Positions 1 to 64,000 of a DNA stretch of 64,000 nucleotides are shown here, one piece after another (position 1 is the stretch's first letter; each line of letters opens with the position of its first letter). The stretch is taken from contig JBAYFZ010000001.1 of the NCBI GenBank assembly GCA_041666915.1, forward strand, positions 354,508 through 418,507. The letters are read 5' to 3'. The translations under genes were made by a program, and so were the position numbers. The notes below the pieces were generated by a model. The model was given only the letters and a program-made list of their open reading frames with translations, did not search any database and was not told the DNA's origin. This DNA is from Minisyncoccota bacterium (lineage in GTDB: Bacteria > Patescibacteriota > Minisyncoccia > Phycocordibacterales > PALSA-1337).

Positions 1-363
1 ATCCTTCATTAGAGAAGTTAAAGGCTCTTCGTGTGTTGATGCCAAACCTGCTTCACTACCATTCTTGAGTTTGGTCTTGAACCAATTGTCTACAACAGCA
101 TCATCCCAACGATTTGTAGCTTCCCAAGTTTTTTTATCTTGCAAAGCAGTGAGATGAACTTCTTGTCCACCGATAGCATTCATTTCTTCACGAATAATAC
201 CGATAATTTTATTTAATGTTCTAAGTCCCAATGGCAAAAAAGAATATACTCCAGCCATTTCTTTGTTGATGAATCCAGCTCTGATGAGCAACTTGGCATT
301 CTTGGAGACTTCATCTTTTGGAGCTTCACGACGAGTCTTTGTAAATAAGTTTGATTGTTTCAT
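1..363 (-). CDS. proS: prolyl-tRNA synthetase, N-terminal part (gene continues past window start)
   Basis: Minus-strand translation from the ATG at 361-363 gives MKQSNLFTKTRREAPKDEVSKNAKLLIRAGFINKEMAGVYSFLPLGLRTLNKIIGIIREEMNAIGGQEV..., a typical class II ProRS N-terminus. It is absent from the ORF track because the window edge truncates it. Confidence 0.8.
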   Translation of the reverse strand, partial: MKQSNLFTKTRREAPKDEVSKNAKLLIRAGFINKEMAGVYSFLPLGLRTLNKIIGIIREEMNAIGGQEVHLTALQDKKTWEATNRWDDAVVDNWFKTKLKNGSEAGLASTHEEPLTSLMKD

Positions 364-384
364 TTTATTATTATAACTCACTGT

Positions 385-484
385 GTCATTCCCGCGAAGG
401 CGGGAATCCAGGATTATTACGGATAAATAGTTATCGCTAACCCAATGGTAACACACTGGATTCCCGCCTTCGCGGGAATGACAA
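385..484. repeat. MITE/REP-like palindromic element copy 1 (terminal inverted repeats GTCATTCCCGCGAAGGCGGGAATCCAGGAT ... ATCCTGGATTCCCGCCTTCGCGGGAATGAC)
   Basis: Near-perfect inverted termini flank a ~40 bp AT-rich core, in the intergenic gap between proS and rseP. Confidence 0.8.
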
Positions 485-489
485 CAAAA

Positions 490-1626
490 TTATTTAAACA
501 TCTTAGCAATATCTTTATAAGTTACAACTACCATAAGTATCATAAGGAGAACAAAACCGACAGCATTGACCGCATTGGAATACTTCGGCGGTAGTCTGCG
601 TCTGATAACCCCTTCAATAATAACAAATAAGACTCTTCCGCCATCCAAAGCTGGAAAAGGAATGAGGTTAATAACTCCAAGATTAATGGAGATCAAAGCT
701 GTGATCATAAGTAGATAAGTAAAACCTAGTTCAGCAGCACCGCCCACTATGCCAGCAATACCAATAGGACCAGAAACGTCTGAGAAATTTGCATCACCTT
801 TGAAAATATTTGCAATAAAATTATAAAGACCAACGGCAGTATCACGAATCATTATGAGAGTATAGTGAGCACCTTCATAAATCGCAGAGAAGAAAGAAAG
901 TTTTATATCAACGACACCACTCATGGCAATACCGATAGCATATTTATCTTTTACAATTCCAGCGATTGGTTCTATGGTAGTAGTCGCGAGATTATTGGCA
1001 CGCTTGTAAGTCATGAGAACTGGAGTTCCCTTGCTTGAATTTATTACATCTTGAATACTAGTTATAGAAGAATTTGAAAATGGTTCATCAGATACGACCA
1101 TGCTAGAAAAACTTTCTCCATTACTTCCCTTTATGTCACCGATGACATCTCCAACTTTCAAACCAGCTTTTTCTGCTGGAGAACCGGGAGATACGAGAGT
1201 TATCATTACTCTTTCATTCTTGAAATCAGAAGAATATCTTTCAAAACCTTGAGGATCTGCAGTCACACCAGAAATAAAAACTATAATGTAAAGAACCCAA
1301 GCAAAAATAAAATTAAATAAAACACCAGCAACCAAAACCATAATCTGTTGCCAACCTTTTTTATTAACAAAACTCCTATCTTTATCAGAACCACTAATAG
1401 ATTCCTCATCAGGATTTTCTCCATGAATCTTCACGTAACCACCAAAAGGAATAAGGTTTAGACCATATTTCGTCTCCTTTTTTCCCCAAGACAGAATCCT
1501 TGGACCAAAACCAATCTTGAATTCATCAACCCTGATACCGTTCCATCTAGCAAAAAGGAAATGTCCGAGTTCGTGGACGAAGATGAGGACTGCGAGGACG
1601 AGGAGGAAGATTATGGCGGTTAGCAT
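490..1626 (-). CDS. rseP: RIP site-2 zinc metalloprotease (RseP family) with PDZ domain
   Basis: HELGH zinc motif at the N-terminus, multiple TM segments, a central PDZ-like region and a C-terminal LDGG motif. Confidence 0.85.
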   Translation of the reverse strand: MLTAIIFLLVLAVLIFVHELGHFLFARWNGIRVDEFKIGFGPRILSWGKKETKYGLNLIPFGGYVKIHGENPDEESISGSDKDRSFVNKKGWQQIMVLVAGVLFNFIFAWVLYIIVFISGVTADPQGFERYSSDFKNERVMITLVSPGSPAEKAGLKVGDVIGDIKGSNGESFSSMVVSDEPFSNSSITSIQDVINSSKGTPVLMTYKRANNLATTTIEPIAGIVKDKYAIGIAMSGVVDIKLSFFSAIYEGAHYTLIMIRDTAVGLYNFIANIFKGDANFSDVSGPIGIAGIVGGAAELGFTYLLMITALISINLGVINLIPFPALDGGRVLFVIIEGVIRRRLPPKYSNAVNAVGFVLLMILMVVVTYKDIAKMFK

Positions 1627-1668
1627 AGAGAAATGAATTTCTAATTTTTAATTACTAATTTCTTGCGT

Positions 1669-1793
1669 TGTCATTCCCGCGAAGGCGGGAATCCATGTTT
1701 ACCACATGGTGAATTAATTATTTGTTCGTAATAATCCTGGATTCACCGGTCCATACGACATGATTTTGCTAAATCACCTTCGCGGGAATGACA
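1669..1793. repeat. MITE/REP-like palindromic element copy 2 (right terminus degenerate)
   Basis: The left terminus GTCATTCCCGCGAAGGCGGGAATCCA is intact; the right terminus is partly eroded (CACCTTCGCGGGAATGACA). It shares the flanking motif CTAATTTTTAATTACTAATTTCTTGCGTT with copies 4 and 6. Confidence 0.7.
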
Positions 1794-1801
1794 CAGTACA
1801 A

Positions 1802-2353
1802 TTATCCCAACACTTCCTTCTCTTTTCTATTAAAATGTTCCTCCAACTTTTTATTGAGATCATCAACCAATTTTTGAGTATCGCCTTTCAAACGGAAGAT
1901 TTCATCTTTACCATAACCACCGTCTTTTTCCTTGGCTTGCAAATCCTTGATAATAGTATCGCGATGACCACGAACTTGTTTCTTGGCTTCTTCAAGCTTG
2001 TCCTTGGCCAACTTGGCAACATCTTTACGACGATCTGCCGTGAGCTCTGGGAACATGGCACGGAGACCTTGATCATCTACAACTACTGAAACTCCTAGAT
2101 TGGCGACAGTAATAGCCTTTTCAATATCCTTCGTCTGACCTTTTTCCCAAGGAGAAATACGCAACGTCCTTGCGCCTTCAATAGTGACACTAGCCAACTC
2201 CTTTATACTCATAGGAGCACCGTAAATCTCTACCCTGACTCCATCTAGAATCTGAGGCGATGCTTGACCAGTACGAATCTGAGTAAATTCTTTCTTGAGC
2301 CATTCTTCGGTATTGGCGAGCTGTTTTTTGAACGGATTGAAATCGTAGGCCAT
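1802..2353 (-). CDS. frr: ribosome recycling factor
   Basis: 183 aa; IRTGQASPQILDGVRVEIYG...LASVTIEG...DRRKD pattern typical of Frr. Confidence 0.9.
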   Translation of the reverse strand: MAYDFNPFKKQLANTEEWLKKEFTQIRTGQASPQILDGVRVEIYGAPMSIKELASVTIEGARTLRISPWEKGQTKDIEKAITVANLGVSVVVDDQGLRAMFPELTADRRKDVAKLAKDKLEEAKKQVRGHRDTIIKDLQAKEKDGGYGKDEIFRLKGDTQKLVDDLNKKLEEHFNRKEKEVLG

Positions 2354-2448
2354 AGGTTTAATGATTAATTGATAGTAATTGCATTATAGCATATATCACT
2401 ATTCACTAAATAACTACAACTTTGCACTTTGCATTTTTCACTTTGCAC

Positions 2449-3156
2449 TTAGATATTCAATGCCACATATTCCAATAACATCTTCAACGAAGGCGATCTA
2501 TCACTGACATATTTCCTAGCTGTCTCTGTAGCAATCAAAGATTCCAAATTCCCTGCCACACCTTTTTTCTTATAGACTTCTTCTTGAATTGCATTAAGGA
2601 AATTTATAGCATGTTGCTTGGTCTTTTTTTCTTTTGTTATTTCATCCAAAAGATTTTTGACCATTTCCAATCGCTTGGCAGGATTGAGACTGACAAACTT
2701 CTTTGCGTCAGCAGTGACTTCAGAATCATTACCGGAATTCCCTCCACTCTTTCCACCTTTTCCCTGAATCATTTCAACAAATGAAAGACGCGACTTGACC
2801 GTCGGTAAAAGTAGATGAGACCCCGGGATTATGAGGAAAAAATGAGCATACTCAGCAGGCTCTTCTAATAATTTGAGTAAAGCATTTTGAGCTTCAACAT
2901 TTATATTGTCAGCGGTAATAATAAAAATTTTTTTACCCTCATTTTGTATTGGTCGCATTTCGTGAGCCAATTTCAATTCGCGAGCATCGTCAATAGTAAA
3001 ATTCTCATATCTTTTTTGAAACAAATCAGAATTGCCATGAATTGGTATGGAGTGCTCTTCATTCAAGATAACTACGAGCTGATCCCTGACAGAATCTCCA
3101 CCTATCAAACAATACGCGTGATGAGAAAGTGATTTTATAGAAAAAGAAGGAGACAT
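2449..3156 (-). CDS. holB: DNA polymerase III delta-prime subunit-like clamp-loader protein
   Basis: AQNALLKLLEEP box and TVKSR sensor motif; AAA+ clamp-loader fold; the Walker A region looks weak. Confidence 0.65.
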   Translation of the reverse strand: MSPSFSIKSLSHHAYCLIGGDSVRDQLVVILNEEHSIPIHGNSDLFQKRYENFTIDDARELKLAHEMRPIQNEGKKIFIITADNINVEAQNALLKLLEEPAEYAHFFLIIPGSHLLLPTVKSRLSFVEMIQGKGGKSGGNSGNDSEVTADAKKFVSLNPAKRLEMVKNLLDEITKEKKTKQHAINFLNAIQEEVYKKKGVAGNLESLIATETARKYVSDRSPSLKMLLEYVALNI

Positions 3157-3195
3157 GGGGGTATTATAGCAGAATCAAGGTGCGACCTTGATAAA

Positions 3196-4209
3196 CTACC
3201 TCTTTGAAATCATCGCCTTTTTGTAGACATCCAAATGATCTAGAGCAATGCCAGTTCCCTTCACAACACAAAGCAAAGGCTCATCAGCCAACTGGGCTTT
3301 GACACCAGTGCGACGAAAGACAAGTTCAGGAAGGTTGCGTAACATAGAGGAACCGCCAGTCATTGTAATACCTTGATCAATGATGTCTGATGCCAATTCT
3401 GGAGGAGTCTCTTGAAGAACATCGCGAACAGCCTTGATCATTTCTCGTAAAGGTGTTGCTAGAGCTTTGACTATCTCATTAGTTTTGATCTCAACTGAAC
3501 GTGGTAAACCAGAAATATAATCACGTCCTTTTACCATCATAGAAAGTTCTTGATCTAGAGGCACAGCTGAGCCAATAGTAATTTTTATAATTTCTGCCAT
3601 GTGGTCACCAATAGCAAGATTGAAAGTCTTTTTAATATAATCGGTAATAGCAACATCCATCTTATTACCAGCACATTTGACTGAAGTTGAAGCGACGATG
3701 CCTCCAAGAGAAATAACAGCAACATCGGTAGTACCACCACCAATATCTACAACCATATGACCTTTTGCTTCTTGGATCGGTATGCCAGCACCGATAGCAG
3801 CCAAAACTGGTTCCTTTACAACATAAGCATTCTTGGCACCAGCACGGATGGCGGCTTCTATGACAGCGCGTCTCTCGGTGGAACTGATACTAGCCGGAAC
3901 AGAGACGATCACATCTGGTCTAAATAAAGAAAATTTTCCAAGAGATTTATCAATAAAATATCGCAACATTGCTTCAGTTATGTGGTAATCGGCAATGACT
4001 CCATCTCTCATTGGCCTATAAGCGATGATGTCGTCTGGAGTTCTACCGATCATTTCTTTGGCTTCATTGCCAACTGCCAAAACTCTTTTGTCTATCTGAG
4101 AAACAGCGACTACCGAAGGTTCGTTCATGACTATGCCTTTACCAGGCAAAAAGACCAAAGTATTAGCCGTACCTAGATCAATTCCCAATTTCGGAGAAAA
4201 AATACTCAT
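3196..4209 (-). CDS. mreB: rod shape-determining actin homolog MreB
   Basis: GIDLGTANTLV phosphate-1 motif, DIGGGTTD phosphate-2 motif, 337 aa. Confidence 0.9.
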   Translation of the reverse strand: MSIFSPKLGIDLGTANTLVFLPGKGIVMNEPSVVAVSQIDKRVLAVGNEAKEMIGRTPDDIIAYRPMRDGVIADYHITEAMLRYFIDKSLGKFSLFRPDVIVSVPASISSTERRAVIEAAIRAGAKNAYVVKEPVLAAIGAGIPIQEAKGHMVVDIGGGTTDVAVISLGGIVASTSVKCAGNKMDVAITDYIKKTFNLAIGDHMAEIIKITIGSAVPLDQELSMMVKGRDYISGLPRSVEIKTNEIVKALATPLREMIKAVRDVLQETPPELASDIIDQGITMTGGSSMLRNLPELVFRRTGVKAQLADEPLLCVVKGTGIALDHLDVYKKAMISKR

Positions 4210-4270
4210 AGGGCTGATGTTAGCACAAAATAAATTTCCCGCTAGGTCGGACCTAGCGGGAAATGAGATG

Positions 4271-4960
4271 TTAATTTACAAGTACGGCTGATAAGGAATT
4301 TCTTCCATACCAACTTCTTTTGACTTCGCGAAGACCTGAACTCCAAGTAGAATCAGACCACCACAACACAAGGACATGACTTAGACCTTCTGGACTACGA
4401 AGGATAGTTCCATCAAAAGTTATAAGTGTAACTTCATCATTAGTTTCTTTTTTCCATTGAGATGGAATAAATTGCTGATTCTCTAAAAGAGTTTGGAGGA
4501 TTTTAATATCAAGACAAATATAATTATATTTCTTAAGACGATAAAACCTAGCATTACCCCTAATGACGTTTCCATCTACTAACACTAATTTAACCTTACT
4601 AACGTCAATTTCCTTTAAAACTATCGAGTGAGAATTTTGTTCTTCTTCACCATCTAGACCATCGCCGTCCAGCGGACCTTTCCAGATGGTCCACCCTTTT
4701 TGGGTGTAATACGTAGATCCAGACTTAACAGAAAATCTATTGGGATCAAATGGTTTAGAACGATCAATAGTGAGAATTCTCGGCTCAACAAAAGGAAGTC
4801 TGGCGCCATTATTGAGGAAATCGGTAAACTGTTTCGCCGCTTCAACCGAATTACGAATTAGCTGTTCCTGCAGATTAGCTCTTTCAAATTGAACCTTAGT
4901 CCAATCTACATTTGTCGCCAACGTAGCCATTATCTGATGAGACTGTTTAGTCGTCGTCAT
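4271..4960 (-). CDS. hypothetical protein
   Basis: 229-aa ORF between murA and mreB on the same strand; no recognisable motif. Confidence 0.4.
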   Translation of the reverse strand: MTTTKQSHQIMATLATNVDWTKVQFERANLQEQLIRNSVEAAKQFTDFLNNGARLPFVEPRILTIDRSKPFDPNRFSVKSGSTYYTQKGWTIWKGPLDGDGLDGEEEQNSHSIVLKEIDVSKVKLVLVDGNVIRGNARFYRLKKYNYICLDIKILQTLLENQQFIPSQWKKETNDEVTLITFDGTILRSPEGLSHVLVLWWSDSTWSSGLREVKRSWYGRNSLSAVLVN

Positions 4961-5098
4961 ATTTTTCTCTTTCTAATTCTATTACGTTTCTCCTTCAACG
5001 ATAGAAGGGTTTCGGTAATATTTCAAAGAACTACTTTGATAACAAAAATTTACATCTTAAATAAGATGCTGTCAACCTGATGTCACACATCCGGAAAA

Positions 5099-6436
5099 TT
5101 ACCTTCTAATATCCGCCCCCAAAGCTTTCAACTTCTCTTCCAACTTTTCGTATCCTCTATCTATAAGATGAATATTATTGACCTTAAATTTACCTTCACC
5201 AACGAGAGCGGCGAGCACGACAGCAAAGCCAGCACGAATATCGTGAGCATTTAATTCCTCATCATCTGGCAGTTGGCGAAGTAGCGTAGGACCTTTTACC
5301 AAAATTTCTCTTGGGTTCATAGAAATAATGTTTGCACCCATATTGATCAAATCCTCAACATATTTGAATCGTCCTTCAAAAATAGTTTCCAAGACACCAC
5401 TCTCTCCTGAAACTTGAGTGAGATATGTAACCATCTGAGCTTGTAAGTCTGTAGGAAAACCGGGGTATTCTTGAGTCTTAACATTGAAAGGTTTGAAGGT
5501 AGAATTTTTCGCATAATTATTATAAATAATAATTTCTCCAACCTTTCCATCTTTACCAACCGTGGTTTTTATAGGCACACCAGAATCTTTCAAAACAGAA
5601 ATGACTGACTCCAAATGTTCAGGGCAACAATTTTTTATGACCAAATCCTTTGCACACAAAGCTCCAAGAATTAGGAAACTACCAGCTTCAATACGATCTG
5701 GAATAGTAACGAAAGGTTTTTTTGGAGAAAGGAGTTTGCCGGCAGTTCCCTCTATCTCTAGAGTAGAAGTACCTATTCCTTTTATATTAGCACCGCATTC
5801 ATTGAGCCACATAGCGACATTGCCTATCTCTGGCTCCATGGCACAATTTTTCAGAACAGTTTTGCCTTTTGCCAAAACGGCGGTCATCATCAAAGTCTCG
5901 GTAGCACCGACAGAAATCTTTTCAAAGAATATTTCTGTACCATTCAAAGACTTGGTCGTCTTCATATCATAGAGACAATTGGAATCATTGAGCGTCACAC
6001 TTGCACCCATCTTCTCATAACCACTAGTGAAGAGGTCAATAGGTCTTGCACCGATGACACAACCACCCGGTGCTGGAAAAGTTACTTTATGAAAACGGGC
6101 GAGTAGTGGTCCAGTGAGAACAACTGAAGCTCGCATGGTCTTTGCTAGGCCAATGTCTATATCGGTAGATTTGAAGTTTGAAGCGTCAATCAAAAGAGTC
6201 TTGCTTCCGCTATCACCCTGCCAAGAAACAGAAGCTCCGAGTTTCTTCAAGACTTCGGTCATTGTATGGATATCGTCAGTATTTGGAATGTTATTCAAGA
6301 CAACTGGACCATCGAAAAGTACCGATGCCACCATTGCTTTCAAGGCAGAATTCTTGGCGCCGTTTATTTCCACGGTGCCGTTGAGCTTTTTCTCCCCCGC
6401 CAGCCCTTCTATGATAAAAGATTCTTTTGTATTCAT
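5099..6436 (-). CDS. murA: UDP-N-acetylglucosamine 1-carboxyvinyltransferase
   Basis: 445 aa; EPSP-synthase-like fold; N-terminal IEGLAGEKKLNGTVEINGAKNSALK is typical of MurA. Confidence 0.9.
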   Translation of the reverse strand: MNTKESFIIEGLAGEKKLNGTVEINGAKNSALKAMVASVLFDGPVVLNNIPNTDDIHTMTEVLKKLGASVSWQGDSGSKTLLIDASNFKSTDIDIGLAKTMRASVVLTGPLLARFHKVTFPAPGGCVIGARPIDLFTSGYEKMGASVTLNDSNCLYDMKTTKSLNGTEIFFEKISVGATETLMMTAVLAKGKTVLKNCAMEPEIGNVAMWLNECGANIKGIGTSTLEIEGTAGKLLSPKKPFVTIPDRIEAGSFLILGALCAKDLVIKNCCPEHLESVISVLKDSGVPIKTTVGKDGKVGEIIIYNNYAKNSTFKPFNVKTQEYPGFPTDLQAQMVTYLTQVSGESGVLETIFEGRFKYVEDLINMGANIISMNPREILVKGPTLLRQLPDDEELNAHDIRAGFAVVLAALVGEGKFKVNNIHLIDRGYEKLEEKLKALGADIRR

Positions 6437-6490
6437 GCCCTGCTATTCTAAACTTTTTATGAGTATTTCACAAATTGAATAATTAATTAA

Positions 6491-6529
6491 CCAACAAAAA
6501 ATCTCGCACACCCAATGAGTATGCGAGAT
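6491..6529 (-). terminator. rho-independent terminator (minus strand) for the gene ending at 6571
   Basis: The minus strand reads ATCTCGCATACTCATTGGGTGTGCGAGAT followed by TTTTTTGTTGG. Confidence 0.6.
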
Positions 6530-6570
6530 GAGACCAAGAGCCAAAGTGTCCAAGTTTCCAAGGACACACC

Positions 6571-7254
6571 CTAGATACAAGTACCCAAGGACTTAGAGAC
6601 CTTTTTACGAACGCCGAGGAAGCGGCAGGAGGCAAGCCAGTCAAAGTCCCACCAACCGAGGTAGAGGACGCGCCTGGAATCATCCTCGCTGAGGCACGGA
6701 ACGCGGCGGTGGCCATCGACCAAGCCAACGGAGCCCAGACCAACAATCGAAAGCTTTCGATGTTTTTTGGGATTATATTTCCCATACACAAGTAGATGCT
6801 CAATATTCGCAGGTTGCCAAGGATTAACCGTATCGTCGGCTCTAATACCATTAACAGCATCTTCCGACGAGATTGTTAGATCGAAGTGGAATATTTTAAA
6901 TTCCCACTCATCCGCACCAGTACTCTTGATAGGAAAATTTTCCTTCGTAATATTAGAATTGACTGGGTAGTAATCACCAGCCTTGATCATCTCTTCAAGA
7001 GACAAAGTGCAATCCACAACATAAGTCACGATTATATCTTTAACAGCCTGAATCGTATCAGCCACCCAACAAGGTTCCTTACGAAGGAACTTTTTGAGCA
7101 TTTCCCACCAGGTATCCGCCTCCTTACTTTTCAACTTCGCAAGGAGGTCTTTCAGGACACGAATCTCATGCTGAGATTCAGTATTCACGATCTGGTCGAG
7201 CTTCTCGAGCAGATAGTTTAACAACGTACCATTGAGTATGATTTTCATAGTCAA
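6571..7254 (-). CDS. hypothetical protein
   Basis: 227-aa ORF; the 3' ~170 nt has noticeably higher GC than the rest of the gene; no family recognised. Confidence 0.4.
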   Translation of the reverse strand: MTMKIILNGTLLNYLLEKLDQIVNTESQHEIRVLKDLLAKLKSKEADTWWEMLKKFLRKEPCWVADTIQAVKDIIVTYVVDCTLSLEEMIKAGDYYPVNSNITKENFPIKSTGADEWEFKIFHFDLTISSEDAVNGIRADDTVNPWQPANIEHLLVYGKYNPKKHRKLSIVGLGSVGLVDGHRRVPCLSEDDSRRVLYLGWWDFDWLASCRFLGVRKKVSKSLGTCI

Positions 7255-7413
7255 CTTCCTTTCTTACCGACTCATAACAAGTCAGCTTTTTGTTTATGTT
7301 TTTGTTCGCAAATAGGTTGTAAAAGAACCCTATAATTGCTCATACAAGTATATACCATATTACGGTGTTTGTCAATAGTAATAATGAGAGACAACCCATG
7401 CTATAAATAACCC

Positions 7414-9435
7414 ATGAACATCATCACCGTCATCCCACTATCACGTTCCAAGATAGCTGATGAGCTTCTATATTTCACTTCCTCAGATGTCCCAGTAGGT
7501 GCTATTGTCTCCGTACCATTACAGAGAAAAAGCATTTTCGCTATTGTCATCAAATCCGAACTAGGTGAAAAATTGAAAACCGACATCAAGAGAGCTTCCT
7601 TTGAGATTCGCAAAGTAGATAAGATAAAAGCAACCGCATTCTTCCCTGTTTCTTTCATAGAATCATGTAAGATTTTGGCAGAATATTATGCTACGACAGC
7701 AGGAGCTATCATAGACACAATGGTTTCTGATCTCATATTAGAAAACGCAAACAAGATCGCTCCGCCATTACCATCACAACCTAGCTTCTCTATTCCAGCC
7801 GACAAAGAGCAAAAAACATTCCAAAAAGGAAATGAGAAAATTTTGGCAGTGCAAGGTGATGATCCAGATAGGATGAGTTCATGGCGCAGTCTCATCAGAC
7901 AAGAATTTGCTTTGAAAAAATCAATCGCTATATACGCACCAACTATTGAAGATTGCGAACGAGTATTTTCTGCAGTTGAAAAAGGTATTGAGGGTTACAT
8001 CTTCAAACTTCATAGTGGTCTAACGAAAAAGAATGTTGCTGATACTTGGAAAGCTATAGCTGAAACCGAGCATCCCGTCGTCATCGTTTCAACTGGTTCA
8101 TTTTCTATTTTGCCACGCAGTGATATACGAACTGTGATCATAGAAAAAGAAAATGGTCGTGGTTGGATATCACAAAAAGCTCCATATCTAGATATTCGTC
8201 ACGCTCTTTCCATCATCGCCAAAGGAAACAAGCAGATAGTCTATTTAGCTGACAGTATGTTGCGCATAGAAACATTACACGCTGTGGAAAATGAAAGAAT
8301 AGAAGAAGGTTCACCTTTCAAATGGCGTTCCATTTCTTCTGCTAGAGATATTCTAATAGATATGAGACCCCTTCCGTCAAATTCAAAACAAATAAGAAAT
8401 CCAAATCTCTCAACCGATTCAACTTTCTCCACTAACATAGATTCAAGCGATTCTAATTCTTCAACGAAAGCACCCGAACCCCGATTCAAAATTCTTTCCA
8501 CAGAATTGGAAGCTCTCATCAGACAAAATACCGAAGAAAATACCCAGCTCTTCATTTTCGCTGTACGCCGAGGTCTTGCTCCTCTCACTATCTGTGATGA
8601 TTGTGGGAATATTGTAATGTGCAGACAATGCAAAGCAACCGTCGTACTACACACCTCACCAGAAACTGGTAAAAACTTCTTTATGTGTCACATTTGCGGA
8701 GACAGGAGAAGTGCTGATGAAAATTGTACATTCTGCGACAGTTGGCGTCTCACACCACTCGGTATTGGTATAGATAGAGTATATGAACAGATCAAAGCTG
8801 TTTTTCCAGATGTTGATATTATAAAAATAGATGCGGATTCAACCAAAACTGACAAACAAGTTCGCGAAGCTTTGGAAAAATTCAAATCAAAACCCGGCAA
8901 TATTCTTCTAGGTACCGAGATGGCTATGCAAAATTATAATGATAAAGTTGACCACGTCGCTGTCGTCTCTCTGGATTCCCTTTTTAGTCTGCCAGATTTT
9001 CGCATCCAAGAAAAAATAATGTATACCCTAGTTCGTCTACGTGCCCAAGCAACACGCTCTATATTAGTCCAAACTCGCAAGTCTGAACAAAAAGTTTTTG
9101 AATTTGGTCTGAAAGGAAATCTAAGTGACTTTTACAGAGCGACTTTGGAAGAACGTAAACAGTTTGAATATCCTCCTTTTTCTATACTCGTAAAGATCAC
9201 GATTGAAGGCAAGAAAGATGCTATCGCCAACGCCATGGCCGATGTTGCCAAATTCCTAGAACCCCATGAGATAGACATTTTCCCCGCTTTCACTTCAACT
9301 GTTCGTGGTAAATCTATCATTCACGGACTCGTGAAGATCGCTTCACATGCTTGGCCAGATCATGAATTAGCAAAAAAACTCAGGTCATTGCCACCAAATG
9401 TAGCGGTTAAAGTTAATCCTGAGAGTTTGTTATAA
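7414..9435 (+). CDS. priA: primosomal protein N' (PriA)-like, helicase Walker A apparently degenerate
   Basis: LHSGLTKKNVADTW...VVIVSTGSFSILP block typical of PriA motif III and a C-terminal Cys4 zinc ribbon (CDDCGN...CRQC...CHICGD...CTFC). No GxGKT Walker A is found where it is expected. Confidence 0.6.
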   Translation: MNIITVIPLSRSKIADELLYFTSSDVPVGAIVSVPLQRKSIFAIVIKSELGEKLKTDIKRASFEIRKVDKIKATAFFPVSFIESCKILAEYYATTAGAIIDTMVSDLILENANKIAPPLPSQPSFSIPADKEQKTFQKGNEKILAVQGDDPDRMSSWRSLIRQEFALKKSIAIYAPTIEDCERVFSAVEKGIEGYIFKLHSGLTKKNVADTWKAIAETEHPVVIVSTGSFSILPRSDIRTVIIEKENGRGWISQKAPYLDIRHALSIIAKGNKQIVYLADSMLRIETLHAVENERIEEGSPFKWRSISSARDILIDMRPLPSNSKQIRNPNLSTDSTFSTNIDSSDSNSSTKAPEPRFKILSTELEALIRQNTEENTQLFIFAVRRGLAPLTICDDCGNIVMCRQCKATVVLHTSPETGKNFFMCHICGDRRSADENCTFCDSWRLTPLGIGIDRVYEQIKAVFPDVDIIKIDADSTKTDKQVREALEKFKSKPGNILLGTEMAMQNYNDKVDHVAVVSLDSLFSLPDFRIQEKIMYTLVRLRAQATRSILVQTRKSEQKVFEFGLKGNLSDFYRATLEERKQFEYPPFSILVKITIEGKKDAIANAMADVAKFLEPHEIDIFPAFTSTVRGKSIIHGLVKIASHAWPDHELAKKLRSLPPNVAVKVNPESLL

Positions 9436-9483
9436 TTCAAAACCTCATTTTGCAATCTATCATTTCTCTGTTATAGTTTCCCA

Positions 9484-10017
9484 ATGAAAGACATCGTCCA
9501 AAGAGACAACCCAGTCTTACGAGAAACGGCAAAGAATGTGCCTTTGGCTGATATTGGCGGAGAAAAAATCGCTCAAATTATAAAGAATATGAGTGCCTCT
9601 ATGGCATTACAAAAAGATGGTGTCGCTATCGCTGCCCCACAGATAGGTGTAAATCTCCGAATATTCGTTGTCTCTGGCAAACTACTCAAAGAAGCTGATA
9701 AGTCATTCAAAGGTGACGGCGTTACCGACCTAGTCTTCATCAATCCTGAAATAATAAAACTCTCCAAAGAAAAGAAAGATGTTGAAGAAGGTTGCCTATC
9801 AGTCCGTTGGTTGTATGGCAAAGTCCGTAGAGCTGTCCGCACCACCATCACCGCCTACAATGAAAAAGGAGAAAAGATAGAGCGTGGTGCCAGTGGAGTT
9901 TTGGCTCAAGTGTTCCAACACGAGATTGACCATTTGAATGGAGTTCTCTTTATAGATAAAGCAAAGGAAGTTTGGGAGATGACGGAGGAGGAGATAGCAG
10001 AGATGCAGAGGAAGTAA
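9484..10017 (+). CDS. def: peptide deformylase
   Basis: GVAIAAPQIG, EGCLS and QHEIDHLNG motifs. Confidence 0.9.
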   Translation: MKDIVQRDNPVLRETAKNVPLADIGGEKIAQIIKNMSASMALQKDGVAIAAPQIGVNLRIFVVSGKLLKEADKSFKGDGVTDLVFINPEIIKLSKEKKDVEEGCLSVRWLYGKVRRAVRTTITAYNEKGEKIERGASGVLAQVFQHEIDHLNGVLFIDKAKEVWEMTEEEIAEMQRK

Positions 10018-10023
10018 GGACAT

Positions 10024-10160
10024 GTTGTCATTCCCGCTTTTTATGTCATTCCCGCGAAGGCGGGAATCCAGGATAATACCACAATAAATAGCATGTATTT
10101 AAAAACCATTTAACAAACTTTCCATTCGTAATAATCCTGGATTCCCGCCTTCGCGGGAAT
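10024..10160. repeat. MITE/REP-like palindromic element copy 3, inserted between def and fmt
   Basis: Both inverted termini are present, plus an extra partial left terminus (GTCATTCCCGCTTTTTATGTCATTCCCGCGAAGG). The right terminus abuts or overlaps the annotated fmt start. Confidence 0.8.
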
Positions 10161-11076
10161 GACAAAACAAAAAACTATGCCCACCCCCTTCTCCTTCTTC
10201 GGATCCTCACGTTTCTCGGTAATAGTTCTCGAGCAACTTTTTCGTAAAGGATTGATCCCTTCATACATCATAACAACGGTAGACAAACCAATTGGACGAA
10301 AACAAATCATAACAGCCAACGTGGTCAAACAATGGGCCAATGAAAAAAATATTCCTGTTTATGACCCAGCCAAATTGAATCAGGAATTCGTAGATCAATT
10401 GATTAAATTAAATAAAAATACGGACGGTTCAGAAAAATGTCCAGTTTTCCTAGTCGCTTCTTACGGCAAAATAATTCCAAAGGTAATAATAGACTTACCT
10501 TCAAGAAAAACCCTCAACATCCACCCTTCTCTATTACCAAAATATCGTGGACCTTCCCCATTACCTTCGGCAATGTTGGATGACGATAAAAAGACTGGTG
10601 TGACTATCATGAGAATAGATGAGGAGATGGACCACGGCCCAATCGTAGCAAAGAAAGAAGTTGTGGTAACCGAATGGCCTATTTATGAAAAATACGAAGC
10701 AATGATGGCGGACGAAGGAGCAAAATTATTTGCAGAAATATTACCAAAATGGATAGCGGGAGAAATCAAAGAGCAAGAACAGGATCATTCCATTGCTACA
10801 TATACAAAAAAGATTACAAAAGAAGATGGGTTAATTGACCTCTCCGGTGACGCTTATACCAATTTTAGAAAAATCCAAGCCTACCACGAATGGCCAAAAG
10901 CGTATTTCTTCATGAAGCATACCGCCCGTTCGACCGGCTCAGGGCAAGACAAAGAAATCCGTGTAAAAATAACTGAGGCAAGTTTCAGTGATGGTCAATT
11001 GAAAATTCAGAAAGTAATTCCTGAGGGCGCAAAAGAGATGGCATACGAAGACTTCCTTCGTGGTTACAAAAATTGA
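10159..11076 (+). CDS. fmt: methionyl-tRNA formyltransferase
   Basis: Formyltransferase core with the HPSLLPKYRG motif and a C-terminal Fmt domain. The true start may be an internal Met because the first codons lie inside the repeat. Confidence 0.85.
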   Translation: MTKQKTMPTPFSFFGSSRFSVIVLEQLFRKGLIPSYIITTVDKPIGRKQIITANVVKQWANEKNIPVYDPAKLNQEFVDQLIKLNKNTDGSEKCPVFLVASYGKIIPKVIIDLPSRKTLNIHPSLLPKYRGPSPLPSAMLDDDKKTGVTIMRIDEEMDHGPIVAKKEVVVTEWPIYEKYEAMMADEGAKLFAEILPKWIAGEIKEQEQDHSIATYTKKITKEDGLIDLSGDAYTNFRKIQAYHEWPKAYFFMKHTARSTGSGQDKEIRVKITEASFSDGQLKIQKVIPEGAKEMAYEDFLRGYKN

Positions 11077-11276
11077 GTAAAACTAAGTTTAAAAACTACT
11101 AAAAACAGTATCCCAAGATACATAAGATTCTCCTAGAATGTAAGCTTTTTCTGTAAAATAATACAGGACTACCCAAAAACAGAATAGAGAAATAAAAGCA
11201 ATACAAAGCCATTGATTTACTGGCTGTCTCGCTTCTGACATACTAAAGAAATTCTTGTCCATTACAACTTTTTCAA

Positions 11277-11654
11277 TTAAGCCTTATCACCCCAAGGCCA
11301 TAGACCTTTTACAAAACCTTTCATCTTGGCACCACTCCTTCTGAGCAAAGAAACTTTTTTGCTTTTGACAACACGGAGTTCATTCATCATTTCTTCTTGA
11401 GCCATATCAATAGCGGTGTAGAGATCACTTCTCTCTGAACTAACATAAGCATTTTTACCAACGGCAACGATGTGAATTTCTGCTTTGAAAATCTCACCCT
11501 TCTGATGATGTTCGGTTGTCTTGGCTAGTTCCACATCACACAGAGCTGTAGGATCATTGCCGAGTAGTGAATTAAACTTTTGCAAACGCTTGTCGGCATA
11601 TTCTGAAATAGCTGGAGTAAGAGTGATGTTGGTAACTTTTATGTTTATCTTCAT
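11277..11654 (-). CDS. hpf: ribosome hibernation promoting factor / ribosome-associated inhibitor A family
   Basis: 125 aa; MKINIKVTNITLTPAISEY...HIVAVGKNAYVSSERSDLYTAIDMAQEEM matches the sigma-54 modulation protein fold. Confidence 0.8.
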   Translation of the reverse strand: MKINIKVTNITLTPAISEYADKRLQKFNSLLGNDPTALCDVELAKTTEHHQKGEIFKAEIHIVAVGKNAYVSSERSDLYTAIDMAQEEMMNELRVVKSKKVSLLRRSGAKMKGFVKGLWPWGDKA

Positions 11655-11753
11655 GTCTTTGAATATTAACTATTGGTAAATATTAATCGCAATAATCGCA
11701 CAGCACCAATCTCTTTCACACTCTTTCCTATTCCTGTATCAATTTTAGCATAA

Positions 11754-11975
11754 TCAATCATTCTCTTCTACGGAAATAAGTTTGCTCCTAGAATGATGAC
11801 CGTTGATGATCCTAACCAAAGTATTTGGATACATCTTCTGAACAAGTGCAATTATACGTTTGTTTGCCAAATTTTGTTTAGCTGGCTCTTTGACTGATAT
11901 TTCAAAATGATCAGCCGAGATTTTCTTGATCTCTTCCTTATTAGCACCTGTAGTGGCTTTTACGTGGATGTACAT
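11754..11975 (-). CDS. DUF167 (YggU-like) small protein
   Basis: 73 aa; the VKATTGANKEEI...ISVKEPAKQNLANKRII pattern resembles the YggU family. Confidence 0.5.
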   Translation of the reverse strand: MYIHVKATTGANKEEIKKISADHFEISVKEPAKQNLANKRIIALVQKMYPNTLVRIINGHHSRSKLISVEEND

Positions 11976-12068
11976 TTTGATATGGCTTTTGATTTCAGTC
12001 GCTAGATGTGCTACATTTTCTCATGTAAGTACATTAAAAGAAACGTAGACGAAAGTCTATTAATACAT

Positions 12069-12388
12069 TCCGGAGTAGCTCAGCGGTAGAGCGATCGCCT
12101 GTAGAGTATGCAGCTTTCTGTCGAAAGGCAGATCGAATAACGAGGTGAATTCGGGGAAACCCCAAACGTAATTGTGGGCAATCCCGAGCCGAGCCCGCCA
12201 AATGGTGGGAAGGTGTAGAGACTATCCAATTTTGGAGTAGCTTGAATTATTTATATAATAATTCTTGCGAAGCCCCTCGTCCCTAAACTGTGGCATTGCC
12301 ACGATATGGGAATGATATAGTCCGTACCATTAGTAATAATGGATTAAACGTAAGCGATTGGTCACAGGTTCGAATCCTGTCTCCGGAG
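12069..12388 (+). tRNA. tRNA-Asn(GUU) interrupted in the anticodon loop (between positions 35 and 36) by a group I intron; mature tRNA 72 nt
   Basis: The 5' exon 12069-12102 is TCCGGAGTAGCTCAGCGGTAGAGCGATCGCCTGT. The 3' exon 12351-12388 is TAAGCGATTGGTCACAGGTTCGAATCCTGTCTCCGGAG. Joined, they give a perfect cloverleaf with acceptor TCCGGAG/CTCCGGA, anticodon stem ATCGC/GCGAT, loop CUGUUAA and discriminator G73. Confidence 0.85.
12103..12350 (+). ncRNA. group I self-splicing intron (248 nt) within tRNA-Asn
   Basis: Core elements are recognisable: P-like AATTGTGGGCAA, Q-like AATCCCGAGC, R-like GTAGAGACTATCC, S-like GATATAGTCC. A P9 hairpin CCATTAGTAATAATGG precedes the terminal omega-G at 12350. 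The 5' exon ends in U, which can pair in P1 (CUGU/GCAG). Confidence 0.75.
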
Positions 12389-13933
12389 CAAAGCTGGATG
12401 AAGGGGCGTAATAACGCCCTTTTGTCCTTTCTGGACAAGGGTTTTCTGTGGTTCGAAAAGCTTTTCTGAGTCAATCTTCTCTTGAACACGTTTAGCAATC
12501 ATCTCCACCGATTTCTCCAATGTATAGCTCACTTTTTCGTTGTTAATGACTAAGTTCGAAAAAATCTTCTTCAGAATCATTCGACGTTCCATTGGATTTC
12601 TTTTTTCATAAATCTCTCGGGACCTTCGAGCTATGTCAATAATATCAATGTATCGTTCGAAATATTTAACCTCATCATTCTTGAGTCTCGCAATTTGTGA
12701 TTGGATTCCTTCCTGTTCAGACATTATCTCCGCTTGTTTTGACTCCCAGCGGTCCCTAGTAATCTTCTCGTCTAAGTGATCATCATAAAGTATGTCCAAT
12801 CGCTTCTGTAGGCTGTTATAGCGTTCCTGAAGAGCTTTTAACATATTCTCCTTGTATTCAGATTCGCCTTTATGATCATCACGGATCTTTTGATATAGTT
12901 GCTCAGCTTCGACAGGTGTAATTGCCTCAAATATTCTAAATACAGACAAGATCGAGTTCTCAATTTCTTCTTCTCGAGTCGAATACCTCTGTGAGCAAGT
13001 CTTGTAGTGCTTACATGAGTAATAAATATGACCTTTCTGGACCTCCCCGTAGATTGTACTGCCACATTCTCCACAATGAATCATCTTAGAGAATATATGC
13101 TGACGCCTCTTATAATGTGGCGCACCGTCCCGGACCAAAGCTGTTTGCACTGAGTCAAACAGTTCCTTAGATATTAACGGTTCCTGTTTTCCACCTCTAT
13201 ACAAGACTCCCTTCCAAATCATATCTCCATAGAAAAAAGGATCTTTTAGTATCTCATGTAAACAGGACTTACCAAGCTGACAACCATTTCTTGCTCGTAA
13301 TCCCTCTGAGTATAGCTTGTCACTTAGGGCCATCAATGAATAATTGCCTGTAGCATAATATTCAAAAGCCTTTTTCATGAACGGTCCCCGGACCTCATCT
13401 ATGACGTGTATTTTGTGACCCTTGTCGCCAATAGTCTTATATCCGAGTGGTGGCGTACATGGGAGCCAACCCTGAGCGATTTTCTCCTTCTGACCTTTCT
13501 TCACCTCTTCTGAGAGATTGTTGGTGTAGAAGCGTGCAATAGCTATCTTCATATCCCAGACCAGATTCTCGTGAGCACGGGTATTCTTGTTAACTACTGA
13601 ATTCTCCTTCACAAAGTGCACTTCACGAGCTTCATCTTCCTGAATCCAGTCATTAACTATCGAAGCATCTTTCAAATTACGTGTTAGACGATCTATTTTC
13701 TCACAGAGGATAATATTCACATCATTCTTAACTGTATATTCCAACATCTCGTTAAACACAAGGCGTATTTGCTTGCCACTGGCTGATTCACTGATCCTAA
13801 AAACTTTTGATATTGTAAGGTTCCTTTTACCTGCATATTCCTTCAAGAGCTTTTCTTGTGCATCAAGAGAGTAACCGGTTTCCTCCTGTTCTCGAGATGA
13901 TACACGTGCATATATGACGCAGTCGGTTTTCAT
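12362..13933 (-). CDS. large serine recombinase (resolvase/invertase catalytic domain + recombinase domain + zinc ribbon)
   Basis: N-terminal VIYARVSSREQ catalytic-serine motif and DRLTRN; central recombinase domain; Cys-rich segment CGECGSTIYG...YYSCKHYKTC. The 3' end of the ORF overlaps the 3' exon of tRNA-Asn. Confidence 0.85.
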   Translation of the reverse strand: MKTDCVIYARVSSREQEETGYSLDAQEKLLKEYAGKRNLTISKVFRISESASGKQIRLVFNEMLEYTVKNDVNIILCEKIDRLTRNLKDASIVNDWIQEDEAREVHFVKENSVVNKNTRAHENLVWDMKIAIARFYTNNLSEEVKKGQKEKIAQGWLPCTPPLGYKTIGDKGHKIHVIDEVRGPFMKKAFEYYATGNYSLMALSDKLYSEGLRARNGCQLGKSCLHEILKDPFFYGDMIWKGVLYRGGKQEPLISKELFDSVQTALVRDGAPHYKRRQHIFSKMIHCGECGSTIYGEVQKGHIYYSCKHYKTCSQRYSTREEEIENSILSVFRIFEAITPVEAEQLYQKIRDDHKGESEYKENMLKALQERYNSLQKRLDILYDDHLDEKITRDRWESKQAEIMSEQEGIQSQIARLKNDEVKYFERYIDIIDIARRSREIYEKRNPMERRMILKKIFSNLVINNEKVSYTLEKSVEMIAKRVQEKIDSEKLFEPQKTLVQKGQKGVITPLHPALLRRQDSNL

Positions 13934-13976
13934 TTGTTTAATTAATTATATATTATCTTAATTTACTAAAAATTTA

Positions 13977-14459
13977 TTAGGCCTTAAATTTATTGTTAAG
14001 ATATTTCTTACCGTAATTAAGAATATCTATATTTGTGTTGTTTATTTGTTTGCTATATGAAGTAGTTTTTGATATAGCACTACCACTGTTCTCGGCTTTT
14101 CTTGAAACAAGATTGGTACTATTCATGAAACTTAAAAGTAAAGCAACTAATTTTTCTTTATTAATATGAAAATGTCTTTTTGCGGGTATACCTTTTAATT
14201 TAACTTCAAGAATTCCTTTATTCTTACATATCCTAATCGCTGTATCTTGTTCATTTCTCGTTAATGCAGTCTCCATGTATAAATCATCCGCAGTTTTATA
14301 TGTCCAATATTTATCTGCTCCCTTACCATCCCAAAAAAGAAGTTGACAAATTAGTATTCCAGCCTTAACACTTCCTAAAGCTCTAGCAATAATAGCATGA
14401 TAGGCTACGATTTTATCACCTAACAAACCATAAATTACCCTCTGGTGTTTATTACTCAT
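13977..14459 (-). CDS. hypothetical winged-helix protein (possible replication/excision-associated DNA-binding protein)
   Basis: 160 aa; an N-terminal YGLLGDKIVAYHAIIARALGSVKAGILICQLLFW helix-rich segment resembles phage replisome-organiser / DnaD-like N-terminal domains; weak. Confidence 0.35.
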   Translation of the reverse strand: MSNKHQRVIYGLLGDKIVAYHAIIARALGSVKAGILICQLLFWDGKGADKYWTYKTADDLYMETALTRNEQDTAIRICKNKGILEVKLKGIPAKRHFHINKEKLVALLLSFMNSTNLVSRKAENSGSAISKTTSYSKQINNTNIDILNYGKKYLNNKFKA

Positions 14460-14480
14460 ACGATTTTATGTTCCGGACCC

Positions 14481-14521
14481 AATACTGATACCTTAATGGT
14501 CGAAACTAAGGTGTCAGTATT
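14481..14521. repeat. imperfect 15-bp inverted repeat with 11-bp spacer (candidate recombinase binding / attachment site)
   Basis: AATACTGATACCTTA-ATGGTCGAAAC-TAAGGTGTCAGTATT, 14/15 arm match, in the AT-rich gap between the recombinase module and tRNA-Arg. Confidence 0.4.
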
Positions 14522-15021
14522 GATCCCGGGGTTTTGTTTATCCTCATAATCAAACTCGGCGAGTAGATTAAATAACGACGCCAATCCGATAACGTCATTT
14601 TCTTGATTATTTAATTTTGAATTATTTTCGACCATTTGTGTATGATGGTGTGAACGATTTACTCACCATTGACGACCATCATACTAAAACAGCCATTTAC
14701 GTTTAAAATAAAAATTAAATATGGCTTAACTAAGCCAATTATACAAAATAATCCAATACACACTTATTCTTACTCCTATAATATTTTATATTCTTTTCCG
14801 TTGATAAGTAGAACAGGTTTTGATACTATAATCACATATAAGAATACTGACGCCAGAAAGGCCCAGCTGGCGCGCGCCTTCATTAGAAGGAAGAGCGAAT
14901 GGAGGAACTGCCGCCCTCCCAGATCTATCTAAAAAACTTCCTTCAATAAAGGAAGTTTTTTAGTTTAAAACCATTACTTTCTGTTCGACCAATTGGGTAC
15001 AAACTTTAATACAACTAGCAG

Positions 15022-15094
15022 TACCCTCGGAAGGACTCGAACCTTCAACCTTGCCGATAGAAGCGACTTGCTCTGTCCATTGAGCTACGAAGGC
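15022..15094 (-). tRNA. tRNA-Arg(UCU)
   Basis: The reverse complement GCCTTCGTAGCTCAATGGACAGAGCAAGTCGCTTCTATCGGCAAGGTTGAAGGTTCGAGTCCTTCCGAGGGTA folds as a 73-nt cloverleaf with anticodon loop CUUCUAU and T-arm GAAGG-TTCGAGT-CCTTC. Confidence 0.8.
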
Positions 15095-15234
15095 ATAACA
15101 CCTAACAAAAAACCGCAAGAAAGCAACAACCAGTTGGGTTGTCAGCTATTGCGGTTTATCTTCTTCTCTTAATGGAATTCACTATGTTTATTATACTAAC
15201 AGATAAGTATCCAATCCTCAAGAAAGATGCGCCC

Positions 15235-15438
15235 TCAGATTAAAGTTAATCTATACCATATTTTTGCTTCAATTTGAGCAACTCTAGTATCGCTAATATT
15301 AAATTTCTTACCCGTAACCTTTTGAGTATGTCTAATCCCGTCAATTACTCCATACCTATACTCAAAGATGGCTGTATGTCTATCATTTAAGTTTAAAAGT
15401 GGTTTATTATTACAATATTTCTGTATCTGCTTTTTCAT
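15235..15438 (-). CDS. small sigma-70 region-4-like HTH protein
   Basis: 67 aa; C-terminal ISDTRVAQIEAKIWYRL resembles sigma-70 region 4.2 (xSxxRVRQIEAKALRKL). Its start overlaps the recombinase stop. Confidence 0.5.
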   Translation of the reverse strand: MKKQIQKYCNNKPLLNLNDRHTAIFEYRYGVIDGIRHTQKVTGKKFNISDTRVAQIEAKIWYRLTLI

Positions 15439-16796
15439 TATATTTTTATATTTTTAACAAAAGGCATAATATTTTCATAAATATTTTCTGGTTTAATAAT
15501 ATACTCAAGATATTGATTGTCATCTGAAAATAAAACAAAATTGCACTGATTAAAAACATTTGTCGGTATAAGGAAAACATCATCTATCAATTCTTTTTTA
15601 CCTAATGTAATACTAACAGCAAAAACTTTATCGTAACTCCTCTTTTCTTCTTCAATGACAAAGATCGTAGACTTCTTACCAGAATTGACTTCATATGAAT
15701 TAACACTATAAGCAAGAGGAAACTTCTTTATTTTAGATTCAGCATCATCTACACTAAAACCCTCTTTCACAAGGAGTTCTCTCATCTCTCTCTCAACAAA
15801 ATTCTGTGCTTTACGTATCATATAAATACCTTTTTTCCATCTCGAAGGTGTGGACCAAAAGAGACGATCTTGAGCCATCCAAAATATTTTCTCATCAATA
15901 ACAGCCGGAAACGCTTTCGGAGCAATGGCCCACTCATTTCGTGGATTTTTTACCTTCTTCTGCTTTAATTTACCTGATGTCTTATTGTAAAGTCTTGTAC
16001 CAGTATAAACTTCATTCCCTAAAATATGACTAACTTTTCCTTTACTCCATACCCCACCATTCGCAGAAGGAATACTCTTCTCATTTAAAATATCGACAAT
16101 ATCACTTGTGGTAAGCCACTTATTTACAAACATATCGAAAATATCTTTCACTACATCTGTAGTCTCGTCATTAAGGGGTGCAAATGTAACGCGTTGATTA
16201 CTAATTTGTTTATGTTCACCTTTTTTAAGTTCACGTATAGGTTTTTTATTCTCATCCAGAAGAAGCCTTACCATACCATAGCAGGCTGTACCACCAGCAG
16301 AATAACCATCTTTTGAAATCTTCATGCAACCGTACCAAACTTTACCACTCAATTGTCGCGAGTATTGTGCGGCCATCCAACGTTCCATTGGCGTAATGAT
16401 ACTATCAGTTATCTCTTGCTCCTCTCTTGGAAATGGCTTACTTGTGTATAGAACTTTCTTACCATGTTGTTCGCAAAGATGTTCGTAATAAGCTGCTTCG
16501 TTTTGGTTTTGGAATCTACCCCAACGAGAAACATCATATACGAGTATGTAATCGAAGTGGGGTGCGTTTGGATTAAGCACCCAATCTTTCATAAGACTTT
16601 GAAAACCTGGACGGTTTGCCGTTAAACCACTTACACCCTCATCAGCAAGATGATCAATAATTTCTCCACCGAATTTTGTAGCAAAACGTGCATGATGATC
16701 TTTTTGGATAGGAACAGAATTTTCTTGTTTATCTTCAGCAGAATGACGGTTATACGTAATTCCTACCCATATTCGTTTTGATTGTAAAAATTGCAT
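15438..16796 (-). CDS. large serine recombinase (second copy, divergent sequence)
   Basis: N-terminal resolvase-like domain (VGITYNRHSAEDKQ, DVSRWGR) and central recombinase domain (GKVWYGC...ERWMAAQYSRQLS). Confidence 0.75.
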   Translation of the reverse strand: MQFLQSKRIWVGITYNRHSAEDKQENSVPIQKDHHARFATKFGGEIIDHLADEGVSGLTANRPGFQSLMKDWVLNPNAPHFDYILVYDVSRWGRFQNQNEAAYYEHLCEQHGKKVLYTSKPFPREEQEITDSIITPMERWMAAQYSRQLSGKVWYGCMKISKDGYSAGGTACYGMVRLLLDENKKPIRELKKGEHKQISNQRVTFAPLNDETTDVVKDIFDMFVNKWLTTSDIVDILNEKSIPSANGGVWSKGKVSHILGNEVYTGTRLYNKTSGKLKQKKVKNPRNEWAIAPKAFPAVIDEKIFWMAQDRLFWSTPSRWKKGIYMIRKAQNFVEREMRELLVKEGFSVDDAESKIKKFPLAYSVNSYEVNSGKKSTIFVIEEEKRSYDKVFAVSITLGKKELIDDVFLIPTNVFNQCNFVLFSDDNQYLEYIIKPENIYENIMPFVKNIKI

Positions 16797-16797
16797 A

Positions 16798-17655
16798 CTA
16801 GAGAATCTTCTTAAGTTCCGTGATTAAATTCTTTTCTTTTTCATCAAAAGGGATACCATTTTTCCTTTTCTTTTTTACTTCTTCTATAAGTTGTAATATG
16901 TGAAGAGAAAAATCCGATTGAATAGTGTCTCGATCAAGTTCAGCTACCGTTGCATCAGGGTCTGATAAAAATCTATAGATTTCGGCTTCATTGGCAGCGG
17001 CACGGGCAAATATCTTCTGTATCTTGCGAAAATCTTTAGCATTTTTAATAATACGATGCTTAACCTTTTCAAAGAGTATTTTAATTATATCCGGCGTCTC
17101 AAAGTTTCTTATCTTTCTCAATTTTGGCCACAATCTCACGAACTCCATCCGGTACACTTCCTTAAGATCATACTTAACCATAAGCTCAAGATAATCTAAT
17201 TTTTGTTCTCTCAATTGAAGAGACGACGCAATAGTTGTCCTCGAGAGATTCAAAAGTTTTGAAAGTTCTTCATTACTCTTAAGTCCTAGCATTATCTTTG
17301 CTCTATGAAGGGAGTTTGATTTTTCCATAGGTTTCCACCCTTTTCGGTTATTCTGTTTTTCATATCGTCGTATTTCTAACTCTCCATCATCAAGATCTGG
17401 ATAAATCTGACACATAGCTTTTTCTACACCCAGACCTTTTAAACAAAGATAACGACGATGCCCATCAATTATTAAGTAACGATTATCGTCTTTCTGGGTA
17501 ACCATTATCGGTTCTTGAAGTCCAAATTGCTTAAGAGAACTAGTAAGCTTTTCTTGTTCTGATGGATTACCATATTCTTTTCGTGGCTGATTACTATCTA
17601 ATTCAATTTCTGAAATTAATACTTCCTTAAAGATTGTTGTATGTTTCCCTATCAT
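16798..17655 (-). CDS. ParB/Srx-fold nuclease-like domain protein
   Basis: N-terminal ParB box (LIIDGHRRYLCL, GxRR) with a C-terminal helical region. Confidence 0.7.
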   Translation of the reverse strand: MIGKHTTIFKEVLISEIELDSNQPRKEYGNPSEQEKLTSSLKQFGLQEPIMVTQKDDNRYLIIDGHRRYLCLKGLGVEKAMCQIYPDLDDGELEIRRYEKQNNRKGWKPMEKSNSLHRAKIMLGLKSNEELSKLLNLSRTTIASSLQLREQKLDYLELMVKYDLKEVYRMEFVRLWPKLRKIRNFETPDIIKILFEKVKHRIIKNAKDFRKIQKIFARAAANEAEIYRFLSDPDATVAELDRDTIQSDFSLHILQLIEEVKKKRKNGIPFDEKEKNLITELKKIL

Positions 17656-17688
17656 AATAAATGGATGTTATATATTAAAATTAAATAC

Positions 17689-17723
17689 GAGCCAAAAATT
17701 ACCTAAAAGAGCCAAAAATTACC
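17689..17723. promoter_or_regulatory. tandem 15-bp direct repeat GAGCCAAAAATTACC x2 upstream of the ParB-like gene (candidate operator/parS-like site)
   Basis: Two exact copies 5 bp apart, ~35 bp upstream of the ParB-like start codon. Confidence 0.4.
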
Positions 17724-17851
17724 CGTTTTGAAAAAAGCTATCATACAAACAAATGATTGTAAAGATGTAAGACGGCACATTCAATCTTGTTGTATTGCTA
17801 TTTAAAATTAAATATTGTAAATTATAAATAAGTCAATTTAACTATAAAAAC

Positions 17852-18082
17852 ATGAAAAAAGTCTTCATCACATTCTTTGCTTTTGCTTTACTATTTACTT
17901 TCAATAACGCCGAGGCTCGCACAACAAGAGTTAGTGGCTACTACAAGCCTTCTACTGGCACCTACGTAAGTTCGTACTACAAGACGTCACCAAACTCTAC
18001 CAGGCTTGATAATTGGTCAACCAAGGGCAATTACAACCCATATACTGGAAAGAAAGGATACACTAGCCCTTACAAGTGGTAA
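17852..18082 (+). CDS. small secreted Tyr/Ser/Thr-rich protein
   Basis: Signal peptide MKKVFITFFAFALLFTFNNAEA, then YYKPSTGTYVSSYYKTSP-type repeats. Confidence 0.5.
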   Translation: MKKVFITFFAFALLFTFNNAEARTTRVSGYYKPSTGTYVSSYYKTSPNSTRLDNWSTKGNYNPYTGKKGYTSPYKW

Positions 18083-18306
18083 ATGCAGTAACATTAGACT
18101 GCATGAATACAAACTCAATACAAATAAGGAAACTGGACGGGAGCGATCTAGTGGAACTTCTAGTCAAGAACCACAAGCTGTCCCAAGCGGAAGCCGAAAA
18201 AGCCTATCAGACGTACTTGGAAAACGTACGTCCATATTACGACAATCCATCGACACTGGATGGACAAGCCGCAGCAATCGCCGCGTATCACTCGCAAAAG
18301 AATTAG
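18076..18306 (+). CDS. hypothetical small protein
   Basis: 76-aa ORF; helical; no motif. Confidence 0.3.
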   Translation: MVNAVTLDCMNTNSIQIRKLDGSDLVELLVKNHKLSQAEAEKAYQTYLENVRPYYDNPSTLDGQAAAIAAYHSQKN

Positions 18307-18362
18307 AGCGACTATAAAAAAACGACTAAATCCTTAGAGCCTGAAGCATACGACGAAGATAT

Positions 18363-18758
18363 CTATGGGATGCAAATACCCTCAAACCTGCTGATTAGCT
18401 CCCCTTCGTCACTTATCACATCTGGGACCGAGCACCATCTTCCAAAGATATGCCAGACGATATTTCCGGAGTCATTTCTAGTTTTTATGAACTTAGTCAG
18501 GCTGAATGCTATCCACTTACCATCGATTTCGTAGTAGCCACCTGATATATCTCCCGAATCTACGTAAATTATCTTATTCGTCTCCTCATCAGATAGGATT
18601 TTATTTCTGTGGACCCAAAATACTATTCCCGGACCTTCATCAATTTCAGATTTATAGGTTACATTTACATACTCCGTCGACAGGTGGCCACGTATACGAG
18701 CATCAAAAATACATTGCGGAATTGGACACCATGATGGAGCTTTGAAATCTTTGTTCAT
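18363..18758 (-). CDS. hypothetical protein
   Basis: 131-aa ORF, first (3'-most) of nine co-directional genes of unknown function. Confidence 0.4.
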   Translation of the reverse strand: MNKDFKAPSWCPIPQCIFDARIRGHLSTEYVNVTYKSEIDEGPGIVFWVHRNKILSDEETNKIIYVDSGDISGGYYEIDGKWIAFSLTKFIKTRNDSGNIVWHIFGRWCSVPDVISDEGELISRFEGICIP

Positions 18759-18837
18759 TTGATTACAGTTATTCGAAAACTATCCAAGAATAATCTAAGC
18801 TGATTTTCATCCTTTCGTAAATTAGACTTGTCTCAAT

Positions 18838-19287
18838 CTATTTCTTTGCAAGGTTTTCTATGTGTAGAGCTTTTAATTGTTTAACCAGCTTATCATATTC
18901 CTCTTTATTAAACTCGAGTGGAGGATATATTATTAGTTTACCTATCATAGATGGAAAATTACGAACCTCATATCCATCGTTACCATCTGGCATTCGAATT
19001 GGTATTTCAGACACTCTAACTCCATCCATATTTTCTAAAAACCTTTTCCAAATTACTTTATCTTCTCTATGTACAACTTCTACATAGACACCGCAACAGG
19101 CACTTATCAAACATCTTCCGAGACATATTTCATAAAACCCATCTTTTTCTAGGCTTTTTTCAAATTCCTGAATGTTAAAAAATCGTCTCTGAGGATTGCC
19201 ATCCAGCACAACTTCAAAAGCCCCGCTATTAGCAATGAGATCTTTAAACAAAACATCTTTATTTATTCTATATGATAATGTGTTCAT
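18838..19287 (-). CDS. hypothetical protein
   Basis: 149-aa ORF. Confidence 0.4.
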   Translation of the reverse strand: MNTLSYRINKDVLFKDLIANSGAFEVVLDGNPQRRFFNIQEFEKSLEKDGFYEICLGRCLISACCGVYVEVVHREDKVIWKRFLENMDGVRVSEIPIRMPDGNDGYEVRNFPSMIGKLIIYPPLEFNKEEYDKLVKQLKALHIENLAKK

Positions 19288-19316
19288 TTTATTAAATACC
19301 CTTGATTTGTTCTTTG

Positions 19317-19790
19317 TTATTTTCCATGAGTATATGATTTCAATAAATTACTAATCATTCTACCAATACGTGTCCTCCCACGTATAAGTCTTGGCTTTTT
19401 CGTCCCCGCATAGAGTTTATATAGTTCAAGAAGAACCCCATCAATGAACGCTCTGCTATGTTCAGTATCAACTTGCATTTTTTCAACATATTCATGCAAG
19501 AATGCCAACTTATCGACCGGCTTCTCTTTTTCTAGACAATCAAAGAAATGGAAACAAGTGCTTTGGACCCTATCTGCAACAGAGCCTTCGTACCACGCAT
19601 TGGGTCTATAGCGTCCATATTTAATTTTATTGATGGTCATACTTACCAGCACATCAGTGAGGAAGCCGTGATATTTTTCGGTATTATCGTCAACATAACC
19701 GCACCAAAAACACGCTACACCCCGTTTGAATGGTATATATTGTTTAGAGCATTTCGGGCATGCGTATTCAGCTTTGATGTGGAAGGTCAT
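19317..19790 (-). CDS. hypothetical protein with N-terminal zinc ribbon
   Basis: CPKCSKQ...CFWCGY Cys4 motif. Confidence 0.4.
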   Translation of the reverse strand: MTFHIKAEYACPKCSKQYIPFKRGVACFWCGYVDDNTEKYHGFLTDVLVSMTINKIKYGRYRPNAWYEGSVADRVQSTCFHFFDCLEKEKPVDKLAFLHEYVEKMQVDTEHSRAFIDGVLLELYKLYAGTKKPRLIRGRTRIGRMISNLLKSYTHGK

Positions 19791-19853
19791 ATAATTTATC
19801 GTTAACGAATGATATGTCTCATCTTAGTAATCTATTCGATACTACAAATATAA

Positions 19854-20156
19854 TCATACTATATAAAACATGTTGAATAATGCTTTAGTAAAAAGATAAT
19901 ACCCAAAAATTTCAATTAGAATGTTAAATATCCAAAAAATCGGACTCAAATTTTTTTCTATCCTATATTGAATAAACATTAACATTGCAGCAACGGCCCC
20001 ACTTAATGCAAATCCGATCGGAAGATAGAAAATTGATCTAATACTCAAAAAAGTAATACCGGTTGTCCAGAATAGGATTATAGAATAAATAATAAAATAT
20101 ACAATTGCACGATAATATGAATAGTATCTGGTTTCGTATTCGTACATATTTGGCAT
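19854..20156 (-). CDS. small membrane protein
   Basis: 100 aa, 3 predicted TM helices. Confidence 0.4.
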   Translation of the reverse strand: MPNMYEYETRYYSYYRAIVYFIIYSIILFWTTGITFLSIRSIFYLPIGFALSGAVAAMLMFIQYRIEKNLSPIFWIFNILIEIFGYYLFTKALFNMFYIV

Positions 20157-20747
20157 TTAATTATTTAACCACCTAGATACTCCTCCACGGTGTGAGCATG
20201 AATTGCTTTGGTTCAAACCAAAGCTGAATGTACCATCTCTGCATTGTGCAGTTGATCTTATTGAAATACTTCTGGGTGGATCTGCATACCCATGCATCAA
20301 AGCTAATGGGTCATTATAGTAACCTCTCACATGGGTTATACCTTGTTGTGTTGATATTTCATTAGTTGACCAACCACCACCTAAAGCAAATATAATAACA
20401 GATACTAATAGTAAAAATGTTGGTAACACTGCAACAATCCAAACTATTATCTTCATGTTTCTAAAAAACCTTTTTGATTTATTGACACGAAACTTTTTCA
20501 TTTGTCTTCGAAGAAGCCACGCAGAGAATACGATCCAAAAAATGCCCCCGACTAAAGTCATTGAACCATTTGCACTAGGTACTAATAAGATCAGTTCCTT
20601 GACTAGCACCATCGTGAACAGAGATAGCAACAAAATAGCGATTGTGACGAAAATCCAGTCTCGCAGAGTCAACTTGAACGTTCCTAGATCCAGAGCATCA
20701 ATGATTTTTTCATCGGGACCAAGAGTATTAGATGTGTTATTGCTCAT
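20157..20747 (-). CDS. membrane protein with C-terminal DUF3761-like Cys-rich domain
   Basis: C-terminal CRDGTFSFGLNQSNSCSHRGGVSRW resembles the DUF3761 signature (CxDGxxSxS...CSHHGGV..W); TM segments lie upstream. Confidence 0.5.
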   Translation of the reverse strand: MSNNTSNTLGPDEKIIDALDLGTFKLTLRDWIFVTIAILLLSLFTMVLVKELILLVPSANGSMTLVGGIFWIVFSAWLLRRQMKKFRVNKSKRFFRNMKIIVWIVAVLPTFLLLVSVIIFALGGGWSTNEISTQQGITHVRGYYNDPLALMHGYADPPRSISIRSTAQCRDGTFSFGLNQSNSCSHRGGVSRWLNN

Positions 20748-20818
20748 AAATTTGTTTAATTATTATCTAGAAATTGATTTTTATATTACTTTTAAGTACA
20801 TTTTCAAAGCTTCACTCA

Positions 20819-21094
20819 TTACCAAGTTAACCTTAAGAAAGACAGAAATCTATAACAAATCGAAACATATCTTTTTAGAATAATTACAGATCCACAGACT
20901 CGATCATTATTTAAGTTCAAATCGGTTGCAATAGGCTTAAGCTGATTTTCAATTTTCTTCATATATTCAACATAAGCATTACCGTAGTGATTGATATTGT
21001 ATACAGAGATATTAAACCACTTAAGCTCTTTCTCCATTCTTCCTATTACCAATTCAAAATCATCAGTATAATTAACTTGATGAAAAATCAACAA
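20819..21094 (-). CDS. hypothetical protein
   Basis: 91-aa ORF. Confidence 0.3.
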   Translation of the reverse strand: MLIFHQVNYTDDFELVIGRMEKELKWFNISVYNINHYGNAYVEYMKKIENQLKPIATDLNLNNDRVCGSVIILKRYVSICYRFLSFLRLTW

Positions 21095-21126
21095 CCAATA
21101 ACCATCTTCTTGTGATATTTTTTGGT

Positions 21127-21900
21127 TTAGATTTTTATCAAGATAACCAAGATACCTCTTAAAATAAGAGAGTTCTTTTTTTGTTTATATAAAGTTTTAT
21201 TTAATTCTGCAATTTTCTTAAGAAGTTTTACTTTATTATCTTTATGTATAGATAAGATATTTTTAATATAGCCATAAGCAAAAGAGAAATTATCATCCGA
21301 AAGATATCCGTAAGTGGTTGTCTGTGTAGTTGTTTGACTAGACAAATATTCGTGGTCAATAAAAGTTTTCACAACCTTTCTTCCTACCATCATAATATCA
21401 GCGAACCCTAACATCATTGCTGTAATATCAGTATAAAATTCATTATCTTTTTCCTTGTGCAACAATGAATATAGGACGATATGTGATAATTCATGAGCCA
21501 TCACAGTTATTAGTGTCGATGGATTCTCAATACAATTTTCACTTAGTCTAATGCTTATAGGAAAATTGATCATACTCGAAGTTCCGTAGAAAGGTAAGTT
21601 TGCAGGGATAGAGACCTGAGCTGTGATACCTCCTGTACCTCTACCTCTCCAATCAGTCTTTACAAGATGAGTGCTCCGGAATCCGTCGTTTGTATTTGGA
21701 CTATATCCTTTTGGTACATACGACAAATTTACTTCAATTGGTAAACCTAGATATCCTGCAATTTCCTTTATAGCTTCTTTTATCTTTTTTGAAAGAATTA
21801 AAGATATAATTTTTTGGTGATCAACAAATTCCTTAACACCAATTGTACTTGAAAGATGATTTATTGCATTCTCTATGTATTTATTATCAACTTCTTCCAT
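21127..21900 (-). CDS. HExxH zinc metallopeptidase-like protein (possibly ImmA/IrrE-type)
   Basis: VMAHELSHIV motif with acidic residues downstream; no other homology recognised. Confidence 0.4.
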   Translation of the reverse strand: MEEVDNKYIENAINHLSSTIGVKEFVDHQKIISLILSKKIKEAIKEIAGYLGLPIEVNLSYVPKGYSPNTNDGFRSTHLVKTDWRGRGTGGITAQVSIPANLPFYGTSSMINFPISIRLSENCIENPSTLITVMAHELSHIVLYSLLHKEKDNEFYTDITAMMLGFADIMMVGRKVVKTFIDHEYLSSQTTTQTTTYGYLSDDNFSFAYGYIKNILSIHKDNKVKLLKKIAELNKTLYKQKKNSLILRGILVILIKI

Positions 21901-21986
21901 TTATAAATATAATTTAACTATTAAGCTAGAGAAGATTAATCCAAAAAAACTAAATATGTACTTATTACAAAACTTTCTTCCAATTT

Positions 21987-23039
21987 TTAATAAGCATTGA
22001 ATTGAGCAGGGTCCATATAGCTCGTCTCAGCAGTACCACCAATCACGGGATTGAGTGTAATGGTAAACTTTGAGTATTTAACGTATTGACTGTCTTCCGT
22101 TGTTGTAATATCAAAAATATCATCAAATGACTGCGAGTTAGCACTTTTTACGAAGGTCTTATTTACTGTATCCCAGTCCACCCCTTGCATAAATGCAAGC
22201 AAATATTTTCCATCCGATATGTTTGTTATGGTGTAAGTGTTCTCAGCTCTGACGTAGACTGTGAAAATCGATGTGCCGTTGCGAAGCAATTTTGCTACAG
22301 CGTCATGGCTCGTTCCGTTTTTTATTAGGAGTTGACCATCACCATCCAGATAACTAGAAACCTTCTTAAACACATAACCATTATCAAGCGAATATGGGAC
22401 GGTTAAACCTGCTTGCCTGTCCTTAAGAAATTGTTGATGTGCCGTCGTTGTTGAATTAAATACTTCGTCAGACTTGTTAAGCCATGTACAATAATCCGGT
22501 TCAAATAGGCTTATAAGGCCACCAGCGCTACATGAGGCTTTAATTTTAGCTTGGGTAGCTTTCATGGCGTCACACTTTGCTCTCGTGGTAGGGTCTAATT
22601 TGTCCGTAGGTGTGTCTATGTGAAGACACTCTACTTCCTTACCAAGTTGGTCAATTTTCGTTGTGTCGATATGTTGAATCGGAGTTATGAATGAAGGTAA
22701 TGACGTTGGTTGTGGCAATGGCATTTTGGTTCCTCCGGTGTTTGAATCACTATCGCCAGAATAAGCCCAAGCAATAAAAATTATCACCGCAACGACTACG
22801 ACACATTTATTAAAGATAGCTTTTTTAAGAAACCTTGTGGCCATAGCGGTATAGTCTTTTACCAGTCTGATTTTTGCTTCGTAACCTTTATAAAACTTGT
22901 CGCTCTCGACTGTTTCTTTTACAGCACTAAAATGATTAGATGCATTATTTGCTATGCTTTCCACTAAAGAAAGCAGGCAGTACGGACATTTAATCGCCTT
23001 ATCATGAATCTCTTTTTTACAAAATGGGCATTTTTTCAT
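21987..23039 (-). CDS. membrane-anchored protein with N-terminal zinc ribbon and extracytoplasmic domain
   Basis: CPFCKKE...CPYC, a single TM (VVVVAVIIFIAWAY), then a ~250-aa domain. Confidence 0.4.
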   Translation of the reverse strand: MKKCPFCKKEIHDKAIKCPYCLLSLVESIANNASNHFSAVKETVESDKFYKGYEAKIRLVKDYTAMATRFLKKAIFNKCVVVVAVIIFIAWAYSGDSDSNTGGTKMPLPQPTSLPSFITPIQHIDTTKIDQLGKEVECLHIDTPTDKLDPTTRAKCDAMKATQAKIKASCSAGGLISLFEPDYCTWLNKSDEVFNSTTTAHQQFLKDRQAGLTVPYSLDNGYVFKKVSSYLDGDGQLLIKNGTSHDAVAKLLRNGTSIFTVYVRAENTYTITNISDGKYLLAFMQGVDWDTVNKTFVKSANSQSFDDIFDITTTEDSQYVKYSKFTITLNPVIGGTAETSYMDPAQFNAY

Positions 23040-23057
23040 GTTATTTGATTACACTTC

Positions 23058-23552
23058 CTAGTAAATTATCTGCTTGCAAGTTGAACATTTAACATCTTCG
23101 TATAGGTTTTTATTGACTGGCACCCTTAGTCGCTGGCCGCATTTTCTACAAATTACGATCTCTTTTTCTGCAAAGTACTTAATCTTTATAATTTTTATGA
23201 AAATAATTAGTCCTACTAGTGAAATCGGTATAGTAAACAATAAGATTTTTGGATCGCTAGCTCCTGTAAATATCTGAAATAAAATAAACGGTATAGCTAG
23301 ATAAAGATAAAAATATGTTTTAAAAACATGAGCTCTATCCAGGTTGACCTTCTGTTTCTGATATTGAGTCTTGCTACTGTTATAAAATCCTAAAAAGAAT
23401 CGATCTGTCTTACCTTCCCATAATCGATAAGAATCAAGTGGTATGATTGGAAGAAAAAATATAATAAACCACTCGGTGGCCACATATGAACCATCAGGTT
23501 TCTTATTACTCGCACCATAATATATGGTGCCTATACCATTGAATGAAGACAT
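23058..23552 (-). CDS. membrane protein with C-terminal zinc ribbon
   Basis: TM helices plus CRKCGQ...CSTCKQ. Confidence 0.4.
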   Translation of the reverse strand: MSSFNGIGTIYYGASNKKPDGSYVATEWFIIFFLPIIPLDSYRLWEGKTDRFFLGFYNSSKTQYQKQKVNLDRAHVFKTYFYLYLAIPFILFQIFTGASDPKILLFTIPISLVGLIIFIKIIKIKYFAEKEIVICRKCGQRLRVPVNKNLYEDVKCSTCKQIIY

Positions 23553-24144
23553 TTTAAATCATTTTACAAACACAAAAAGCCCACCACGGGTAGAGGCCGA
23601 AGCCCCTCATATCAGTTTCCCGATATGGCAGATTAAGGCGACCCCATGATGGGTTCTTTGTCCTTAATCTGACTAACTTTTCACCATGCCAGAAATCACT
23701 TATTTCTGGTTTAGGCTACTTATACATATTCAGTTGTATGTTTAGGATACCACTCTATTACGTCCATGCCAATATTCAGCTCTTTAACAATCGTGTAATG
23801 CATGTCTCCCTTCACCACATAATAGTGTATAATAAAGCTATGAAATACGCTTATCTATCCATAATAATTCTTTTAATAATCAGTGGTTTTTATTGGTTTC
23901 AGTTGCGACCAAGCCAAATTAAAAAACATTGTTTTTATACCAGTGCAACATTAAAAGAAAATTTATCGCCTCATGCCGATTTAACTTCTCCAGATAGCTT
24001 TAGTCTCGCCAGCGTAGAAGCACAATCCAATTACCATTCTTGTTTAACCTCGAATGGACTTTAAGGTTGAACTCGAAGAAAAAATGTGATGTAAGTCACT
24101 ATCCACAGTTTTTTTATTTCTATTTGGTTGATATAATGTTGCTC

Positions 24145-24705
24145 AACATTCAATAGTGAATGTTGAAATTGACAACACATGCTCGCTTGCCTGAACAACA
24201 AGCACACAAGAGCGACCGGTTATCCCCGAGATTCCTTAGACGGGTACTCTAGCAGGGACAGTGATGTCCCATGCTAGCGTTCACTAGTAATGGGAACATC
24301 GGATTTATTTTCGAAGTTCTTGTTAAGAGTGCCGGTCTAAGGAATTTTTGCGTATTGTTTCGCCTCATCTGTACATCACGAATTGATGTGCGGATTCTGG
24401 CGGAATTAATACCGCAGAAGCAGAGTGTCGATAGCTCTTATCTGGCAGAAACGCCAGGAAGTTTGATTTTGCAATACCATGCAGAAAACAAACAAAAGTC
24501 AGATCTGCTTTCCGTCAAAAGACGGTCTCAAGTTGATCTGCAACGCCGTTGATAGGTACGGTGACGGACAGTTGTGGGAAACCATCTCTGGACGTTGGAT
24601 TCCTATCGATATAGAAAATGCACCGGCTTTTACCAGTGCATTTTCAAGAAAATCCTGACGTGGTTTTTCTTACACAACCGCTCCCGCAAGGGAGCTTTTG
24701 TGTTT
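24145..24705 (+). ncRNA. candidate structured ncRNA / non-coding transcription unit of unknown class
   Basis: Extended -10 promoter TGATATAAT at 24129-24137. The region has elevated GC and many hairpins (e.g. CAACATTC-AATAG-GAATGTTG; GAAAATGCACCGG...CCAGTGCATTTTC). Terminator GCTCCCGCAAGGGAGCTTTTGTGTTT at 24680-24705. The only ORF (24271-24552) has no RBS and low-complexity content. Confidence 0.4.
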
Positions 24706-24847
24706 GAGTTATTATATTATAGACTACGAACGGCTTGTCAAGGAAGCATAAAACCTGTGTATAGCAATTTTATGATTAACAAATAATAAAAAGTCAAACT
24801 TAAAACTGCCCTATTGGCTTTAAATATGTACAAAAACGCGTCTCAAA

Positions 24848-25387
24848 ATGTCACAATGGACTAAAGATTTTATTGGCATTATACTATTGGTTATGATCAA
24901 TGAAATACAAACGGAAAAAGATTTCTCTGAACAACTTATTAAAGGAAAAATTACTGAGCTTGTCTTTGAACGAATGTTTCGTACGGTTGGACACTTTACT
25001 GTGATACCTTTCGGTTATGAAAATACTTTGCCCGAAATAGTCCAGTATCAACACTTGGCAAAATATCCTCAAGTCTTTGATACAATCAAAACAGCTCCCG
25101 ACTTTGCAATTGTATCTCATGACAGAAGTGAGGTTTTTCTAGTTGAAGTCAAGTACCGAACAGGTCATACCGATAAAGCTATACTAGAGCTAGCAGGAGA
25201 AATTCAAAAGAAATGGAAACTTGTTAGATTGTTTCTTGCCACACCTTCTGGTTTCTATTTTGATTCCTGTAGTAACATCATTAAAAATGAAGGTAAAATA
25301 TCCACTCTTGGACCACAATGGGTAAATGATGAGGTACAAAAGGAATACCTAGAACTATTAAATCAATTTATCATTAGACCTAACTAA
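24848..25387 (+). CDS. PD-(D/E)xK nuclease-fold protein
   Basis: PDFAIVSHDRSEVFLVEVKYR contains D...EVK spaced as in restriction-endonuclease-like folds. Confidence 0.5.
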   Translation: MSQWTKDFIGIILLVMINEIQTEKDFSEQLIKGKITELVFERMFRTVGHFTVIPFGYENTLPEIVQYQHLAKYPQVFDTIKTAPDFAIVSHDRSEVFLVEVKYRTGHTDKAILELAGEIQKKWKLVRLFLATPSGFYFDSCSNIIKNEGKISTLGPQWVNDEVQKEYLELLNQFIIRPN

Positions 25388-25437
25388 AAATATCTACCGT
25401 TTATTACGGGGACTTTTCTATTTTAACAAGGCAAAAA

Positions 25438-27318
25438 CTAATCGTTCTTACTCTTAGATGTAACCCAACTTTCTTCAAGATCAACGGTACCACTATTTGG
25501 TCGTCTCGATTTCTCAAGAAGCTCAATATCGACTTTAACCGGTATATCCGAAGCTAATCCAGCAACAAAACAACTTCCCACAGAAAGAATTGGAATGCTT
25601 TGAAATGACAATTTATCAAGATAAGCGACAGCTTTTTCTACTGCGCTTATATCATTATCATTTATAAGTCTATGAATAAAATAGTTATGTAGCTGAGAAA
25701 TTATTGTGGCTGATATATCATAAGGCCTTTGGCTTGCAATAGTTAGAAAGACACCAAATTTTCTTCCCTCCTTTATAATTTCTTCAAAAGTCTCTAGACG
25801 ATAATCCTTCCATGTCTCACTTTCTCGCTGAGACATTGTGGAGAGAATATTATGAGCCTCATCTATAATTATATGTAGCGATTTTTTGTCAGACTCCTTT
25901 TTGTTTTCGTACAACTGTTTCGCAATTATTAGCGGAACAATCTTCTTCATCTCAATATTTACATCTCTTAAAGAAATGACGGATAGATTCTTTGATTCGG
26001 GGCTATCTTTAATATCAATCAGTTTCTCCAACATATCAAACTTTCTGAACATTCTGCCCACTAATGGTCCAATATGTTCTTGGTTTGAATATCCCTTTAC
26101 GATTTCATGAAAATAATTAAAAACGATTTTCAATTTCAGCTTACTAAATTCGTCAGCCTTAAAGACCAGTGCATCCACAGATGTTTTAAGTCGAGTGTCG
26201 TATATAGGGTTTTTATTGTTGTAATTATTGCCATCATTTGATGCGTCCCAGTAATACTCCTTTGTAAGGGAGTGATAGTGTAGTTTATTTTCAATATCTT
26301 TTTTAAGTGCAATTACATCATCCTTCTTCTCATCTGTAACAAGATTTATCAGGTCTCTAAAAAGCTCGATGATTACCCCTTCTCTAAGGTTTCCATCCTT
26401 CTTATCAATAACACCAGTACACAGATCTTCGATACTTGTAATAGCTCGAGTATTAAAAGTCGTATTATCATCAAGATAATCATTACGTATAACTCTATCG
26501 AGAAAGGGCTTTTGTGTTTTTTCTGTTGCCTCCAGTAAAACAGACAGGATTTCTGTCTTGTGAATACTTTCTCTAGGAAGCGGGTATTTTTTCTTACTGC
26601 CTTTTTTACCAGTTGATAGCTCATAGACCACTTTGTCTTTCGTAATCATTTCATCACCAGTATATTCACCATTGAAATCAATTATCACAAAATCTGATTT
26701 GGTTTTGAAATCACCTTGATCTGAGAATGTTTTAAAAAGCTCAGTGTATATTTTCGCAAGTGTATTTGATTTACCGCTTCCGGTGTTGCCGAAAATACCA
26801 ATATGGCTGGCAAACAATTTATTAACACCTAGCTTTATCTTTTGTGACGGCTCTTCTGTTAGACTGCCGACCGCAATAGTTTTGTCACCCTTTTTGTAAA
26901 ACTGGTGAAGTACATTAAATTCATCTCTATTTAGCAAATAGCACTCATTATCGATCAAGGGCATTTCTTTTATACCCTGCTTTACACAATTACCTTCAAA
27001 ATGACCAAAGAGAGACAATTGCAAAACCCTATTTATCCTAGTCTCTTCTTTGTTGTATTCTTTATTAAAAAACTTTTCTTCAGAGGTAAATTCGCCCTCA
27101 ACTTTTCCAATAATACTCACGAAACCCTTTACTATCTTTACATAGCTACCTACAGACACATTTTTTACAGTTTTTCCTTCGAATAAAATATGCGAATGAT
27201 TTTTATTTTTATTTAGTTTTACCCTAACAATTCTACCGTCAACTGAGAGAACGCGGCCAATTATAAAAATCGACTCTTGCATCAATTCTTGCTCAATTGT
27301 TTTACTCTTTGTCTCCAT
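25438..27318 (-). CDS. herA: HerA-like (DUF87) ATPase, partner of SIR2 in the SIR2-HerA antiphage system
   Basis: N-terminal HAS-barrel-like segment, Walker A GNTGSGKSN, Walker B HIIIDEAHN, and the GRKFGVFLTIASQRP motif typical of HerA/FtsK-like ATPases. Confidence 0.8.
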   Translation of the reverse strand: METKSKTIEQELMQESIFIIGRVLSVDGRIVRVKLNKNKNHSHILFEGKTVKNVSVGSYVKIVKGFVSIIGKVEGEFTSEEKFFNKEYNKEETRINRVLQLSLFGHFEGNCVKQGIKEMPLIDNECYLLNRDEFNVLHQFYKKGDKTIAVGSLTEEPSQKIKLGVNKLFASHIGIFGNTGSGKSNTLAKIYTELFKTFSDQGDFKTKSDFVIIDFNGEYTGDEMITKDKVVYELSTGKKGSKKKYPLPRESIHKTEILSVLLEATEKTQKPFLDRVIRNDYLDDNTTFNTRAITSIEDLCTGVIDKKDGNLREGVIIELFRDLINLVTDEKKDDVIALKKDIENKLHYHSLTKEYYWDASNDGNNYNNKNPIYDTRLKTSVDALVFKADEFSKLKLKIVFNYFHEIVKGYSNQEHIGPLVGRMFRKFDMLEKLIDIKDSPESKNLSVISLRDVNIEMKKIVPLIIAKQLYENKKESDKKSLHIIIDEAHNILSTMSQRESETWKDYRLETFEEIIKEGRKFGVFLTIASQRPYDISATIISQLHNYFIHRLINDNDISAVEKAVAYLDKLSFQSIPILSVGSCFVAGLASDIPVKVDIELLEKSRRPNSGTVDLEESWVTSKSKND

Positions 27319-28321
27319 GATTCATGCTATTTAAGACTTCACTGAGGACCGACTGATTGATTTTTTCTAGGTTAAATCTACTTGCTGGCTCATCATCTGA
27401 GGGTTCAATGATTTCAATATTTGAATACCTCAATTTTCCAAGTTGCATTTTTGTCTTCATACTTGAATCCGTATCCTTTCCGTGGCAAAACACATAAATT
27501 TTTAGTGTAGGATTCGATTCTGCTGCTCTTATCGTTATTTCTCGAATATGTTCATCTTCCATAGAGAATCCTAGAACAAAAAGAACGGTATTTTCTTTTT
27601 CCAGTTCACCTGAATACATTCTGAGCAATTCGTAGTAAGTTACATCGATTACCGTTTCTTCAAGTTTTTTCCTTTCTGGATTTACTATTGCTAATCTTTC
27701 ATAACCAGCCTCAAAAGCTCGTTGTCCCTTTTTTAACAAAGATTTATCGAAATGTTCTAGCTTTGAAAAATGAATTTTATTTTCAACCTTTTCCCATGTC
27801 AAAGATCCGTGGACTTTCATAAGATTAAACAAAGGTATTTCTGAAACATTCTCATAGTGCAAACTTCTTTTTTGTATTGATTTTTTAAAATTACTCAGGC
27901 TAAAAGTAGCATTTAATCGACCATTGAAACCATCGTTATATTCAAGACTACTATCTTCCAAAACAGTTTCCATCAGTATATCTATGTTTGTAGTAAATAT
28001 GTTAACTTGCTTACTGAGAATTGTATTCTTGCGCTTCAAAAGTATACGTGCAAGCATTTCAAAAAAATCCTTATACGCCTTACATGTTGTATCAAAATCG
28101 CCTTTTTTAGCTATTGATTTACTAATAATTTCAAGATTAGGAATTATTACTCTCTCAAAATACTCCTTCTTTATCTTTACCCGCTCAGATTTCTTTTTTT
28201 CGCTAGATAAACGAGTCTCAATATCACCAAGTATTGGCAAAAACGGTGTTGAAAGACCAGCCCCAACTAGGACATTTATGTGCGAGCTCTGTATGGCCTC
28301 TTTTATTTCTTGAGGTTTCAT
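27302..28321 (-). CDS. SIR2-family (DHS-like NAD-binding) protein, SIR2-HerA antiphage system
   Basis: VLVGAGLS (GAGxS), IFTTNIDIL (TTNYD-like) and MKVHGS (HGS) motifs; overlaps the herA start by 17 nt. Confidence 0.8.
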   Translation of the reverse strand: MKPQEIKEAIQSSHINVLVGAGLSTPFLPILGDIETRLSSEKKKSERVKIKKEYFERVIIPNLEIISKSIAKKGDFDTTCKAYKDFFEMLARILLKRKNTILSKQVNIFTTNIDILMETVLEDSSLEYNDGFNGRLNATFSLSNFKKSIQKRSLHYENVSEIPLFNLMKVHGSLTWEKVENKIHFSKLEHFDKSLLKKGQRAFEAGYERLAIVNPERKKLEETVIDVTYYELLRMYSGELEKENTVLFVLGFSMEDEHIREITIRAAESNPTLKIYVFCHGKDTDSSMKTKMQLGKLRYSNIEIIEPSDDEPASRFNLEKINQSVLSEVLNSMNHGDKE

Positions 28322-28650
28322 AAATTTTCCAAAGAATAAATATCAAAGGCGACCTCATCGTATGGATGAATTTTTTTGACTGCTTTAACAAGCTCAGAAA
28401 GATTTTCACGAGCGCACACGGTCTCAATTCTTTCTTCGGCTACTTCTTCAAATTTACCAACTTCGCCGATATGCGGATCCGCTCCCGCATCGGGTCTGAA
28501 CCGACCAGTTCCCTTCGAGGAGAAGGTGCAGAAACTGTAATTACCGATCTTACCAGCTCCGGCCTTACCCATAGCTTCACGAACCACATCGGTATGGGTT
28601 TCTGGTACGAAAACAACAATTTTTACATTCCTACTTGCAACTGATTTCAT
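28318..28650 (-). CDS. small CutA/PII-like fold protein (family uncertain)
   Basis: 110 aa; the VVFVPETH...AGAGKIGNY...HPYDEVAFD pattern resembles small PII/CutA-like or Nif3-insert-like proteins; stop overlaps the SIR2 start (ATGA). Confidence 0.35.
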   Translation of the reverse strand: MKSVASRNVKIVVFVPETHTDVVREAMGKAGAGKIGNYSFCTFSSKGTGRFRPDAGADPHIGEVGKFEEVAEERIETVCARENLSELVKAVKKIHPYDEVAFDIYSLENL

Positions 28651-28738
28651 TATGTGGTCAACTTTAGCACTTTTTATAGAAAAAATATACTAATCTATGA
28701 TGCCAAAAAGTAAACAAAAGTAAACATTTTTAATACGT

Positions 28739-29149
28739 TTATTTATCATCTTGCGGCCTCAAGAATCGGTAATTACCAATCGTCTTAAGAAGTCTATTAG
28801 CTTGCTGTTTTGCACTCTTGGGACTATAACCAGCAATAATTGCTGCTTGTGTAGCGTTACAAGAAGTGAGATACGCTTCCAGAAACCTTAACCTCCGCAT
28901 ATCCTTGGCACACAAAATTGTACCTTGATCATAAAGAGCGCCAACTAGTTCATATATTAGGCGCCTGTATGGTCTATAAAAGATGATTCTGGTGAGCAAC
29001 ACAGCCTCTTCTGTTGAAAATTTAGGGAATCTTCCGGTACGCCCATACTTTTGTCGAAGCAGTTTCTCGTCGAATACCATACCTGCCCAGATCATAACCA
29101 TATCCCGTGTATTCATTGTTCTCTTACTTTGTATATTCTTGTCGCTCAT
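28739..29149 (-). CDS. phage terminase small subunit-like protein (orphan)
   Basis: C-terminal AYLTSCNATQAAIIAGYSPKSAKQQANRLL matches the Terminase_2/P27-type HTH signature; no large subunit nearby. Confidence 0.6.
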   Translation of the reverse strand: MSDKNIQSKRTMNTRDMVMIWAGMVFDEKLLRQKYGRTGRFPKFSTEEAVLLTRIIFYRPYRRLIYELVGALYDQGTILCAKDMRRLRFLEAYLTSCNATQAAIIAGYSPKSAKQQANRLLKTIGNYRFLRPQDDK

Positions 29150-29248
29150 ATATTTATATGCACGCAGGCTTAGCTATACAATCCATCGTTCGAAAGTCGT
29201 AAGCCAGCGCGAGCCAATATTGACTTTTATGATATACTTTTAAACATT

Positions 29249-29635
29249 ATGTTAGAAGGTCTAGAAGACACAATCACAGAGACCAACTTGTCAGCCGAGA
29301 GCAATGATATTTTTGAATTTAAAGATGAAGATGGTGATAAAAGTATCGGAGTTATCGTCGGAGAATATATCGTATTCGCAACAGAACAAATCGACGGAAA
29401 GTGGACTGTAAATTTTGCTTTAAAGGATGAATTAAAAGGTAGTTCATGGATGGATACTCTTACAAACAAAGGAGCGTTTTCTACGATAATTGAGCTTAAG
29501 CCAGCTTTTGAAAAAATAATTAATCAATTGGAAAAAGAGGGTAAAGATTGGTTTTGTGCTTGTGACGAAAGAAGAGCAAAGCTCTATGCCAGATACATCC
29601 CTAAAGAAAAAATTCAGATTGTCGATAAAACTTGA
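29249..29635 (+). CDS. hypothetical protein
   Basis: 128-aa ORF. Confidence 0.35.
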   Translation: MLEGLEDTITETNLSAESNDIFEFKDEDGDKSIGVIVGEYIVFATEQIDGKWTVNFALKDELKGSSWMDTLTNKGAFSTIIELKPAFEKIINQLEKEGKDWFCACDERRAKLYARYIPKEKIQIVDKT

Positions 29636-29743
29636 TTTAAACAAAATAATTCCTTGTCCACTTTTTGCCAGTTAACAATTCTGAACTCGTCCAACAGTTC
29701 TATTCATACTTGACAAACTCTACGGATATGATAAGATACCATA

Positions 29744-30096
29744 GTCGACGATAAGTGAGCTGGTTGTCGATACGGCCGAAAGGCAATGTAAATTAGCTCT
29801 CGGGGTTTGTATCCGTCAACGGGAGATACCCCTAAACGAACAGTTGATTTGGTACATCAAAAAAGTCGGCACTTGAGCATAAGCTCAGCCCATCATCGGC
29901 GCAAGCTCGTTAGTTATCTGATCCTGCGAGTAGCACCGGCAGAGGGCACTTTGCCGACACAAAAGAAAGAGTGGCACGATGTGCATGTCTAGCTTGCACG
30001 CCACAGGTTTGGTGGTACTTAGTCTCCACCCGATGAAGTACGCGACTTCATGAGTCAATTCGCCCGGAACCACCACTTTGGTTCCGGGCTTTTTTA
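29744..30096 (+). ncRNA. candidate structured ncRNA of unknown class
   Basis: Promoter TTGACA-16-TAAGAT at 29710-29737. A ~350-nt GC-rich ORF-free region ends in the terminator GCCCGGAACCACCACTTTGGTTCCGGGCTTTTTT. The small ORFs inside (29807-29992 and 29885-30076) look spurious. Confidence 0.4.
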
Positions 30097-30100
30097 TTTC

Positions 30101-30190
30101 CTCATGTCCTTCATAAACAACGACTGATTGTAAATTCCCTACATGTATTCCCTATCTGAGAATATGGTTATAATAATCTCATGTTCGGGG
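30101..30190. repeat. ~90-bp repeat R copy 1 (CTCATxxCTTTCATAAACAA...GTATTCCCTATCTGAGAATRTGGTTATRATAATCTCA)
   Basis: ~85% identical to copies at 32141-32230 and 34367-34455; each follows a rho-independent terminator. Confidence 0.75.
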
Positions 30191-30201
30191 ATGGCATACA
30201 A

Positions 30202-30897
30202 TTATTTTTCGTTATCGTGCATTACTTTCAATAAAAAGATGGTATCAGTCTTTAACTTTGCACGAGCAGAATCCTTCTGTGAATCAGTGATCAATTCACC
30301 AAGCCCATCTAAAATATGTTTATTATCCATTGACTCCAACATGGCAATACATTTCTCTAATGCTTCCTTATATGGAACTCCCGATCTTTCTTCCACAATC
30401 TTGCGGTTAATAGGCCAGTTATTTTTAGCAAAATACTGAACATCAAAAATATCACGACTTGTCTTACCGATTCGCTCAAACATTGCCATCAACTTATGTG
30501 CAAACATGTCTTCTTGGACCATTACGAGCATTGAGATGCCGAGATATGTTTTCATTTCATACTTTGAGCCAAGTTGGCGACGATTCACCTCAACCTTAAT
30601 TTTCTGAGCATTAGTATCATAAGAGATAACATTCTTTAAATTGAATCTCTGCATGTATGAATCAGTAATTTTGCCGTAATTACTTACAATCTTGTTTATT
30701 TTCTCAAAAACGTCCTTTTCTTTTGTCTCATCCAACAAATCAAGATCCAAATCTACAGAGTTTCTGGGCAAATCATAAAACATCATAGCTGCGGTACCAC
30801 CTTTGAATCCCAAATAAGGTGCAATAGAGGTATCAGAATAGATATCTTTTAAGATCTGTAACAAGATATTCTTATGTTTTGAGTAATCTAATGTCAT
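30202..30897 (-). CDS. abiEii: AbiEii/AbiGii-family nucleotidyltransferase toxin (type IV TA / abortive infection)
   Basis: LGFKGGTAAMMFYDLPRNSVDLDLDL matches the DUF1814/AbiEii signature. Confidence 0.75.
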   Translation of the reverse strand: MTLDYSKHKNILLQILKDIYSDTSIAPYLGFKGGTAAMMFYDLPRNSVDLDLDLLDETKEKDVFEKINKIVSNYGKITDSYMQRFNLKNVISYDTNAQKIKVEVNRRQLGSKYEMKTYLGISMLVMVQEDMFAHKLMAMFERIGKTSRDIFDVQYFAKNNWPINRKIVEERSGVPYKEALEKCIAMLESMDNKHILDGLGELITDSQKDSARAKLKTDTIFLLKVMHDNEK

Positions 30898-31478
30898 ATA
30901 ATTTTTTGATATTCTTTTACCTTCTTTTCTAAACGCTTGTTGTTATAAATTGGTAATATTTCCATCACCTTATTCCAATCCAATGAACGCAAATTATCAA
31001 AGTGATAATCTTTGCTTACATATACACGGTCTAAAAAGGCACGTTCACGTGATGCGGTGGCAATACCACTTGTATGTTCTATTCCCATTGAATTACTCAA
31101 AACGTAATCTTTCATCCGAACGAAAGTAATTTTTTGATCACCAATTGTAATTTCTCGATTCATGTATGATGCAACGAAAATATTTCCGTAATATTGGAAA
31201 TTTACCCCTTCACGAGTCAAAATGGTTTCAAAGCTAATATATGATGGGGTGTAGATACGAGTTGCTAATTCGAAACGATTGTAATTTTTATCTTTAGCAT
31301 AAAATCCTCTGTGAACTCTGATCAACTTTTCCGCTTTTACATAATAGTTCAAACGGACCCTAGCCGCTGATTCATTTTGTTCCCCCCACATCAAAACCAC
31401 ATCCTTTGTTGAAAAGATGGTCTGGGGTGATCTTAATAAGATCTCCAAAAATTCGCCTTTTGTGGGTTTATTATCCAT
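30894..31478 (-). CDS. abiEi: AbiEi-family antitoxin / transcriptional regulator
   Basis: KLIRVHRGFYA motif typical of AbiEi N-terminal domains; stop overlaps the abiEii start by 4 nt. Confidence 0.65.
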   Translation of the reverse strand: MDNKPTKGEFLEILLRSPQTIFSTKDVVLMWGEQNESAARVRLNYYVKAEKLIRVHRGFYAKDKNYNRFELATRIYTPSYISFETILTREGVNFQYYGNIFVASYMNREITIGDQKITFVRMKDYVLSNSMGIEHTSGIATASRERAFLDRVYVSKDYHFDNLRSLDWNKVMEILPIYNNKRLEKKVKEYQKII

Positions 31479-31595
31479 ATTGTTGCTGGAAGTTAGTTTT
31501 AACCTAACATCCAGTCACAATATTAGCATATTCTAAGAAAATCAACAATATGTGCACTAGATTAGTACTTCAGGCTAGAATTCAATAGATATATA

Positions 31596-31624
31596 TTGAC
31601 AGTATATCCTACATATGCTATAAT
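31596..31624 (+). promoter_or_regulatory. sigma-70-type promoter TTGACA-17-TATAAT
   Basis: Perfect -35 and -10 hexamers with 17-bp spacer, 39 bp upstream of the 31663 ORF. Confidence 0.6.
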
Positions 31625-31662
31625 CTACACGGAACAACAGAAACATTAACAAAAGGAACTTT

Positions 31663-32085
31663 GTGAAAACAATATTAGTCGGTATTTTCTTCATGAGCCA
31701 ATTGATTTTGGCTTTGGGACAAAATGATCCCACCGTACGGTATCCGGCCATCAACAATAATGTGTTCACGAATATGATTTCGTGGAACGCTCTTATGACC
31801 GACACTTATGCGTGGCCGATCATAGCAACCGAGGTCGTCGTCGATCAGCCAATACCTTCGAAGGTGTCATTGGAAATCTTCAAGATCCAGAATGACCCGG
31901 ATTACGGCAACGGCACCCTGGTAACCTCTACCAAGACGAACGAGGTGTGTCTAGTCCAGTCATCGGTTGACCTGAAAAACTGGACAATGGAGACGAATTC
32001 TCCGCTTGTCATAGCAGGCTATACCGCCTACTATTTCTATCCGGAAGATGGAGCGAAAGTAAAATTTTACCGGACACGCAATTGA
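31663..32085 (+). CDS. secreted hypothetical protein
   Basis: Signal peptide MKTILVGIFFMSQLILALG; 140 aa; followed by a terminator and R copy 2. Confidence 0.5.
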   Translation: MKTILVGIFFMSQLILALGQNDPTVRYPAINNNVFTNMISWNALMTDTYAWPIIATEVVVDQPIPSKVSLEIFKIQNDPDYGNGTLVTSTKTNEVCLVQSSVDLKNWTMETNSPLVIAGYTAYYFYPEDGAKVKFYRTRN

Positions 32086-32140
32086 GCGTAACCCGCCCGA
32101 ACAGAGAAACCCTCCGTTCACGGCGGGTTTTCTTTTTATA

Positions 32141-32230
32141 TTCTCATCACTTTCATAAACAACAACCGATTGTGCATCCCCTACATGTATTCCCTATCTG
32201 AGAATGTGGTTATGATAATCTCATGTTCAG
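32141..32230. repeat. ~90-bp repeat R copy 2
   Basis: See copy 1. It is preceded by the hairpin CCCGCCCGAACAGAGAAACCCTCCGTTCACGGCGGG+T-tract, itself reused at 38338. Confidence 0.75.
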
Positions 32231-32248
32231 GAAGCATAAGATTGTAAT

Positions 32249-32956
32249 TTAATCTTTCGGTTCATCCCAAAACTTATATTTCTTATTTTGGACTTCAACT
32301 AGTTTTTCTAACTTATTCCAATTTTGCTTTTTATTGCCTTCGTCAAACATCTTATTTACTTCTTCTCCACTTATACCAGCATACATACCAGATAAAACGT
32401 ATCTAACACCTTGATTATCATTTGGATTTAATTTGAGCAACAACCTATACAATTCAATAGCTTTTTCTTTTTCTCCTTCATCTCCATATATATCTGCCCT
32501 ATATTGAATAGCTCTCAAATAGGCTCTATTTTCTAAAACTCCCCACTCTATCTTTTTGGGCCATTTTGGAAACTTTTTCAAGACTTTATCAAAAGCTATC
32601 TTAATATTTTCTAGCGCCTTATTTTTATCCTTCGGACGTCCGTAAACTGAAACCAACCCAACATACGTCTGTACATAATCAGAATCCATTTCTTTTGCTT
32701 TTAGTAGCATCTTTTCGGCAGAATCATAATCGTCAACATTCAGTGCGTCCATGGCATCATAGTAAAGATCATTTTTATTTTGTACTCTCATAGCCATATG
32801 TCCATTCTTAATATTCTGCTTGTCAAAAGCTTCCATGAGACCATCAAATGAATCTGCTTTCCCATTTTTCATCGCCTGACAAATAGCACAATCATCAAAA
32901 CCCTTCCATTCGGCATTTTTCTTTTTTGTTTTTGGCTTTGATTTTGTCTTTTTCAT
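32249..32956 (-). CDS. hypothetical helical (TPR-like) protein
   Basis: 235 aa, Lys-rich N-terminus, repeated helical pairs. Confidence 0.4.
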   Translation of the reverse strand: MKKTKSKPKTKKKNAEWKGFDDCAICQAMKNGKADSFDGLMEAFDKQNIKNGHMAMRVQNKNDLYYDAMDALNVDDYDSAEKMLLKAKEMDSDYVQTYVGLVSVYGRPKDKNKALENIKIAFDKVLKKFPKWPKKIEWGVLENRAYLRAIQYRADIYGDEGEKEKAIELYRLLLKLNPNDNQGVRYVLSGMYAGISGEEVNKMFDEGNKKQNWNKLEKLVEVQNKKYKFWDEPKD

Positions 32957-33111
32957 ACAATTATTTTTCGTTTCTATGCCTTTTAATAAAAACTTTATTA
33001 GACCTAAATATTAGTATATTTTAAGAAAAACGACAATATAAATCTTGTGTGTACAAATGTTGCAGTGGATGTATAATAGTGTTAACTTATCAATCTAATC
33101 TCATCAATGCT

Positions 33112-33399
33112 ATGGTCGACAATCAAAACAATGAGGAACTCATAAAAAAAGCTGACATCCAAAAAATCGCTGAAAAAGGAAAGACTATATATGAGCAAAT
33201 AAAAGTGATCTATGATCCGAAGGAAAAGGGTAAGTTTTTGGCTATTGATGTTGATAGCGAGAAGGTTTATCTTGGAAAGACTAGTGCTGAGGCGGTAGTA
33301 CTCGCAAAACAAAATCATCCTAACAAAGTCTTCTATGTAGTAAAAATCGGTTTTGATGTCGCAGAAACGATGGCAAAGTCATTTCTGGAATACAAATAA
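33112..33399 (+). CDS. small hypothetical protein, translationally coupled to the downstream aspartic protease
   Basis: Start taken at the internal ATG at 33112, because a TGTATAAT -10 element lies inside the longer track ORF. Stop TAA at 33397-33399, one nt before the next ATG. Confidence 0.4.
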   Translation: MVDNQNNEELIKKADIQKIAEKGKTIYEQIKVIYDPKEKGKFLAIDVDSEKVYLGKTSAEAVVLAKQNHPNKVFYVVKIGFDVAETMAKSFLEYK

Positions 33400-33400
33400 T

Positions 33401-33766
33401 ATGATCAAAGGCGTCTTTACTGAAAACATGCCGCTTTTTCCGGTACTTGTAGCTTGGGGTCAATCCGTCCAGGCTCCTTTTGTAATTTTGGACACAGGAT
33501 TTACCGGTGATTTACAAGTCACACCAGAGATAGCAAAAGAATTGGGACTGAAAGTCACAGGTGTCATAAATGTTCGTATAGCCAACGGACAAGTCGTGGA
33601 GGTCCCCACGGCTTTGGCTTTCGCCGTGATGGAAGGCATGAAAAATTACATCGATGTTTTGATATCTGACAGTATGCCGCTCGCTGGTATTAGCTTTCTT
33701 TCAAAATTTAACTATAAGGCTATAGTTGACTGTAAATACAAAACGGTCAATCTTGAAAGGGTTTAG
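33401..33766 (+). CDS. retropepsin-like (clan AA) aspartic protease
   Basis: ILDTGFTGDL contains the D-T-G active-site triad in a hydrophobic context; size ~120 aa is typical of single-domain bacterial retropepsin-like proteases. Confidence 0.55.
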   Translation: MIKGVFTENMPLFPVLVAWGQSVQAPFVILDTGFTGDLQVTPEIAKELGLKVTGVINVRIANGQVVEVPTALAFAVMEGMKNYIDVLISDSMPLAGISFLSKFNYKAIVDCKYKTVNLERV

Positions 33767-33864
33767 TTGTATGGAACTTAGATAATCTATAACATACTCC
33801 AAATCAACCTAAAAATAATTGACACATGTTTCTAACTATGATTAGATAAAATCATAGTAGTTTT

Positions 33865-34311
33865 TTGACATACATGGATAGTGGCCTTAAAGAAGCCCTG
33901 GCAGTCCAAACAATCTGCCTAAATAAAGTAATTATGATAAACAAGAAACTGTCACGGACGAAAATGAAAACTATGAAATTCAAGAAAATACTAATATGGT
34001 CATTTATCAATGGCCAACCTCACAAACTATTAACAAAAGAGGAATCAAAAATCGCAAACACTATGGGCGTCCTTCATACACTTTTTCCTGGAATCAACTA
34101 TTACTCAACCTCTGGTTTCCACACTGCTGTAAGCACATGTGTTCAACCTGTTCTGGAGAAACTTTTCCCAGAACTTATCGGCACAAGAAACGATAGTATG
34201 ACTAGGGAGGATAAAGTGGAGATCAGTGTATTTCTTCCATCAAAAGGATATGAGTGGCAAGATAGCAAAGTATGGAGACGAAAGTTCGAAAAACTCTTGG
34301 CTACCAAATAA
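33865..34311 (+). CDS. hypothetical protein
   Basis: 148-aa ORF followed by the terminator CCCGCCCGAAC...GTTCGCGGCGGGTTTCTTTTTT and R copy 3. Confidence 0.35.
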   Translation: MTYMDSGLKEALAVQTICLNKVIMINKKLSRTKMKTMKFKKILIWSFINGQPHKLLTKEESKIANTMGVLHTLFPGINYYSTSGFHTAVSTCVQPVLEKLFPELIGTRNDSMTREDKVEISVFLPSKGYEWQDSKVWRRKFEKLLATK

Positions 34312-34366
34312 ATCCCCCGCCCGAACACGAAGCCCATCGCTTCAGTTCGCGGCGGGTTTCTTTTTT

Positions 34367-34455
34367 CTTCTCATCGCTTTCATAAACAATAACTGATTGT
34401 ACATCCTCTATATGTATTCCCTGTCTGAGAATGTGGTTATGATAATCTCAGGTTC
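34367..34455. repeat. ~90-bp repeat R copy 3
   Basis: See copy 1. Confidence 0.75.
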
Positions 34456-34630
34456 GGAAAGTGTTGCACTTCAGAGTGGAATTTTAGGAGCCAAGTTGAC
34501 AACATTGATTAAAAGATGTAATTTAAGTCTAAATTGCTCTAACAAAATTAAAACGAAGGTAAATTATGAAATCAGGAAGAAACGTCGCACTTGCGAACAA
34601 TGATAGATTTTTTCTCTTCATCGTATTCAA

Positions 34631-34984
34631 ATGATTGAAAAACTTGGTTTAACAGTGATATTTTGTAGGAACACAAAAGAAGTTCTTCAATCATTCGAAA
34701 AACCAGAAGACGAAAGACCTTTCCTTCTCATTACTGACAACCTACTTGCTCATGGTGGTGAATTTAAATCATCGGAAACAAATGGTGGAAGAGATACCGG
34801 TGTAGCTATATACAAAAAGTTACGCCTACAAGACCCACGGCTTCCAATCATCATACACACCATTGAAGATCGTACCATCCGAGAGCTTCAGGGACTTAAT
34901 GACCCATTTATGGTTGCAATCTATGACCGCGCTTCTAATTCAAAAGAAAAAATGCTTGAAGCAATAAAAAAATTCAACCATTGA
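34631..34984 (+). CDS. receiver (CheY-like) domain-like protein, possibly degenerate
   Basis: The LLITDNLL...PIIIHT...K layout resembles REC domains; it is preceded by a 22-codon ORF whose stop overlaps its ATG. Confidence 0.35.
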   Translation: MIEKLGLTVIFCRNTKEVLQSFEKPEDERPFLLITDNLLAHGGEFKSSETNGGRDTGVAIYKKLRLQDPRLPIIIHTIEDRTIRELQGLNDPFMVAIYDRASNSKEKMLEAIKKFNH

Positions 34985-35140
34985 GACTTCTGCGCGATTG
35001 ACCCTCCAGTAAAATGGAGGGTTTTTCTTTTACCCAAAACATACCTCATCCAAAAGTTCTAAAAATGTCCTACCAGACCCTGAATTGTCACTCTAATCGC
35101 AATCCTTGACAAACAACAACCAACATGCTATACTACCCTA

Positions 35141-35566
35141 GTCCTTCAAAGACGGACATCTAGTACAAAAACCCGCCGTGAAGATTATCATTATTGACAC
35201 GGCATAACGGCAAAAGAAAGGAGAATTGCTCCTCCAAACTGGAAAATTCGAAAAGCTAAGTAGTCTTAAAGGTAACAGCGATATTCTGCCCTTATTATGC
35301 GAATTGCGCATGTGCAACTAGCATCATATTAAGGGTAAGAAATAACTGTTACTGGCGGAACAAAAAGCGAGTACGAATGGACTGGGCGATCCACTTGAGA
35401 ATTTCTCTTTGGATCATAGGGGGGTTCGTCACATGACGTGAAAAAATGCGCTGACCGACAAGGTCACCTGGAGACAACCAGAGAAACCGTGTGGAAGGAA
35501 AACCACCGCAGTGTAACGCCACAAAAATTTCCATAGCTCGTCTTCAGGTGAAGACGAGTTTTTTTA
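35141..35566 (+). ncRNA. candidate ~425-nt ncRNA of unknown class
   Basis: Strong promoter TTGACA-17-TATACT (35106-35134) and terminator CTCGTCTTCAGGTGAAGACGAGTTTTTTT (35537-35566). No credible ORF between them; moderate GC with many hairpins. Confidence 0.45.
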
Positions 35567-35627
35567 TACCTGAAATAGGGTTAAACTCACGATAAAAATT
35601 TCTCATTAATATGTTAAAATTATAGCA

Positions 35628-36173
35628 ATGCAAGAATTTTATAATAAACACTCCAAAATTATTATTTTTGGCACTTTCGCCCTAGTAGCAATCATTGAAC
35701 TTCTCATGGGTCGCAATTTATGGTGCCCAGCTGGCGATATTTCTATTTGGTCAATTGATATAAATTCAATACACAATTCTCAACACCTTATTGACGCTTA
35801 TTCTTTGACCCACATTTCACACGGTATAATTTTCTTGATCCTACTTTCAATTATTCCCTATTTCAAAAAAAGTACTTTCTCAACTAAACTCCTAATCGCA
35901 GTATTTATAGAATCATTTTGGGAAATTATTGAAAATTCCAGCATCATCATAAACCGTTTTAGAGAATCAACAATTTCACTAGGTTACCTTGGAGATAGTA
36001 TTGCCAATTCATTATCTGATATCATATTCATGATGCTTGGCCTATGGATCGCTTCAAAGATGCCAACAAAATATGCATTTACCCTTGTAATCATATTTGA
36101 AATAGTCTGCTACCTACTTATACGTGACAATCTTATTCTAGAAATTATTCAAATTATTCATCCGTTAAAATAA
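35628..36173 (+). CDS. integral membrane protein, hypothetical
   Basis: 181 aa, ~5 TM helices. Confidence 0.45.
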   Translation: MQEFYNKHSKIIIFGTFALVAIIELLMGRNLWCPAGDISIWSIDINSIHNSQHLIDAYSLTHISHGIIFLILLSIIPYFKKSTFSTKLLIAVFIESFWEIIENSSIIINRFRESTISLGYLGDSIANSLSDIIFMMLGLWIASKMPTKYAFTLVIIFEIVCYLLIRDNLILEIIQIIHPLK

Positions 36174-36480
36174 TCATTCATGCAAAAAATTTCAACTCGC
36201 ATCTTCATCTGTGCTTCAATAGCTTTCGGAATTGTCGGTCTTTGCTTGGTCTTATTTGGTGGACAAAATGATAATGCCCCAGTCAACCAATTTATTATGA
36301 GATTACTTATGACTTGTGTCTTTATCATACTTCCATCTTTCGCACTGAGTGTTGCGGGTAAATATCTCAAATAGCAGGAAATTGAATCCGCCAATACTTT
36401 TCTTGCCTCAATCGCTTTTCTGTTGTAGAGTCGTAGAGTCACAATAGTCCTTTAACAACTCAACAAAGAAAGGAGCTTAT

Positions 36481-37254
36481 ATGCCCTTACTTCCCTATAT
36501 CGGTATTACCGATTTCACCAATTTCGAGCAAGTACAAAGGATGCTCGGAATAATGCACAAGCAAAAACCTAAAGATTCCAGGCGACAATTACATGTCGGT
36601 GTCATGATGAGCCGTAAAACGCTCAACAACATTGAAACAGAATGGTCAAAAGTTTTTCCACCAAAAGAGGTGATTGCTAGCATCTTTGGTTCTGGTGAAA
36701 CTTACAATTGTCTCCATTATGCTGACTATAAAAACAAAGTGTGGTTCTCCGGTGACCTGTCTAGAGCAATCGGTTACGGCGGTATCGGTATCAATGCTGT
36801 ACAACTGGACATGACATGGCCAGATCCAGGTCAAATCGCAGATGCTATACATACGTCACGAAAACAAATTGAAGTAATCCTTCAAATTGGCAGAGGTGCG
36901 ATTGAAGGAGCTAACAACAATCCTGCAGAGATTATTCAACGACTCAAGGATTACGAAGGAGTGATCCATCGTGTCTTGCTCGACAAGAGTATGGGACGAG
37001 GTATTTGTATAGACGCCACGGGACTCATTCCATTTATATCGGCAATCAAGAGGCAGTTTCCAGACCTTGGAATTACCGTTGCTGGTGGCCTCAACCATGA
37101 GACCTTATTCATGATTGAACCACTCATCAAAATGTTTCCTGATCTAAGCATTGATGCTCAAGGGAGACTTCGACCAAGTGGTAATCCTCTCGATCCGATT
37201 GACTGGGATATAGCAGAAAAATATCTCTCTAGAGCTTTGAGGCTCTTGAAGTAA
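36481..37254 (+). CDS. phosphoribosylanthranilate isomerase (TrpF)-like TIM-barrel protein
   Basis: Colinear blocks YIGITDF (KICGIT-like), HVGVMM (VGVF), AVQLD (QLHG), RVLLDKS.GRG (LLD..GGTG), ITVAGGLNHE (ILAGGL..eN). Confidence 0.45.
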   Translation: MPLLPYIGITDFTNFEQVQRMLGIMHKQKPKDSRRQLHVGVMMSRKTLNNIETEWSKVFPPKEVIASIFGSGETYNCLHYADYKNKVWFSGDLSRAIGYGGIGINAVQLDMTWPDPGQIADAIHTSRKQIEVILQIGRGAIEGANNNPAEIIQRLKDYEGVIHRVLLDKSMGRGICIDATGLIPFISAIKRQFPDLGITVAGGLNHETLFMIEPLIKMFPDLSIDAQGRLRPSGNPLDPIDWDIAEKYLSRALRLLK

Positions 37255-37407
37255 ATTATTTAAACAAAAAACCTATCTCGTGGTATACACCATGAGGCGG
37301 GTTTTCTTTTTTATAAATCCCCTATTTCTTTTACGTCATTTGACAACCAAATCCGAAAGTCATACTGTAGTACCAGTAGTTATTCAATAAAAAAGAAAGA
37401 TTAGATT

Positions 37408-37596
37408 ATGAAAAAGTTTTCTCAAATCCTCGGAAAAGCTGGCATTATGTTCGTGGCGGTCGGTTTCTTGTCCATGATACTAGCGATCTTCCACGCGATA
37501 ATACGCCTTGATACATATGTAATCGGACTAATACTGTTGATTGGAATAGTAATGGTAGCCGTATCACTATTCCTCGCTTCAAGGTTAAGGGGTTAA
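37408..37596 (+). CDS. small membrane protein
   Basis: 62 aa, two TM helices; terminator at 37654-37697. Confidence 0.4.
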   Translation: MKKFSQILGKAGIMFVAVGFLSMILAIFHAIIRLDTYVIGLILLIGIVMVAVSLFLASRLRG

Positions 37597-37716
37597 TGTG
37601 GATGCTGTAGAAGTGATATCAGAGTCCCCGCCTTCATCGCGCTAAAACATACGAAACCCGCACACAGAAACCTGTTGTACGGGTTTCTCTTTTTTATAAT
37701 GAAATTTTTCTCCCAT

Positions 37717-37745
37717 TTGACAAATACCACTAACGTGCTAATATA
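37717..37745 (+). promoter_or_regulatory. promoter TTGACA-16-TAATAT within a reused promoter module (TTTTTTATAATGAAAT...CATTTGACA)
   Basis: Similar modules occur near 37300 and 38380, upstream of small genes. Confidence 0.45.
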
Positions 37746-37816
37746 TTCCTAATTGCGTCAAAGTAACTTTGAGCAAGTGCACAAACTAAAAACAAAATAG
37801 AATACAAAGGTACGAT

Positions 37817-38329
37817 ATGAGTAAAAGCATTATAGCGTTAGCGGCCGAAGTCAATCTCTCAAAGGTAAAGCTTGAAACGGAAAAAATGGCCTCAGGCGAA
37901 GTGGCTGTCGGTGTAATGAGTAACGACCTGAAAAGATTGTTTTACCTATACAGCAAATCGGTAGACCTCCTGAACGGTATCAACCAAAAAATCAGAGAAA
38001 AAATGGCTGAACATGCCGAATCGCACAAAAAGGGTAACCCCCGCATCGAAAAATGTGCAAAACACTCGGCGGAAATGGATAAAATCGTGGCCGACAGGAA
38101 CGAGATTGCCATGAGACACGGGCAGCTGCATAACATTTTCTGGGGCGCTGTACGCATTGAATTCCCAGAGCTCTTGGATAAATGTACTATCAAGATCTGT
38201 GAGAATTTCACGGTGACCTACAAGAAAGAGAGTACACCAGCAGGAGTTACTGAAGAAATGCTCGCTATTCTGAAAGAGGCAATCCAACAAGCTCAGCAAA
38301 AACACAAGTCTAAATCATTCTCTCAGTAG
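37817..38329 (+). CDS. hypothetical coiled-coil protein
   Basis: 170-aa ORF with its own promoter and terminator (38338-38390). Confidence 0.4.
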   Translation: MSKSIIALAAEVNLSKVKLETEKMASGEVAVGVMSNDLKRLFYLYSKSVDLLNGINQKIREKMAEHAESHKKGNPRIEKCAKHSAEMDKIVADRNEIAMRHGQLHNIFWGAVRIEFPELLDKCTIKICENFTVTYKKESTPAGVTEEMLAILKEAIQQAQQKHKSKSFSQ

Positions 38330-38500
38330 TATCACAAACCCGCCCGAACAGAGAAACCCTCCGTTCTGGTGGGTTTCTTTTTTTATATAATGAAATCCCC
38401 AAATCAATCACATTTGACTATATATCTATATAATATCATACTGAAACAAGTCAATTTGATATTCACAAAAAACAACAAATAACAAACGGAGGAACATTTA

Positions 38501-38998
38501 ATGAAGACATTCTTAAATATCGGTATTCTGATTATTGCTTGCGGTGCACTTATGGCAATTAACGGCAAAATCGGTGGTATGACACTATTGAAAGATGGTC
38601 TAGGTATTGGTTTTAAATTCTTCTGGAGAATTCTCCCAATGATAATAGTGTTTACAATCCTAGCAGGACAGATTGAGGCCTTTTATTCAAAACACCCCGA
38701 CGCTATCCGCTCCGCCACCACAGGTAATGCGGGCATCATCAAAGCCGCCTTGGCTGGAGCATTGATCCCAGGAGGAACTTCCGCTGGACCGATCCTCAAA
38801 AGCGAATGGAGTAATGGTGGCAACAAATTTGCAATCATCGCCTTCATCATCGCTATGAGTCTCATCAACTGGAACATGCTCCTATTCCGATTACCATTCT
38901 TCGGTGAAAAAATCACTCTGTGCATATATGGAATTGGGATAGCAATCGTCAGTGTTGTAGTTACAATTATGGTTCTAATCCACCATTTCAAAGGATAG
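38501..38998 (+). CDS. integral membrane protein, hypothetical
   Basis: 165 aa, 4-5 TM helices; terminator CCCCACCACGAGCCCGTGCTCATGGTGGGG+T-tract follows. Confidence 0.45.
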   Translation: MKTFLNIGILIIACGALMAINGKIGGMTLLKDGLGIGFKFFWRILPMIIVFTILAGQIEAFYSKHPDAIRSATTGNAGIIKAALAGALIPGGTSAGPILKSEWSNGGNKFAIIAFIIAMSLINWNMLLFRLPFFGEKITLCIYGIGIAIVSVVVTIMVLIHHFKG

Positions 38999-39083
38999 GT
39001 ACTCTTCCCCATCACTCCCCACCACGAGCCCGTGCTCATGGTGGGGTACTTTTTTATCAAAAATCATTTGCTATACTTAGACC

Positions 39084-39251
39084 ATGAGTCAAAAACAATT
39101 GATCTGGATAGGGGTATTCGTAGGCTCAACTATCGGTGGTTTTATACCTAGCTTATGGGGTGCAGGACTTTTCTCCATGTCTTCCGTATTATTCACTACT
39201 ATTGGCGGAATAGTCGGGGTATACGTAGGATTTAAGATGGGTAATTATTAA
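39084..39251 (+). CDS. small GxxxG-rich membrane peptide (55 aa, below ORF-track cutoff)
   Basis: MSQKQLIWIGVFVGSTIGGFIPSLWGAGLFSMSSVLFTTIGGIVGVYVGFKMGNY, found by manual translation. Confidence 0.3.
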   Translation: MSQKQLIWIGVFVGSTIGGFIPSLWGAGLFSMSSVLFTTIGGIVGVYVGFKMGNY

Positions 39252-39269
39252 TTAATTTATTTAAAAAAT

Positions 39270-39587
39270 ATGGAAAACACAACAACAGCCTTTGAGTTAC
39301 CAGGAAAAAAGATTGTCAAAAATCTAGGAATAGTAAGAGGGGTTATTGTTCGTTCAAGATCTATTATTGGTACAGTCGGTGGTTCATTACAAACGATTTT
39401 TGGTGGAAACATTAGCTTATTTACAGAATTATGTGAGAAAACTCGAGAAGAAGCTTTCGGGCTCATGATGAAACATGCCCAAGAAAAAGGTACCAACGCA
39501 GTCATCGGTGTCCGCTACGACACTACCGAGCTTTTACAAGGAGTGACTGAAGTTTTGTGTTACGGAACGGCGGTTATGGTTGAATAA
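39270..39587 (+). CDS. YbjQ/UPF0145 (DUF74) family protein
   Basis: 105 aa; the [13 protein letters not shown]...NAVIGVRYD pattern matches YbjQ_1. Confidence 0.75.
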
Positions 39588-39649
39588 AAAAAATCGCGCA
39601 GTATGTCCTGCACGATTTTCATGATATTTTCCTCGCAACCTATTCTGAC

Positions 39650-40330
39650 CTACTTTGGCCAAGGATAGAGACCCACTTCAGTAGCCTGACTTACCACCAG
39701 GGCCTGCCAGTCTTTGATGAATTGGAAATACTTTTCTCCAAGTTCCTTTGCCATCGGTAGCCGTAGCATTTCCCGCCACTCAAGATTGTAAAACGTGGCG
39801 TCAAAGCAAGACATCGGTCGGCTGAATGTTGACAATGGATGTAGTTGACCCAATGTCTCCGGAATATAAGCCGGTATGCATGGTCGGTGCTGTCCACCGC
39901 GAATCAGATTGATTGCGCCAAGATTCGCCAACCGATCGGCATCCTTGATCACCATCGTAACGATCCCGTCAGTGTCTTGGTTCATTTTGGAGTGTTCCTC
40001 CACTGCCGTTCTAATCTCCTGAATCTCAACAGCGGTGAAATGTTGAGCGACCATACTCAAACCCTCTTCAACATATCTCCGCGTCTCATCAGCAGAGAAA
40101 TGACGGTCAAGAGAGTGGAGGAGTCCTGCAACCCACGCTAACTCTCCAACACGTTTATTTGGAGCGATCTTAGCTCCATACTGTGCAACTGTAAGATCAT
40201 GGTCAAGGCCATGACCGTGAGTACTCTTGCCAGAGGCGATTATACCTTCATGAACTGTCTTCACGAAGTTATAAAGATTGTGAAATTTCGCACGAAATTG
40301 TGCGAAAATATCAGATGCTGTTTTTTTCAT
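39650..40330 (-). CDS. HD-domain phosphohydrolase-like protein
   Basis: HGHGLDHD ... IKDADRL metal-binding His/Asp pattern. Confidence 0.5.
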   Translation of the reverse strand: MKKTASDIFAQFRAKFHNLYNFVKTVHEGIIASGKSTHGHGLDHDLTVAQYGAKIAPNKRVGELAWVAGLLHSLDRHFSADETRRYVEEGLSMVAQHFTAVEIQEIRTAVEEHSKMNQDTDGIVTMVIKDADRLANLGAINLIRGGQHRPCIPAYIPETLGQLHPLSTFSRPMSCFDATFYNLEWREMLRLPMAKELGEKYFQFIKDWQALVVSQATEVGLYPWPK

Positions 40331-40548
40331 TTTTAAAAAACTGAATTTGATTGTCTATTTAGATGTTTTAAACTCCGTAAGCAACGCTTACTAGAAACAC
40401 CATTCTACCCTTGATGTTAGCATAGTTATAGCAAATAGTCAATAGATACGTATAGCCCATTGACAAATAACACCCAATATCTTATAATTGACACGGACAT
40501 CTGTTTTGTAGTCCAATTTCAAAAACAAATAAAGAAAGAAGGTACTCA

Positions 40549-40848
40549 ATGAAAGGTTCTCTCAAACTGTGTTTGTCGGCCCTTTACCGTTCGGTAACAT
40601 ATTCAGCGGTATCTTGTTTTGGGTTATTCATACTCTCAACAATAAACTCAATCCTTATTGAAGGTGGAATGGAAGGTGTCTGCTTGGAAAGTTGGGTGAT
40701 CTGGTTCTTTGCCCTACTATTCGTCGTCTTAACACTTTTGTTCTTTATCCGTAGTTTGTTCATAATCAGCGAAAACATACTTTCCGGCAAGACTGCGGAT
40801 GAAAGTCCCGTCAGATTAAAAGATATTATCAGCAGTATACTGCCCTGA
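40549..40848 (+). CDS. small membrane protein
   Basis: 99 aa, 2 TM helices. Confidence 0.35.
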   Translation: MKGSLKLCLSALYRSVTYSAVSCFGLFILSTINSILIEGGMEGVCLESWVIWFFALLFVVLTLLFFIRSLFIISENILSGKTADESPVRLKDIISSILP

Positions 40849-40914
40849 ATTCCCTTTTCAAAAAGACCGCACACCTATGAGGTATGCGGTCTTTCTTTGT
40901 ACATTATCTCTGAT

Positions 40915-41289
40915 TTACCAACCTAATAGAGATAACCAACCATGTGAAGAGAAATCAGACTGCATAGCTATTTTGGTTATAGGACCATAATATCCAACAG
41001 CTGGAGTGACACCTCTTGAAGCCTGATATCTGGCTAGAGCGTCTCTAGTGAGAGAACCGTAATAACCGAATGGAATTCCAATGGGAACATTAAGATAACC
41101 CATCTCTGATAACAAACCTTGAAGGACAACAACGTTTTGATTTTGAGATCCAACGGTAAGATTTTGGCCTACCAAGATATTTGGATACTCTGAGGCCTTA
41201 GCTTGTGGAGCGGTGACCAATATTGCCATAGCGATAATCAGCGTTAAACTAACTCCAACGAATAAACTAGATTTGAGGAAATTAATCAT
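40915..41289 (-). CDS. secreted peptidoglycan-binding domain protein
   Basis: Signal/TM N-terminus then LQGLLSEMGYL...YGSLTRDALARYQ (PG_binding_1-like). Confidence 0.6.
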   Translation of the reverse strand: MINFLKSSLFVGVSLTLIIAMAILVTAPQAKASEYPNILVGQNLTVGSQNQNVVVLQGLLSEMGYLNVPIGIPFGYYGSLTRDALARYQASRGVTPAVGYYGPITKIAMQSDFSSHGWLSLLGW

Positions 41290-41388
41290 ATATTTGTATT
41301 ATTTATTTGTTTATAAAATGATAAAAAAGCTCGACCTGCTATTTACTGTTACATAGTAGATGCCGTCTCTATAGACAAAATATTACAA

Positions 41389-41958
41389 CTACATTTTATA
41401 TCCCTTTTTAAGATCACCTATCTCTTTCTCTAATGAAGAAATATGCCTATCCATTTGTAACGTCCTCTCAGTAATTTTTATCTCAAATTTATTCGTATGA
41501 TCTGCAAGTTGTTTGGCGACATCCATCATATCCGTAACGTCTTCTATAGCAAGAAGTATGATTGCTGGTAATGATTCAGAAGTATTTTCCCTTTTGACAT
41601 GAATCTGACGAGCATTCAATATCATTATTTTCTGACCTATCAAAGGAAAAGAATGAGACACTTCAAAACCCTTGAAAAAAGTATGCTTTGGTAAAATATT
41701 TTCCAAAAGCTTTTTTAAAGCTGGAATATTCCATTGACCATTACCCAATTCGTACACAATCTTACCTTCAGTATCTTTTTGTTCAACGTGGAACATTTGA
41801 TAAAAAGGCCAGTTAGCAGCAATGACGTGGAATTCCGCATCCAAGATCAAAACCGGCTCATGCACAACATCTACTACAGTCTTTATATACGTCCAACTTT
41901 CTTCCCATGAACGTTCAAAAAAATCTGATCCTATTTGTTTTTTATTATCTGTTTGCAT
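41389..41958 (-). CDS. PAS-domain protein
   Basis: PAS-like fold in PVLILDAEFHVIAANWPFYQMF...GKIVYELGNG. Confidence 0.45.
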   Translation of the reverse strand: MQTDNKKQIGSDFFERSWEESWTYIKTVVDVVHEPVLILDAEFHVIAANWPFYQMFHVEQKDTEGKIVYELGNGQWNIPALKKLLENILPKHTFFKGFEVSHSFPLIGQKIMILNARQIHVKRENTSESLPAIILLAIEDVTDMMDVAKQLADHTNKFEIKITERTLQMDRHISSLEKEIGDLKKGYKM

Positions 41959-42181
41959 ACTAATAAAGACGGAGGAATACTCTATTCATTACATCTTAAC
42001 AAATAACAAAAAATGTGATACACTTTTGTTACAAATACCTACTAGTTGCTGTAATACTTGTGCAATGAACAAAAGATCGTCCACTGTCATTACACACCTA
42101 AAAATATAGATATGTTACCTATTATTACAGCCTTCTGTAATATTTGTGTAATGAAAAGTCATTACATACGTCTCAATATAT

Positions 42182-42715
42182 ATGACAATAGAAAGAAAAA
42201 TATCAATAAACAAGGAATTGACCGTAGCTCACCATAACTACAATAAAGGTCTCAACTCGTATGCCCTTTTCAAAACACAAGACGGTGCCGTAGGCGAAGA
42301 CATGGTGCAAGATACTTTTTTGAAAACTTGGAAATATCTCATAAAAGGAGGCAAAATTAACATAATGAAAGCTTTTCTTTATCATATTTTGAACAATCTA
42401 ATAATTGATGAGTATCGTAAACGTAGGAATAAAGCTACTTCATTAGATACTCTCTTGGAAAAAGACTTTGAAGTCGGTGACGACAATTCTGAACATCTTG
42501 TGAATTTCTTGGATGGCAAAAAGGCGATCCTTCTCATCAAACAACTTCCAGAAGTATATAAAAAGGTGATACGTATGCGTTATGTGCAAGATTTATCACT
42601 CAAAGAAATGTCACTCCTGACAGGACAAACTAAAAATGCCTTGGCCGTAAAAGTACATCGTGGTCTAGAAAAGCTCAAAGTTTTGTATGGGAAAGGGTTC
42701 TCGTTTATTAATTAA
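42182..42715 (+). CDS. ECF-type RNA polymerase sigma factor
   Basis: Region 2 (DMVQDTFLKTWKYL...YHILNNLIIDEYRKR) and region 4 (LPEVYKKVIRMRYVQDLSLKEMSLLTGQTKNALAVKVHRGLEKL). Confidence 0.85.
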   Translation: MTIERKISINKELTVAHHNYNKGLNSYALFKTQDGAVGEDMVQDTFLKTWKYLIKGGKINIMKAFLYHILNNLIIDEYRKRRNKATSLDTLLEKDFEVGDDNSEHLVNFLDGKKAILLIKQLPEVYKKVIRMRYVQDLSLKEMSLLTGQTKNALAVKVHRGLEKLKVLYGKGFSFIN

Positions 42716-42727
42716 TAATATAAATAT

Positions 42728-42859
42728 ATGATCTGGACACTAATTATAGTTTTGTTTGTTCTCTGGCTTCTAGGATTCACCTTCAATTTTGGTGGAAACT
42801 TGATCCACACTCTTTTGGTAATAGCATTGGTAGCTCTTATCATCAGACTTCTTTCGTAA
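42728..42859 (+). CDS. lmo0937-family-like small membrane protein (43 aa)
   Basis: MIWTLIIVLFVLWLLGFTFNFGGNLIHTLLVIALVALIIRLLS; classic WLLGF...GG.LIH pattern, found by manual translation. Confidence 0.5.
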   Translation: MIWTLIIVLFVLWLLGFTFNFGGNLIHTLLVIALVALIIRLLS

Positions 42860-42922
42860 TTTATCCACCATTTGGTCTAGTAAGTACCTACTATTAGGAG
42901 TAATATTACCCATAGCGGTTAA

Positions 42923-43204
42923 TTGTACAAAAAATTTCATGGAAGGAGGTCTATCATGAAAACTTTAAACTTTAGACTGCAAGGAAAAGCGGAGCTTGAT
43001 CAAGCTATACATGATCCAGAAAATCGTCAGCGCACTTGTGAGGAACATCACTGTACCGAACAAGAATTAGATCAACATCCTGGGTGGCTAATAATCAGAT
43101 TCGCCATGACTGGCGGAGCAGCGAGGTTCGCAAGAGAACATCGTAATGAATTCCTTGAGGAGAAAAAGGTTCCCGAAGGATCTGTACTAAGTCACGGCGG
43201 ATAA
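42923..43204 (+). CDS. hypothetical protein
   Basis: 93-aa ORF rich in charged residues. Confidence 0.3.
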   Translation: MYKKFHGRRSIMKTLNFRLQGKAELDQAIHDPENRQRTCEEHHCTEQELDQHPGWLIIRFAMTGGAARFAREHRNEFLEEKKVPEGSVLSHGG

Positions 43205-43307
43205 AAGTTACGTTAGGCGGGACAAGGCAACATCATTAATGTAATGTTGCTTTTTTGTTACCGTGATTCGCTCCACCAGTCGGTAGATGGCGAATTCTCA
43301 GTTTTAA

Positions 43308-43340
43308 TACCCCCTCCCCCCTAGGGGGTATCAAGACTAA
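43308..43340. repeat. CCCCCTCCCCCCTAGGGGGTATCAAGA palindromic repeat (copy A)
   Basis: G/C-run palindrome centred on CTAG; related copies at 47483-47500, 47800-47872 and 53288-53420, all at 3' ends of minus-strand genes. Confidence 0.7.
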
Positions 43341-43741
43341 AGAGATACAGTAAACTCAACTTCAAAAGGATACATACCCATTCCACATGTTCCTGAAAGC
43401 TTACCAACCTTACCCACACCAATATCAATATCAGTAGAACCAGTCTGTGGTAACGCTTTAGAAATATTCATACTTGGAATACGTACGTAAGATGAACAAT
43501 CAAAAGTCCCGTTAGTATTGAACCTAATAACAGTAGGAATGCCTGCCTTTGCAATACTTTTCCTAGGCTGATAACCACCTCTAGCGGTTATTTCAATAAT
43601 CTGTTTTCCATCAATAACAGAAACATTATTTGCATTAGTTGCAACTTGTCCTGAAGTAACCGTATTACCACCTCTCACCAATAACAAAGCTCCTGCAATG
43701 AGGGTAACTGCGACTATAATAGATAAAATGGTTGCTTTCAT
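43337..43741 (-). CDS. secreted cupredoxin-like/metal-binding protein (putative copper-handling accessory)
   Basis: TM/signal anchor, Cys/Met-rich C-terminus (CSSY...GTCGMGMYPF); adjacent to the copper-efflux genes. Confidence 0.4.
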   Translation of the reverse strand: MKATILSIIVAVTLIAGALLLVRGGNTVTSGQVATNANNVSVIDGKQIIEITARGGYQPRKSIAKAGIPTVIRFNTNGTFDCSSYVRIPSMNISKALPQTGSTDIDIGVGKVGKLSGTCGMGMYPFEVEFTVSL

Positions 43742-43763
43742 ATGGTATTAATATTAACACGTA

Positions 43764-44804
43764 CTAAAAATTGAATACTGGCGGAATAATCCCAACAACA
43801 ACCAGACTATTTATCAGATTGAATAATGCAAACATTATAACTACAAGTCCAGCACTCTTGAAAAAGATTCCTGATTTTGAACTATTTTTAATACTAAATG
43901 AACTGAAACTTACCAAAGCAAGGACAGGAAGAGTACCTAGAGCAAAAGATAACATTGTGAGACCACCGGTAAAAAAATTCCCTGTTGTAAGAGTATAAAG
44001 TTGCATTGATTGAGTGAATCCGCAAGGCAAGAAAAATGTTGCAGTACCTACCAAAAGCGGTGTGAGTGTATGGTTGAATTTTGATACACCATGAGCATGT
44101 TTGGCAATGAATCTTGGCATTGATGGTTGTAACCTCTTGGCCCAAGGAAAAACATCCAAAAGATTTATACCCAAAACAAGCATTACAATACCAATAATCA
44201 GACTTAAAATAAACGTTGCAGAAGTATTGAGAGTAAAAGCCGAACCGAGCGCACCTATGATTCCACCGAGAATAAAAAAGGAGACTATACGACCAATATG
44301 GAACATTACTTGAGGTTTGATCTTGTCACCTTCTTTTGCGAATGTTGCAGACATAGAAAGTAAAAGTCCACCTACAACTGCCATGCAAGTAGAGAGTGAG
44401 GCGACAATACCTATCACAAAAGCTGTACCATAAGTAACATTTCCAGCACTTACCATATTGATGAGACCAATCTTTTGCAGGACAACAAATAAAACAGCAA
44501 AACCAAAAGCTATTGGTACTGCTATCTTGAAATCAGACCAATCCACTTTTTTGACCAATTTTTCTACAGAAACCGTATAACCGTGAGGTTTGAGCGGTAC
44601 AGTCAATTCTTCTGCAATCTGTTCTAATGTTTTGTTACCAAAATTTCCAGCAATCTCAACTGTATGGCTACCAAGATCTGATTTGACATAACTAACATTT
44701 GGTAAATCTTGTAGCTCACTTTCTGTCATAAGGACACAAGCATTACAATGCATACCGTGAATATGGAATTTATATTTATTTTGCATATTTTTATAATCTT
44801 TCAT
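43764..44804 (-). CDS. HMA-domain-containing membrane permease (putative metal transporter)
   Basis: N-terminal heavy-metal-associated motif HGMHCNAC followed by ~8 TM segments. Confidence 0.55.
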   Translation of the reverse strand: MKDYKNMQNKYKFHIHGMHCNACVLMTESELQDLPNVSYVKSDLGSHTVEIAGNFGNKTLEQIAEELTVPLKPHGYTVSVEKLVKKVDWSDFKIAVPIAFGFAVLFVVLQKIGLINMVSAGNVTYGTAFVIGIVASLSTCMAVVGGLLLSMSATFAKEGDKIKPQVMFHIGRIVSFFILGGIIGALGSAFTLNTSATFILSLIIGIVMLVLGINLLDVFPWAKRLQPSMPRFIAKHAHGVSKFNHTLTPLLVGTATFFLPCGFTQSMQLYTLTTGNFFTGGLTMLSFALGTLPVLALVSFSSFSIKNSSKSGIFFKSAGLVVIMFALFNLINSLVVVGIIPPVFNF

Positions 44805-44808
44805 ATTT

Positions 44809-47154
44809 TTATAATTTTTTAGCTTTAATTCTTAATGAATTTGACACCACCGAAACACTTGAAAATGCCATCGCCAATCCTGCAAAAACTGGATTCAATA
44901 ACCAACCAAATATTGGATAAAATACACCAGCTGCCAAAGGAATACCTATGACATTATAAATAAATGCCCAGAATAAATTTTGTTTTATACCTCTCATAGT
45001 CATCTTTGAAAGTTTTATTGCCTTCACAAGCTTTGAGATATCTCCTCCAAGCAAAGTGATGCCGGCTGACTCTATTGCCACATCAGTACCAGTATCCATA
45101 GCGATACCAACATCGGCCTGAGCCAATGCTGGAGCATCGTTCACACCATCACCTGCCATTGCTACTATTTTCCCTTGCGATTGTAATGATTTTATCTTTG
45201 CCAATTTATCTTCTGGCATTACATGAGCGACAACATCGTGAATACCCACAAGTCCTGCCATGTATTTTGCAGCCTTTTCATCATCTCCAGTGAGCATAAC
45301 TACTTTGATACCAAGTTTATGAAGATCCGATATGGCTTGCTTGGATTGTGGTTTTATCTCATCTGCTACCATGACAAAGCCGAGTACTTTTTCTTTATTT
45401 GCAAGAATAACTGGCGTCTTCCCTTGTGCAGTAAATTGTTCAATCTTGGAAACGTCAAAAGATAATCCCAAATCTTTGATGAGTTTTACATTACCAACAT
45501 AATATTCAGAACCAGCAATAGAACCTTTCAAACCTTTACCTTGAATACCTTCAAAATTTGAAACTTCGCTAATCTTTATATTTTTTTCTTTTGAATAATT
45601 TACAATCGCGTGTGCAATAGGATGTTCAGATTTATTTTCAAGTGAAGCAAGGATGGAAACAAACTCTTCATCTTTCAAATCAGAAAAATTTGCGATATCA
45701 ACAAGAGTGGGCTTACCAATAGTGATAGTACCCGTCTTATCTACAATGACCGTATCAACTTTATGAAGTTTTTCTAATGTTGCAGCGTCTTTTATCAAAA
45801 TACCTTCTCTAGCACCTTTTCCAACACCCACAATAATAGCTGTCGGTGTAGCAAGTCCAAGAGCACAAGGACAAGCAATGACAAGAACTCCTACGAATGA
45901 GACGAGGCCAAAAGATAAGGCTTGCGAAAATCCGAGTGGACCAGTTCCAAGGAGTAGCCATGTTCCTAGAGTAAGAAAAGCTATTACAAGTACAATCGGT
46001 ACGAAAACACTAGAGATTTTATCGGCAAGAGCTTGAATAGGTGCTTTGCTACCCTGAGCTTCTTCAACCATTTTAATAATTTGTGCAAGGAGTGTTTCTG
46101 AACCAACTTTGGTGGCTTTGAATGTAAATGAGCCACTTGTATTCATTGTTCCAGCAGTGACATTGTCACCAATCTTCTTTTGGGCTGGCATGGGTTCACC
46201 AGTAACCATAGATTCATCTACGAATGATGAACCATCTGTGATAATCCCGTCCACAGGAATCTTTGTCCCCGGCTTAACAATAATAGAATCCCCGTGCTTC
46301 ACATCATTCACTGAAATCTCTATTTCTTTACCATCACGGATAACCAAAGCTGTTTTTGCTTGAAGATTGAGAAGTTTTTCTATAGCATCACCAGTTTTGA
46401 TTTTTGAGCGAGCCTCTAAATATTTACCAAGGGCGATAAAAGTGATGACAACAATGGCGACATCGTAATAGGTATTATCAACATTCAAGAAAGGTCTCAA
46501 AGCTTCTTCAAAAGAAGTAACTATAAAACTATATGAGAATGCAGAAACTGTTCCAATACCGATCAGAGTGTCCATATTGGCTTTGCCGTAGCGTAGAAAA
46601 CGATAAAAACCAAGAAGGTATGGCTTACCAACTACAAAAAGTATATAAGTCGCCATAACTGGCAAAAGATGATGGAAAAATTCTTTGACAGTAAAAGTCA
46701 TCTCCGGAGCCAAACTGGATTGTGCAAGAATATCCCAAGTCATTATGAATACACTGATAACGGCCAAAGGAATGGCTGATATGACTTTCGTCTTCATATC
46801 TCTGATCTCTGCTAATTTTTCTTTCTTTGATTGGTTTAAGCCCAAATGCTCAGCATGCTCGTCCTCTGACATACCCATTTCTTTTGCACCCATAGAAGAA
46901 TGGCCAGAATCATTTTTTGTTGTCATACCACTTTTTGTTACCATAGGAATCTCCAAGGAATAACCCAATTTTTCTATCTTTTGAGAAAGGCTTTCTGGAT
47001 TAGTTTTTGAATTATCAAAAGCCAGTTTAACTGTTTCTGTACCATAATTTACAGAGACAGATTCTACCCCATCAGTCTTTTTGAAAGTCTTTTCTATAAT
47101 ACTTGCACAAGAAGCGCAGTGCATTCCTTTTACTTTATATGTTTTATTTTGCAT
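44809..47154 (-). CDS. copA: copper-translocating P1B-type ATPase
   Basis: N-terminal HMA (GMHCASCA), CPC motif (ACPCALGLATP), DKTGTIT phosphorylation site, GDGVNDAPAL hinge. Confidence 0.9.
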   Translation of the reverse strand: MQNKTYKVKGMHCASCASIIEKTFKKTDGVESVSVNYGTETVKLAFDNSKTNPESLSQKIEKLGYSLEIPMVTKSGMTTKNDSGHSSMGAKEMGMSEDEHAEHLGLNQSKKEKLAEIRDMKTKVISAIPLAVISVFIMTWDILAQSSLAPEMTFTVKEFFHHLLPVMATYILFVVGKPYLLGFYRFLRYGKANMDTLIGIGTVSAFSYSFIVTSFEEALRPFLNVDNTYYDVAIVVITFIALGKYLEARSKIKTGDAIEKLLNLQAKTALVIRDGKEIEISVNDVKHGDSIIVKPGTKIPVDGIITDGSSFVDESMVTGEPMPAQKKIGDNVTAGTMNTSGSFTFKATKVGSETLLAQIIKMVEEAQGSKAPIQALADKISSVFVPIVLVIAFLTLGTWLLLGTGPLGFSQALSFGLVSFVGVLVIACPCALGLATPTAIIVGVGKGAREGILIKDAATLEKLHKVDTVIVDKTGTITIGKPTLVDIANFSDLKDEEFVSILASLENKSEHPIAHAIVNYSKEKNIKISEVSNFEGIQGKGLKGSIAGSEYYVGNVKLIKDLGLSFDVSKIEQFTAQGKTPVILANKEKVLGFVMVADEIKPQSKQAISDLHKLGIKVVMLTGDDEKAAKYMAGLVGIHDVVAHVMPEDKLAKIKSLQSQGKIVAMAGDGVNDAPALAQADVGIAMDTGTDVAIESAGITLLGGDISKLVKAIKLSKMTMRGIKQNLFWAFIYNVIGIPLAAGVFYPIFGWLLNPVFAGLAMAFSSVSVVSNSLRIKAKKL

Positions 47155-47205
47155 GTATTTTTATGGTAAGAACAAATGACTATTAAATGACGAGGTATAA
47201 TCTGA

Positions 47206-47469
47206 TTATTTGCGCTTGAGGCGATAAACTTTGAGAATTTCATCAACTGCAATACTTTGTTTTCCTCCTTTGATCTGTTTTACAACACAAGTATTCAAGT
47301 GATTTTCCATGAGAGAATCTTCTACACTAGAGAGAGCTCTCTTTACTGCAGAGGTCTGACTTATAACATCAATACAATACGTATCTTTTACTAACATGTT
47401 CCTAAGACCATGTACTTGTCCTTCAATGACTTTCAATCTATCTATCAATTTCTGTTTTGATGGGTTCAT
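47206..47469 (-). CDS. csoR: CsoR/RcnR-family metal-sensing transcriptional repressor
   Basis: 87 aa; the RLKVIEGQVHGL...CIDVISQTSAVKRAL pattern (DUF156). Confidence 0.8.
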   Translation of the reverse strand: MNPSKQKLIDRLKVIEGQVHGLRNMLVKDTYCIDVISQTSAVKRALSSVEDSLMENHLNTCVVKQIKGGKQSIAVDEILKVYRLKRK

Positions 47470-47799
47470 AATGAATACATGGTATACCCCCTAGGGGTAT
47501 CTTGTCAATATTACTAACTGGTGTTATTGATGTCATTGTAAAATTATGCATCACAAAAATCGCAAAACACTATTAAGAAGGTTTTTTACTCAGTAAGAGG
47601 GCACTTTCGCGGGAAGATTACACAATTTATCTCCGTCCGACAGATAGGTCACAACGGACAGGGTTTCCTGCGTATTAAAGATACTAAAAAAGTGACGGAT
47701 TTTTCGTCACTTTTTTATAGTTATATTACAGTTGAAAGGAACTAACCAATAAAAATACTTTTACTTCGCCACCCGCTCAATTAGATAAACACGAACACA

Positions 47800-47872
47800 A
47801 TACCCCCTCCCCCCTAGGGGGTATCAAGACCAAAGAAATGTAATGCACCCCCTCCCCCAGGGGGAGGGGGTC
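47800..47872. repeat. CCCCCTAGGGGG-family palindromic repeat (copy C, compound)
   Basis: ATACCCCCTCCCCCCTAGGGGGTATCAAGACCAAAGAAATG...CCCCCTCCCCCAGGGGGAGGGGG. Confidence 0.7.
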
Positions 47873-48569
47873 AATCACTAATCTTCAAAGAATCGTTACC
47901 ACTCTCCCTATCCATAAAAACCACCAACCTCGTAGAATAACTTTTTTCAGCTTTATTCCAAACACCACCACAAGTTATGAGATTCAAATGCACTTTTCCA
48001 TCACCAAGACCAAAAGCTTCTGGCACATCTTCATTCTCACCATAGACTCGTGATTTACGTACAACAAAAGTAACGACTACCCCATTTTCATCTTCAACAT
48101 AAACCCTATCTCCCCCCCTCAACTTATCTAAATTATCAAAAACCGCCGATACCCCATCTTTCCAACCATAATGACCAACGATAACTGCATTACCTTTTTC
48201 TCCCGGACGTGGACCGAGATTGAACCACCCCGCATTCACTGGACCCTTTGGTACAGCCACAGCACCTTTTGATGTGAGACCTACGGATTCAATAAGAGTA
48301 TCAACGCCTATCGTTGGGATTTTGATGCGAGTAGGAATCCCTGAGACTGATACTTCAAGATCTACTGGAACGACCGTAGTTGAAGTGGCAATGCCACCGA
48401 TTTCAACCAACTTTTTATTATTAAGACCTTGTGAATACCGATCTTCTTTAACATTCATCACAAAAAATACTAATAGCAATAGAAAAGCTACTACTGCAAC
48501 AATAACAAAAAAACTTTTTAATGAAATTCTCATTACAAAAACCAGAACAAATTCACAATCATATCCCAC
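47871..48569 (-). CDS. srt: sortase family transpeptidase
   Basis: TLITC active-site motif and VIVGHYG His; N-terminal TM anchor. The true start is probably the internal MRISLK. Confidence 0.8.
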   Translation of the reverse strand: MGYDCEFVLVFVMRISLKSFFVIVAVVAFLLLLVFFVMNVKEDRYSQGLNNKKLVEIGGIATSTTVVPVDLEVSVSGIPTRIKIPTIGVDTLIESVGLTSKGAVAVPKGPVNAGWFNLGPRPGEKGNAVIVGHYGWKDGVSAVFDNLDKLRGGDRVYVEDENGVVVTFVVRKSRVYGENEDVPEAFGLGDGKVHLNLITCGGVWNKAEKSYSTRLVVFMDRESGNDSLKISD

Positions 48570-49516
48570 AAAGATCCACCTTCTGGAGCAAAACCGGTAT
48601 TAGGAAGCTTGGGGAAAGATAAAGTAACAATTGCAGACGAGGTGGCCGTAGCAGTTAAATTATTCGCATGACCTTCAGCGGTAGCAATATTTGTAGTCGT
48701 CTGTTTAAGGTCTACTTCGCAAGTATATGTCCACGTTTCTGAAGTCTCGAGCATTTGATTGATATTTGCATCGCCAGAAACATAAACCGATGGATTACAT
48801 TTATCATCAACAACAGTTACATTACTCAAAGTAGTCGTGCCGGGATTAGTTACAAGATAGGTATAGATAACTTTTCCTCCAATAGCAGGCAAAGTAAGCA
48901 CACTAGGAGTCTTCTTCAAAGAGATCACTGGCGGTGACAACACTACAGGAGTATAACCACCTCCCCCTCCACCTCCACCACCAATAGGAGGTGGCGGTGT
49001 GACGACAACAGGTGGTGGCGGAGGAGGCGGAGGTGGAGTAACAACAATTGTTATATTCACACCCTGACTACCTCCACCTTGGCTATTCGTATCATTCTGA
49101 TGGATATCTCCTATAACATTAGCAGTAGCTTTTAGAGAACCGTCTGTCTTGATATCTTGACCTCGTGCCGTATAAGTCACGACACTTGAATAAACATCTA
49201 TTTGACCACTAGAAAGTGCTGTACGCGAAAGTGTAACTGGATGAGTCTGACCATCTGGAGTGACGATAGAAGCTTGGATATTGGTAGCGTCACAAGCAAG
49301 TCCGGCACCAGTACCATTGAAAATATCTATACTAAAAGAAACACTATCCCCAATACGAACTTCTGGACTACTTGTATAGAGATTGATAGACAAAGCACTA
49401 CCAGAACAACCGAGAGGACTTCTATGTGCAAAAGTAGTAGGAGTCCACAACATTAATAGAGACAGTATTAAAACTAATTTAAAAGGGTTACCAGAGATAT
49501 TTATATTTTTCACCAT
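48533..49516 (-). CDS. LPXTG-anchored cell-surface protein (sortase substrate)
   Basis: Signal peptide, Pro-run and Gly-run linkers (PPPPPPPPP, GGGGGGGGG), and a C-terminal KLPNTG sorting signal followed by a hydrophobic tail. Confidence 0.75.
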   Translation of the reverse strand: MVKNINISGNPFKLVLILSLLMLWTPTTFAHRSPLGCSGSALSINLYTSSPEVRIGDSVSFSIDIFNGTGAGLACDATNIQASIVTPDGQTHPVTLSRTALSSGQIDVYSSVVTYTARGQDIKTDGSLKATANVIGDIHQNDTNSQGGGSQGVNITIVVTPPPPPPPPPVVVTPPPPIGGGGGGGGGYTPVVLSPPVISLKKTPSVLTLPAIGGKVIYTYLVTNPGTTTLSNVTVVDDKCNPSVYVSGDANINQMLETSETWTYTCEVDLKQTTTNIATAEGHANNLTATATSSAIVTLSFPKLPNTGFAPEGGSLWDMIVNLFWFL

Positions 49517-49693
49517 ATTTATAGTATATACTCAATATTGACAAATAGCTATTATATTGTATTACGACACACTTCCACCTTTAATCCTAATAAAGAACAC
49601 AAGACCTACCCCACAGAGCAGATCTTGTCTTCAAAAGTATCAACAGAAACATTAATATCTCACCTAAAATCTCAAAGTGCTCCCCGTACACCC

Positions 49694-49987
49694 TTACGAT
49701 TGAAAGGCTTGATTTAACTCTGTTAACCCGCCCTGATTCACCCCATTTACAAAATTCTCTTCAGCTACTTCTTCTTCTAAACAAGCTGGACACTGCGTGA
49801 AGCGTACAGAAACGATAGAATCCGTATTCTTCTCCAACTGTTCTGGCTTATAAAAATGCCAGGAATGCTTGTAATAAAACGTATAGCACTTCTTGCACAT
49901 AGTGAGTGCACCGAACTTGCGACTCTTTGAAAACTTTTTCTTGCTACCCATACCCCAGTTATCTAGAGATTTGAATTTTACTAGCAT
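49694..49987 (-). CDS. small zinc-ribbon protein, hypothetical
   Basis: CKKC...CPAC pairs. Confidence 0.35.
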   Translation of the reverse strand: MLVKFKSLDNWGMGSKKKFSKSRKFGALTMCKKCYTFYYKHSWHFYKPEQLEKNTDSIVSVRFTQCPACLEEEVAEENFVNGVNQGGLTELNQAFQS

Positions 49988-50121
49988 ATATTTTTTGTGA
50001 TTAATATTAATGTCTAGATCAAATTGATATAATATTTAATCTAGTTTTAATATTGTATTCCCGTTTTTTCCAAACGTCAATCAATATATGTACATAAACC
50101 TGTTAACAACCTGTGGATTGT

Positions 50122-51381
50122 TTAATGTATTTTTAATGTAGGCAATGTTACAATGAAGATAGTTCCTTTTCCCAAAATACTCTCTACTTCTATTGATCCA
50201 GAATGAGCTTCCACTATCCATTTGACTATAGGCAGACCCAATCCAACGCTGTTTCCGTCAGGACTGTGAGACCTATCTACTCTATAGAAACGATTGAATA
50301 TATAAGGTAGGTCATCTTTACTTATACCGATACCATTATCTTCAACTTTTATTTTTACAAAATTCCCTTCCCTTTTGATATCCACTTTGATCCATCCCCC
50401 GACTTTGCCATAGTTGATACCATTTCTAATAAGGTTCAAAAAGAGTTTCCTGAGATTGGCTTCATCACCAGAAATAACAGCGTCATCTGTGTTTACCATT
50501 TTCACAGATATATTTTTCTTATCAGCCAGAGTCTTACACCTCTTTATAGTATTTTTGATAATTTTTAACAAATCCACCTCTGTAAAAGCAGTATTCTCTT
50601 TAAGGGACGTATCACTTGAGATCATAAGCGTTAAATTGGAAATGATTTCAGAAAGATGTTCTACCTCATGATTGATAGCTTTTAGGGCTTTTGCCGTACA
50701 AGCTGGAACTTCTTTACATCGAAGCAAGGCAAGGTCAGCATTACCCCTTATGATAGCGAGCGGGGTACGTATTTCATGAGTGGCATTTGCTATAAATTCA
50801 TTCTTCAATCGTTCTTCTTTCAACTGAACTTCCTGTTTAGCAGAAGCAAGTAAGACTTCTTGTTCTTTTTCTTTTAGACGATGTATAGTGACAGCTTTGG
50901 CTGTCGCATTACCCAAAGAGACTGCCAATTCCTTCTCTTCTTCAAGAAAAATATGCTCTTTTTTGAAACACATGATCACATTGCCATATAAATTTTCCTT
51001 ATAAATAACCGGTATGATAACGTAACTCTTCATATATGGTCTTATATGAAATTCTTTTTCATAATTTTCTTTTACAATACGTTCAACAAACAACGGTTTT
51101 CCAGGTTTATCTTTCTTGGTCTTGCCACCATTCCTCTTTGGTAACTTCGGTTCATATGGTGTATTTGGACTTTTATAAATCAAGTGATACTTCAACGTCT
51201 TCAAATCTTTCCACCAAGTAAAACTAAAGTCGGCACCTAAAATCTTTAGGCCAGTTTCTGTAAAACGTTTGATTATCTCCTCAGGATAAGTATCCGCAAA
51301 AGACTCCAATGTAGTTTGGTTGAGTAACGCTATCTTTTTTGAAATTGATAATTTCATGATAAAAATAATTGACCTAATCAA
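50122..51381 (-). CDS. sensor histidine kinase
   Basis: H-box ATHEIRTPLAIIRGN and HATPase_c (DNGIGI...GLGLPIV). Confidence 0.85.
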   Translation of the reverse strand: MIRSIIFIMKLSISKKIALLNQTTLESFADTYPEEIIKRFTETGLKILGADFSFTWWKDLKTLKYHLIYKSPNTPYEPKLPKRNGGKTKKDKPGKPLFVERIVKENYEKEFHIRPYMKSYVIIPVIYKENLYGNVIMCFKKEHIFLEEEKELAVSLGNATAKAVTIHRLKEKEQEVLLASAKQEVQLKEERLKNEFIANATHEIRTPLAIIRGNADLALLRCKEVPACTAKALKAINHEVEHLSEIISNLTLMISSDTSLKENTAFTEVDLLKIIKNTIKRCKTLADKKNISVKMVNTDDAVISGDEANLRKLFLNLIRNGINYGKVGGWIKVDIKREGNFVKIKVEDNGIGISKDDLPYIFNRFYRVDRSHSPDGNSVGLGLPIVKWIVEAHSGSIEVESILGKGTIFIVTLPTLKIH

Positions 51382-51410
51382 ATAAGATAAAATGCGTATA
51401 TAAAAGTTTT

Positions 51411-52079
51411 TTACTCCTTAACCACAAAACCAACTCCGCGTATTGTGTGAATAAGTGGTTTTTGACCTTTGCCGTCAATCTTCCTGCGCAAATATCTTAC
51501 ATGAACATTGAGCTCATTATTATTTTCAGAATGATCTGGTTTCCAAATACTATCTATAAGCCTCTTCCTACTGATGGCTTCACCGCGATGGTTGAGTAAA
51601 ACTCCAAGTAGTTTGTACTCTTTTGGAGTAAGCCTGATAATCCTCCCAGCTCTTGTAACCTCATGTCTAACCCTGTCTACAATCAAATCTGAAATAGTTA
51701 AAATATCTGAATCAGTAGTTTTTCTTCTACGCAAAACTGCTCTGATACGAGCAAAAAGTTCATTCATACCGAAAGGTTTAAGCAAATAATCATCTGCACC
51801 AGCGTTAAGACCTATCACCCTATCTTCATGAGTACCTTTTGCAGTAAGCATTATTATAGGAGTATGAATATGATTTACACGCAATTCCCTACAAATTTCT
51901 ACACCATCTTTCTTTGGAAGCATTATATCCAAGATGATAAGGTCATAATTATTTTTTACAGCCTTCTGTAAACCTTCTTCTCCATCAAAAGCACAATCTG
52001 TAGAATAATTCTCAGTCTTCAGAGCTCTTTTCAAAACATCTGCTAATTTCTTCTCGTCTTCAATTATTAGTATTATCAT
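51411..52079 (-). CDS. OmpR-family response regulator
   Basis: Receiver (IILIIEDE...ILDIMLP) plus a C-terminal winged-helix. Confidence 0.85.
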   Translation of the reverse strand: MIILIIEDEKKLADVLKRALKTENYSTDCAFDGEEGLQKAVKNNYDLIILDIMLPKKDGVEICRELRVNHIHTPIIMLTAKGTHEDRVIGLNAGADDYLLKPFGMNELFARIRAVLRRRKTTDSDILTISDLIVDRVRHEVTRAGRIIRLTPKEYKLLGVLLNHRGEAISRKRLIDSIWKPDHSENNNELNVHVRYLRRKIDGKGQKPLIHTIRGVGFVVKE

Positions 52080-52258
52080 AGTGCGTATTTATACACCCTA
52101 CAAAATAATTTTGCAAGTCCATTTATTAACAGTTTATTAACATTATATCCATTAATAGCTTTATAGGATTATATACGCAATCAAAAAGATTAAATTGGTA
52201 TTAACTATTTTTATTCAAGGTCTACCCTCAAAGATGGACCTCGTATATACTTACAGCA

Positions 52259-52636
52259 ATGAAAATCAAAACTGTATTTATATTTGGTAACCCCGATTTG
52301 GAGATGGATTCGTTACCTATTAGACTGGTTCCTAGGCTTCAAAAAATCTTTCCTGAGGTTTCGTTTCAAATAAAAGACCCTAATGAGGAATGGGATATTC
52401 CGGAAGAGATGACTATTATAGATACAGCTGTTGGAGTTGACGAGGTGACGATTTTTGATGATCTTGAATCATTTGATAAGACCCCTCAACTTTCAATGCA
52501 TGACTTTGACGCCCTAACCAATCTTCGTTATATGAAAAAACTCGGTAGGCTCAAAAAAATAATGATTATTGGGGTGCCACCGGATATTAGTGAAGAAAAA
52601 GCGGTTGAGGAGATTAAAAAAATACTATTAAAATAA
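52259..52636 (+). CDS. hydrogenase maturation protease (HycI/HyaD family)
   Basis: VFIFGNPDLEMDSLPIRL, IIDTAVG, SMHDF and IIGVPPDI blocks are colinear with HycI. Confidence 0.65.
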   Translation: MKIKTVFIFGNPDLEMDSLPIRLVPRLQKIFPEVSFQIKDPNEEWDIPEEMTIIDTAVGVDEVTIFDDLESFDKTPQLSMHDFDALTNLRYMKKLGRLKKIMIIGVPPDISEEKAVEEIKKILLK

Positions 52637-52701
52637 CGCCCGCACTAAAATCGCTCCCCATAACAACTTAAAAGAAAAGGTGACCAAATTATGATCACCT
52701 T

Positions 52702-53175
52702 TTATGATTTGACTACCTCTGCAATAAAGTTGTAGTGAAAATAGACAGTATCACCTTTCTCTACTGGCAGATTGTACCTATTTACTAAAAACTTTATCCT
52801 TTTAGCGTGGCGAACCTTAACAAATTGATTGACTTCTTCCACTACCTCATGCATTACGGCACATTGAGGACTCTTCCCCTTATGGTTACGCCAGAATTCC
52901 CTGACTTTTTCTACTGGCCAAGGAGTTGACAAAGAAGTTATATTCGCAAAACTTATAAATGAATCAGCAGCGTTTTGAAAACATTCCCTCAACAACAAGT
53001 GGGACGGTTCTCGACAACTATTTAATACATTATTCAATTCTGCGGCATAAATAGACTTCACAACATTTGCAGCCACTTTACCTTCTAAACACGGAAATGC
53101 ATACAACAGAAACAATCTTTCACCTGAAATATTGATTTTATTCAATCTTCCTTTCCGATAACGTACTGATAACAT
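52702..53175 (-). CDS. hypothetical protein (C-terminus weakly HypC-like)
   Basis: C-terminal GDTVYFHYNFIAEVV is reminiscent of the HypC GDxVLVHVGFA block, but the MC N-terminus is absent. Confidence 0.3.
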   Translation of the reverse strand: MLSVRYRKGRLNKINISGERLFLLYAFPCLEGKVAANVVKSIYAAELNNVLNSCREPSHLLLRECFQNAADSFISFANITSLSTPWPVEKVREFWRNHKGKSPQCAVMHEVVEEVNQFVKVRHAKRIKFLVNRYNLPVEKGDTVYFHYNFIAEVVKS

Positions 53176-53287
53176 GTTTACGTTATCTATTTGTTTTTCT
53201 GCTTACTACTATTATCTAAGCTCATATTAACCAAAAAGAGTGTTTTTGCAAGGAATTTAGATGTTCCTCTTCTATTTCCAGATTGAC

Positions 53288-53420
53288 TCCTCCCCCCTAG
53301 GGGGGAGGGGGTGGTTTTCTTACCCAGGAAACCTCGAACGAAGCGACGGCGAGAGCCCGAGGAGGAGGTCATCGTATCTTTCCTAACTTGATACCCCCTA
53401 GGGGGGAGGGGGTATCAAAC
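53288..53420. repeat. CCCCCTAGGGGG-family palindromic repeats (copy D, two palindromes bracketing ~75 bp of GC-rich spacer)
   Basis: CTCCTCCCCCCTAGGGGGGAGGGGG ... ATACCCCTAGGGGGGAGGGGGTATCAAAC. Confidence 0.7.
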
Positions 53421-53452
53421 ATAAAATGTCATGTGAATCTACCAACCCGTCT

Positions 53453-54751
53453 TTACTTCTTCCCTTTCCAATTAACCTTCAAAAAGTGTGCGCCGCAACT
53501 CATACAAGGATCGTAAGCACGAATCAATTTTTCAATTTCAGGATTGATTTTGTCCTCTGGCATTTTGCCAATCAACTCTTCTACCAAAACACCGACATCA
53601 CGTTCAATATTGACTTGATTTTGACCAGTAGGAACTATGACTTCACCATCTAACACAATTCCCTTGTCATCTATTACAACCTTATGATAAAGCGTTCCTC
53701 GAGGTGCTTCTATGACACCTATACCAACACCAGCTTTCATAGGGACTTTCACTATCGGCTCTGGTTTGAAAACATTATTTGAAAGTATATCTATAGACTC
53801 ATCTATACCGTGGAGTATTTCTATAGCCTGCGCAAGATTGTTATGATAAATATCCGTTGATGGGAATAATTTCAAAGCTTCCACAGCAGACTCCTTGGTA
53901 TTTGGATGTAACTTATCTTTTGCCAAGTTTATTCTGGCCAATGCACCAACCATATAGCTCTCACCTTTGTATGTATATGCAGAAGCCTGTGAATATGGTA
54001 AAACCACATGCTCCAAATGTGAACGAAAATCTTTTTGCTCGTAGACTTCACCTTTGTCTGTAATGATTTTTCCACCAATGTAGCCAAAAGTATCATCTGG
54101 CACCAAAGCCATGTATTTTGTTTTTCTATCTAGATGAAAAGGTGCGTTCTTGAATATTTCTATGAGACGCAAGACGGCTGGACGAACAGCTTCCAATTCT
54201 GCAATAGACTGTGCCCCTGCTTCAGCTGAAGGAAATTGTAAAAATCCTCCCATAACTGGAAAAGTTGCATGAACGCTACGCCCAGCAATGATCTGAGCCA
54301 AATGATTGCCCGAAGCTTTGATATCAAAACCATCGTGTAATAACTGATGTTGGACTGGATCCGTATCATCAAAATCCAGAAATGCATCTTTACTATACAT
54401 ATCTGGCATTACAAATAAATATAAATGCAAAGCATGGTCACGAATCATAAGACCGTGCATAGTAAGCTTACGTAAAAGTTTTGTTTGCGGAGTGACTTCT
54501 ATACCCAAAGCATTCTCACAGGCCATAATAGCGGCCATGACGTGAGCGTTGGAGCATGTGCCACAAATACGAGCTAGGTGAGCTGGAATAGCTACAATAC
54601 TCTTTCCTTTCATAGCTGTAGTGAAAAATCTCTTGTATTCAACAATAGCAAACTTCACATTTGTCACTTTTCCATCTTCAACCACAACGTCCATGGAGGC
54701 GTCGCCTTCTATTTTTGTTATATGATCCAAGCGTAGGTCTATGCGGTGCAT
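53453..54751 (-). CDS. [NiFe]-hydrogenase large subunit (group 3-like, cytoplasmic)
   Basis: N-terminal RICGTCSNAH and C-terminal DPCMSCGAH Ni-binding motifs; 432 aa. Confidence 0.85.
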   Translation of the reverse strand: MHRIDLRLDHITKIEGDASMDVVVEDGKVTNVKFAIVEYKRFFTTAMKGKSIVAIPAHLARICGTCSNAHVMAAIMACENALGIEVTPQTKLLRKLTMHGLMIRDHALHLYLFVMPDMYSKDAFLDFDDTDPVQHQLLHDGFDIKASGNHLAQIIAGRSVHATFPVMGGFLQFPSAEAGAQSIAELEAVRPAVLRLIEIFKNAPFHLDRKTKYMALVPDDTFGYIGGKIITDKGEVYEQKDFRSHLEHVVLPYSQASAYTYKGESYMVGALARINLAKDKLHPNTKESAVEALKLFPSTDIYHNNLAQAIEILHGIDESIDILSNNVFKPEPIVKVPMKAGVGIGVIEAPRGTLYHKVVIDDKGIVLDGEVIVPTGQNQVNIERDVGVLVEELIGKMPEDKINPEIEKLIRAYDPCMSCGAHFLKVNWKGKK

Positions 54752-54770
54752 GATAGTTATGAAAATTTCT

Positions 54771-54886
54771 AATTACTAATTTTTAATTTCTTGCGTTGTC
54801 ATTCCCGCGAAGGCGGGAATCCAGGATATTACCAAAAAATTCTGTTAGTTGCCTTCATGGATTCCCGCCTTCGCGGGAATGACACA
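54771..54886. repeat. MITE/REP-like palindromic element copy 4, between the hydrogenase small and large subunit genes
   Basis: Both inverted termini plus the shared flank AATTACTAATTTTTAATTTCTTGCGTT. Confidence 0.8.
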
Positions 54887-54890
54887 ACTA

Positions 54891-55373
54891 CTAACTCCTC
54901 AACTCCACCACCAGCGAATTCACCTTTTCCAAAAACACCTTCGGATCCATCGGACACCCTGGTATCTCCGCATCAACTTTGACAACATCAGAAACTTTCT
55001 TTACTTCCGGCAAAGCACCAAACCTAGTCACCAAATAATCTATACTAGCTTTTTGTTCTTCTGTAAAAGTATTACGCTGACCAGCTGGTAAGCCAACGAT
55101 TGCACAAGAACCAACAGCGACCAACTTTTTGGAACGACTACGGATGTCTTTGAGTTTTTCTATATGTTCTGGACCAGCCATAGCACCTTCTATAAAAGCG
55201 ATATCAAAACTATCCATAATATTGTTGGACTTCATGACTCGTGCATGACGAAAATCAAAAAGTTGCTTCCATTCTTGCCAATGGTCGTTCATAACTTCGG
55301 TCATGACAATAGTATTATCCTCGCAACAAGAGAAAGAAAACCAGCCAACTTTGATCTTTGGTAAATCTGTCAT
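54891..55373 (-). CDS. [NiFe]-hydrogenase small subunit (NuoB-like Fe-S subunit)
   Basis: FSCCEDN, AVGSCA and IPGCPMDP cysteine motifs. Confidence 0.75.
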   Translation of the reverse strand: MTDLPKIKVGWFSFSCCEDNTIVMTEVMNDHWQEWKQLFDFRHARVMKSNNIMDSFDIAFIEGAMAGPEHIEKLKDIRSRSKKLVAVGSCAIVGLPAGQRNTFTEEQKASIDYLVTRFGALPEVKKVSDVVKVDAEIPGCPMDPKVFLEKVNSLVVELRS

Positions 55374-55484
55374 GAAATTGTTGTCATATTATAGCATTTT
55401 TATTAGATATGAGTGTTGCAATTAATTGTTGAACTCGGGTTATCTGTATTTGATTAATTCTAACAATTAGCTACAATCATACAT

Positions 55485-56243
55485 ATGAAAGATAACAATG
55501 AATATTTCAAAAAATGGTATCTACACCTAACTTTAGATGACAAAAGAATAGGTGCTGAACAAACTAAAAAAGAGACGGATTTTATAAAATCTGTCCTTAA
55601 CTTAAAGAAAGGATCAAAAATTCTAGATTTGTGTTGCGGTCACGGGAGACACGCAGTTTTGTTAGCAAATGATTTTGATGTTACTGGACAAGATCTAGAT
55701 CAAAATGCATTGAATATGTTATCCGACACCGCTACAAAAGAAAAGGTTCGTATCAAAACAATATGCTCTGATATGCGAATAATTCCAAATATTAACGAGT
55801 TTGAAGCTGTTATTATGATGTATTCATCATTCGGATATTTTAGCGATGATGAAGAAAATGAAAAAGTTATGAAATCAGTAAACAAATCCCTAAAACCAGG
55901 TGGTCTATTTCTATTTGATATAAGAAATAAAAATCTTACATTAAAATACTCCACTCAAAAGACGTGGGAAGAAAAAAATGACTCATTTAGGTTATATAAT
56001 TCAAGTTTTGATGAAAAAACAAATTTAGCTGTTATGAACATAACTATAATTCAGAAAGGTAGCAACGTAGTTGAAAAAACATCTTTCATTTTGAAGCTCT
56101 ATAGTCTAGAACAAATAAAGGCTATGCTAGAAAAAAATGGCTTCAAATTAATCAAAGTTTTTGGTGATACCACGTTAGCTAAAGAATTTAATCCAGAAAC
56201 TAGCAAAAGAATGGTATTTTTAGCAAAAAAGGGTAGCCTATAG
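55485..56243 (+). CDS. class I SAM-dependent methyltransferase
   Basis: Motif I ILDLCCGHGRH, motif post-I, LFLFDI. Confidence 0.7.
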   Translation: MKDNNEYFKKWYLHLTLDDKRIGAEQTKKETDFIKSVLNLKKGSKILDLCCGHGRHAVLLANDFDVTGQDLDQNALNMLSDTATKEKVRIKTICSDMRIIPNINEFEAVIMMYSSFGYFSDDEENEKVMKSVNKSLKPGGLFLFDIRNKNLTLKYSTQKTWEEKNDSFRLYNSSFDEKTNLAVMNITIIQKGSNVVEKTSFILKLYSLEQIKAMLEKNGFKLIKVFGDTTLAKEFNPETSKRMVFLAKKGSL

Positions 56244-56365
56244 AATAAGCTACCCAAACCAGTTATACACGAGAACATCAATCATTCGCGTCGCCACCGA
56301 GCCACGATATACTAGACCCGACAACAATCACTTTGATTCTTCGCTTACTGGTTTTGTTTTTATGC

Positions 56366-57379
56366 TTATTTTTCATAAGCCACCACCTTCTTTTTCTCAA
56401 TCTCAACATTAAGATGAGTTCCTACAAAGCTTAACAGTTCCCAAGGAACAGTCAAATCAATGTTTTTAAGTACAAACTGACTCTTTAAATCATCATTGAA
56501 GATAGAGCCGGTATGTCTCGATGATTCCGTACGATCTGTAATATAGATTCCTCCATCATAATTGATAAAGAAATACTTAGGACGAGTTGAAATGCCATTA
56601 CTAAACATCCAAAACATAATCTGTATATCCGTTCCATTTAACATCCTGCAATATCTTGACGTGTTGAAAAGTGGAATCAATTTTTTAACCACATCAAGTT
56701 GAGATACGCTCGTAGCCAGATTTGATCTGCCTTTTTGCATAAGTGTATTATAAGACCACCCAGCAACACCCAATCTCATACAGAAGTCTAACATACGATT
56801 TAAACCATCGAAGTTACCTTCATGAATAACTGTTTTTATAGCCACTTTTTTATTTAAAGTTAGAGTAGATTCAATACCGATTACAATAGGTCTAAACGTT
56901 CCAACTCCTCTATACTTAGAATTAATCCTCTCGTTCCAACCATCAAGGGACGCTTTGATAACAACCGACGGATGTCCAATAAGATCAGGACGAGTTAACG
57001 TTGCGTGACGTAAAAGAAGACCGTTAGTCTGCAATCGACAAATACAACCTTTTGCTAATATATATTCAATGAGAGAATATATATCTGGATAAAGAAATAC
57101 CTCACCACCAGTCAATTGAATATACTTTGTTTTTTCTGGTTCCATAGATACAAAAAAATCTATGGCCTTTTTGATAGACTCTAACGGTAACATTTTACGT
57201 TTAGCAACATCGCATTCACGTAAACAATAAGAACAACTCATGTTGCATTTATCAGTCAAACAGATTGATAAGCTGCGAAAGATACTGTCGCCCTCATCAA
57301 TATTTTTCATAACTATTTTAGTTTTCATAGAACAAAATTCCTTTCTTTTAACTAATTTTACAATACTACAGATAAACAA
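56366..57379 (-). CDS. radical SAM protein of unknown function
   Basis: CNMSCSYC CxxxCxxC cluster motif; no SPASM-like Cys-rich tail. The start is probably the internal MKTKIV. Confidence 0.65.
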   Translation of the reverse strand: MFICSIVKLVKRKEFCSMKTKIVMKNIDEGDSIFRSLSICLTDKCNMSCSYCLRECDVAKRKMLPLESIKKAIDFFVSMEPEKTKYIQLTGGEVFLYPDIYSLIEYILAKGCICRLQTNGLLLRHATLTRPDLIGHPSVVIKASLDGWNERINSKYRGVGTFRPIVIGIESTLTLNKKVAIKTVIHEGNFDGLNRMLDFCMRLGVAGWSYNTLMQKGRSNLATSVSQLDVVKKLIPLFNTSRYCRMLNGTDIQIMFWMFSNGISTRPKYFFINYDGGIYITDRTESSRHTGSIFNDDLKSQFVLKNIDLTVPWELLSFVGTHLNVEIEKKKVVAYEK

Positions 57380-57463
57380 ATAGTCAATATTTACAACGTA
57401 GATTATCTATAACTCTATTTTCAAAACAAATAATGAAAAAACATAATATGCTATAATTTATAG

Positions 57464-59221
57464 GTGAAGAAATCCCACGACAGTGTTTTTACTATTGGCA
57501 TCGGCGGAGCGGCTGGTGACGGTATCCATGAATCAGGCATCACACTAGGTGCTATCTTGGCCGAACTTGGTTACGAATCATATTTATCATACACTTACCC
57601 TTCACTTATCCGTGGAGGGCACAATTTTGCCCGTCTTTCATTCAGTAAGGAAAAAATATACTCTGACCACGAAGCTTTGGATGTTCTCATCGCTCTCAAC
57701 GAAGAAAGCATCGTGCTTCATCGCAAAGAAATGGCAGACAATTCGGTTGTTTTGGCTGATTCTTTTGAAAAAGATGATTTGGACATACTCAAAGACAATG
57801 CCGTAGTTATACCGATGGACATTACAGTCAAAGAGATGAATGTTTCTCCTATTACCAGAAACTCAATGGCTTTGGGAGCGCTTTGTTACCTACTAGACTT
57901 GGATTTCAAGCTCATGGAAAAAGTCTTAGGTGATGTCTTCAAAAACAAAAAACCAGAAATAAACATCAAACTTGCTGATATAGGTTACGAATTACTCAAA
58001 AGCAAAAATTTCCGACATTCCAAAAAGATTCACCCTAGTGAAGGTAAAAAAGAATTCATAGATGGTAATAGTGCCCTAGCAAAAGGCCTTCTAACAGCTG
58101 GTTTAGATTTCTACATTGGTTACCCAATGACACCAGCTACAAGTATCTTGCAATATTTAGCTACACACCAACACGACAATATTGGACACAATCAAAAGAT
58201 GCGTGTCATTCAACCAGAGAGTGAGCTCTCGGTTATCAATATGGCACTAGGCATGTCTTACGCCGGCAAACGCGTAGCAGTTGGTTCTGCTACTGGAGGT
58301 TTCGCCTTGATGCAAGAAGCTTTTAGTTTCGCTGGTATAGCCGAATTACCTTTGGTAGTAGCTGTCTCCCAAAGACAAGGACCTGCCACAGGACTTCCTA
58401 CTTATTCTAGTCAAACAGATTTGCGATTTGCCATACATGCTGGACATGGAGAATTCCCGAGAATAGTCATCGCCCCCGGAGATCCAGAAGAATCCTTCTA
58501 CCTTGGTGCACAAGCCTTGAATCTGGCTTGGGAATACCAACTACCAGTCATAGTCCTTATGGATAAAATCATTTCCGAACATTCTGCTACGAGTCTTTTG
58601 AAAGCTGAGAATATTAAAATAGAAAAAGGAAACGTCGCAAAAAATACAGATGAAAAATATGGTAGATATGAAATAACAAAAGACGGTATATCTCCTATGG
58701 CTTTTCCTGGCACAGCCAATACTACAGTAAAAGTTACTAGCTATGAACATGACCATGCAGGTATCACCGTAGATGAACCAGAGTTAGCCGAAAAAATGTT
58801 AGATAAAAGGTTTGCTAAATCAGAAACCTTAAAAAAATCTTTAAATCACCACGAGACCGTCAAAGTCTACGGCGATCACTCCAGTGACAATATAGTTGTT
58901 TTCTGGGGTTCAACCAAAGGTCCCGCTTTGGAGTCAGCCAGATATTTGAAAAAACCAGTCAAGTTTGTACAAATTGTTTGGTTAGAACCTTTTGATGTTA
59001 AAAAAGTAAAACAAGAATTATCTGGAGCCAAAAAGATTATTGACGTTGAATGTAATCATGATGGTCAATTATCTGCTTTAATCCGCGAAAAAACTGGCAT
59101 AGAAGTCACAGACAAGATTCTGAAATACGATTCAAGACCTTTTGAACCAGTTGAGTTGGCAGAAAAGATCAATTCATTATGTCATTCCCGCGAAGGCGGG
59201 AATCCAGGATGTAACCAATAA
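57464..59221 (+). CDS. 2-oxoacid:ferredoxin oxidoreductase alpha subunit (gamma-alpha fusion type)
   Basis: N-terminal gamma-like TIGIGGAAGDGI domain then an alpha domain. The last ~15 codons (LCHSREGGNPGCNQ) are supplied by MITE copy 5. Confidence 0.8.
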   Translation: MKKSHDSVFTIGIGGAAGDGIHESGITLGAILAELGYESYLSYTYPSLIRGGHNFARLSFSKEKIYSDHEALDVLIALNEESIVLHRKEMADNSVVLADSFEKDDLDILKDNAVVIPMDITVKEMNVSPITRNSMALGALCYLLDLDFKLMEKVLGDVFKNKKPEINIKLADIGYELLKSKNFRHSKKIHPSEGKKEFIDGNSALAKGLLTAGLDFYIGYPMTPATSILQYLATHQHDNIGHNQKMRVIQPESELSVINMALGMSYAGKRVAVGSATGGFALMQEAFSFAGIAELPLVVAVSQRQGPATGLPTYSSQTDLRFAIHAGHGEFPRIVIAPGDPEESFYLGAQALNLAWEYQLPVIVLMDKIISEHSATSLLKAENIKIEKGNVAKNTDEKYGRYEITKDGISPMAFPGTANTTVKVTSYEHDHAGITVDEPELAEKMLDKRFAKSETLKKSLNHHETVKVYGDHSSDNIVVFWGSTKGPALESARYLKKPVKFVQIVWLEPFDVKKVKQELSGAKKIIDVECNHDGQLSALIREKTGIEVTDKILKYDSRPFEPVELAEKINSLCHSREGGNPGCNQ

Positions 59222-59272
59222 AATTTATCGCCAGTATTCATGGATTCCCGCCTTCGCGGGAATGACACAAAA
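59176..59272. repeat. MITE/REP-like palindromic element copy 5
   Basis: Intact termini; the core CCAGGATGTAACCAATAAAATTTATCGCCAGTATTCATGGATTCC is nearly identical to copy 6. Confidence 0.85.
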
Positions 59273-59286
59273 AACAAAACAACATT

Positions 59287-60072
59287 ATGCCTCTAAACTT
59301 ATCAACAACTTCAAAGATCACTTGGTGCCCGGGTTGTCCAAACTCACAGATTTTAGTTGCTTACAGACAGGCTATAGAAAGTTTGGTCAATTCTGGTTCA
59401 CTCAAAATAGAAAACTTGGTAGCTTGTGCAGGTATCGGTTGCCACGGCAAGATTTCTAATTATTTAAACGTAAATAGCTTCACCGCTCTACACGGTAGAG
59501 TCATTCCAGCCATGACCGGTATCAAATGTGCCAATCCGAATCTAACCGTTATAGGTATGAGTGGAGACGGTGATTCATATTCAGAAGGTTTAGAACATCT
59601 CATCCACGCTGCAAGGCGCAATTCTGATATAAAAATATTTATTCACGATAACCAAGTCTTTGCCCTCACCACTGGTCAAACTTCTGCTATGAGTCCAAAA
59701 GGTTTCAAGAGTAAAACTACCCCTTACGGTAGTATTGATGAACCATTTGAACCTTTCTCTGTATTACTTTCAGCTGGTGCTTCATTCGTAGCCAGAACAT
59801 ATGCCGGAGATATTGCTGGTACAAAGAAAATCGTTGAAGAAGCTATCAAACACAAAGGTTTTTCTTTCGTTGAAATCATCCAACCTTGTATTACCTTCTT
59901 TGACACAAGAGATTACTTCAAAGAAAGGGTCTTCTTGCGCGAAGGCGGTCCTGCCGACAATATTGATACGGCGATCAAGCTTTCTAGAAAAGAAGGAGAG
60001 CGGGTACCACTGGGCATCTTCTATAACGTGGAAAGACCAACGTTTGAGGAGCAACTACTTGGGAATTTCTAA
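59287..60072 (+). CDS. 2-oxoacid:ferredoxin oxidoreductase beta subunit (TPP-binding)
   Basis: WCPGCPNS, IGCHGKI and GDGDSYSEG motifs. Confidence 0.85.
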   Translation: MPLNLSTTSKITWCPGCPNSQILVAYRQAIESLVNSGSLKIENLVACAGIGCHGKISNYLNVNSFTALHGRVIPAMTGIKCANPNLTVIGMSGDGDSYSEGLEHLIHAARRNSDIKIFIHDNQVFALTTGQTSAMSPKGFKSKTTPYGSIDEPFEPFSVLLSAGASFVARTYAGDIAGTKKIVEEAIKHKGFSFVEIIQPCITFFDTRDYFKERVFLREGGPADNIDTAIKLSRKEGERVPLGIFYNVERPTFEEQLLGNF

Positions 60073-60109
60073 TTTTTAATTCCTAATTTCTAAATAATTT
60101 CCAAATTCC

Positions 60110-60290
60110 AATGACTGAATTCCTTAAGATATATAAGTCTTCATCAGAAATTAGTCTTTGTGTCATTCCCGCGAAGGCGGGAATCCAGGATGTAACCAAT
60201 AAAATTTGTCGCCAGTATTCATGGATTCCCGCCTTCGCGGGAATGACAACACAAGAAATTAAAAATTAGTAATTAGAAATTCTCCTAACT
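60110..60290. repeat. MITE/REP-like palindromic element copy 6 with extended AT-rich flanks
   Basis: Intact termini at 60160-60250. The flanks (AATTTTTAATTCCTAATTTC... / ...AAATTAAAAATTAGTAATTAGAAATT) mirror the flanks of copies 2 and 4. Confidence 0.8.
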
Positions 60291-60293
60291 ATC

Positions 60294-62399
60294 ATGCAAC
60301 TAAATAACCTATTCAACCCTCGTTCTGTCGCTGTCATCGGAGCATCATCTGACAAGAATAAAGTAGGTTATGCATTGATGTCCAATTTACTTTACGAAGG
60401 TGCAGAAGAAAAACCTGCTTCCAAATTTGCCAACATAATCAAATCCCTTACATCCAATAAAAAGAGGGTTATATACCCTATAAGTATTTCTGAAAAAGAA
60501 ATTCTCGGATTAAAGACTTACAATTCCATAAAAGAAATTCCTGCCGAAATAGACTTAGCAGTTATAGCTGTACGCTCTGACGTAGTACCTTCTATATTAG
60601 AGGAATGCGCCTCAAAAAATATAAAAACTGTCATTATCATCTCAGCAGGATTCAAGGAGATTGGACATGAGGGTCTTGAAATTGAAAAGAAAGTTGCAGA
60701 AATAGCCAAGAAAAATGGTATCACTATGCTCGGTCCAAACTGTCTTGGGGTTATAGACGTCCACACAAACATGAATGCTTCGTTTGCTTCCAGTCATCCC
60801 AAAAAGGGCAATATCGCTTTCCTGTCGCAATCTGGAGCTCTAGGGACGGCCGTACTGGACAAAGCTCTAGCCGAAGGTATCGGTTTCTCCAAATTCATCA
60901 GTCTTGGCAATGAAGCCGTTCTGACCGAGATTGAATTCATGGAATTTCTACGTGACGACGAAGATACCTCGGCCATCTTGATGTACGTTGAACAATTGAC
61001 CAACGGTCATAGATTCATGGAATTGGCAGAAGAAATAACAAAAAAGAAACCTATCATTCTCATAAAAGCTGGCAAAGGAGAACGTGGTCAACAAGCTGTC
61101 ATGTCTCATACTGGCTCATTGGCTCCAGAAGATGCCGTCTTCTCTGCCGCTTGCAAACAATCTGGTATCATCGTCGTCCAATCAATCCGAGAATTCTTCA
61201 ATATGGCAAAACTTTTGGAACTCAAAATATTCAAGCCTCTCCAAAAAATGATTGTCCTTACCAACGCTGGCGGTCCAGCCGTTGTTGCCTCAGATCTCAT
61301 AGAATCATCTCATTCATTGTCTTTGATAGAATTCTCCGAAGAAACAATAGGTAAACTCAAAAAATCTTTGCCACCTATGGCGGCTTTCAATAATCCCGTA
61401 GACATCATCGGTGATGCCCTAAGTAGTAGATACGAAATTGCTTTGAAAATTCTAATAGAAGAAAGAGAAGCTGACGCTATCATTGTCATAGTCACACCAC
61501 AAATGATGACTGAAGCAGAAAAAACCGCTGAGCTCATCGTTAAATACAATGCACAGAAAACTATTATTCCCGTATTCATCGGCGGAGCAAACCTAGATGC
61601 TGGTCTAAAAATTCTACAAGAAAACAATCTGGTTAACTTCACTTTTCCAAAAGATGCTGTTGAAGCACTAGATGATATGGCTTGTAATGCTTTGAAAATA
61701 GAGAGACCGAAGGTCGCAAGGAAGCTGGGAGCTGGGAGCTTGGAGATAGAGAAGATGATGTCTTTTGGTGATACTAGGAAATTATTCAGTGAATTTGATT
61801 TGTCTATATCTGGAATTTTTATCAAAGAAAAAAGTGAATTAAAAGATACGATAAATAAATTGGGTGGTGATAGATTCATCTTAAAAACAATGTCACCAGA
61901 CGTTGTTCATAAAACCGAAATGGGTGCGGTTAAATTGAATATAAAATCATTTGAGGAAGCCGAAAAAGCTTGGGATGAGATGTTGGTAAGTATCAAAGAC
62001 AAAAAACCAGACGCGGTCATAGACGGTGTGTTGGTACAAAAAAAGGCTTTGGGGAAAGAGATTATTATTGGTATGAAAAAAGATCCAATTTTTGGTCCAA
62101 CCGTACTTTTTGGTTTGGGTGGAATATTCACCGAAGCTCTAAAAGATACTTCTATACGTATAGCACCTATTTCAAAAGAAGTTGCTCAAAAAATGATCCA
62201 TGAAATACACGGCATCAATATTCTAACAGGACTTCGCGGTGAAAAACCTATTGATTTTGAAAGTATTGCCGATGTTATCGTCAAAATATCAAAACTAGCT
62301 ATGGAACATCCAGAGATAATAGAAATAGATCTAAACCCAGTCATGGTTCGTTCCAATGAAGCTGAAATCGTTGACGCAAGAGTTATGGTGAATAACTAA
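60294..62399 (+). CDS. acetyl-CoA synthetase (ADP-forming), fused alpha-beta
   Basis: CoA-binding N-terminus (RSVAVIGAS..KVGY), succinyl-CoA-synthetase-like flavodoxin domain, C-terminal ATP-grasp. Confidence 0.85.
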   Translation: MQLNNLFNPRSVAVIGASSDKNKVGYALMSNLLYEGAEEKPASKFANIIKSLTSNKKRVIYPISISEKEILGLKTYNSIKEIPAEIDLAVIAVRSDVVPSILEECASKNIKTVIIISAGFKEIGHEGLEIEKKVAEIAKKNGITMLGPNCLGVIDVHTNMNASFASSHPKKGNIAFLSQSGALGTAVLDKALAEGIGFSKFISLGNEAVLTEIEFMEFLRDDEDTSAILMYVEQLTNGHRFMELAEEITKKKPIILIKAGKGERGQQAVMSHTGSLAPEDAVFSAACKQSGIIVVQSIREFFNMAKLLELKIFKPLQKMIVLTNAGGPAVVASDLIESSHSLSLIEFSEETIGKLKKSLPPMAAFNNPVDIIGDALSSRYEIALKILIEEREADAIIVIVTPQMMTEAEKTAELIVKYNAQKTIIPVFIGGANLDAGLKILQENNLVNFTFPKDAVEALDDMACNALKIERPKVARKLGAGSLEIEKMMSFGDTRKLFSEFDLSISGIFIKEKSELKDTINKLGGDRFILKTMSPDVVHKTEMGAVKLNIKSFEEAEKAWDEMLVSIKDKKPDAVIDGVLVQKKALGKEIIIGMKKDPIFGPTVLFGLGGIFTEALKDTSIRIAPISKEVAQKMIHEIHGINILTGLRGEKPIDFESIADVIVKISKLAMEHPEIIEIDLNPVMVRSNEAEIVDARVMVNN

Positions 62400-62432
62400 A
62401 ATTTCCGGAGGTGTAACCTCCGTAAAATTGAA

Positions 62433-64000
62433 TTACCTCTCCCCTCCAGAAGAACTGGTTACATTGAGTTTGACTAAGGAAGTTTGTATATCGTTGTTCC
62501 CATTATCTGCATAAGTACAGGTGATTTTGAAATCAAATGTTCCAACGATAGGAGTGTTCATTCCTGAGATATCACCATTTGAACTAAGGTCGCTAAAGCT
62601 CTTACCTCCAAAATCATCCCAATTGGAACCATTAACAGAAGGTATTGAAGCTACACACTTATAACCTTTACTTGTATCAGCATCAAACTTTGGATCTAAT
62701 GTGTTTTTCCATTTCAAACCAAATGGATAACCCTTCTTTACTGTAAATGATGTTTTGTCAGCATTAGGACCTGTGGTACCTATTTTGAGAGAAAAAACTG
62801 ACGGAGGTATTATGACCCCAACTTCTACACTAGTCTCTTTTTTCGCCACTGGGTTTCCGCACTTTATTGAGAATGTTGTTGTTGATAGTAGTGCGTTAGA
62901 ATCAACCGAACCGCTTACAGCCGTATATACCGCAGGCCATGGATAAGTGGTCAAACACGATGTAGTGTTTTCTGATGACCATGTAAGCTTTGTTTTATTC
63001 CCCGGAGTAGTTCCTAATGTGACTTTAGTTGGATTAGCTGATAGACTAACGCTGATATCGCTACCATAAGCATAGATAGTTACCGTAGCTGGTGCACTTG
63101 TTCCACCCGGACCAACACAGGTCATACTATATGTAGTCTCTTCATTAGTTAAATCACCAACATCTACATTGCCAGATATACTCAAACCAGTCTTTGTCGT
63201 ATTTGGCCAGGCAGTAGCTTCGCAAGAAGTAGGCAAAGATACATCTTTATTCATGACTAACCAAGTCAATTGCAGAGGAAGGCTTCTCTTGAAACTATCC
63301 TTCAGAACATAAAGATCGTTGGCTGTTAGGGAGACTTCTGGAACGGGTGGAAGTGGTGGATCGCTTAAATTAATAGTATACGTCCCCCAATCAACTGAAG
63401 GCATATCATGTTCATCGTAGGCCATAACCTTAAATGAATGATTTCCGGTCGCTACATTCGTTGACCATGCTTTTGTACCCCAAAGAGTCGTGCCAGAATT
63501 TGTATTACCTGAGCTTGGTAATATCTGATCCACATTACCGTCACTATCCCAATCAATTTTATATCTAACCTGATCTCCGTCAGGATCCGTAGAAGAAGCA
63601 AAGAAGGTATATGTAATTCCTTTAAAACCTGTTGTTGGACCTACTATAGTAGGGATCGTAGGGGGGTTGTTGGTTACTGGAGCTGAACCAACATCCAACA
63701 TATATCTAACCGTTACACTAGGAACCTCTAAGACATACGGGGTTTTTACAAAAGAACCACCAAACGATAATGGAATATTATTCCCATAGCAGCCTTTATT
63801 GTAAGATCCACCACCATTTCTAAAATCATAATAACGATAATAGAACTTACCTATTGTTGAACCGAAATTAAATTTTATATCAAGTCCACCGGCATAACTT
63901 ACACCATAATTAGGCCAACCATAGCCATATGGTTCACCCCAAGTTCCCCATACTCCACCAGTACCAACATTGCCATTAGTTATCGTGTAATCTGCATAAT
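62433..64000 (-). CDS. large secreted repeat-domain (PKD/Ig-like) surface protein, N-terminal part beyond window end
   Basis: Thr/Ser-rich repeated beta-domain sequence (DPDGDQVRYKIDWDSDGNVDQ). Coding-like composition continues to the window edge upstream of the annotated Met. Confidence 0.5.
   Translation of the reverse strand, partial: YADYTITNGNVGTGGVWGTWGEPYGYGWPNYGVSYAGGLDIKFNFGSTIGKFYYRYYDFRNGGGSYNKGCYGNNIPLSFGGSFVKTPYVLEVPSVTVRYMLDVGSAPVTNNPPTIPTIVGPTTGFKGITYTFFASSTDPDGDQVRYKIDWDSDGNVDQILPSSGNTNSGTTLWGTKAWSTNVATGNHSFKVMAYDEHDMPSVDWGTYTINLSDPPLPPVPEVSLTANDLYVLKDSFKRSLPLQLTWLVMNKDVSLPTSCEATAWPNTTKTGLSISGNVDVGDLTNEETTYSMTCVGPGGTSAPATVTIYAYGSDISVSLSANPTKVTLGTTPGNKTKLTWSSENTTSCLTTYPWPAVYTAVSGSVDSNALLSTTTFSIKCGNPVAKKETSVEVGVIIPPSVFSLKIGTTGPNADKTSFTVKKGYPFGLKWKNTLDPKFDADTSKGYKCVASIPSVNGSNWDDFGGKSFSDLSSNGDISGMNTPIVGTFDFKITCTYADNGNNDIQTSLVKLNVTSSSGGER

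What the first reader, a model, noticed from the sequence alone, without database searches (positions are those of the whole stretch)
29710..30096. Second ORF-free GC-rich unit (~350 nt) with promoter and strong terminator, upstream of R copy 1
GC content is clearly elevated relative to neighbours. A TTGACA-16-TAAGAT promoter, a 10-bp-stem terminator and several internal hairpins are present. AAAGUCGGC (centre) and CGACUU (3' part) could form a long-range pairing. The class is unknown; it is not obviously RNase P, tmRNA, SRP or 6S.
Basis: seen in the sequence. Interest (0 to 1): 0.5.

Follow-up and report, generated by a model that had tools for sequence, protein, structure and literature searches.

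The report
Orphan non-coding transcription unit, CPR island
A roughly 350-base stretch with its own promoter and terminator but no gene for a protein sits in a mobile island of an uncultured ultra-small (CPR) bacterium. It is probably a non-coding RNA of unknown class, but no relative was found, so its function cannot yet be tested by comparison.

Summary
The sequence features are real. There is a TTGACA-16-TAAGAT promoter with a TG-extended -10 box (29710-29737), about 314 nt of GC-rich DNA with no credible ORF, and an 11-bp terminator with a T-run (30062-30095). R copy 1 follows directly.

Rfam 15 and ARAGORN find no known RNA class. The 61-codon TTG frame has no relative among 1.84 billion protein representatives.

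Evidence for RNA structure is modest. The fold z-score is -5.2 with the terminator but -2.4 without it. An equally GC-rich coding cassette nearby also scores -5.2. The proposed AAAGUCGGC/CGACUU pairing is not in the predicted folds.

The host is a Paceibacterota (CPR) MAG. The unit lies in an island with serine recombinases, SIR2-HerA and AbiE. The only other copies found are 100% identical, so covariation cannot be tested.

Only the promoter and two short 5' blocks recur, including GCCGAAAGGCAATG. They recur beside homologues of the upstream 128-aa gene, where they lead small ORFs.

Best reading: a stand-alone non-coding RNA cassette built on a shared promoter and leader module (confidence about 0.4). 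Main rival: an ORF-less remnant of such a cassette. Interest is modest.

The parts
29710..29737 (+). Sigma-70-type promoter TTGACA-16-TAAGAT with a TG-extended -10 box. The inferred transcription start is near 29744.
   Evidence: The same promoter type precedes three other + strand units in the island. There is local similarity to the promoter after the P0002 gene in L006.
29753..29799 (+). 5' module: AAGTGAGC (29753-29760), ACGG, then the GNRA hairpin GCCGAAAGGC. It is closed by GAGCTGGTT (29757-29765) pairing with AATTAGCTC (29791-29799).
   Evidence: Folds. The pattern AGTGAGC-N3-25-CCGAAAGG occurs once in the window against 0 expected, and it occurs in all close P-family loci. A covariance model of the L006-type leader does not match this stretch.
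29775..29788 (+). Conserved 14-nt block GCCGAAAGGCAATG.
   Evidence: The same block, or its 10-13-nt core, lies beside P-family genes in L006 (twice), L014, L058 (twice) and L059. It is absent from the AbiEii-homologue loci L041-L057 (about 96 kb, by my tally) and from 704 kb of phage loci.
29802..29832 (+). Hairpin GGGGU...ACCCC with an inner CCG-UCAA-CGG stem-loop.
   Evidence: MFE and centroid folds.
29844..29860 (+). Hairpin TTGAT-TTGGTAC-ATCAA, followed by an A6 linker.
29865..29958 (+). Central branched domain closed by GUCGGCA/UGCCGAC. It contains the UGAGC-AUAA-GCUCA hairpin and a long irregular arm.
   Evidence: The domain is the same in the MFE and centroid folds. Local 120-nt windows give z of -2.8 to -3.0.
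29971..30004 (+). Hairpin GUGGC...GCCAC with an inner GUGCA/UGCAC stem.
30011..30030 (+). Weak hairpin GGUGG/CCACC. UGGUGGU (30010-30016) is also complementary to ACCACCA (30069-30075) in the terminator, giving a 7-bp alternative pairing.
   Evidence: Read directly from the sequence. This alternative is much weaker than the 11-bp terminator stem.
30033..30051 (+). Hairpin AUGAAGU-ACGCG-ACUUCAU.
30062..30095 (+). Intrinsic terminator with an 11-bp stem (8 G-C pairs), a 6-nt loop and a T6 run. It has no U-run for the minus strand, so it acts in one direction only.
   Evidence: sequence.

Best explanation
The unit is a stand-alone non-coding RNA gene of about 350 nt (29744-30095, + strand). It is carried as an accessory cassette in an integrative island of a Candidatus Paceibacterota (CPR) bacterium.

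Shown:
- A near-consensus extended -10 promoter and a strong one-way intrinsic terminator bracket a GC-rich stretch with no detectable coding capacity.
- The promoter and two short 5' sequence blocks are shared with cassettes next to homologues of the upstream 128-aa gene in other CPR elements. There the same blocks lie in the leader or the 3' untranslated region of small ORFs.

Inferred:
- The cassette is transcribed on its own, and possibly also as the 3' end of the upstream gene's transcript, since that gene has no terminator of its own.
- The product works as an RNA through its folded body: a branched central domain at 29865-29958 flanked by A-rich linkers and several hairpins. Binding or titrating a protein seems more likely than antisense pairing.
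- The terminator also stops transcription from running antisense into the convergent abiEii/abiEi operon.
For: - Promoter and terminator are present and correctly oriented.
- The + strand folds better than the - strand, z -5.2 against -3.1.
- The central domain is identical in the MFE and centroid folds, and it is one of the few non-terminator stretches in 27-36 kb with local z below -2.5.
- Coding evidence is absent. The longest frame is 61 codons, starts with TTG and has no Shine-Dalgarno sequence. Stops of all three kinds occur in every + frame. No gene was called here on the identical metagenome contigs L001, L002 and L003. That frame has 0 hits among 1.84 billion protein representatives. 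Pfam and PHROGs find nothing in any frame. There is no protein-level similarity to the small ORF that follows the same leader in L014.
- The perfect -35 box, the TG -10 box and the perfect 11-bp terminator are all intact while no trace of an ORF remains. That pattern does not fit neutral decay of a former mRNA cassette (inference).
- A sibling ORF-free unit with the same architecture lies at 35106-35570, and a bona fide LOOT RNA lies at 23592-23717. So this island does carry RNA genes.
Against: - There is no homologue of the roughly 260-nt body, so there is no covariation or conservation evidence. The only other copies are identical.
- nhmmer finds nothing in about 1 Mb of related and control loci. 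blastn finds nothing in the phage or plasmid collections.
- The structure signal is modest: z is -2.4 without the terminator, the hairpin count is ordinary, and a coding cassette scores the same as the whole unit.
- GC richness is a property of cassette cargo in general here.
- No outstanding antisense target was found in the window. The best duplex is no better than with shuffled RNA, though this was a crude test.
- Transcription is untested.
Confidence: 0.4

Rival explanations
1. The unit is an ORF-less remnant of an expression cassette. The promoter, 5' blocks and terminator come from a module that normally drives a small accessory ORF. Here the ORF was lost or replaced by recombination, leaving a transcribed but functionless spacer.
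For: - In the sister loci L006 and L014 the shared 5' blocks precede real, protein-level conserved ORFs of about 70 aa and a 127-aa gene.
- Cargo ORFs there and in the window (31663-32085) are as GC-rich as this unit and fold as well.
- The body is an orphan with no relatives found.
- The short blocks appear in shuffled order between loci, which suggests frequent recombination.
Against: - No residual open frame or frameshifted protein similarity is visible.
- The expression signals are perfect, although neutral decay should have damaged them too.
- A second ORF-free unit of the same design lies in the same island.
Confidence: 0.3
2. The unit is a cis-acting untranslated region. It could be the long 3' UTR of the upstream 128-aa gene (29249-29635). 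Alternatively it could be a leader or attenuator whose terminator is conditionally bypassed, sending transcription through R1 and antisense into abiEii.
For: - No terminator-like site lies between the stop codon at 29635 and 30062.
- UGGUGGU (30010-30016) can pair either with CCACC (a local hairpin) or with ACCACCA in the 5' arm and loop of the terminator. This is an attenuator-like three-way choice.
- The GCCGAAAGGCAATG block lies in 3' untranslated regions in L058 and L059.
Against: - The alternative pairing is only 7 bp against an 11-bp, 8 G-C terminator stem.
- No same-strand gene follows. The next genes are convergent.
- No riboswitch or T-box model matches at E<=10.
- The unit has its own strong promoter.
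Confidence: 0.12
3. The unit encodes a small basic protein of 61 aa, with a TTG start at 29807 and a stop at 29992.
For: - It is the longest frame on the transcribed strand.
- ORFs behind the same leader blocks in L006 and L014 also lack a Shine-Dalgarno sequence.
Against: - It starts with TTG inside a predicted stem.
- Gene callers did not call it on the three identical contigs.
- It has 0 relatives in an exhaustive HMMER search of 1.84 billion representatives.
- It has no Pfam or PHROGs match.
- An open frame of this length is expected by chance at 50% GC (inference).
Confidence: 0.05
4. The unit is a DNA-level element, such as a packaging, replication or recombination site used by the island, rather than an RNA.
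For: - A small-terminase-like HTH protein is encoded 600 nt upstream.
- The short blocks (GCCGAAAGGCAATG and GTGAGnCTGGT) recur in permuted order near P-family genes, as recombination or binding sites might.
- R repeats follow directly.
Against: - A promoter and terminator exactly bracket the segment.
- There are no iterons or tandem repeats.
- All seven copies of the 14-nt block have the same orientation as the local transcripts.
Confidence: 0.05

Closest known systems
Orphan GC-rich intergenic ncRNA candidates in AT-rich genomes (the kind found by GC-content/IGR-length screens, e.g. Weinberg et al. 2017, PMC5737381)
   Same: An ORF-free, GC-rich island in an AT-rich background. It has its own promoter and intrinsic terminator, multiple GC-rich hairpins and A-rich linkers.
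   Different: Those candidates are accepted on covariation across many homologues. Here there is one sequence and no covariation. The local coding cargo is equally GC-rich, so the composition signal is not specific.
LOOT RNA (RF03000), present in the same island at 23592-23717
   Same: A non-coding RNA carried by the same CPR island, which shows that such elements do carry RNA genes.
   Different: There is no sequence or model similarity. LOOT scores 78.6 bits at its own locus and gives no match at all in 29600-30200. The lengths also differ: 121 nt against about 350 nt.
Leader of the small-ORF cassettes next to P0002/P0003 genes in CPR contigs L006 and L014 (undescribed; defined here)
   Same: It has the same position, just after a TTGACA/TG-TATAAT promoter beside a P-family gene. 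It shares AAGTGAGC, ACGG/TCGG and GCCGAAAGGCA.
   Different: The 45-nt hairpin 1 is missing here, as is the GGAAAG/CUUUCC closing helix. The spacing is 11 nt instead of 5 nt. A covariance model of that leader does not hit the window unit. No ORF follows here.
Bacterial RNase P RNA
   Same: Similar size, and an A-rich run followed by AAGUCGG that could pair with a 3' CGACUU, resembling the P4 helix.
   Different: No RNase P model matches at E<=10. The other conserved regions and a P1 helix joining the two ends are absent. Both P4-like strands are engaged in stronger local helices. The unit sits in a mobile island and shares a promoter and leader with mRNA cassettes.

Membership tests
Any Rfam 15 family (RNase P, tmRNA, SRP, 6S, T-box, riboswitches, OLE/ROOL/GOLLD/HEARO/raiA, ribozymes, group I/II introns) | A covariance-model match at or near the family's gathering score. 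| tested here: not met
   There is no gathering-level hit in 29600-30200. At E<=10 the only hits on the unit's strand (20-22 bits) are terminator-hairpin look-alikes against cut-offs of 39-50 bits; the rest are noise on the other strand or in R1.
tmRNA / tRNA-like | A tRNA-like domain and tag reading frame detectable by ARAGORN. | tested here: not met
   ARAGORN finds only tRNA-Arg at 15021-15094.
Bacterial RNase P RNA | A P4 long-range helix with conserved flanking sequences, a P1 helix joining the 5' and 3' ends, and the conserved regions of the specificity domain. | tested here: not met
   A 6-bp AAGUCG/CGACUU pairing is possible, but it is not in the MFE or centroid fold. No 5'/3' closing helix is predicted. 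There is no RNase P covariance-model hit.
T-box or other terminator-controlling leader | A regulated gene on the same strand after the terminator. | tested here: not met
   R1 and the convergent abiEii/abiEi operon follow. The only + strand ORF there (30143-30439) overlaps abiEii in antisense.
T-box or other terminator-controlling leader | An antiterminator able to compete with the terminator. | tested here: inconclusive
   A 7-bp UGGUGGU/ACCACCA alternative exists, but it is much weaker than the 11-bp stem.
L006-type cassette leader (hairpin 1 plus GGAAAG...CUUUCC domain) | Shared sequence blocks in the same position after the promoter. | tested here: met
   AGTGAGC-N3-25-CCGAAAGG occurs once in the window against 0 expected, and in every close P-family locus.
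L006-type cassette leader (hairpin 1 plus GGAAAG...CUUUCC domain) | The conserved secondary structure: hairpin 1 with compensatory changes, and the domain-2 closing helix. | tested here: not met
   Hairpin 1 shows 7 compensatory pairs among 3 sequences in sister loci, but it is absent here. Covariance model R1 of domain 2 gives no hit at 29753-29799 at E<=10.
Type III toxin-antitoxin RNA / CRISPR-like repeat RNA | Tandem direct repeats in the RNA. | tested here: not met
   No tandem repeats were found.
Retron or DRT-type ncRNA | An adjacent reverse-transcriptase gene. | tested here: not met
   Pfam on all ORFs of at least 100 aa within about 12 kb upstream and downstream shows HerA, SIR2, a Terminase_2-like protein, AbiEii/AbiEi and TPR, but no RT.
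Small protein gene | A conserved open reading frame with homologues. | tested here: not met
   The 61-aa frame has 0 hits in 1.84 billion representatives and no Pfam or PHROGs match.
Structured ncRNA in general | Covariation supporting the helices across homologues. | not testable with these tools
   Only identical copies were retrieved.

The most novel reading that the evidence does not exclude
The unit and its sibling at 35106-35570 are founding members of an undescribed class of structured RNAs. In this reading, CPR integrative elements carry them as cargo, express them from the same promoter and leader module as small accessory proteins, and place them among defence genes (SIR2-HerA, AbiE). 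They would act, for example, as protein-titrating or anti-defence/decoy RNAs.
Probability: 0.15. Interest if true: 0.6.

Novelty: new member of a known kind. Interest (0 to 1): 0.3.

Why it matters
If the RNA is functional, it would be one of very few non-coding RNAs known from CPR/Patescibacteria mobile elements. It would also show that these islands exchange RNA-only cargo using the same expression module as protein cargo.

As it stands it is a single-sequence candidate. Its value is as a lead for metatranscriptome mapping and for a proper nucleotide search of CPR genomes.

The more solid by-product is the short conserved block GCCGAAAGGCAATG and the associated leader hairpin, which flank a small family of unknown proteins in several CPR elements.

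Tried and rejected
- **Rfam.** I ran gathering thresholds on the whole window and E<=10 on 29600-30200. Only terminator look-alikes appeared.
- **Nucleotide homologues of the RNA.**
  - blastn against the phage and plasmid collections found nothing.
  - nhmmer against the window found no paralogue.
  - nhmmer against all fetched loci also found nothing. These loci are the P-family loci, 17 AbiEii loci and 80 phage loci, together about 1 Mb.
  - Exact 22-mer and R-core scans of IMG/VR found nothing.
- **Synteny through the upstream protein.** P0001 has 14 relatives. The loci of P0002, P0003, P0124, P0125, P0128 and P0129 share only the promoter and short blocks, never the RNA body.
- **Synteny through AbiEii.** The protein is 83-93% identical across CPR lineages but sits in unrelated contexts, with no RNA and no R repeat nearby.
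- **Leader-pattern scans of the metagenome and genome collections.** Apart from the L006 contig, the hits checked lie in coding regions and the rest sit in unrelated, mostly GC-rich genomes. The total (26) is about what chance predicts for this pattern (my estimate). An initial impression that some were structured RNAs was dropped after translating them and after a negative Rfam search.
- **Coding tests.** I tried alternative stop-codon readings, Pfam and PHROGs on all frames, tblastn with the L014 small ORF (the L006 query was mis-framed) and an exhaustive search with the 61-aa frame. All were negative.
- **Structure of the P-family protein.** The AlphaFold2 model has pLDDT 69, and Foldseek against the PDB gave no match at E<=0.001. 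It gives no functional hint.
- **Antisense target scan.** I scanned 113 start regions in the window. The best duplex was no better than with shuffled RNA.
- **Covariance model of the sister-locus leader.** It gave no hit on the window unit.

Full report
**What is in the sequence**

Positions 29710-29737 carry TTGACA, a 16-nt spacer and TAAGAT, with TG just before the -10 box. Transcription would start near 29744. GC content rises to 0.45-0.52 between 29700 and 30100, against 0.33-0.36 on both sides.

The stretch ends in an 11-bp stem with 8 G-C pairs and a 6-nt loop, followed by TTTTTT (30062-30095). No U-run follows the hairpin on the minus strand, so the terminator works for the + strand only.

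The longest open frames are 61 codons on the + strand (TTG start, 29807-29992) and 63 codons on the - strand. All three kinds of stop codon occur in every + frame, so a recoded genetic code does not rescue an ORF. R copy 1 begins at the T-run (30092-30192).

**How far this exceeds chance**

A 10/12 promoter match is not rare in this AT-rich window. There are 29 such matches, against 42 +/- 7 in composition-preserving shuffles. What matters is the subtype. A perfect TTGACA combined with a TG-extended -10 box occurs on the + strand at 29710, 31596, 35106 and 37717, each in front of a discrete unit in the island. The promoter region also resembles the one that follows the homologous upstream gene in another contig.

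The structure evidence is weaker than it first appears:

| Test | Result |
|---|---|
| Whole unit, + strand | z = -5.2 |
| Whole unit, - strand | z = -3.1 |
| Unit without the terminator | z = -2.4 |
| Coding GC-rich cassette 31640-32135 (control) | z = -5.2 |
| Perfect hairpins in the unit | 4; matched or exceeded in 30% of same-sized windows |

In a scan of 120-nt windows over 27-36 kb, most stretches with z below -2.5 are terminators. The central part of the unit (29800-29959, z of -2.8 to -3.0) is one of the few exceptions. That part forms a branched domain closed by GUCGGCA (29865-29871) and UGCCGAC (29952-29958). It is the same in the MFE and centroid structures.

It is not predicted.

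**Known classes**

Rfam 15 gives no family at gathering thresholds. At E<=10 the only matches on the unit's strand are hits of 20-22 bits that align to the terminator hairpin. ARAGORN finds nothing here. There are no tandem repeats. No reverse transcriptase or other RNA-partner gene lies nearby. RNase P, tmRNA, SRP, 6S, T-box, riboswitches, the large ornate RNAs, ribozymes and introns are therefore not supported.

**Context**

A source annotation of the upstream protein names the organism as a Candidatus Paceibacterota (CPR) MAG. The window from about 12 kb to at least 35 kb looks like an integrated island. It holds:

- two large serine recombinases flanking tRNA-Arg;
- a ParB-like protein;
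- a LOOT RNA at 23592-23717;
- a HerA-SIR2 pair and a small-terminase-like protein;
- the 128-aa gene of unknown function at 29249-29635, and then this unit;
- R1, followed by the convergent abiEii/abiEi operon;
- a promoter-ORF-terminator cassette followed by R2, and further cassettes followed by R3.

A second ORF-free promoter-terminator unit lies at 35106-35570. Its largest ORF is 34 aa, its fold z without the terminator is -3.2, and it has no Rfam hit.

**Comparative evidence**

The upstream protein is encoded on three other metagenome contigs. All are 100% identical to the window over 7-12 kb, so they add nothing.

Its relatives were followed into their contigs: P0002 (75% identity), P0003 (66%), P0124 (63%) and P0125 (58%). 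None has the RNA body. What recurs is a short set of blocks:

- In L006 the gene is followed by a TTGACA / TG-TATAAT promoter and a 45-nt hairpin.
- Next comes GGAAAGUGAGC-N5-ACGG-N4-GCCGAAAGGCA...CUUUCC, and then a small ORF of about 70 aa.
- The same leader precedes a 127-aa gene 1.1 kb further on.
- L014 has the same leader before a homologous 69-aa ORF.
- Among these three leaders the hairpin keeps 7 pairs through compensatory changes.

The window unit has AAGUGAGC-N11-ACGG-CCGAAAGGCA at its very 5' end. This pattern is expected 0 times by chance in the window.

In L058 and L059 the 14-nt block GCCGAAAGGCAAUG lies in untranslated stretches just upstream of the P-family gene. In L058 a GUGAGACUGGUCG block follows it rather than preceding it. 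The core CCGAAAGGCA is absent from the AbiEii-homologue loci L041-L057 (about 96 kb, by my tally), and the 11-nt form is absent from 704 kb of phage DNA. All seven copies point the same way as the local transcripts.

A covariance model of the L006-type leader does not detect the window's 5' region. The hairpin and the closing helix are missing, and a different helix (GAGCUGGUU/AAUUAGCUC) closes the module. The window unit therefore shares a promoter and leader module by descent or recombination. It is not a structural member of that leader, and its 260-nt body is unique among everything I could search.

**Coding and pseudogene tests**

- The 61-aa frame has no relative in an exhaustive HMMER search of 1.84 billion representatives.
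- No frame fragment matches Pfam or PHROGs.
- The L014 small ORF shows no similarity to any frame beyond what shuffles give; the L006 query was mis-framed, so that ORF was not tested.
- Stop-codon density looks random in all frames.

**Interpretation**

Intact, near-ideal expression signals around a body with no trace of an ORF fit a non-coding RNA gene better than a decaying mRNA cassette. Neutral decay should not spare the promoter and terminator.

The lack of any homologue, the modest fold statistics and the equal GC richness of coding cargo keep the remnant reading alive. I put about 0.4 on a functional stand-alone RNA, 0.3 on an ORF-less remnant, 0.12 on a cis-acting UTR or attenuator, and 0.05 each on a small protein and a DNA-level site.

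No antisense target stands out in the window. If the RNA acts in trans, a structure-based role such as protein binding is more likely than base pairing. This step is inference only.

**Limits**

They returned mainly chance or coding matches, plus the already known L006 contig. The RNA body has therefore not been searched against metagenomes or CPR genomes at large. "Orphan" here means orphan within the phage, plasmid, IMG/VR exact-word and fetched-locus searches only. Transcription was not testable.

**Verdict**

This is a real, well-delimited, ORF-free transcription unit of unknown class in a CPR mobile island. It is a reasonable but unproven ncRNA candidate. Interest is modest until homologues or transcripts are found.

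Noticed in passing
window 23592-23717 (-): A LOOT RNA (Rfam RF03000) matches at 78.6 bits against a cut-off of 46.4 and at full model length. It lies inside the same island, between two genes of unknown function.
   Followed up: partly
window 30092-30192, 32134-32234, 34361-34461: R is a repeat of about 100 nt with three copies 85-88% identical. Each copy starts at the T-run of a + strand terminator. It contains ATTCCCTA-N5-ATTCCCTA and a TGGTTAT(A/G)AT box that resembles an extended -10 element. R1 and R2 end 10-15 nt from the stop codons of convergent genes (abiEii and a TPR protein). No relative was found in any fetched locus or in IMG/VR.
   Followed up: partly
window 35106-35570 (+): A sibling ORF-free unit. 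It has a TTGACA-17-TATACT promoter with TG, about 400 nt whose largest ORF is 34 aa, and a terminator near 35537-35565. Its fold z without the terminator is -3.2, and it has no Rfam match.
   Followed up: partly
window 29775-29788; L006 5574 and 6685; L014 77; L058 2978 and 3083; L059 673: The 14-nt block GCCGAAAGGCAATG (core CCGAAAGGCA) lies within about 350 nt of every close homologue of the 128-aa gene; L006 has an extra copy 1.3 kb downstream. It always points the same way as that gene and is absent from control DNA. L058 and L059 also share CCTCGTGT. It could be an RNA hairpin or a protein-binding site.
   Followed up: partly
L006 5492-5622 and 6603-6744; L014 1-123: An undescribed 5' leader lies in front of small ORFs that lack a Shine-Dalgarno sequence. 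It has a 45-nt hairpin with 7 compensatory pairs among 3 sequences, then a GGAAAG...CUUUCC-closed domain with a GNRA hairpin. The ORF of about 70 aa in L006 (around 5622-5838) was not called by the gene caller.
   Followed up: partly
window 30202-31478 (-): The AbiEii toxin here is 83-93% identical to more than 100 proteins from many CPR lineages (Nomurabacteria, Taylorbacteria, Kaiserbacteria and others). Those proteins sit in unrelated chromosomal contexts, which suggests recent wide horizontal spread of this AbiE module.
   Followed up: partly
window 25438-28321 (-): Adjacent, overlapping genes encode a HerA-like ATPase (DUF87) and a SIR2-like protein. This arrangement is that of a SIR2-HerA anti-phage system.
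   Followed up: no
window 12362-16796: Two large serine recombinase genes (12362-13933 and 15438-16796) flank tRNA-Arg(TCT) at 15021-15094. This is probably one end of the island.
   Followed up: no
window 361-500, 1646-1806, 10021-10177, 54774-54900, 59157-59287, 60138-60268: A palindromic repeat, GTCATTCCCGCGAAGGCGGGAATCC, occurs in at least 12 copies in both orientations, often as facing pairs. It lies in the chromosomal part outside the island and looks like a REP- or MITE-like element.
   Followed up: no
window 43306-43346, 47799-47839, 53390-53430: A second repeat family, AATACCCCCTCCCCCCTAGGGGGTATCAAG, has three copies, one of them inverted.
   Followed up: no
window 24120-24700 (+): A promoter-like site is followed by a GC-rich leader of about 300 nt, then a 59-aa ORF (about 24479-24658) and a terminator.
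   Followed up: no
window 31440-31559: This is the most strongly folding 120-nt stretch in 27-36 kb (z = -4.7). It lies between the abiEi start and the promoter at 31596.
   Followed up: no

What the first reader, a model, noticed from the sequence alone, without database searches (positions are those of the whole stretch)
30101..34455. Three copies of a ~90-bp repeat (R) each placed right after a rho-independent terminator, interleaved with AbiE and other accessory genes
R1 (30101-30190), R2 (32141-32230) and R3 (34367-34455) are ~85% identical. They contain a conserved TGAGAATRTGGTTATRATAATCTCA palindromic core with an embedded TATAAT-like hexamer. Each follows a terminator hairpin, and two of those hairpins share the CCCGCCCGAAC...GGCGGG stem that is also reused at 38338. 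The repeats partition this 4.4-kb stretch into cassette-like units. Those units hold AbiEi/AbiEii, a secreted protein, a TPR-like protein, and the small-protein/retropepsin pair. Possible roles are a small RNA gene, a recombination or attC-like boundary, or a shared regulatory site.
Basis: seen in the sequence. Interest (0 to 1): 0.55.

Follow-up and report, generated by a model that had tools for sequence, protein, structure and literature searches.

The report
Displaced integrase-gene tails marking cassette boundaries
The three ~100-bp repeats are the cut-off last 33 codons of a serine-integrase gene, left at the far end of a mobile element whose attachment site lies inside its own integrase gene; in these ultra-small (CPR) bacteria such tails pile up as boundaries of swappable gene cassettes next to tRNA genes.

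Summary
There are three same-strand copies of a ~100-nt repeat (85-88% identical), each after a terminator. The core occurs 3 times against 0 expected.

The repeat is not an sRNA, promoter or attC. It has no Rfam match and no fold. The palindrome is not conserved in relatives.

Forty-eight distinct copies from CPR/Patescibacteria align without a gap. They carry an open, 3-periodic frame on the opposite strand. That frame is the conserved C-terminal tail of a family of large serine recombinases (LSRs).

In three independent systems (window/tRNA-Asn, L040/tRNA-His, L048/tRNA-Lys) the integrated LSR gene runs into the reverse complement of a tRNA 3' end. It loses homology to tail-bearing copies exactly there. 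The tail (R) lies kilobases away, in the predicted orientation and reading phase. So attP lies inside the LSR gene, and integration swaps the tail for tRNA-encoded codons.

In relatives, the sequence after R equals the sequence after the intact tRNA-Lys. Arrays reach 10 R copies, and cassette blocks between close genomes break at R edges.

The closest analogue is the archaeal SSV-type "suicidal" tyrosine integrases. The window's copies carry an in-frame TAG and may be relics.

Identity confidence is about 0.8. How the arrays grow and what the tail does are inferred.

The parts
30092..30192 (+). R1. Read on the minus strand it is a displaced LSR tail (..IPEHEIIITIFSDREYM*GIYNQSLFMKDMRK*). Its right edge (~30192/30193) is the recombination junction. 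It is the most likely attR partner of LSR-1.
   Evidence: AbiE-module homology to L030 starts at 30193.
32134..32244 (+). R2. Displaced LSR tail (MLPEHEIIITTFSDREYM*GMHNRLLFMKVMRI*). The junction is ~5 nt from the TPR gene's stop codon.
34361..34461 (+). R3. Displaced LSR tail (..LSEPEIIITTFSDREYI*RMYNQLLFMKAMRR..). It is the outermost copy, so it is the candidate outer end of the composite island.
12362..13933 (-). LSR-1, a large serine recombinase of 523 aa. Its last ~9 codons (..LLRRQDSNL*) are encoded by the reverse complement of the tRNA-Asn 3' end. This is the integrated, tail-less form.
   Evidence: Pfam Resolvase + Recombinase + Zn_ribbon_recom. Homology to LSR531 and to the L048 LSR. 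C-terminus homologous to the tail-bearing fragment P0033.
12069..12389 (+). tRNA-Asn(GTT) with a 248-nt group I intron in the anticodon loop. Its 3' end is the attB-side half of attL, with the junction at about 12385-12390.
   Evidence: ARAGORN with introns. Rfam RF00028 at 45.9 bits, E 1.7e-10.
12390..30192 (.). Proposed integrated LSR-1 element. Cargo: 160-aa ORF, tRNA-Arg(TCT) 15021-15094, second LSR 15438-16796, ParB-like 16798-17655, LOOT RNA 23592-23717, HerA 25438-27318, SIR2 27302-28321, small terminase 28739-29149.
   Evidence: The same make-up (LSR + LOOT + small terminase + R) is seen in L034 and L040; L026 has the LSR, LOOT and R.
30193..32133 (.). Unit between R1 and R2: AbiEii 30202-30897(-), AbiEi 30894-31478(-), 140-aa ORF 31663-32085(+) and its terminator.
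32245..34360 (.). Unit between R2 and R3: TPR protein 32249-32956(-), ORFs 33049-33399, 33353-33766 and 33865-34311 (+), and a terminator.
30062..30089 (+). Intrinsic terminator of the + strand unit that converges on the R1 tail. The equivalent hairpins lie at about 32092-32133 and 34318-34360.

Best explanation
Each R is the last ~100 bp of a large-serine-recombinase (LSR, serine integrase) gene. Read on the minus strand, it is about 33 codons of a conserved C-terminal tail plus the stop codon.

In this family of Patescibacteria mobile elements, the attachment site attP lies inside the integrase ORF, about 35 codons before its end. The target attB is the extreme 3' end of a tRNA gene.

Integration therefore splits the gene. 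The integrase body stays at one end of the element and now reads into the reverse complement of the tRNA for 4-9 codons. The tail is carried to the other end, where it abuts the old tRNA-downstream flank. R plus junction is therefore attR.

The nucleotide-invariant stretch GAGATTATTATAACCAT lies 10-27 nt from the junction. It is most likely the integrase-binding half-site, which would explain why it shows almost no synonymous change. The rest of R is conserved as protein.

In the window, LSR-1 (12362-13933, minus strand) runs into tRNA-Asn (12069-12389). R1-R3 lie 16-20 kb away in the predicted orientation and reading phase.

Shown: the split architecture, the junction identity, the orientation and phase, and the cassette breakpoints at R. 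Inferred: R1 is LSR-1's own tail; R2 and R3 are tails left by earlier or tandem elements whose integrase bodies were lost, so that their cargo was 'captured'; extra R copies can serve as alternative attR sites; the tail swap regulates the integrase.
For: (1) Coding signal. Among the 48 distinct copies (45 outside the window), all align without a gap over ~100 nt. Minus-strand frame 1 has 1 stop in the 45 non-window copies, against 65-175 in the other frames. pN/pS is 0.36. Codon-position entropy is 0.65/0.46/1.02, permutation p = 0.0003.

(2) What the peptide is. An exhaustive profile search of 1.84 billion proteins finds only 64 hits. Almost all are short ORFs with the motif at their C-terminus. 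Several are LSR C-terminal fragments that end in the motif (P0062, P0027, P0033, P0035).

(3) L040. LSR531 and the tail-bearing copy P0062 share the 15 nt GACGATGAATTGGGT next to the junction and diverge immediately after it. LSR531 continues as the reverse complement of tRNA-His (..RDLNPD*); P0062 continues as the tail.

(4) Window. LSR-1 ends ..HPA LLRRQDSNL* on the reverse complement of tRNA-Asn. R of the window type ends ..GGGGAGC and the tRNA ends ..CCGGAGC. The codon CTC is in phase on both sides.

(5) Prediction tested in a new genome, L048. tRNA-Lys(+) is overlapped by the LSR(-) 3' end (..KSL|VSAR*). Two R copies lie on the + strand downstream. The phase matches again (GTG TCC GCT against TTG TCC CCA).

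(6) The 100 nt after R cluster with the 100 nt after intact tRNA-Lys, starting at the same junction, in three flank families.

(7) The geometry LSR(-)...R(+) holds in the window, L026, L034, L040 and L048.

(8) Cassette dynamics. L032 has 10 R copies in 14 kb. The L048/L032 homology block (95.7% over 1312 nt) ends at the outer edges of two R copies. L008 and L010 diverge right after R.

(9) The tail is 69% identical between lineages whose LSR bodies are 28% identical.
Against: All three window copies have an in-frame TAG after ..EYM/I, and TAG is a normal stop here (16 of 58 ORFs). The local tails are therefore shortened or dead.

R1 and R2 are followed by the 3' ends of AbiEii and the TPR gene, not by recognisable host flank or integrase remnants.

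No excised circle and no empty tRNA-Asn site was found. All contigs carrying the neighbouring gene have the same arrangement.

Serine integrases are not known to recombine attP with attL or attR (PMC3783163). Arrays of up to 10 R copies without integrase remnants therefore need an extra process such as decay, homologous recombination or relaxed half-site use.

Dyad symmetry between the proposed P and P' arms is weak: 12 of 33 matches, with a GTTAT(T/A)A motif in both arms.

Similarity between the R 3' end and the tRNA 3' end is marginal statistically (p 0.01-0.3).

No full-length tail-bearing LSR (the free attP form) was recovered from the databases.
Confidence: 0.8

Rival explanations
1. The identity is the same (LSR tails), but the window's R1-R3 are inert debris. 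They would be fossils of decayed elements at an old integration hotspot. They would have no present role as recombination sites, and the units between them would be fixed.
For: An in-frame TAG is shared by all three copies, which are 12-15% diverged. Substitutions after the TAG look relaxed. No integrase remnants lie next to R2 or R3. All sampled contigs of this population have the same arrangement.
Against: No indel has accumulated in any copy. The putative binding stretch is almost intact (ATT ATC ATA ACC ACA in R2/R3; identical to consensus in R1). LSR-1 looks intact, with all three domains. Close relatives show rapid gain and loss of cassettes exactly at R edges.
Confidence: 0.4
2. R is a stand-alone small protein gene of 33-45 aa (for example a recombination directionality factor or an addiction peptide) that is copied along with the cassettes. 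The peptide itself would be the functional unit.
For: The frame is conserved and under purifying selection. Several copies have ATG or TTG right at the junction (MLPEHE.., MCPSQE..). There is a weak PHROG hit to a recombination directionality factor (phrog_6474, E 0.014). The AlphaFold model is a two-helix hairpin, mean pLDDT 76.
Against: The start codon is not conserved, and many copies have none. Many copies sit directly behind a terminator hairpin, with no room for a promoter. The motif is contiguous with LSR C-terminal regions in several ORFs. All three window copies are interrupted by a stop. There is no Pfam, NCBIfam or PDB match.
Confidence: 0.12
3. R is a non-coding functional element on the + strand: a promoter or operator, or a small RNA gene using the TATAAT.
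For: A TATAAT-like hexamer is invariant. R lies in intergenic positions after terminators.
Against: There is no Rfam family. Folding z-scores run from -0.55 to 0.00 on the + strand. No -35 partner is found. The gene after R is convergent about half the time. In the large arrays R lies between a stop codon and a terminator. The 3-periodic substitution pattern belongs to the other strand.
Confidence: 0.03
4. R is the recombination site of an integron-like or tyrosine-recombinase system (attC-like, or a tRNA-derived att direct repeat). It would be unrelated to the LSR.
For: Same-orientation arrays occur with 0.7-2.8 kb cassettes holding GNAT, NUDIX and toxin-antitoxin genes. Direct 14-15 nt copies of the tRNA-Lys 3' end exist near some arrays.
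Against: There is no hairpin and no R''/R' boxes. No tyrosine integrase appears in any annotated neighbourhood. R is not homologous to the tRNA (z -1.0 to 0.8). The LSR link is direct at DNA level.
Confidence: 0.04

Closest known systems
SSV-type (type I, 'suicidal') integrases of archaeal viruses and plasmids (She et al. 2001/2004; Badel et al. 2020, PMC7253208)
   Same: attP lies inside the integrase ORF. The target is a tRNA gene. Integration partitions the gene, so an Int fragment sits at each end of the integrated element. Remnants accumulate at tRNA genes ('gene capture'). The att site is translated as part of the protein.
   Different: Those are tyrosine recombinases and are described as 'so far restricted to archaea' (PMC7253208). 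The split there yields two inactive pseudogenes. Here the enzyme is a serine recombinase in bacteria (Patescibacteria). The split is ~35 codons from the end, so all catalytic and DNA-binding domains stay in one piece and only a short conserved tail is exchanged for tRNA-encoded residues.
Large serine integrases of phages and integrative elements (phiC31, Bxb1, A118, SPbeta)
   Same: The domain set is Resolvase + Recombinase + zinc ribbon. The integrase gene is at one end of the element. Identity at the crossover is very short. The arms around the junction are quasi-symmetric.
   Different: In the characterised systems attP lies outside the int ORF (own knowledge, not checked exhaustively). [quoted passage not shown] No conserved detachable C-terminal tail is described for them.
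Integration-dependent immunity of mycobacteriophages (Broussard et al. 2013; own knowledge)
   Same: attP lies inside a phage gene near its 3' end, so integration changes the protein's C-terminus and thereby its activity.
   Different: There the split gene is the repressor and the recombinase is a tyrosine integrase. The removed tail is a degradation tag.
Chromosomal integron cassette arrays (attC repeats, e.g. Vibrio VCRs)
   Same: A ~100-nt repeat in one orientation follows each short promoter-bearing cassette of accessory genes. Cassette content differs sharply between close relatives.
   Different: There is no attC hairpin or boxes, no IntI/attI platform, and a different recombinase class. 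The repeat is a gene fragment.

Membership tests
Integron attC site | An imperfect inverted repeat that folds as a single-strand hairpin with extrahelical bases | tested here: not met
   No inverted repeat within R. DNA/RNA folds are no better than shuffles: z from -0.55 to 0.00 on + and -0.48 to -2.15 on -.
Integron attC site | R'' (RYYYAAC) and R' (GTTRRRY) boxes at the two ends | tested here: not met
   By inspection of the 35-sequence alignment, neither consensus is present at the ends. GTTC.GG at the 3' end has C where R is required.
Integron attC site | An IntI tyrosine integrase with attI and Pc at the head of the array | tested here: not met
   No Phage_integrase hit among the ORFs scanned in the window or in the annotated loci with arrays.
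Large serine recombinase attachment site (attR = P' arm + crossover + B' arm) | An LSR gene (Resolvase, Recombinase, zinc ribbon) within the same element | tested here: met
   LSR-1 at 12362-13933 has all three Pfam domains. LSRs are present in L026, L034, L040 and L048.
Large serine recombinase attachment site (attR = P' arm + crossover + B' arm) | Hybrid-site logic: attL = target-left + element, attR = element + target-right, with the same crossover point | tested here: met
   The LSR 3' end switches to the reverse complement of the tRNA at the point where tail-bearing copies continue as R. Sequence after R equals sequence after intact tRNA-Lys in three flank families. The right-hand flank could not be checked for the window itself.
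Large serine recombinase attachment site (attR = P' arm + crossover + B' arm) | Quasi-palindromic half-sites about 20-25 bp either side of a central dinucleotide | tested here: inconclusive
   GTTAT(T/A)A / GGTTA motifs occur at matching distance in both arms, but only 12-14 of 33 positions match.
Large serine recombinase attachment site (attR = P' arm + crossover + B' arm) | Recombination by the cognate integrase | not testable with these tools
   This needs in vitro or in vivo recombination, or read-level detection of attP/attB junctions.
SSV-type 'suicidal' integrase system | attP lies within the integrase ORF, so integration partitions the gene | tested here: met
   The reading phase is preserved across the junction in the window and in L048.
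SSV-type 'suicidal' integrase system | The integrase is a tyrosine recombinase of the SSV family | tested here: not met
   The enzyme is a serine recombinase.
SSV-type 'suicidal' integrase system | Both halves are inactive pseudogenes after integration | tested here: not met
   The N-terminal part keeps 94-99% of the ORF, with all recognised domains. Activity itself was not tested.
Described small RNA / cis-regulatory RNA family | A match to a curated covariance model, or a conserved structure | tested here: not met
   Rfam at gathering and E-value thresholds. No fold.
MITE / IS-derived repeat | Terminal inverted repeats and target-site duplication, with dispersed copies | tested here: not met
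   No TIR within R. Copies are clustered in arrays, not dispersed: 3 in 4.4 kb of a 64-kb window, 10 in 14 kb of L032.

The most novel reading that the evidence does not exclude
Patescibacteria carry a family of serine integrases that are built as a self-rewiring switch. Because attP sits inside the ORF, integration replaces a strongly conserved 33-aa C-terminal tail with a few tRNA-encoded residues. This would set recombination directionality without, or together with, a separate directionality factor; the detached tail might act in trans.

In the same reading, every leftover tail (R) remains a usable attR. The integrase could then excise and re-insert variable stretches of neighbouring cassettes. 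This would amount to an integron-like gene-capture and shuffling system run by a serine recombinase at tRNA genes.
Probability: 0.3. Interest if true: 0.85.

Novelty: new variant of a known kind. Interest (0 to 1): 0.72.

Why it matters
If right, it extends the 'attachment site inside the integrase gene' architecture in two ways. That architecture has been described as restricted to archaeal tyrosine integrases. Here it appears in bacterial serine integrases, and these integrases use tRNA genes as targets.

It offers a natural example of C-terminal remodelling of a serine integrase by its own reaction. This bears on how directionality is controlled in enzymes widely used for genome engineering.

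It also explains a conspicuous, previously unannotated repeat of candidate-phyla-radiation genomes. It identifies where accessory and defence genes (AbiE, SIR2-HerA, Mrr, GNAT, NUDIX and others) are gained and lost in these tiny genomes.

For annotation, short 'hypothetical proteins' ending in ..EIIITIxSDxxYMxGLYNxLxFIKA.. can be read as attR markers. Integrases that overlap tRNA genes can be read as the integrated form.

Tried and rejected
- Small RNA or regulatory element: rejected. No Rfam hit and no fold.
- Sigma-70 promoter in R: rejected. No -35 partner; gene orientation after R is mixed.
- attC or integron: rejected (see membership tests).
- DGR template/variable repeats: rejected. Differences between copies are not adenine-specific, and R does not lie in a target gene (by inspection).
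- R as a degenerate copy of tRNA-Lys: rejected. Global alignment z is -1.0 to 0.8.
- TAG reassignment to explain the in-frame TAGs: rejected. TAG ends 16 of 58 long ORFs.
- The terminators before R2, R3 and 38338 as a by-product of gene duplication: rejected. The upstream proteins are not paralogues.
- The window's other recombinase (15438-16796) as R's partner: rejected. Its 3' end does not overlap a tRNA, its C-terminus is unrelated, and it is only weakly similar to LSR531.
- Searches that led nowhere: the first genome scan with a too-strict 25-mer found nothing. The viral-contig scan gave only chance matches. The peptide had no match in Pfam, NCBIfam or PDB. The search for an empty site via the neighbouring REC-like protein returned only the same arrangement.
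- The two-helix AlphaFold model was not taken to fold search. A 41-residue hairpin would give meaningless matches.

Full report
**1. The observation**

Three direct copies of a 101-nt sequence lie at 30092-30192, 32134-32234 and 34361-34461. They are 85-88% identical to the middle copy and all lie on the + strand. The 25-nt core occurs three times in the window, allowing up to three mismatches, against none in 100 shuffles.

Each copy begins a few bases after a hairpin plus T-run. The terminator module before R2 recurs at 38337-38388 at 87% identity. The proteins upstream of these terminators are not paralogues.

The units between the copies hold:
- AbiEii/AbiEi plus a 140-aa ORF;
- a TPR protein plus three small ORFs.

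So the description is correct. However, the 'palindrome' is only 5+5 bases.

**2. What R is not**

- No Rfam family matches, at gathering or permissive thresholds.
- Neither strand folds better than shuffled sequence.
- The TATAAT has no -35 partner.

**3. R is widespread in Patescibacteria and forms arrays**

A metagenome scan with the core found 11 genuine loci in peat, groundwater and lake samples. A relaxed genome scan found 16 loci. Most are annotated Patescibacteria MAGs (Paceibacteria, Taylorbacteria, Saccharibacteria); two carry no phylum label.

A profile of R then found further copies in those loci. They are always in the same orientation and spaced 0.7-2.8 kb apart. The largest array has ten copies in 14 kb on L032. 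Its cassettes include Maf+DUF1801, EamA, a methyltransferase, HSP20, GNAT/HAD/AAA_33, a P-type ATPase and NUDIX.

In copies found without selecting on the core, the left arm of the 'palindrome' is not conserved, whereas ATGGTTATAATAATCTC is.

**4. R carries a reading frame on the other strand**

Thirty-five, later 48, distinct copies align without a single gap over ~100 nt. In the 45 non-window copies:
- minus-strand frame 1 has one stop, against 65-175 in the other frames;
- pN/pS is 0.36, against 0.49-1.26 in the other frames;
- codon-position entropies are 0.65/0.46/1.02 (permutation p = 0.0003).

The peptide reads ..(S/C/L)PE(Q/H)EIIITI(F/L)SDxxYMxG(L/M)YNxLxFIKA(L/M).. and stops 2-15 codons later.

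All three window copies have an in-frame TAG after ..EYM/I. TAG is an ordinary stop in this genome.

**5. The peptide is the C-terminal tail of large serine recombinases**

A word-based search found only 20 short hypothetical proteins. An exhaustive HMMER search of 1.84 billion representatives found 64 hits, almost all with the motif at their C-terminus.

Several of these are plainly C-terminal fragments of LSRs that end in the motif (P0062, P0027, P0033, P0035).

On L040, a 531-aa LSR and the degenerate copy P0062 are homologous up to ..DDELG(A/Q)Y. They share the 15 nt GACGATGAATTGGGT next to the junction and then part:
- the intact LSR continues ..RDLNPD* on the reverse complement of tRNA-His(GTG);
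- P0062 continues with the tail.

Hence attP lies inside the LSR ORF, and the crossover is at the extreme 3' end of a tRNA.

**6. The window fits the same plan**

A second recombinase that I had not first looked at, LSR-1 (12362-13933, minus strand), has Resolvase, Recombinase and zinc-ribbon domains. It ends ..HPA LLRRQDSNL*. These last codons are the reverse complement of the 3' end of a tRNA-Asn(GTT) gene at 12069-12389. That tRNA carries a 248-nt group I intron.

Supporting details:
- The C-terminal region of LSR-1 is homologous to the tail-bearing fragment P0033 (..LALHPIG|LPERGTIISIF..).
- R1-R3 lie on the + strand to the right of the minus-strand LSR-1. This is the orientation the model demands.
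- The window-type R ends ..GGGGAGC and the tRNA ends ..CCGGAGC.
- The codon CTC is in phase on both sides, so joining them gives ..HPALLPEHEIIITIFSD...

The stretch between LSR-1 and R1 holds phage-satellite-like cargo: small terminase, a ParB-like gene, LOOT RNA, SIR2-HerA and a second LSR.

**7. A prediction tested**

For the 10-copy array I predicted an LSR overlapping a tRNA upstream of the first R. The close relative L048 (its Mrr protein is 91% identical) shows exactly this:
- tRNA-Lys(+) at 4333-4406 is overlapped by the 3' end of a minus-strand LSR (..KSL|VSAR*, on the reverse complement of tRNA-Lys);
- two R copies lie on the + strand downstream;
- the phase is again preserved.

The geometry LSR(-)...R(+) holds in five independent loci: the window, L026, L034, L040 and L048.

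**8. R ends at the same junction as the tRNA**

In three unrelated flank families, the 100 nt after R are homologous to the 100 nt after an intact tRNA-Lys, starting at the same base. This is what attR (element arm + old tRNA-downstream flank) should look like.

tRNA-Lys lies within 1-2 kb of R arrays in six loci, next to a conserved polA-PEMT cluster.

**9. Cassette dynamics**

- L048 and L032 share a block R|118-aa+HSP20|R at 95.7% identity. The homology stops at the outer edges of the two R copies. L048 has two R copies where L032 has ten.
- L008 and L010 are identical through an R and diverge immediately after it.
- Different genomes have different cassettes after the same ABC-transporter-R unit.
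- In the window, the AbiE module's 70% DNA homology to a Saccharibacteria locus begins at 30193, the first base after R1.

**10. Mechanism, and how sure I am**

Identity of R as the displaced LSR tail and attR arm: about 0.8.

The invariant GAGATTATTATAACCAT sits 10-27 nt from the junction. It is probably the integrase half-site. Both proposed arms carry a GTTAT(T/A)A motif at matching distance, but overall symmetry is weak.

The tail is far better conserved (69%) than the integrase bodies (28%). This suggests a function of its own, for example in directionality. That is inference.

How arrays without integrase remnants arise is unsettled. Serine integrases do not normally use attL or attR as targets. 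Serial integration with decay, homologous recombination between R copies, or excision using alternative R sites are all possible. The window's copies, with their shared TAG, may be relics (about 0.4).

**11. Comparison with what is known**

The nearest analogue is the archaeal SSV-type 'suicidal' tyrosine integrases, whose attP lies in the int ORF and which are described as 'so far restricted to archaea' (PMC7253208). [quoted passage not shown]

I found no paper describing this architecture for serine integrases, or this repeat in CPR genomes. The library is incomplete, so prior description cannot be excluded.

I therefore rate it a new variant of a known kind.

Noticed in passing
window 12069-12389 (+): tRNA-Asn(GTT) interrupted in the anticodon loop by a 248-nt group I intron (Rfam RF00028 at 45.9 bits, just under the gathering score of 50). 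Default ARAGORN and the Rfam gathering run missed this gene.
   Followed up: partly
window 23592-23717 (-); L026 3751-3868; L034 8937-9060; L040 13209-13334: LOOT RNA (RF03000, 79-85 bits) is present in the LSR/R elements of four of the five loci with that geometry (the window, L026, L034, L040). L048 was not scanned with Rfam. In the window, L034 and L040 it lies with a small-terminase gene. This orphan RNA motif may therefore be a component of this family of mobile elements.
   Followed up: partly
window 15438-16796 (-), 15021-15094 (-), 16798-17655 (-): A second, different large serine recombinase (452 aa) lies just upstream of tRNA-Arg(TCT) and next to a ParB-like gene, inside the proposed LSR-1 element. 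It may be a nested element. Its 3' end does not overlap a tRNA.
   Followed up: partly
window 361-496, 1646-1806, 10021-10177, 54774-54897, 59157-59280, 60138-60261: Six intergenic inverted pairs of a REP-like palindrome, TGTCATTCCCGCGAAGGCGGGAATCCAGGAT (ATTCCC-N8-GGGAAT, reminiscent of Neisseria dRS3/NIME units).
   Followed up: no
window 43306-43346, 47799-47839, 53390-53430: A further small repeat, AATACCCCCTCCCCCCTAGGGGGTATCAAGAC: two direct copies at 95% identity and one rearranged copy.
   Followed up: no
window 32090-32141 and 38337-38388: A 52-nt terminator module is duplicated at 87% identity behind unrelated genes. Only the first copy is followed by R, so the terminator behaves as a separate portable module.
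   Followed up: partly
window 29640-30090: About 450 nt without an ORF between a 128-aa gene and R1, ending in the strongest terminator of the region. It could be a non-coding RNA. Only sub-threshold Rfam hits to its terminator end.
   Followed up: partly
L019 3150-3343; L024 3540-3728; the B-type flanks listed: Downstream of tRNA-Lys in Saccharibacteria lies a ~190-nt unit. It comprises a terminator hairpin, an inverted copy of the tRNA 3' end interrupted by a hairpin whose sequence differs between copies while its pairing is kept, and a direct 14-15 nt copy of the tRNA 3' end. It may be a structured element or the footprint of another integrating element.
   Followed up: partly
L032, L021, L024 cassette starts (flanks): Cassettes start with TTTCTG(A/G)TATAAT followed 6-8 nt later by ATG. 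That is an extended -10 promoter with an essentially leaderless mRNA.
   Followed up: no
window 30193-31517 vs L030 1100-2457: The AbiEi/AbiEii module is 70% identical in DNA (71-77% in protein) between this Paceibacteria-like genome and a Saccharibacteria MAG. This points to recent lateral movement of the toxin-antitoxin module between CPR classes.
   Followed up: partly
window 25438-28321 (-): A HerA (DUF87) and SIR2_2 gene pair overlaps by 17 nt. It looks like a SIR2-HerA anti-phage system carried as cargo of the element, next to a small terminase.
   Followed up: no

What the first reader, a model, noticed from the sequence alone, without database searches (positions are those of the whole stretch)
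35106..35566. Orphan ~425-nt transcription unit with strong promoter and terminator but no ORF
TTGACA-17-TATACT at 35106-35134 and a clean terminator at 35537-35566 bracket a sequence with many internal hairpins and only a spurious 61-codon antisense ORF. I could not match it to tmRNA (no tRNA-like T-arm or acceptor pairing), RNase P (no AGGAAAGUCC/P4) or SRP RNA by eye. It may be a structured ncRNA, or a long leader or riboswitch for the downstream membrane protein at 35628.
Basis: seen in the sequence. Interest (0 to 1): 0.55.

Follow-up and report, generated by a model that had tools for sequence, protein, structure and literature searches.

The report
Orphan structured RNA gene in a CPR bacterium
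This is a real stand-alone gene for a roughly 425-nucleotide folded non-coding RNA in a tiny "candidate phyla radiation" bacterium; it matches no described RNA family, one diverged relative elsewhere keeps its folds through compensatory mutations, and its function is still unknown.

Summary
A near-consensus promoter (TTGACA-17-TGCTATACT, 35106-35134) and a strong terminator (35537-35565) bracket about 425 nt with no credible ORF. The predicted fold is more stable than shuffled sequence (z = -4.0).

The window comes from a Candidatus Paceibacterota (CPR) contig. No Rfam 15 family scores above chance, even at E<=10, and ARAGORN finds nothing.

A metagenome scan found one true homologue, L140 (nhmmer E = 2e-34, about 77% identity over nt 71-430). 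Only the RNA is shared; the flanking genes differ.

Junction sequences are conserved while hairpins vary. One arm is 81 nt here and 17 nt in L140. All 45 testable base pairs stay canonical: 6 changed on both sides, 2 on one side, none broken.

The downstream DUF2585 gene has its own leaderless-type promoter, its closest homologue lacks the RNA, and the antiterminator-like pairing is not conserved. A leader or riboswitch is therefore unlikely.

Best reading: an independent, trans-acting structured RNA of an undescribed family. A very diverged RNase P RNA is the main rival and is not fully excluded. Only two sequences exist, so any mechanism is inference.

The parts
35106..35111 (+). -35 hexamer TTGACA
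   Evidence: 11/12 match, best in the 5-kb scan; one of 5 sites with 11/12 or better in 64 kb
35126..35134 (+). Extended -10, TGCTATACT
   Evidence: The same TGCTATAnT type is seen in front of leaderless genes and of a second orphan unit on the contig
35141..35566 (+). Predicted transcript, about 425 nt. The start is inferred as about 7 nt after the -10; the end is the terminator U-tract
   Evidence: The ends are not experimentally defined
35141..35210 (+). 5' region with two local hairpins (35141-35157; 35175-35203). It cannot be compared with L140, whose contig ends here in a palindrome
35211..35536 (+). Core shared with the L140 homologue: about 77% identity, conserved junctions, variable hairpins
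   Evidence: (nhmmer E = 2.1e-34)
35219..35233 (+). Hairpin M1: AGGAG (SD-like) paired with CUCCU. The stem is kept in L140 (G-C to G-U) and the loop differs. An alternative pairing of UCCUCC (35230-35235) with the G-run (35419-35424) is also compatible
   Evidence: (helix 1)
35240..35245 (+). 5' arm of the long-range helix (UGGAAA), pairing with 35528-35533
   Evidence: I5. The closing pair U-A becomes C-G in L140
35247..35266 (+). 5' strands of three short rod helices (35247-49, 35255-57, 35264-66), separated by conserved purine-rich internal loops
   Evidence: 3 pairs changed on both sides (helices 2 and 3)
35272..35352 (+). Variable arm H3: 81 nt here, a 17-nt hairpin in L140. 5 of the 6 basal pairs are changed on both sides (structure-guided alignment)
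   Evidence: (I1)
35353..35387 (+). Conserved junction UGGCGGAACAAAA...AGUA...CUGGGC, holding the 3' strands of the rod helices (35357-59, 35366-68, 35375-77)
35388..35415 (+). Hairpin H4: GAUCCA/UGGAUC outer stem invariant; the inner stem is 1 bp longer in L140
35416..35426 (+). Conserved junction AUAGGRGGGUU (G-run 35419-35424)
35427..35438 (+). Hairpin H5: one G-C becomes A-U in L140
   Evidence: helix 7
35452..35466 (+). Hairpin H6: UGACC-GACAA-GGUCA here; replaced in L140 by GGC-GAAA-GCC (GNRA tetraloop) at the same place
35468..35481 (+). Hairpin H7: invariant loop AGACAA; the closing C-G becomes A-U in L140
   Evidence: helix 8
35482..35515 (+). 34-nt block identical in L140 (AGAAACC-GUGUGG-AAGGAAAA-CCAC-CGCAGUGUA), containing hairpin H8 (35491-35506). 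This is the most conserved part
   Evidence: Its limits coincide with the contig break in SRR6484324
35528..35533 (+). 3' arm of the long-range helix (UUUCCA), preceded by the conserved CACAAAAA
35537..35565 (+). Terminator hairpin CUCGUCUUC-AGGU-GAAGACGAG plus U7. Loop and most of the stem are identical in L140, with one U-A to C-G and one A-U to G-U change
   Evidence: helix 10

Best explanation
Positions 35141-35566 (+) are an independent gene for a structured non-coding RNA of about 425 nt that belongs to a family not present in Rfam 15. Shown or read directly from sequence: a near-consensus sigma-70 promoter lies upstream and a strong intrinsic terminator downstream. Supported by comparison with one homologue: the RNA folds into (a) a long-range helix (35240-45 / 35528-33) that closes the core; (b) a rod of three short helices with conserved purine-rich internal loops, capped by a length-variable arm; and (c) a series of five hairpins (H4-H8) joined by highly conserved linkers, followed by a conserved 3' stem-loop that doubles as the terminator. 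Inferred: it acts in trans as a folded RNA, most likely as the RNA part of a ribonucleoprotein or as a tertiary-structured, possibly catalytic, RNA. The conserved junctions and loops (AGACAA, AAGGAAAA, the 34-nt invariant block) would be the functional surface and the variable hairpins the scaffold. It is not a regulator of the adjacent DUF2585 gene. The biochemical function is not known.
For: Transcription signals and lack of an ORF. Fold more stable than shuffles, and more so on the + strand. One true homologue, L140 (JGI Ga0114964_10092159): nhmmer E = 2.1e-34, about 77% identity over 280 aligned columns. By tblastx only the RNA is shared between L140 and the window, in several frames, and the flanking genes are unrelated. 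Indels are not frame-preserving. On an unfitted MAFFT alignment, 45 pairs in 10 helices are 100% canonical in both sequences: 6 pairs changed on both sides, 2 on one side, 0 broken. Slid-register controls give 37-57% paired and 0-1 double changes. RNAalifold independently recovers the covarying helices: 64 pairs, 6 compensatory, none broken. In my own permutation test, 10 substitutions in 41 pairs all preserve pairing; the best of 200,000 random placements kept 40 of 41. Including the two structure-aligned hairpins, the counts are 10 compensatory, 2 wobble and 0 broken out of 50. Hairpin length and sequence vary while the junctions stay conserved (H3 81 vs 17 nt; H6 replaced by a GNRA hairpin), as is typical of functional structured RNAs. 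The DUF2585 gene has its own leaderless-type promoter, and its closest homologue lacks the RNA. There is a single copy in the window and the 20 kb of flanks examined. NCBI locus tags WCS89_02170 (117 aa), 02180 and 02185 leave no tag for an RNA here, so the depositors' pipeline did not recognise one (inference).
Against: Only two distinct sequences are available, so the covariation rests on about 10 events and cannot be tested with R-scape. The shuffle control is weak with two rows (5 of 500). There are no expression data and the ends are inferred. The 5' 70 nt cannot be compared. There are two competing pairings for UCCUCC and at least three candidate partners for UUUCC, and only the 35240-45 / 35528-33 pairing has flanking covariation. 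Nothing points to a specific function or partner, and no protein gene is conserved next to it. A second orphan unit on the same contig also escapes Rfam, so the stable RNAs of this genome may be too diverged for standard models. This weakens 'no Rfam hit' as proof of novelty.
Confidence: 0.6

Rival explanations
1. It is this lineage's RNase P RNA (or another housekeeping RNA), so diverged that the standard models miss it.
For: The size (about 400 nt), strong promoter, terminator, conserved junctions and variable arms all fit a stable housekeeping RNA. CPR RNase P RNAs are known to be diverged, to lack helices, and to need thresholds far below the noise cut-off (PMC8172020). The topology has loose parallels: a hairpin (M1), then an A-rich linker, then a long-range helix whose 3' strand is preceded by CACAAAAA (compare ACAGAA before P4 3'), then a helix enclosing a length-variable arm. 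GGAAAAUCCCG in L140 resembles GGAAAGUCCGG. These comparisons are from my memory of E. coli M1 RNA, not from a tool. Another probable stable RNA of this genome also escapes Rfam. No RNase P RNA was found in the 64-kb window or the 20 kb of flanks.
Against: No RNase P model (bacterial A or B, archaeal, nuclear, type T) appears among the hits even at E<=10 on 406 nt, for either sequence; the weakest hit listed scored about 10 bits. In the RNase P register the CR-I-like and CR-V-like blocks cannot pair, and the helix that does form (UGGAAA/UUUCCA) is 5-6 bp with no bulged U. The CR-I-like block is less conserved between the two sequences (about 67%) than the average (77%), whereas the most conserved part, the 34-nt block with H8, has no RNase P counterpart. 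No P2 and no covariation-tested P1 are seen. Five hairpins lie between the rod and the 3' strand, which does not fit type A.
Confidence: 0.12
2. It is an accessory RNA of a mobile or defence island (for example an antitoxin-like, anti-defence or element-maintenance RNA) rather than a core cellular RNA.
For: The RNA sits in a variable region with ORFan genes (the 117-aa neighbour has no homologue among 5.8 billion proteins). Upstream lie SIR2-HerA, AbiEi/AbiEii, a terminase-small-like gene, a ParB-like gene and two serine recombinases beside tRNA-Arg. The homologue lies in an unrelated gene context, as expected for a mobile module. The family seems rare: one homologue in the JGI scan.
Against: No conserved partner protein lies next to it in the two loci. 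No PADLOC or Pfam hit was found for the immediate neighbours. Four conserved blocks are absent from IMG/VR, and blastn against phage and plasmid collections found nothing. There are no flanking repeats and no second copy. At 425 nt with an elaborate conserved fold, it is unlike known antitoxin RNAs.
Confidence: 0.15
3. It is a cis-acting leader, riboswitch or attenuator controlling the downstream DUF2585 membrane-protein gene through the terminator.
For: It is on the same strand, 62 nt upstream of the gene. A 12-nt segment (35464-35475) is 11/12 complementary to the 5' arm and loop of the terminator (35540-35551), which looks like an antiterminator.
Against: DUF2585 has its own extended -10, placed for a leaderless mRNA. 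The 68%-identical DUF2585 gene in L006 has no such leader. In L140 the RNA precedes unrelated small ORFs, with about 170 nt and a separate promoter in between. The antiterminator complementarity is lost in L140, where UCACCUGGAGAC becomes GCCAAUGGAGAC, because the changes instead preserve hairpin H7. No riboswitch family matches.
Confidence: 0.04
4. It is protein-coding after all: a small protein or a decayed pseudogene.
For: JGI called the 61-aa antisense ORF. One frame through 35211-35264 stays open in both sequences and ends at the same UAG (read).
Against: There are stops in all six frames; the longest ORF is 61 aa. No protein homologue of the 61-aa ORF exists beyond repeat-driven chance hits. 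L140 has different ORFs and frames over the region, and the substitution G to U creates a stop in the ORF proposed by ARAGORN. The shared 17-codon frame has no start codon, and only 2 of its 10 changed codons are synonymous. Conservation shows up in several tblastx frames at once. The substitutions follow base-pairing, not codons.
Confidence: 0.02

Closest known systems
Bacterial RNase P RNA (Rfam RF00010 / RF00011), including the diverged CPR forms described in PMC8172020
   Same: Similar length. Stand-alone gene with a strong promoter and terminator. A long-range helix closes a multi-helix core and is preceded by an A-rich linker. Hairpin arms vary in length while the joining regions are conserved. 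Found in a CPR genome.
   Different: No model hit, even below noise level. No AAAGUCC / P4 with a bulged U. The CR-I-like block is among the less conserved parts. No P1 or P2 supported. Five hairpins where type A has one. The most conserved element (34-nt block with the AAGGAAAA loop) has no counterpart.
Orphan large structured bacterial RNAs found by comparative genomics (for example OLE, ROOL, GOLLD, raiA; Weinberg et al. 2017, PMC5737381)
   Same: Several hundred nucleotides, an elaborate conserved secondary structure, independent transcription, unknown function at discovery, and sometimes a location in mobile or variable regions. A GNRA tetraloop on a variable hairpin in L140 suggests tertiary contacts.
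   Different: No sequence or structure match to any of them in Rfam 15. Different host lineage (Paceibacterota). Only two members known so far.
LOOT RNA (RF03000), present in the same window at 23592-23717
   Same: Another structured RNA of unknown function carried by the same genome and the same variable region.
   Different: Unrelated sequence and structure. LOOT is 121 nt and lies directly upstream of an ORF. It is recognised by Rfam at 78.6 bits, whereas the finding is not recognised at all.
tmRNA (including two-piece permuted forms)
   Same: Similar length, and a run of small hairpins separated by A-rich linkers in the 3' half, reminiscent of the pseudoknot string.
   Different: No tRNA-like domain. 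The ends do not pair. No conserved tag reading frame. ARAGORN is negative down to 80% thresholds. A different locus on the same contig is a (weak) better tmRNA candidate.

Membership tests
RNase P RNA (bacterial type A/B) | Match to the family covariance model | tested here: not met
   No RNase P family among the hits at E<=10 for window 35135-35540, window 34950-35700 or L140 1100-1512. Caveat: diverged CPR forms can score very low.
RNase P RNA (bacterial type A/B) | P4 helix formed by CR-I (GGAAAGUCC...) and CR-V (ACAGAA-...GGCUUA) with a bulged U, these being the most conserved parts of the molecule | tested here: not met
   By inspection, the look-alike blocks cannot pair in the RNase P register. 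The helix that forms is UGGAAA/UUUCCA without a bulge. The CR-I-like block is about 67% identical between the two sequences, below the 77% average. The comparison with the consensus is from memory.
RNase P RNA (bacterial type A/B) | P1 pairing of the 5' and 3' ends, and P2 | tested here: inconclusive
   A 7-bp pairing 35149-35155 / 35538-35544 is possible, but it competes with the 5' hairpin and the terminator, and the L140 5' end is missing. No convincing P2.
RNase P RNA (bacterial type A/B) | Pre-tRNA 5' cleavage activity; absence of another rnpB in the genome | not testable with these tools
   Only 64 kb plus 20 kb of the 450-kb contig could be read, and no rnpB was found there.
tmRNA | tRNA-like domain (acceptor stem with G-U, T-arm, CCA end) formed by the ends or by two pieces | tested here: not met
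   ARAGORN default, -ps and -ps80: nothing. At 60% only mutually overlapping junk calls appear. No tmRNA family at E<=10.
tmRNA | Conserved tag reading frame | tested here: not met
   The frame proposed at 60% threshold is interrupted by a stop in L140 (CCAGAG becomes CCAUAG).
SRP RNA / 6S RNA | Match to the family model (domain IV motif; closing stem with central bubble) | tested here: not met
   No hit at E<=10. The architecture of many hairpins is not a 6S-type rod.
Riboswitch / cis-regulatory leader | Conserved association with the regulated downstream gene | tested here: not met
   L140 has unrelated downstream genes. The DUF2585 homologue L006 lacks the RNA. DUF2585 has its own promoter.
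Riboswitch / cis-regulatory leader | Conserved mutually exclusive terminator and antiterminator | tested here: not met
   The complementarity found (I2) is not kept in L140, while the terminator is.
Any Rfam 15 family | Score at or above the gathering threshold | tested here: not met
   only LOOT and tRNA-Arg in the window, neither in the finding.
Conserved structured ncRNA (generic criterion) | Homologues whose substitutions preserve base pairs (compensatory changes), with conserved junctions | tested here: met
   Limited to two sequences.

The most novel reading that the evidence does not exclude
This is the founding pair of a new class of large (300-430 nt), tertiary-structured RNA specific to Paceibacterota/CPR bacteria, with its own biochemical role: a new ribozyme or the RNA subunit of an unknown RNP. 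CPR genomes are so reduced that every retained stable RNA is likely to matter.
Probability: 0.3. Interest if true: 0.8.

Novelty: categorically new. Interest (0 to 1): 0.6.

Why it matters
CPR/Patescibacteria have minimal genomes and poorly charted RNA biology. Bacterial non-coding RNAs of several hundred nucleotides with elaborate conserved structure are few, and the characterised ones include ribozymes and RNP scaffolds (my own knowledge). An unrecognised RNA of this size with a near-consensus promoter is either a new functional RNA class or an RNase P RNA so aberrant that it would redefine the minimal core of that ribozyme. Both outcomes are testable with a synthetic transcript. The locus also shows, together with a second unrecognised unit on the same contig, that standard annotation misses stable RNAs in these genomes. 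'Categorically new' refers to the family level only: no known family fits. The kind of object, a stand-alone structured bacterial ncRNA, is familiar, and the claim rests on two sequences.

Tried and rejected
1. Near-identical strain contigs (L001-L005) are 100% identical over 3.7-6.5 kb, so they carry no comparative information.

2. Synteny route. The upstream 117-aa gene is an ORFan. DUF2585 has one 68% relative in another context. The clusters of the neighbouring proteins are singletons.

3. Spurious-ORF trick. The 61-aa antisense peptide searched against 1.84 billion representatives gave only itself plus two repeat proteins whose scores come from 8-15 repeats of a short chance match. A concatenated six-frame peptide query returned nothing, not even the self protein, so that search is technically inconclusive. 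The ORFs of L140 are absent from the collection or are singletons.

4. Exact-block scans of IMG/VR with seven patterns gave only chance matches or tandem repeats. blastn against phage and plasmid collections found nothing.

5. Three-hairpin pattern. Three of the 4 matches to GNGAATTKCNC in 128 kb lie in this RNA, all forming hairpins with an AAUUK loop. I used this pattern for the only genome-contig scan. It hit 120 or more tandem-repeat loci, none homologous, so that scan was wasted. The loops are not conserved in L140, so the 'three binding modules / kissing loops' idea is dropped as a family feature.

6. The antiterminator idea (I2) is rejected by L140.

7. A sarcin-ricin-like hairpin (AGUACGAAUGGAC) does not hold as a local hairpin in L140. 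AGUA opposite GAA across the rod may form an S-turn, but this is not consistent in both sequences.

8. CsrA-type GGA sponge: 8 GGA motifs against about 7 expected, so no enrichment (read from the sequence).

9. Extending 10 kb beyond each window end found no RNase P, tmRNA or SRP RNA at Rfam gathering score and no second copy.

10. A sliding z-score background script timed out.

Full report
**Origin and context**

The window is part of a 450-kb metagenomic contig (ENA ERZ27249449, k141_1421082) that NCBI names Candidatus Paceibacterota bacterium, a CPR/Patescibacteria lineage. The finding lies in a variable stretch. Upstream are two serine recombinases beside tRNA-Arg, a ParB-like gene, a SIR2-HerA pair, a terminase-small-like gene, an AbiEi/AbiEii pair and several ORFans. 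The immediately upstream 117-aa gene has no homologue among 5.8 billion proteins. Downstream is a DUF2585 membrane protein.

**Checking the observation**

The promoter TTGACA-17-TATACT with a TG extension (35106-35134) is the best match in the 5-kb scan, at 11 of 12. It is one of only five sites with 11/12 or better in the whole window. The terminator (35535-35560 plus T7) is the strongest in the scan, and the upstream gene ends with its own terminator at 35000-35023.

All six frames are broken by stops; the longest ORFs are antisense, 59 and 61 aa. The RNA strand folds with z = -3.98. Without the terminator, z = -3.27 against -2.35 for the opposite strand. ARAGORN finds nothing down to 80% thresholds. 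Rfam 15 gives no hit at gathering score and only noise of 10-15 bits at E<=10.

**Finding a relative**

Contigs of the same strain in other samples are 100% identical and therefore uninformative. Protein-based routes failed because the neighbours are ORFans or singletons.

One clue came from the assemblies. In Logan sample SRR6484324 the locus is split into two contigs that overlap by 26 nt (35486-35511). With k = 31 this is what a 34-nt stretch (35482-35515) shared with another sequence in that sample would produce. This is inference.

I therefore used a 20-mer from that stretch for the single metagenome scan. Nine of the ten hits are chance: seven fall in one conserved protein gene and two are unrelated. 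The tenth, L140 (JGI Ga0114964_10092159, 1512 nt), is a true homologue, with nhmmer E = 2.1e-34 and about 77% identity over RNA positions 71-430. The exact-match block between the two sequences is 35482-35515, precisely the predicted limits, so an L140-like variant probably co-occurs with this strain.

**What the comparison shows**

- Only the RNA is shared. tblastx finds no other similarity between L140 and the 64-kb window, and the RNA similarity appears in several frames at once.
- Downstream of the L140 copy lie a conserved terminator, about 170 nt with a separate promoter, and two small unrelated membrane ORFs.
- Junction sequences are conserved: AAGUAGUCUUAAAG, UGGCGGAACAAAA, CUGGGCGAUCCACU, UUUGGAUCAUAGGRGGGUUC, GGAGACAACCA, the 34-nt block, CACAAAAAUU, and the terminator loop.
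- Hairpins vary. H3 is 81 nt here and 17 nt in L140. H6 is replaced by a GGC-GAAA-GCC hairpin. H4 gains a base pair. The hairpin loops of M1 and H4 differ.
- Substitutions respect base pairing. On an unfitted MAFFT alignment, with the distal 69 nt of H3 removed from the window sequence so that both sides of the rod could be aligned, 45 pairs in 10 helices are canonical in both sequences. Six pairs changed on both sides, two on one side, none broken. Registers slid by 1-3 nt give 37-57% pairing and 0-1 double changes.
- RNAalifold, run without my structure, recovers the same covarying helices.
- In a permutation test, placing the 10 observed substitutions at random in the 41 pairs never preserved all pairs in 200,000 trials.
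- Adding the base of H3 and H6, which had to be aligned by structure, gives 10 compensatory, 2 wobble and 0 broken out of 50 pairs.
- A long-range helix (UGGAAA 35240-45 with UUUCCA 35528-33) is supported in each sequence separately, because its closing pair is U-A here and C-G in L140.

**Structure model**

- 5' region (35141-35210): two local hairpins, not comparable with L140.
- M1 hairpin: SD-like AGGAG paired with CUCCU.
- Long-range helix closing the core.
- A rod of three 3-bp helices with conserved purine-rich internal loops, capped by the variable arm H3.
- H4, the G-run junction, then H5, H6, H7 and H8 joined by conserved linkers.
- The 3' strand of the long-range helix, followed by the conserved terminator hairpin.

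Alternatives remain. UCCUCC (35230-35235) can pair with the G-run (35419-35424), where U-G becomes U-A in L140, instead of forming M1. UUUCC has at least three possible GGA-rich partners. Two sequences cannot settle this.

**Not a leader**

The DUF2585 start codon is preceded by TGTTAAAAT (35612-35620) ending 7 nt upstream. This is the same layout as many genes of this genome, which mostly lack Shine-Dalgarno sequences and look leaderless. The 68%-identical DUF2585 gene in L006 has no such RNA. The 11/12 complementarity between 35464-75 and the terminator's 5' arm looked like an antiterminator, but in L140 it is degraded by changes that instead keep hairpin H7.

**Not coding**

There is no conserved ORF, the indels do not preserve a frame, and no protein homologues exist.

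**Comparison with known RNAs**

tmRNA, SRP RNA and 6S RNA fail their defining features (see the membership table).

RNase P is the serious rival. CPR RNase P RNAs are known to be aberrant and to score below noise (PMC8172020). I also found a second orphan unit on the same contig, outside the window (L146, about 20100-20610). It has the same promoter type, is invisible to Rfam at E<=10, and ARAGORN calls it a permuted tmRNA only at a 75% threshold. This genome's stable RNAs may therefore escape standard models.

There are loose, colinear resemblances to RNase P blocks: GGAAAAUCCCG against GGAAAGUCCGG, G.G.AACA.AAAGC, AUAGGGGUUCAU, and CACAAAAA before the 3' strand of a long-range helix. These comparisons rest on my memory of the E. 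coli and B. subtilis sequences.

Against RNase P:
- the blocks cannot form P4 in the RNase P register;
- the helix that forms has no bulged U;
- the CR-I-like block is less conserved than average, whereas the best conserved element has no RNase P counterpart;
- P2 is absent;
- five hairpins sit where type A has one;
- no RNase P model appears among the hits at E<=10, where the weakest listed hit scored about 10 bits.

I put this rival at about 0.12.

**Verdict**

This is a genuine, independently transcribed, structured non-coding RNA gene with no match to any described family and with one diverged relative that conserves its structure. The function is unknown. The most likely mode of action is in trans, as a folded RNA or RNP component; this is inference. 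The evidence base of two sequences and no expression data keeps the claim provisional. The next step, a covariance-model search of CPR genomes, is straightforward and would be decisive.

Noticed in passing
L146 about 20100-20610 (same contig; corresponds to about 70.4-70.9 kb, i.e. outside the 64-kb window): A second orphan transcription unit of about 480 nt with the same promoter type (TTGACA-17-TGCTATACT) and a strong terminator. It lies in a 1-kb gene-free gap. No Rfam hit at E<=10 and no ARAGORN call at default. At a 75% threshold ARAGORN proposes a permuted (two-piece) tmRNA (GGGGACGAUACGG... / ...CAUCCCCACC). It is not related to the finding by nhmmer.
   Followed up: partly
window 23592-23717 (-): A LOOT RNA (RF03000) at 78.6 bits, well above the gathering score, lying about 40 nt upstream of ORF 23058-23552(-), which has no Pfam match.
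   Followed up: no
window about 12300-31500: A variable or defence island: tRNA-Arg (15021-15094, -) flanked by two large serine recombinases (12362-13933, 15438-16796), a ParB-like gene (16798-17655), SIR2 (27302-28321) plus HerA (25438-27318), a terminase-small-like gene (28739-29149) and AbiEi/AbiEii (30202-31478).
   Followed up: partly
whole window, e.g. upstream of 2449-3156(-), 7414-9435(+), 9484-10017(+), 57464-59221(+), 35628-36173(+): Most genes lack a Shine-Dalgarno sequence, and many have an extended -10 (TGnTAnAAT) ending 6-8 nt before the start codon. This suggests widespread leaderless mRNAs in this Paceibacterota genome. Only a few genes (e.g. 36481, 38501) have a clear AGGAG.
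   Followed up: partly
window 35221-35231, 35299-35309, 35397-35407: Three hairpins with the same loop (G-N-G-AAUUK-C-N'-C). They are 3 of the only 4 matches to this pattern in 128 kb, where 1.1 is expected. The palindromic AAUU loops could kiss, but the loops are not conserved in the L140 homologue, so this is a feature of this copy only, or chance.
   Followed up: yes
L140 1414-1512 (contig end): The homologue's contig begins with a perfect 39-bp inverted repeat reaching exactly to the contig end. It is probably an assembly fold-back artefact, and it hides the 5' 70 nt and the promoter of that copy.
   Followed up: partly
window 31596-31624 and 40460-40488 (+): Two perfect 12/12 sigma-70 promoters, each driving a gene with a real leader and SD (31663-32085, and a gene of about 92 aa encoding a membrane protein at 40570-40848).
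   Followed up: no
window 35486-35511 (ends of Logan contigs L005 and L002): The assembly of SRR6484324 breaks inside the RNA exactly as expected if a 34-nt block (35482-35515) were shared with a second, diverged copy in that sample. The limits equal those of the block identical to L140.
   Followed up: yes
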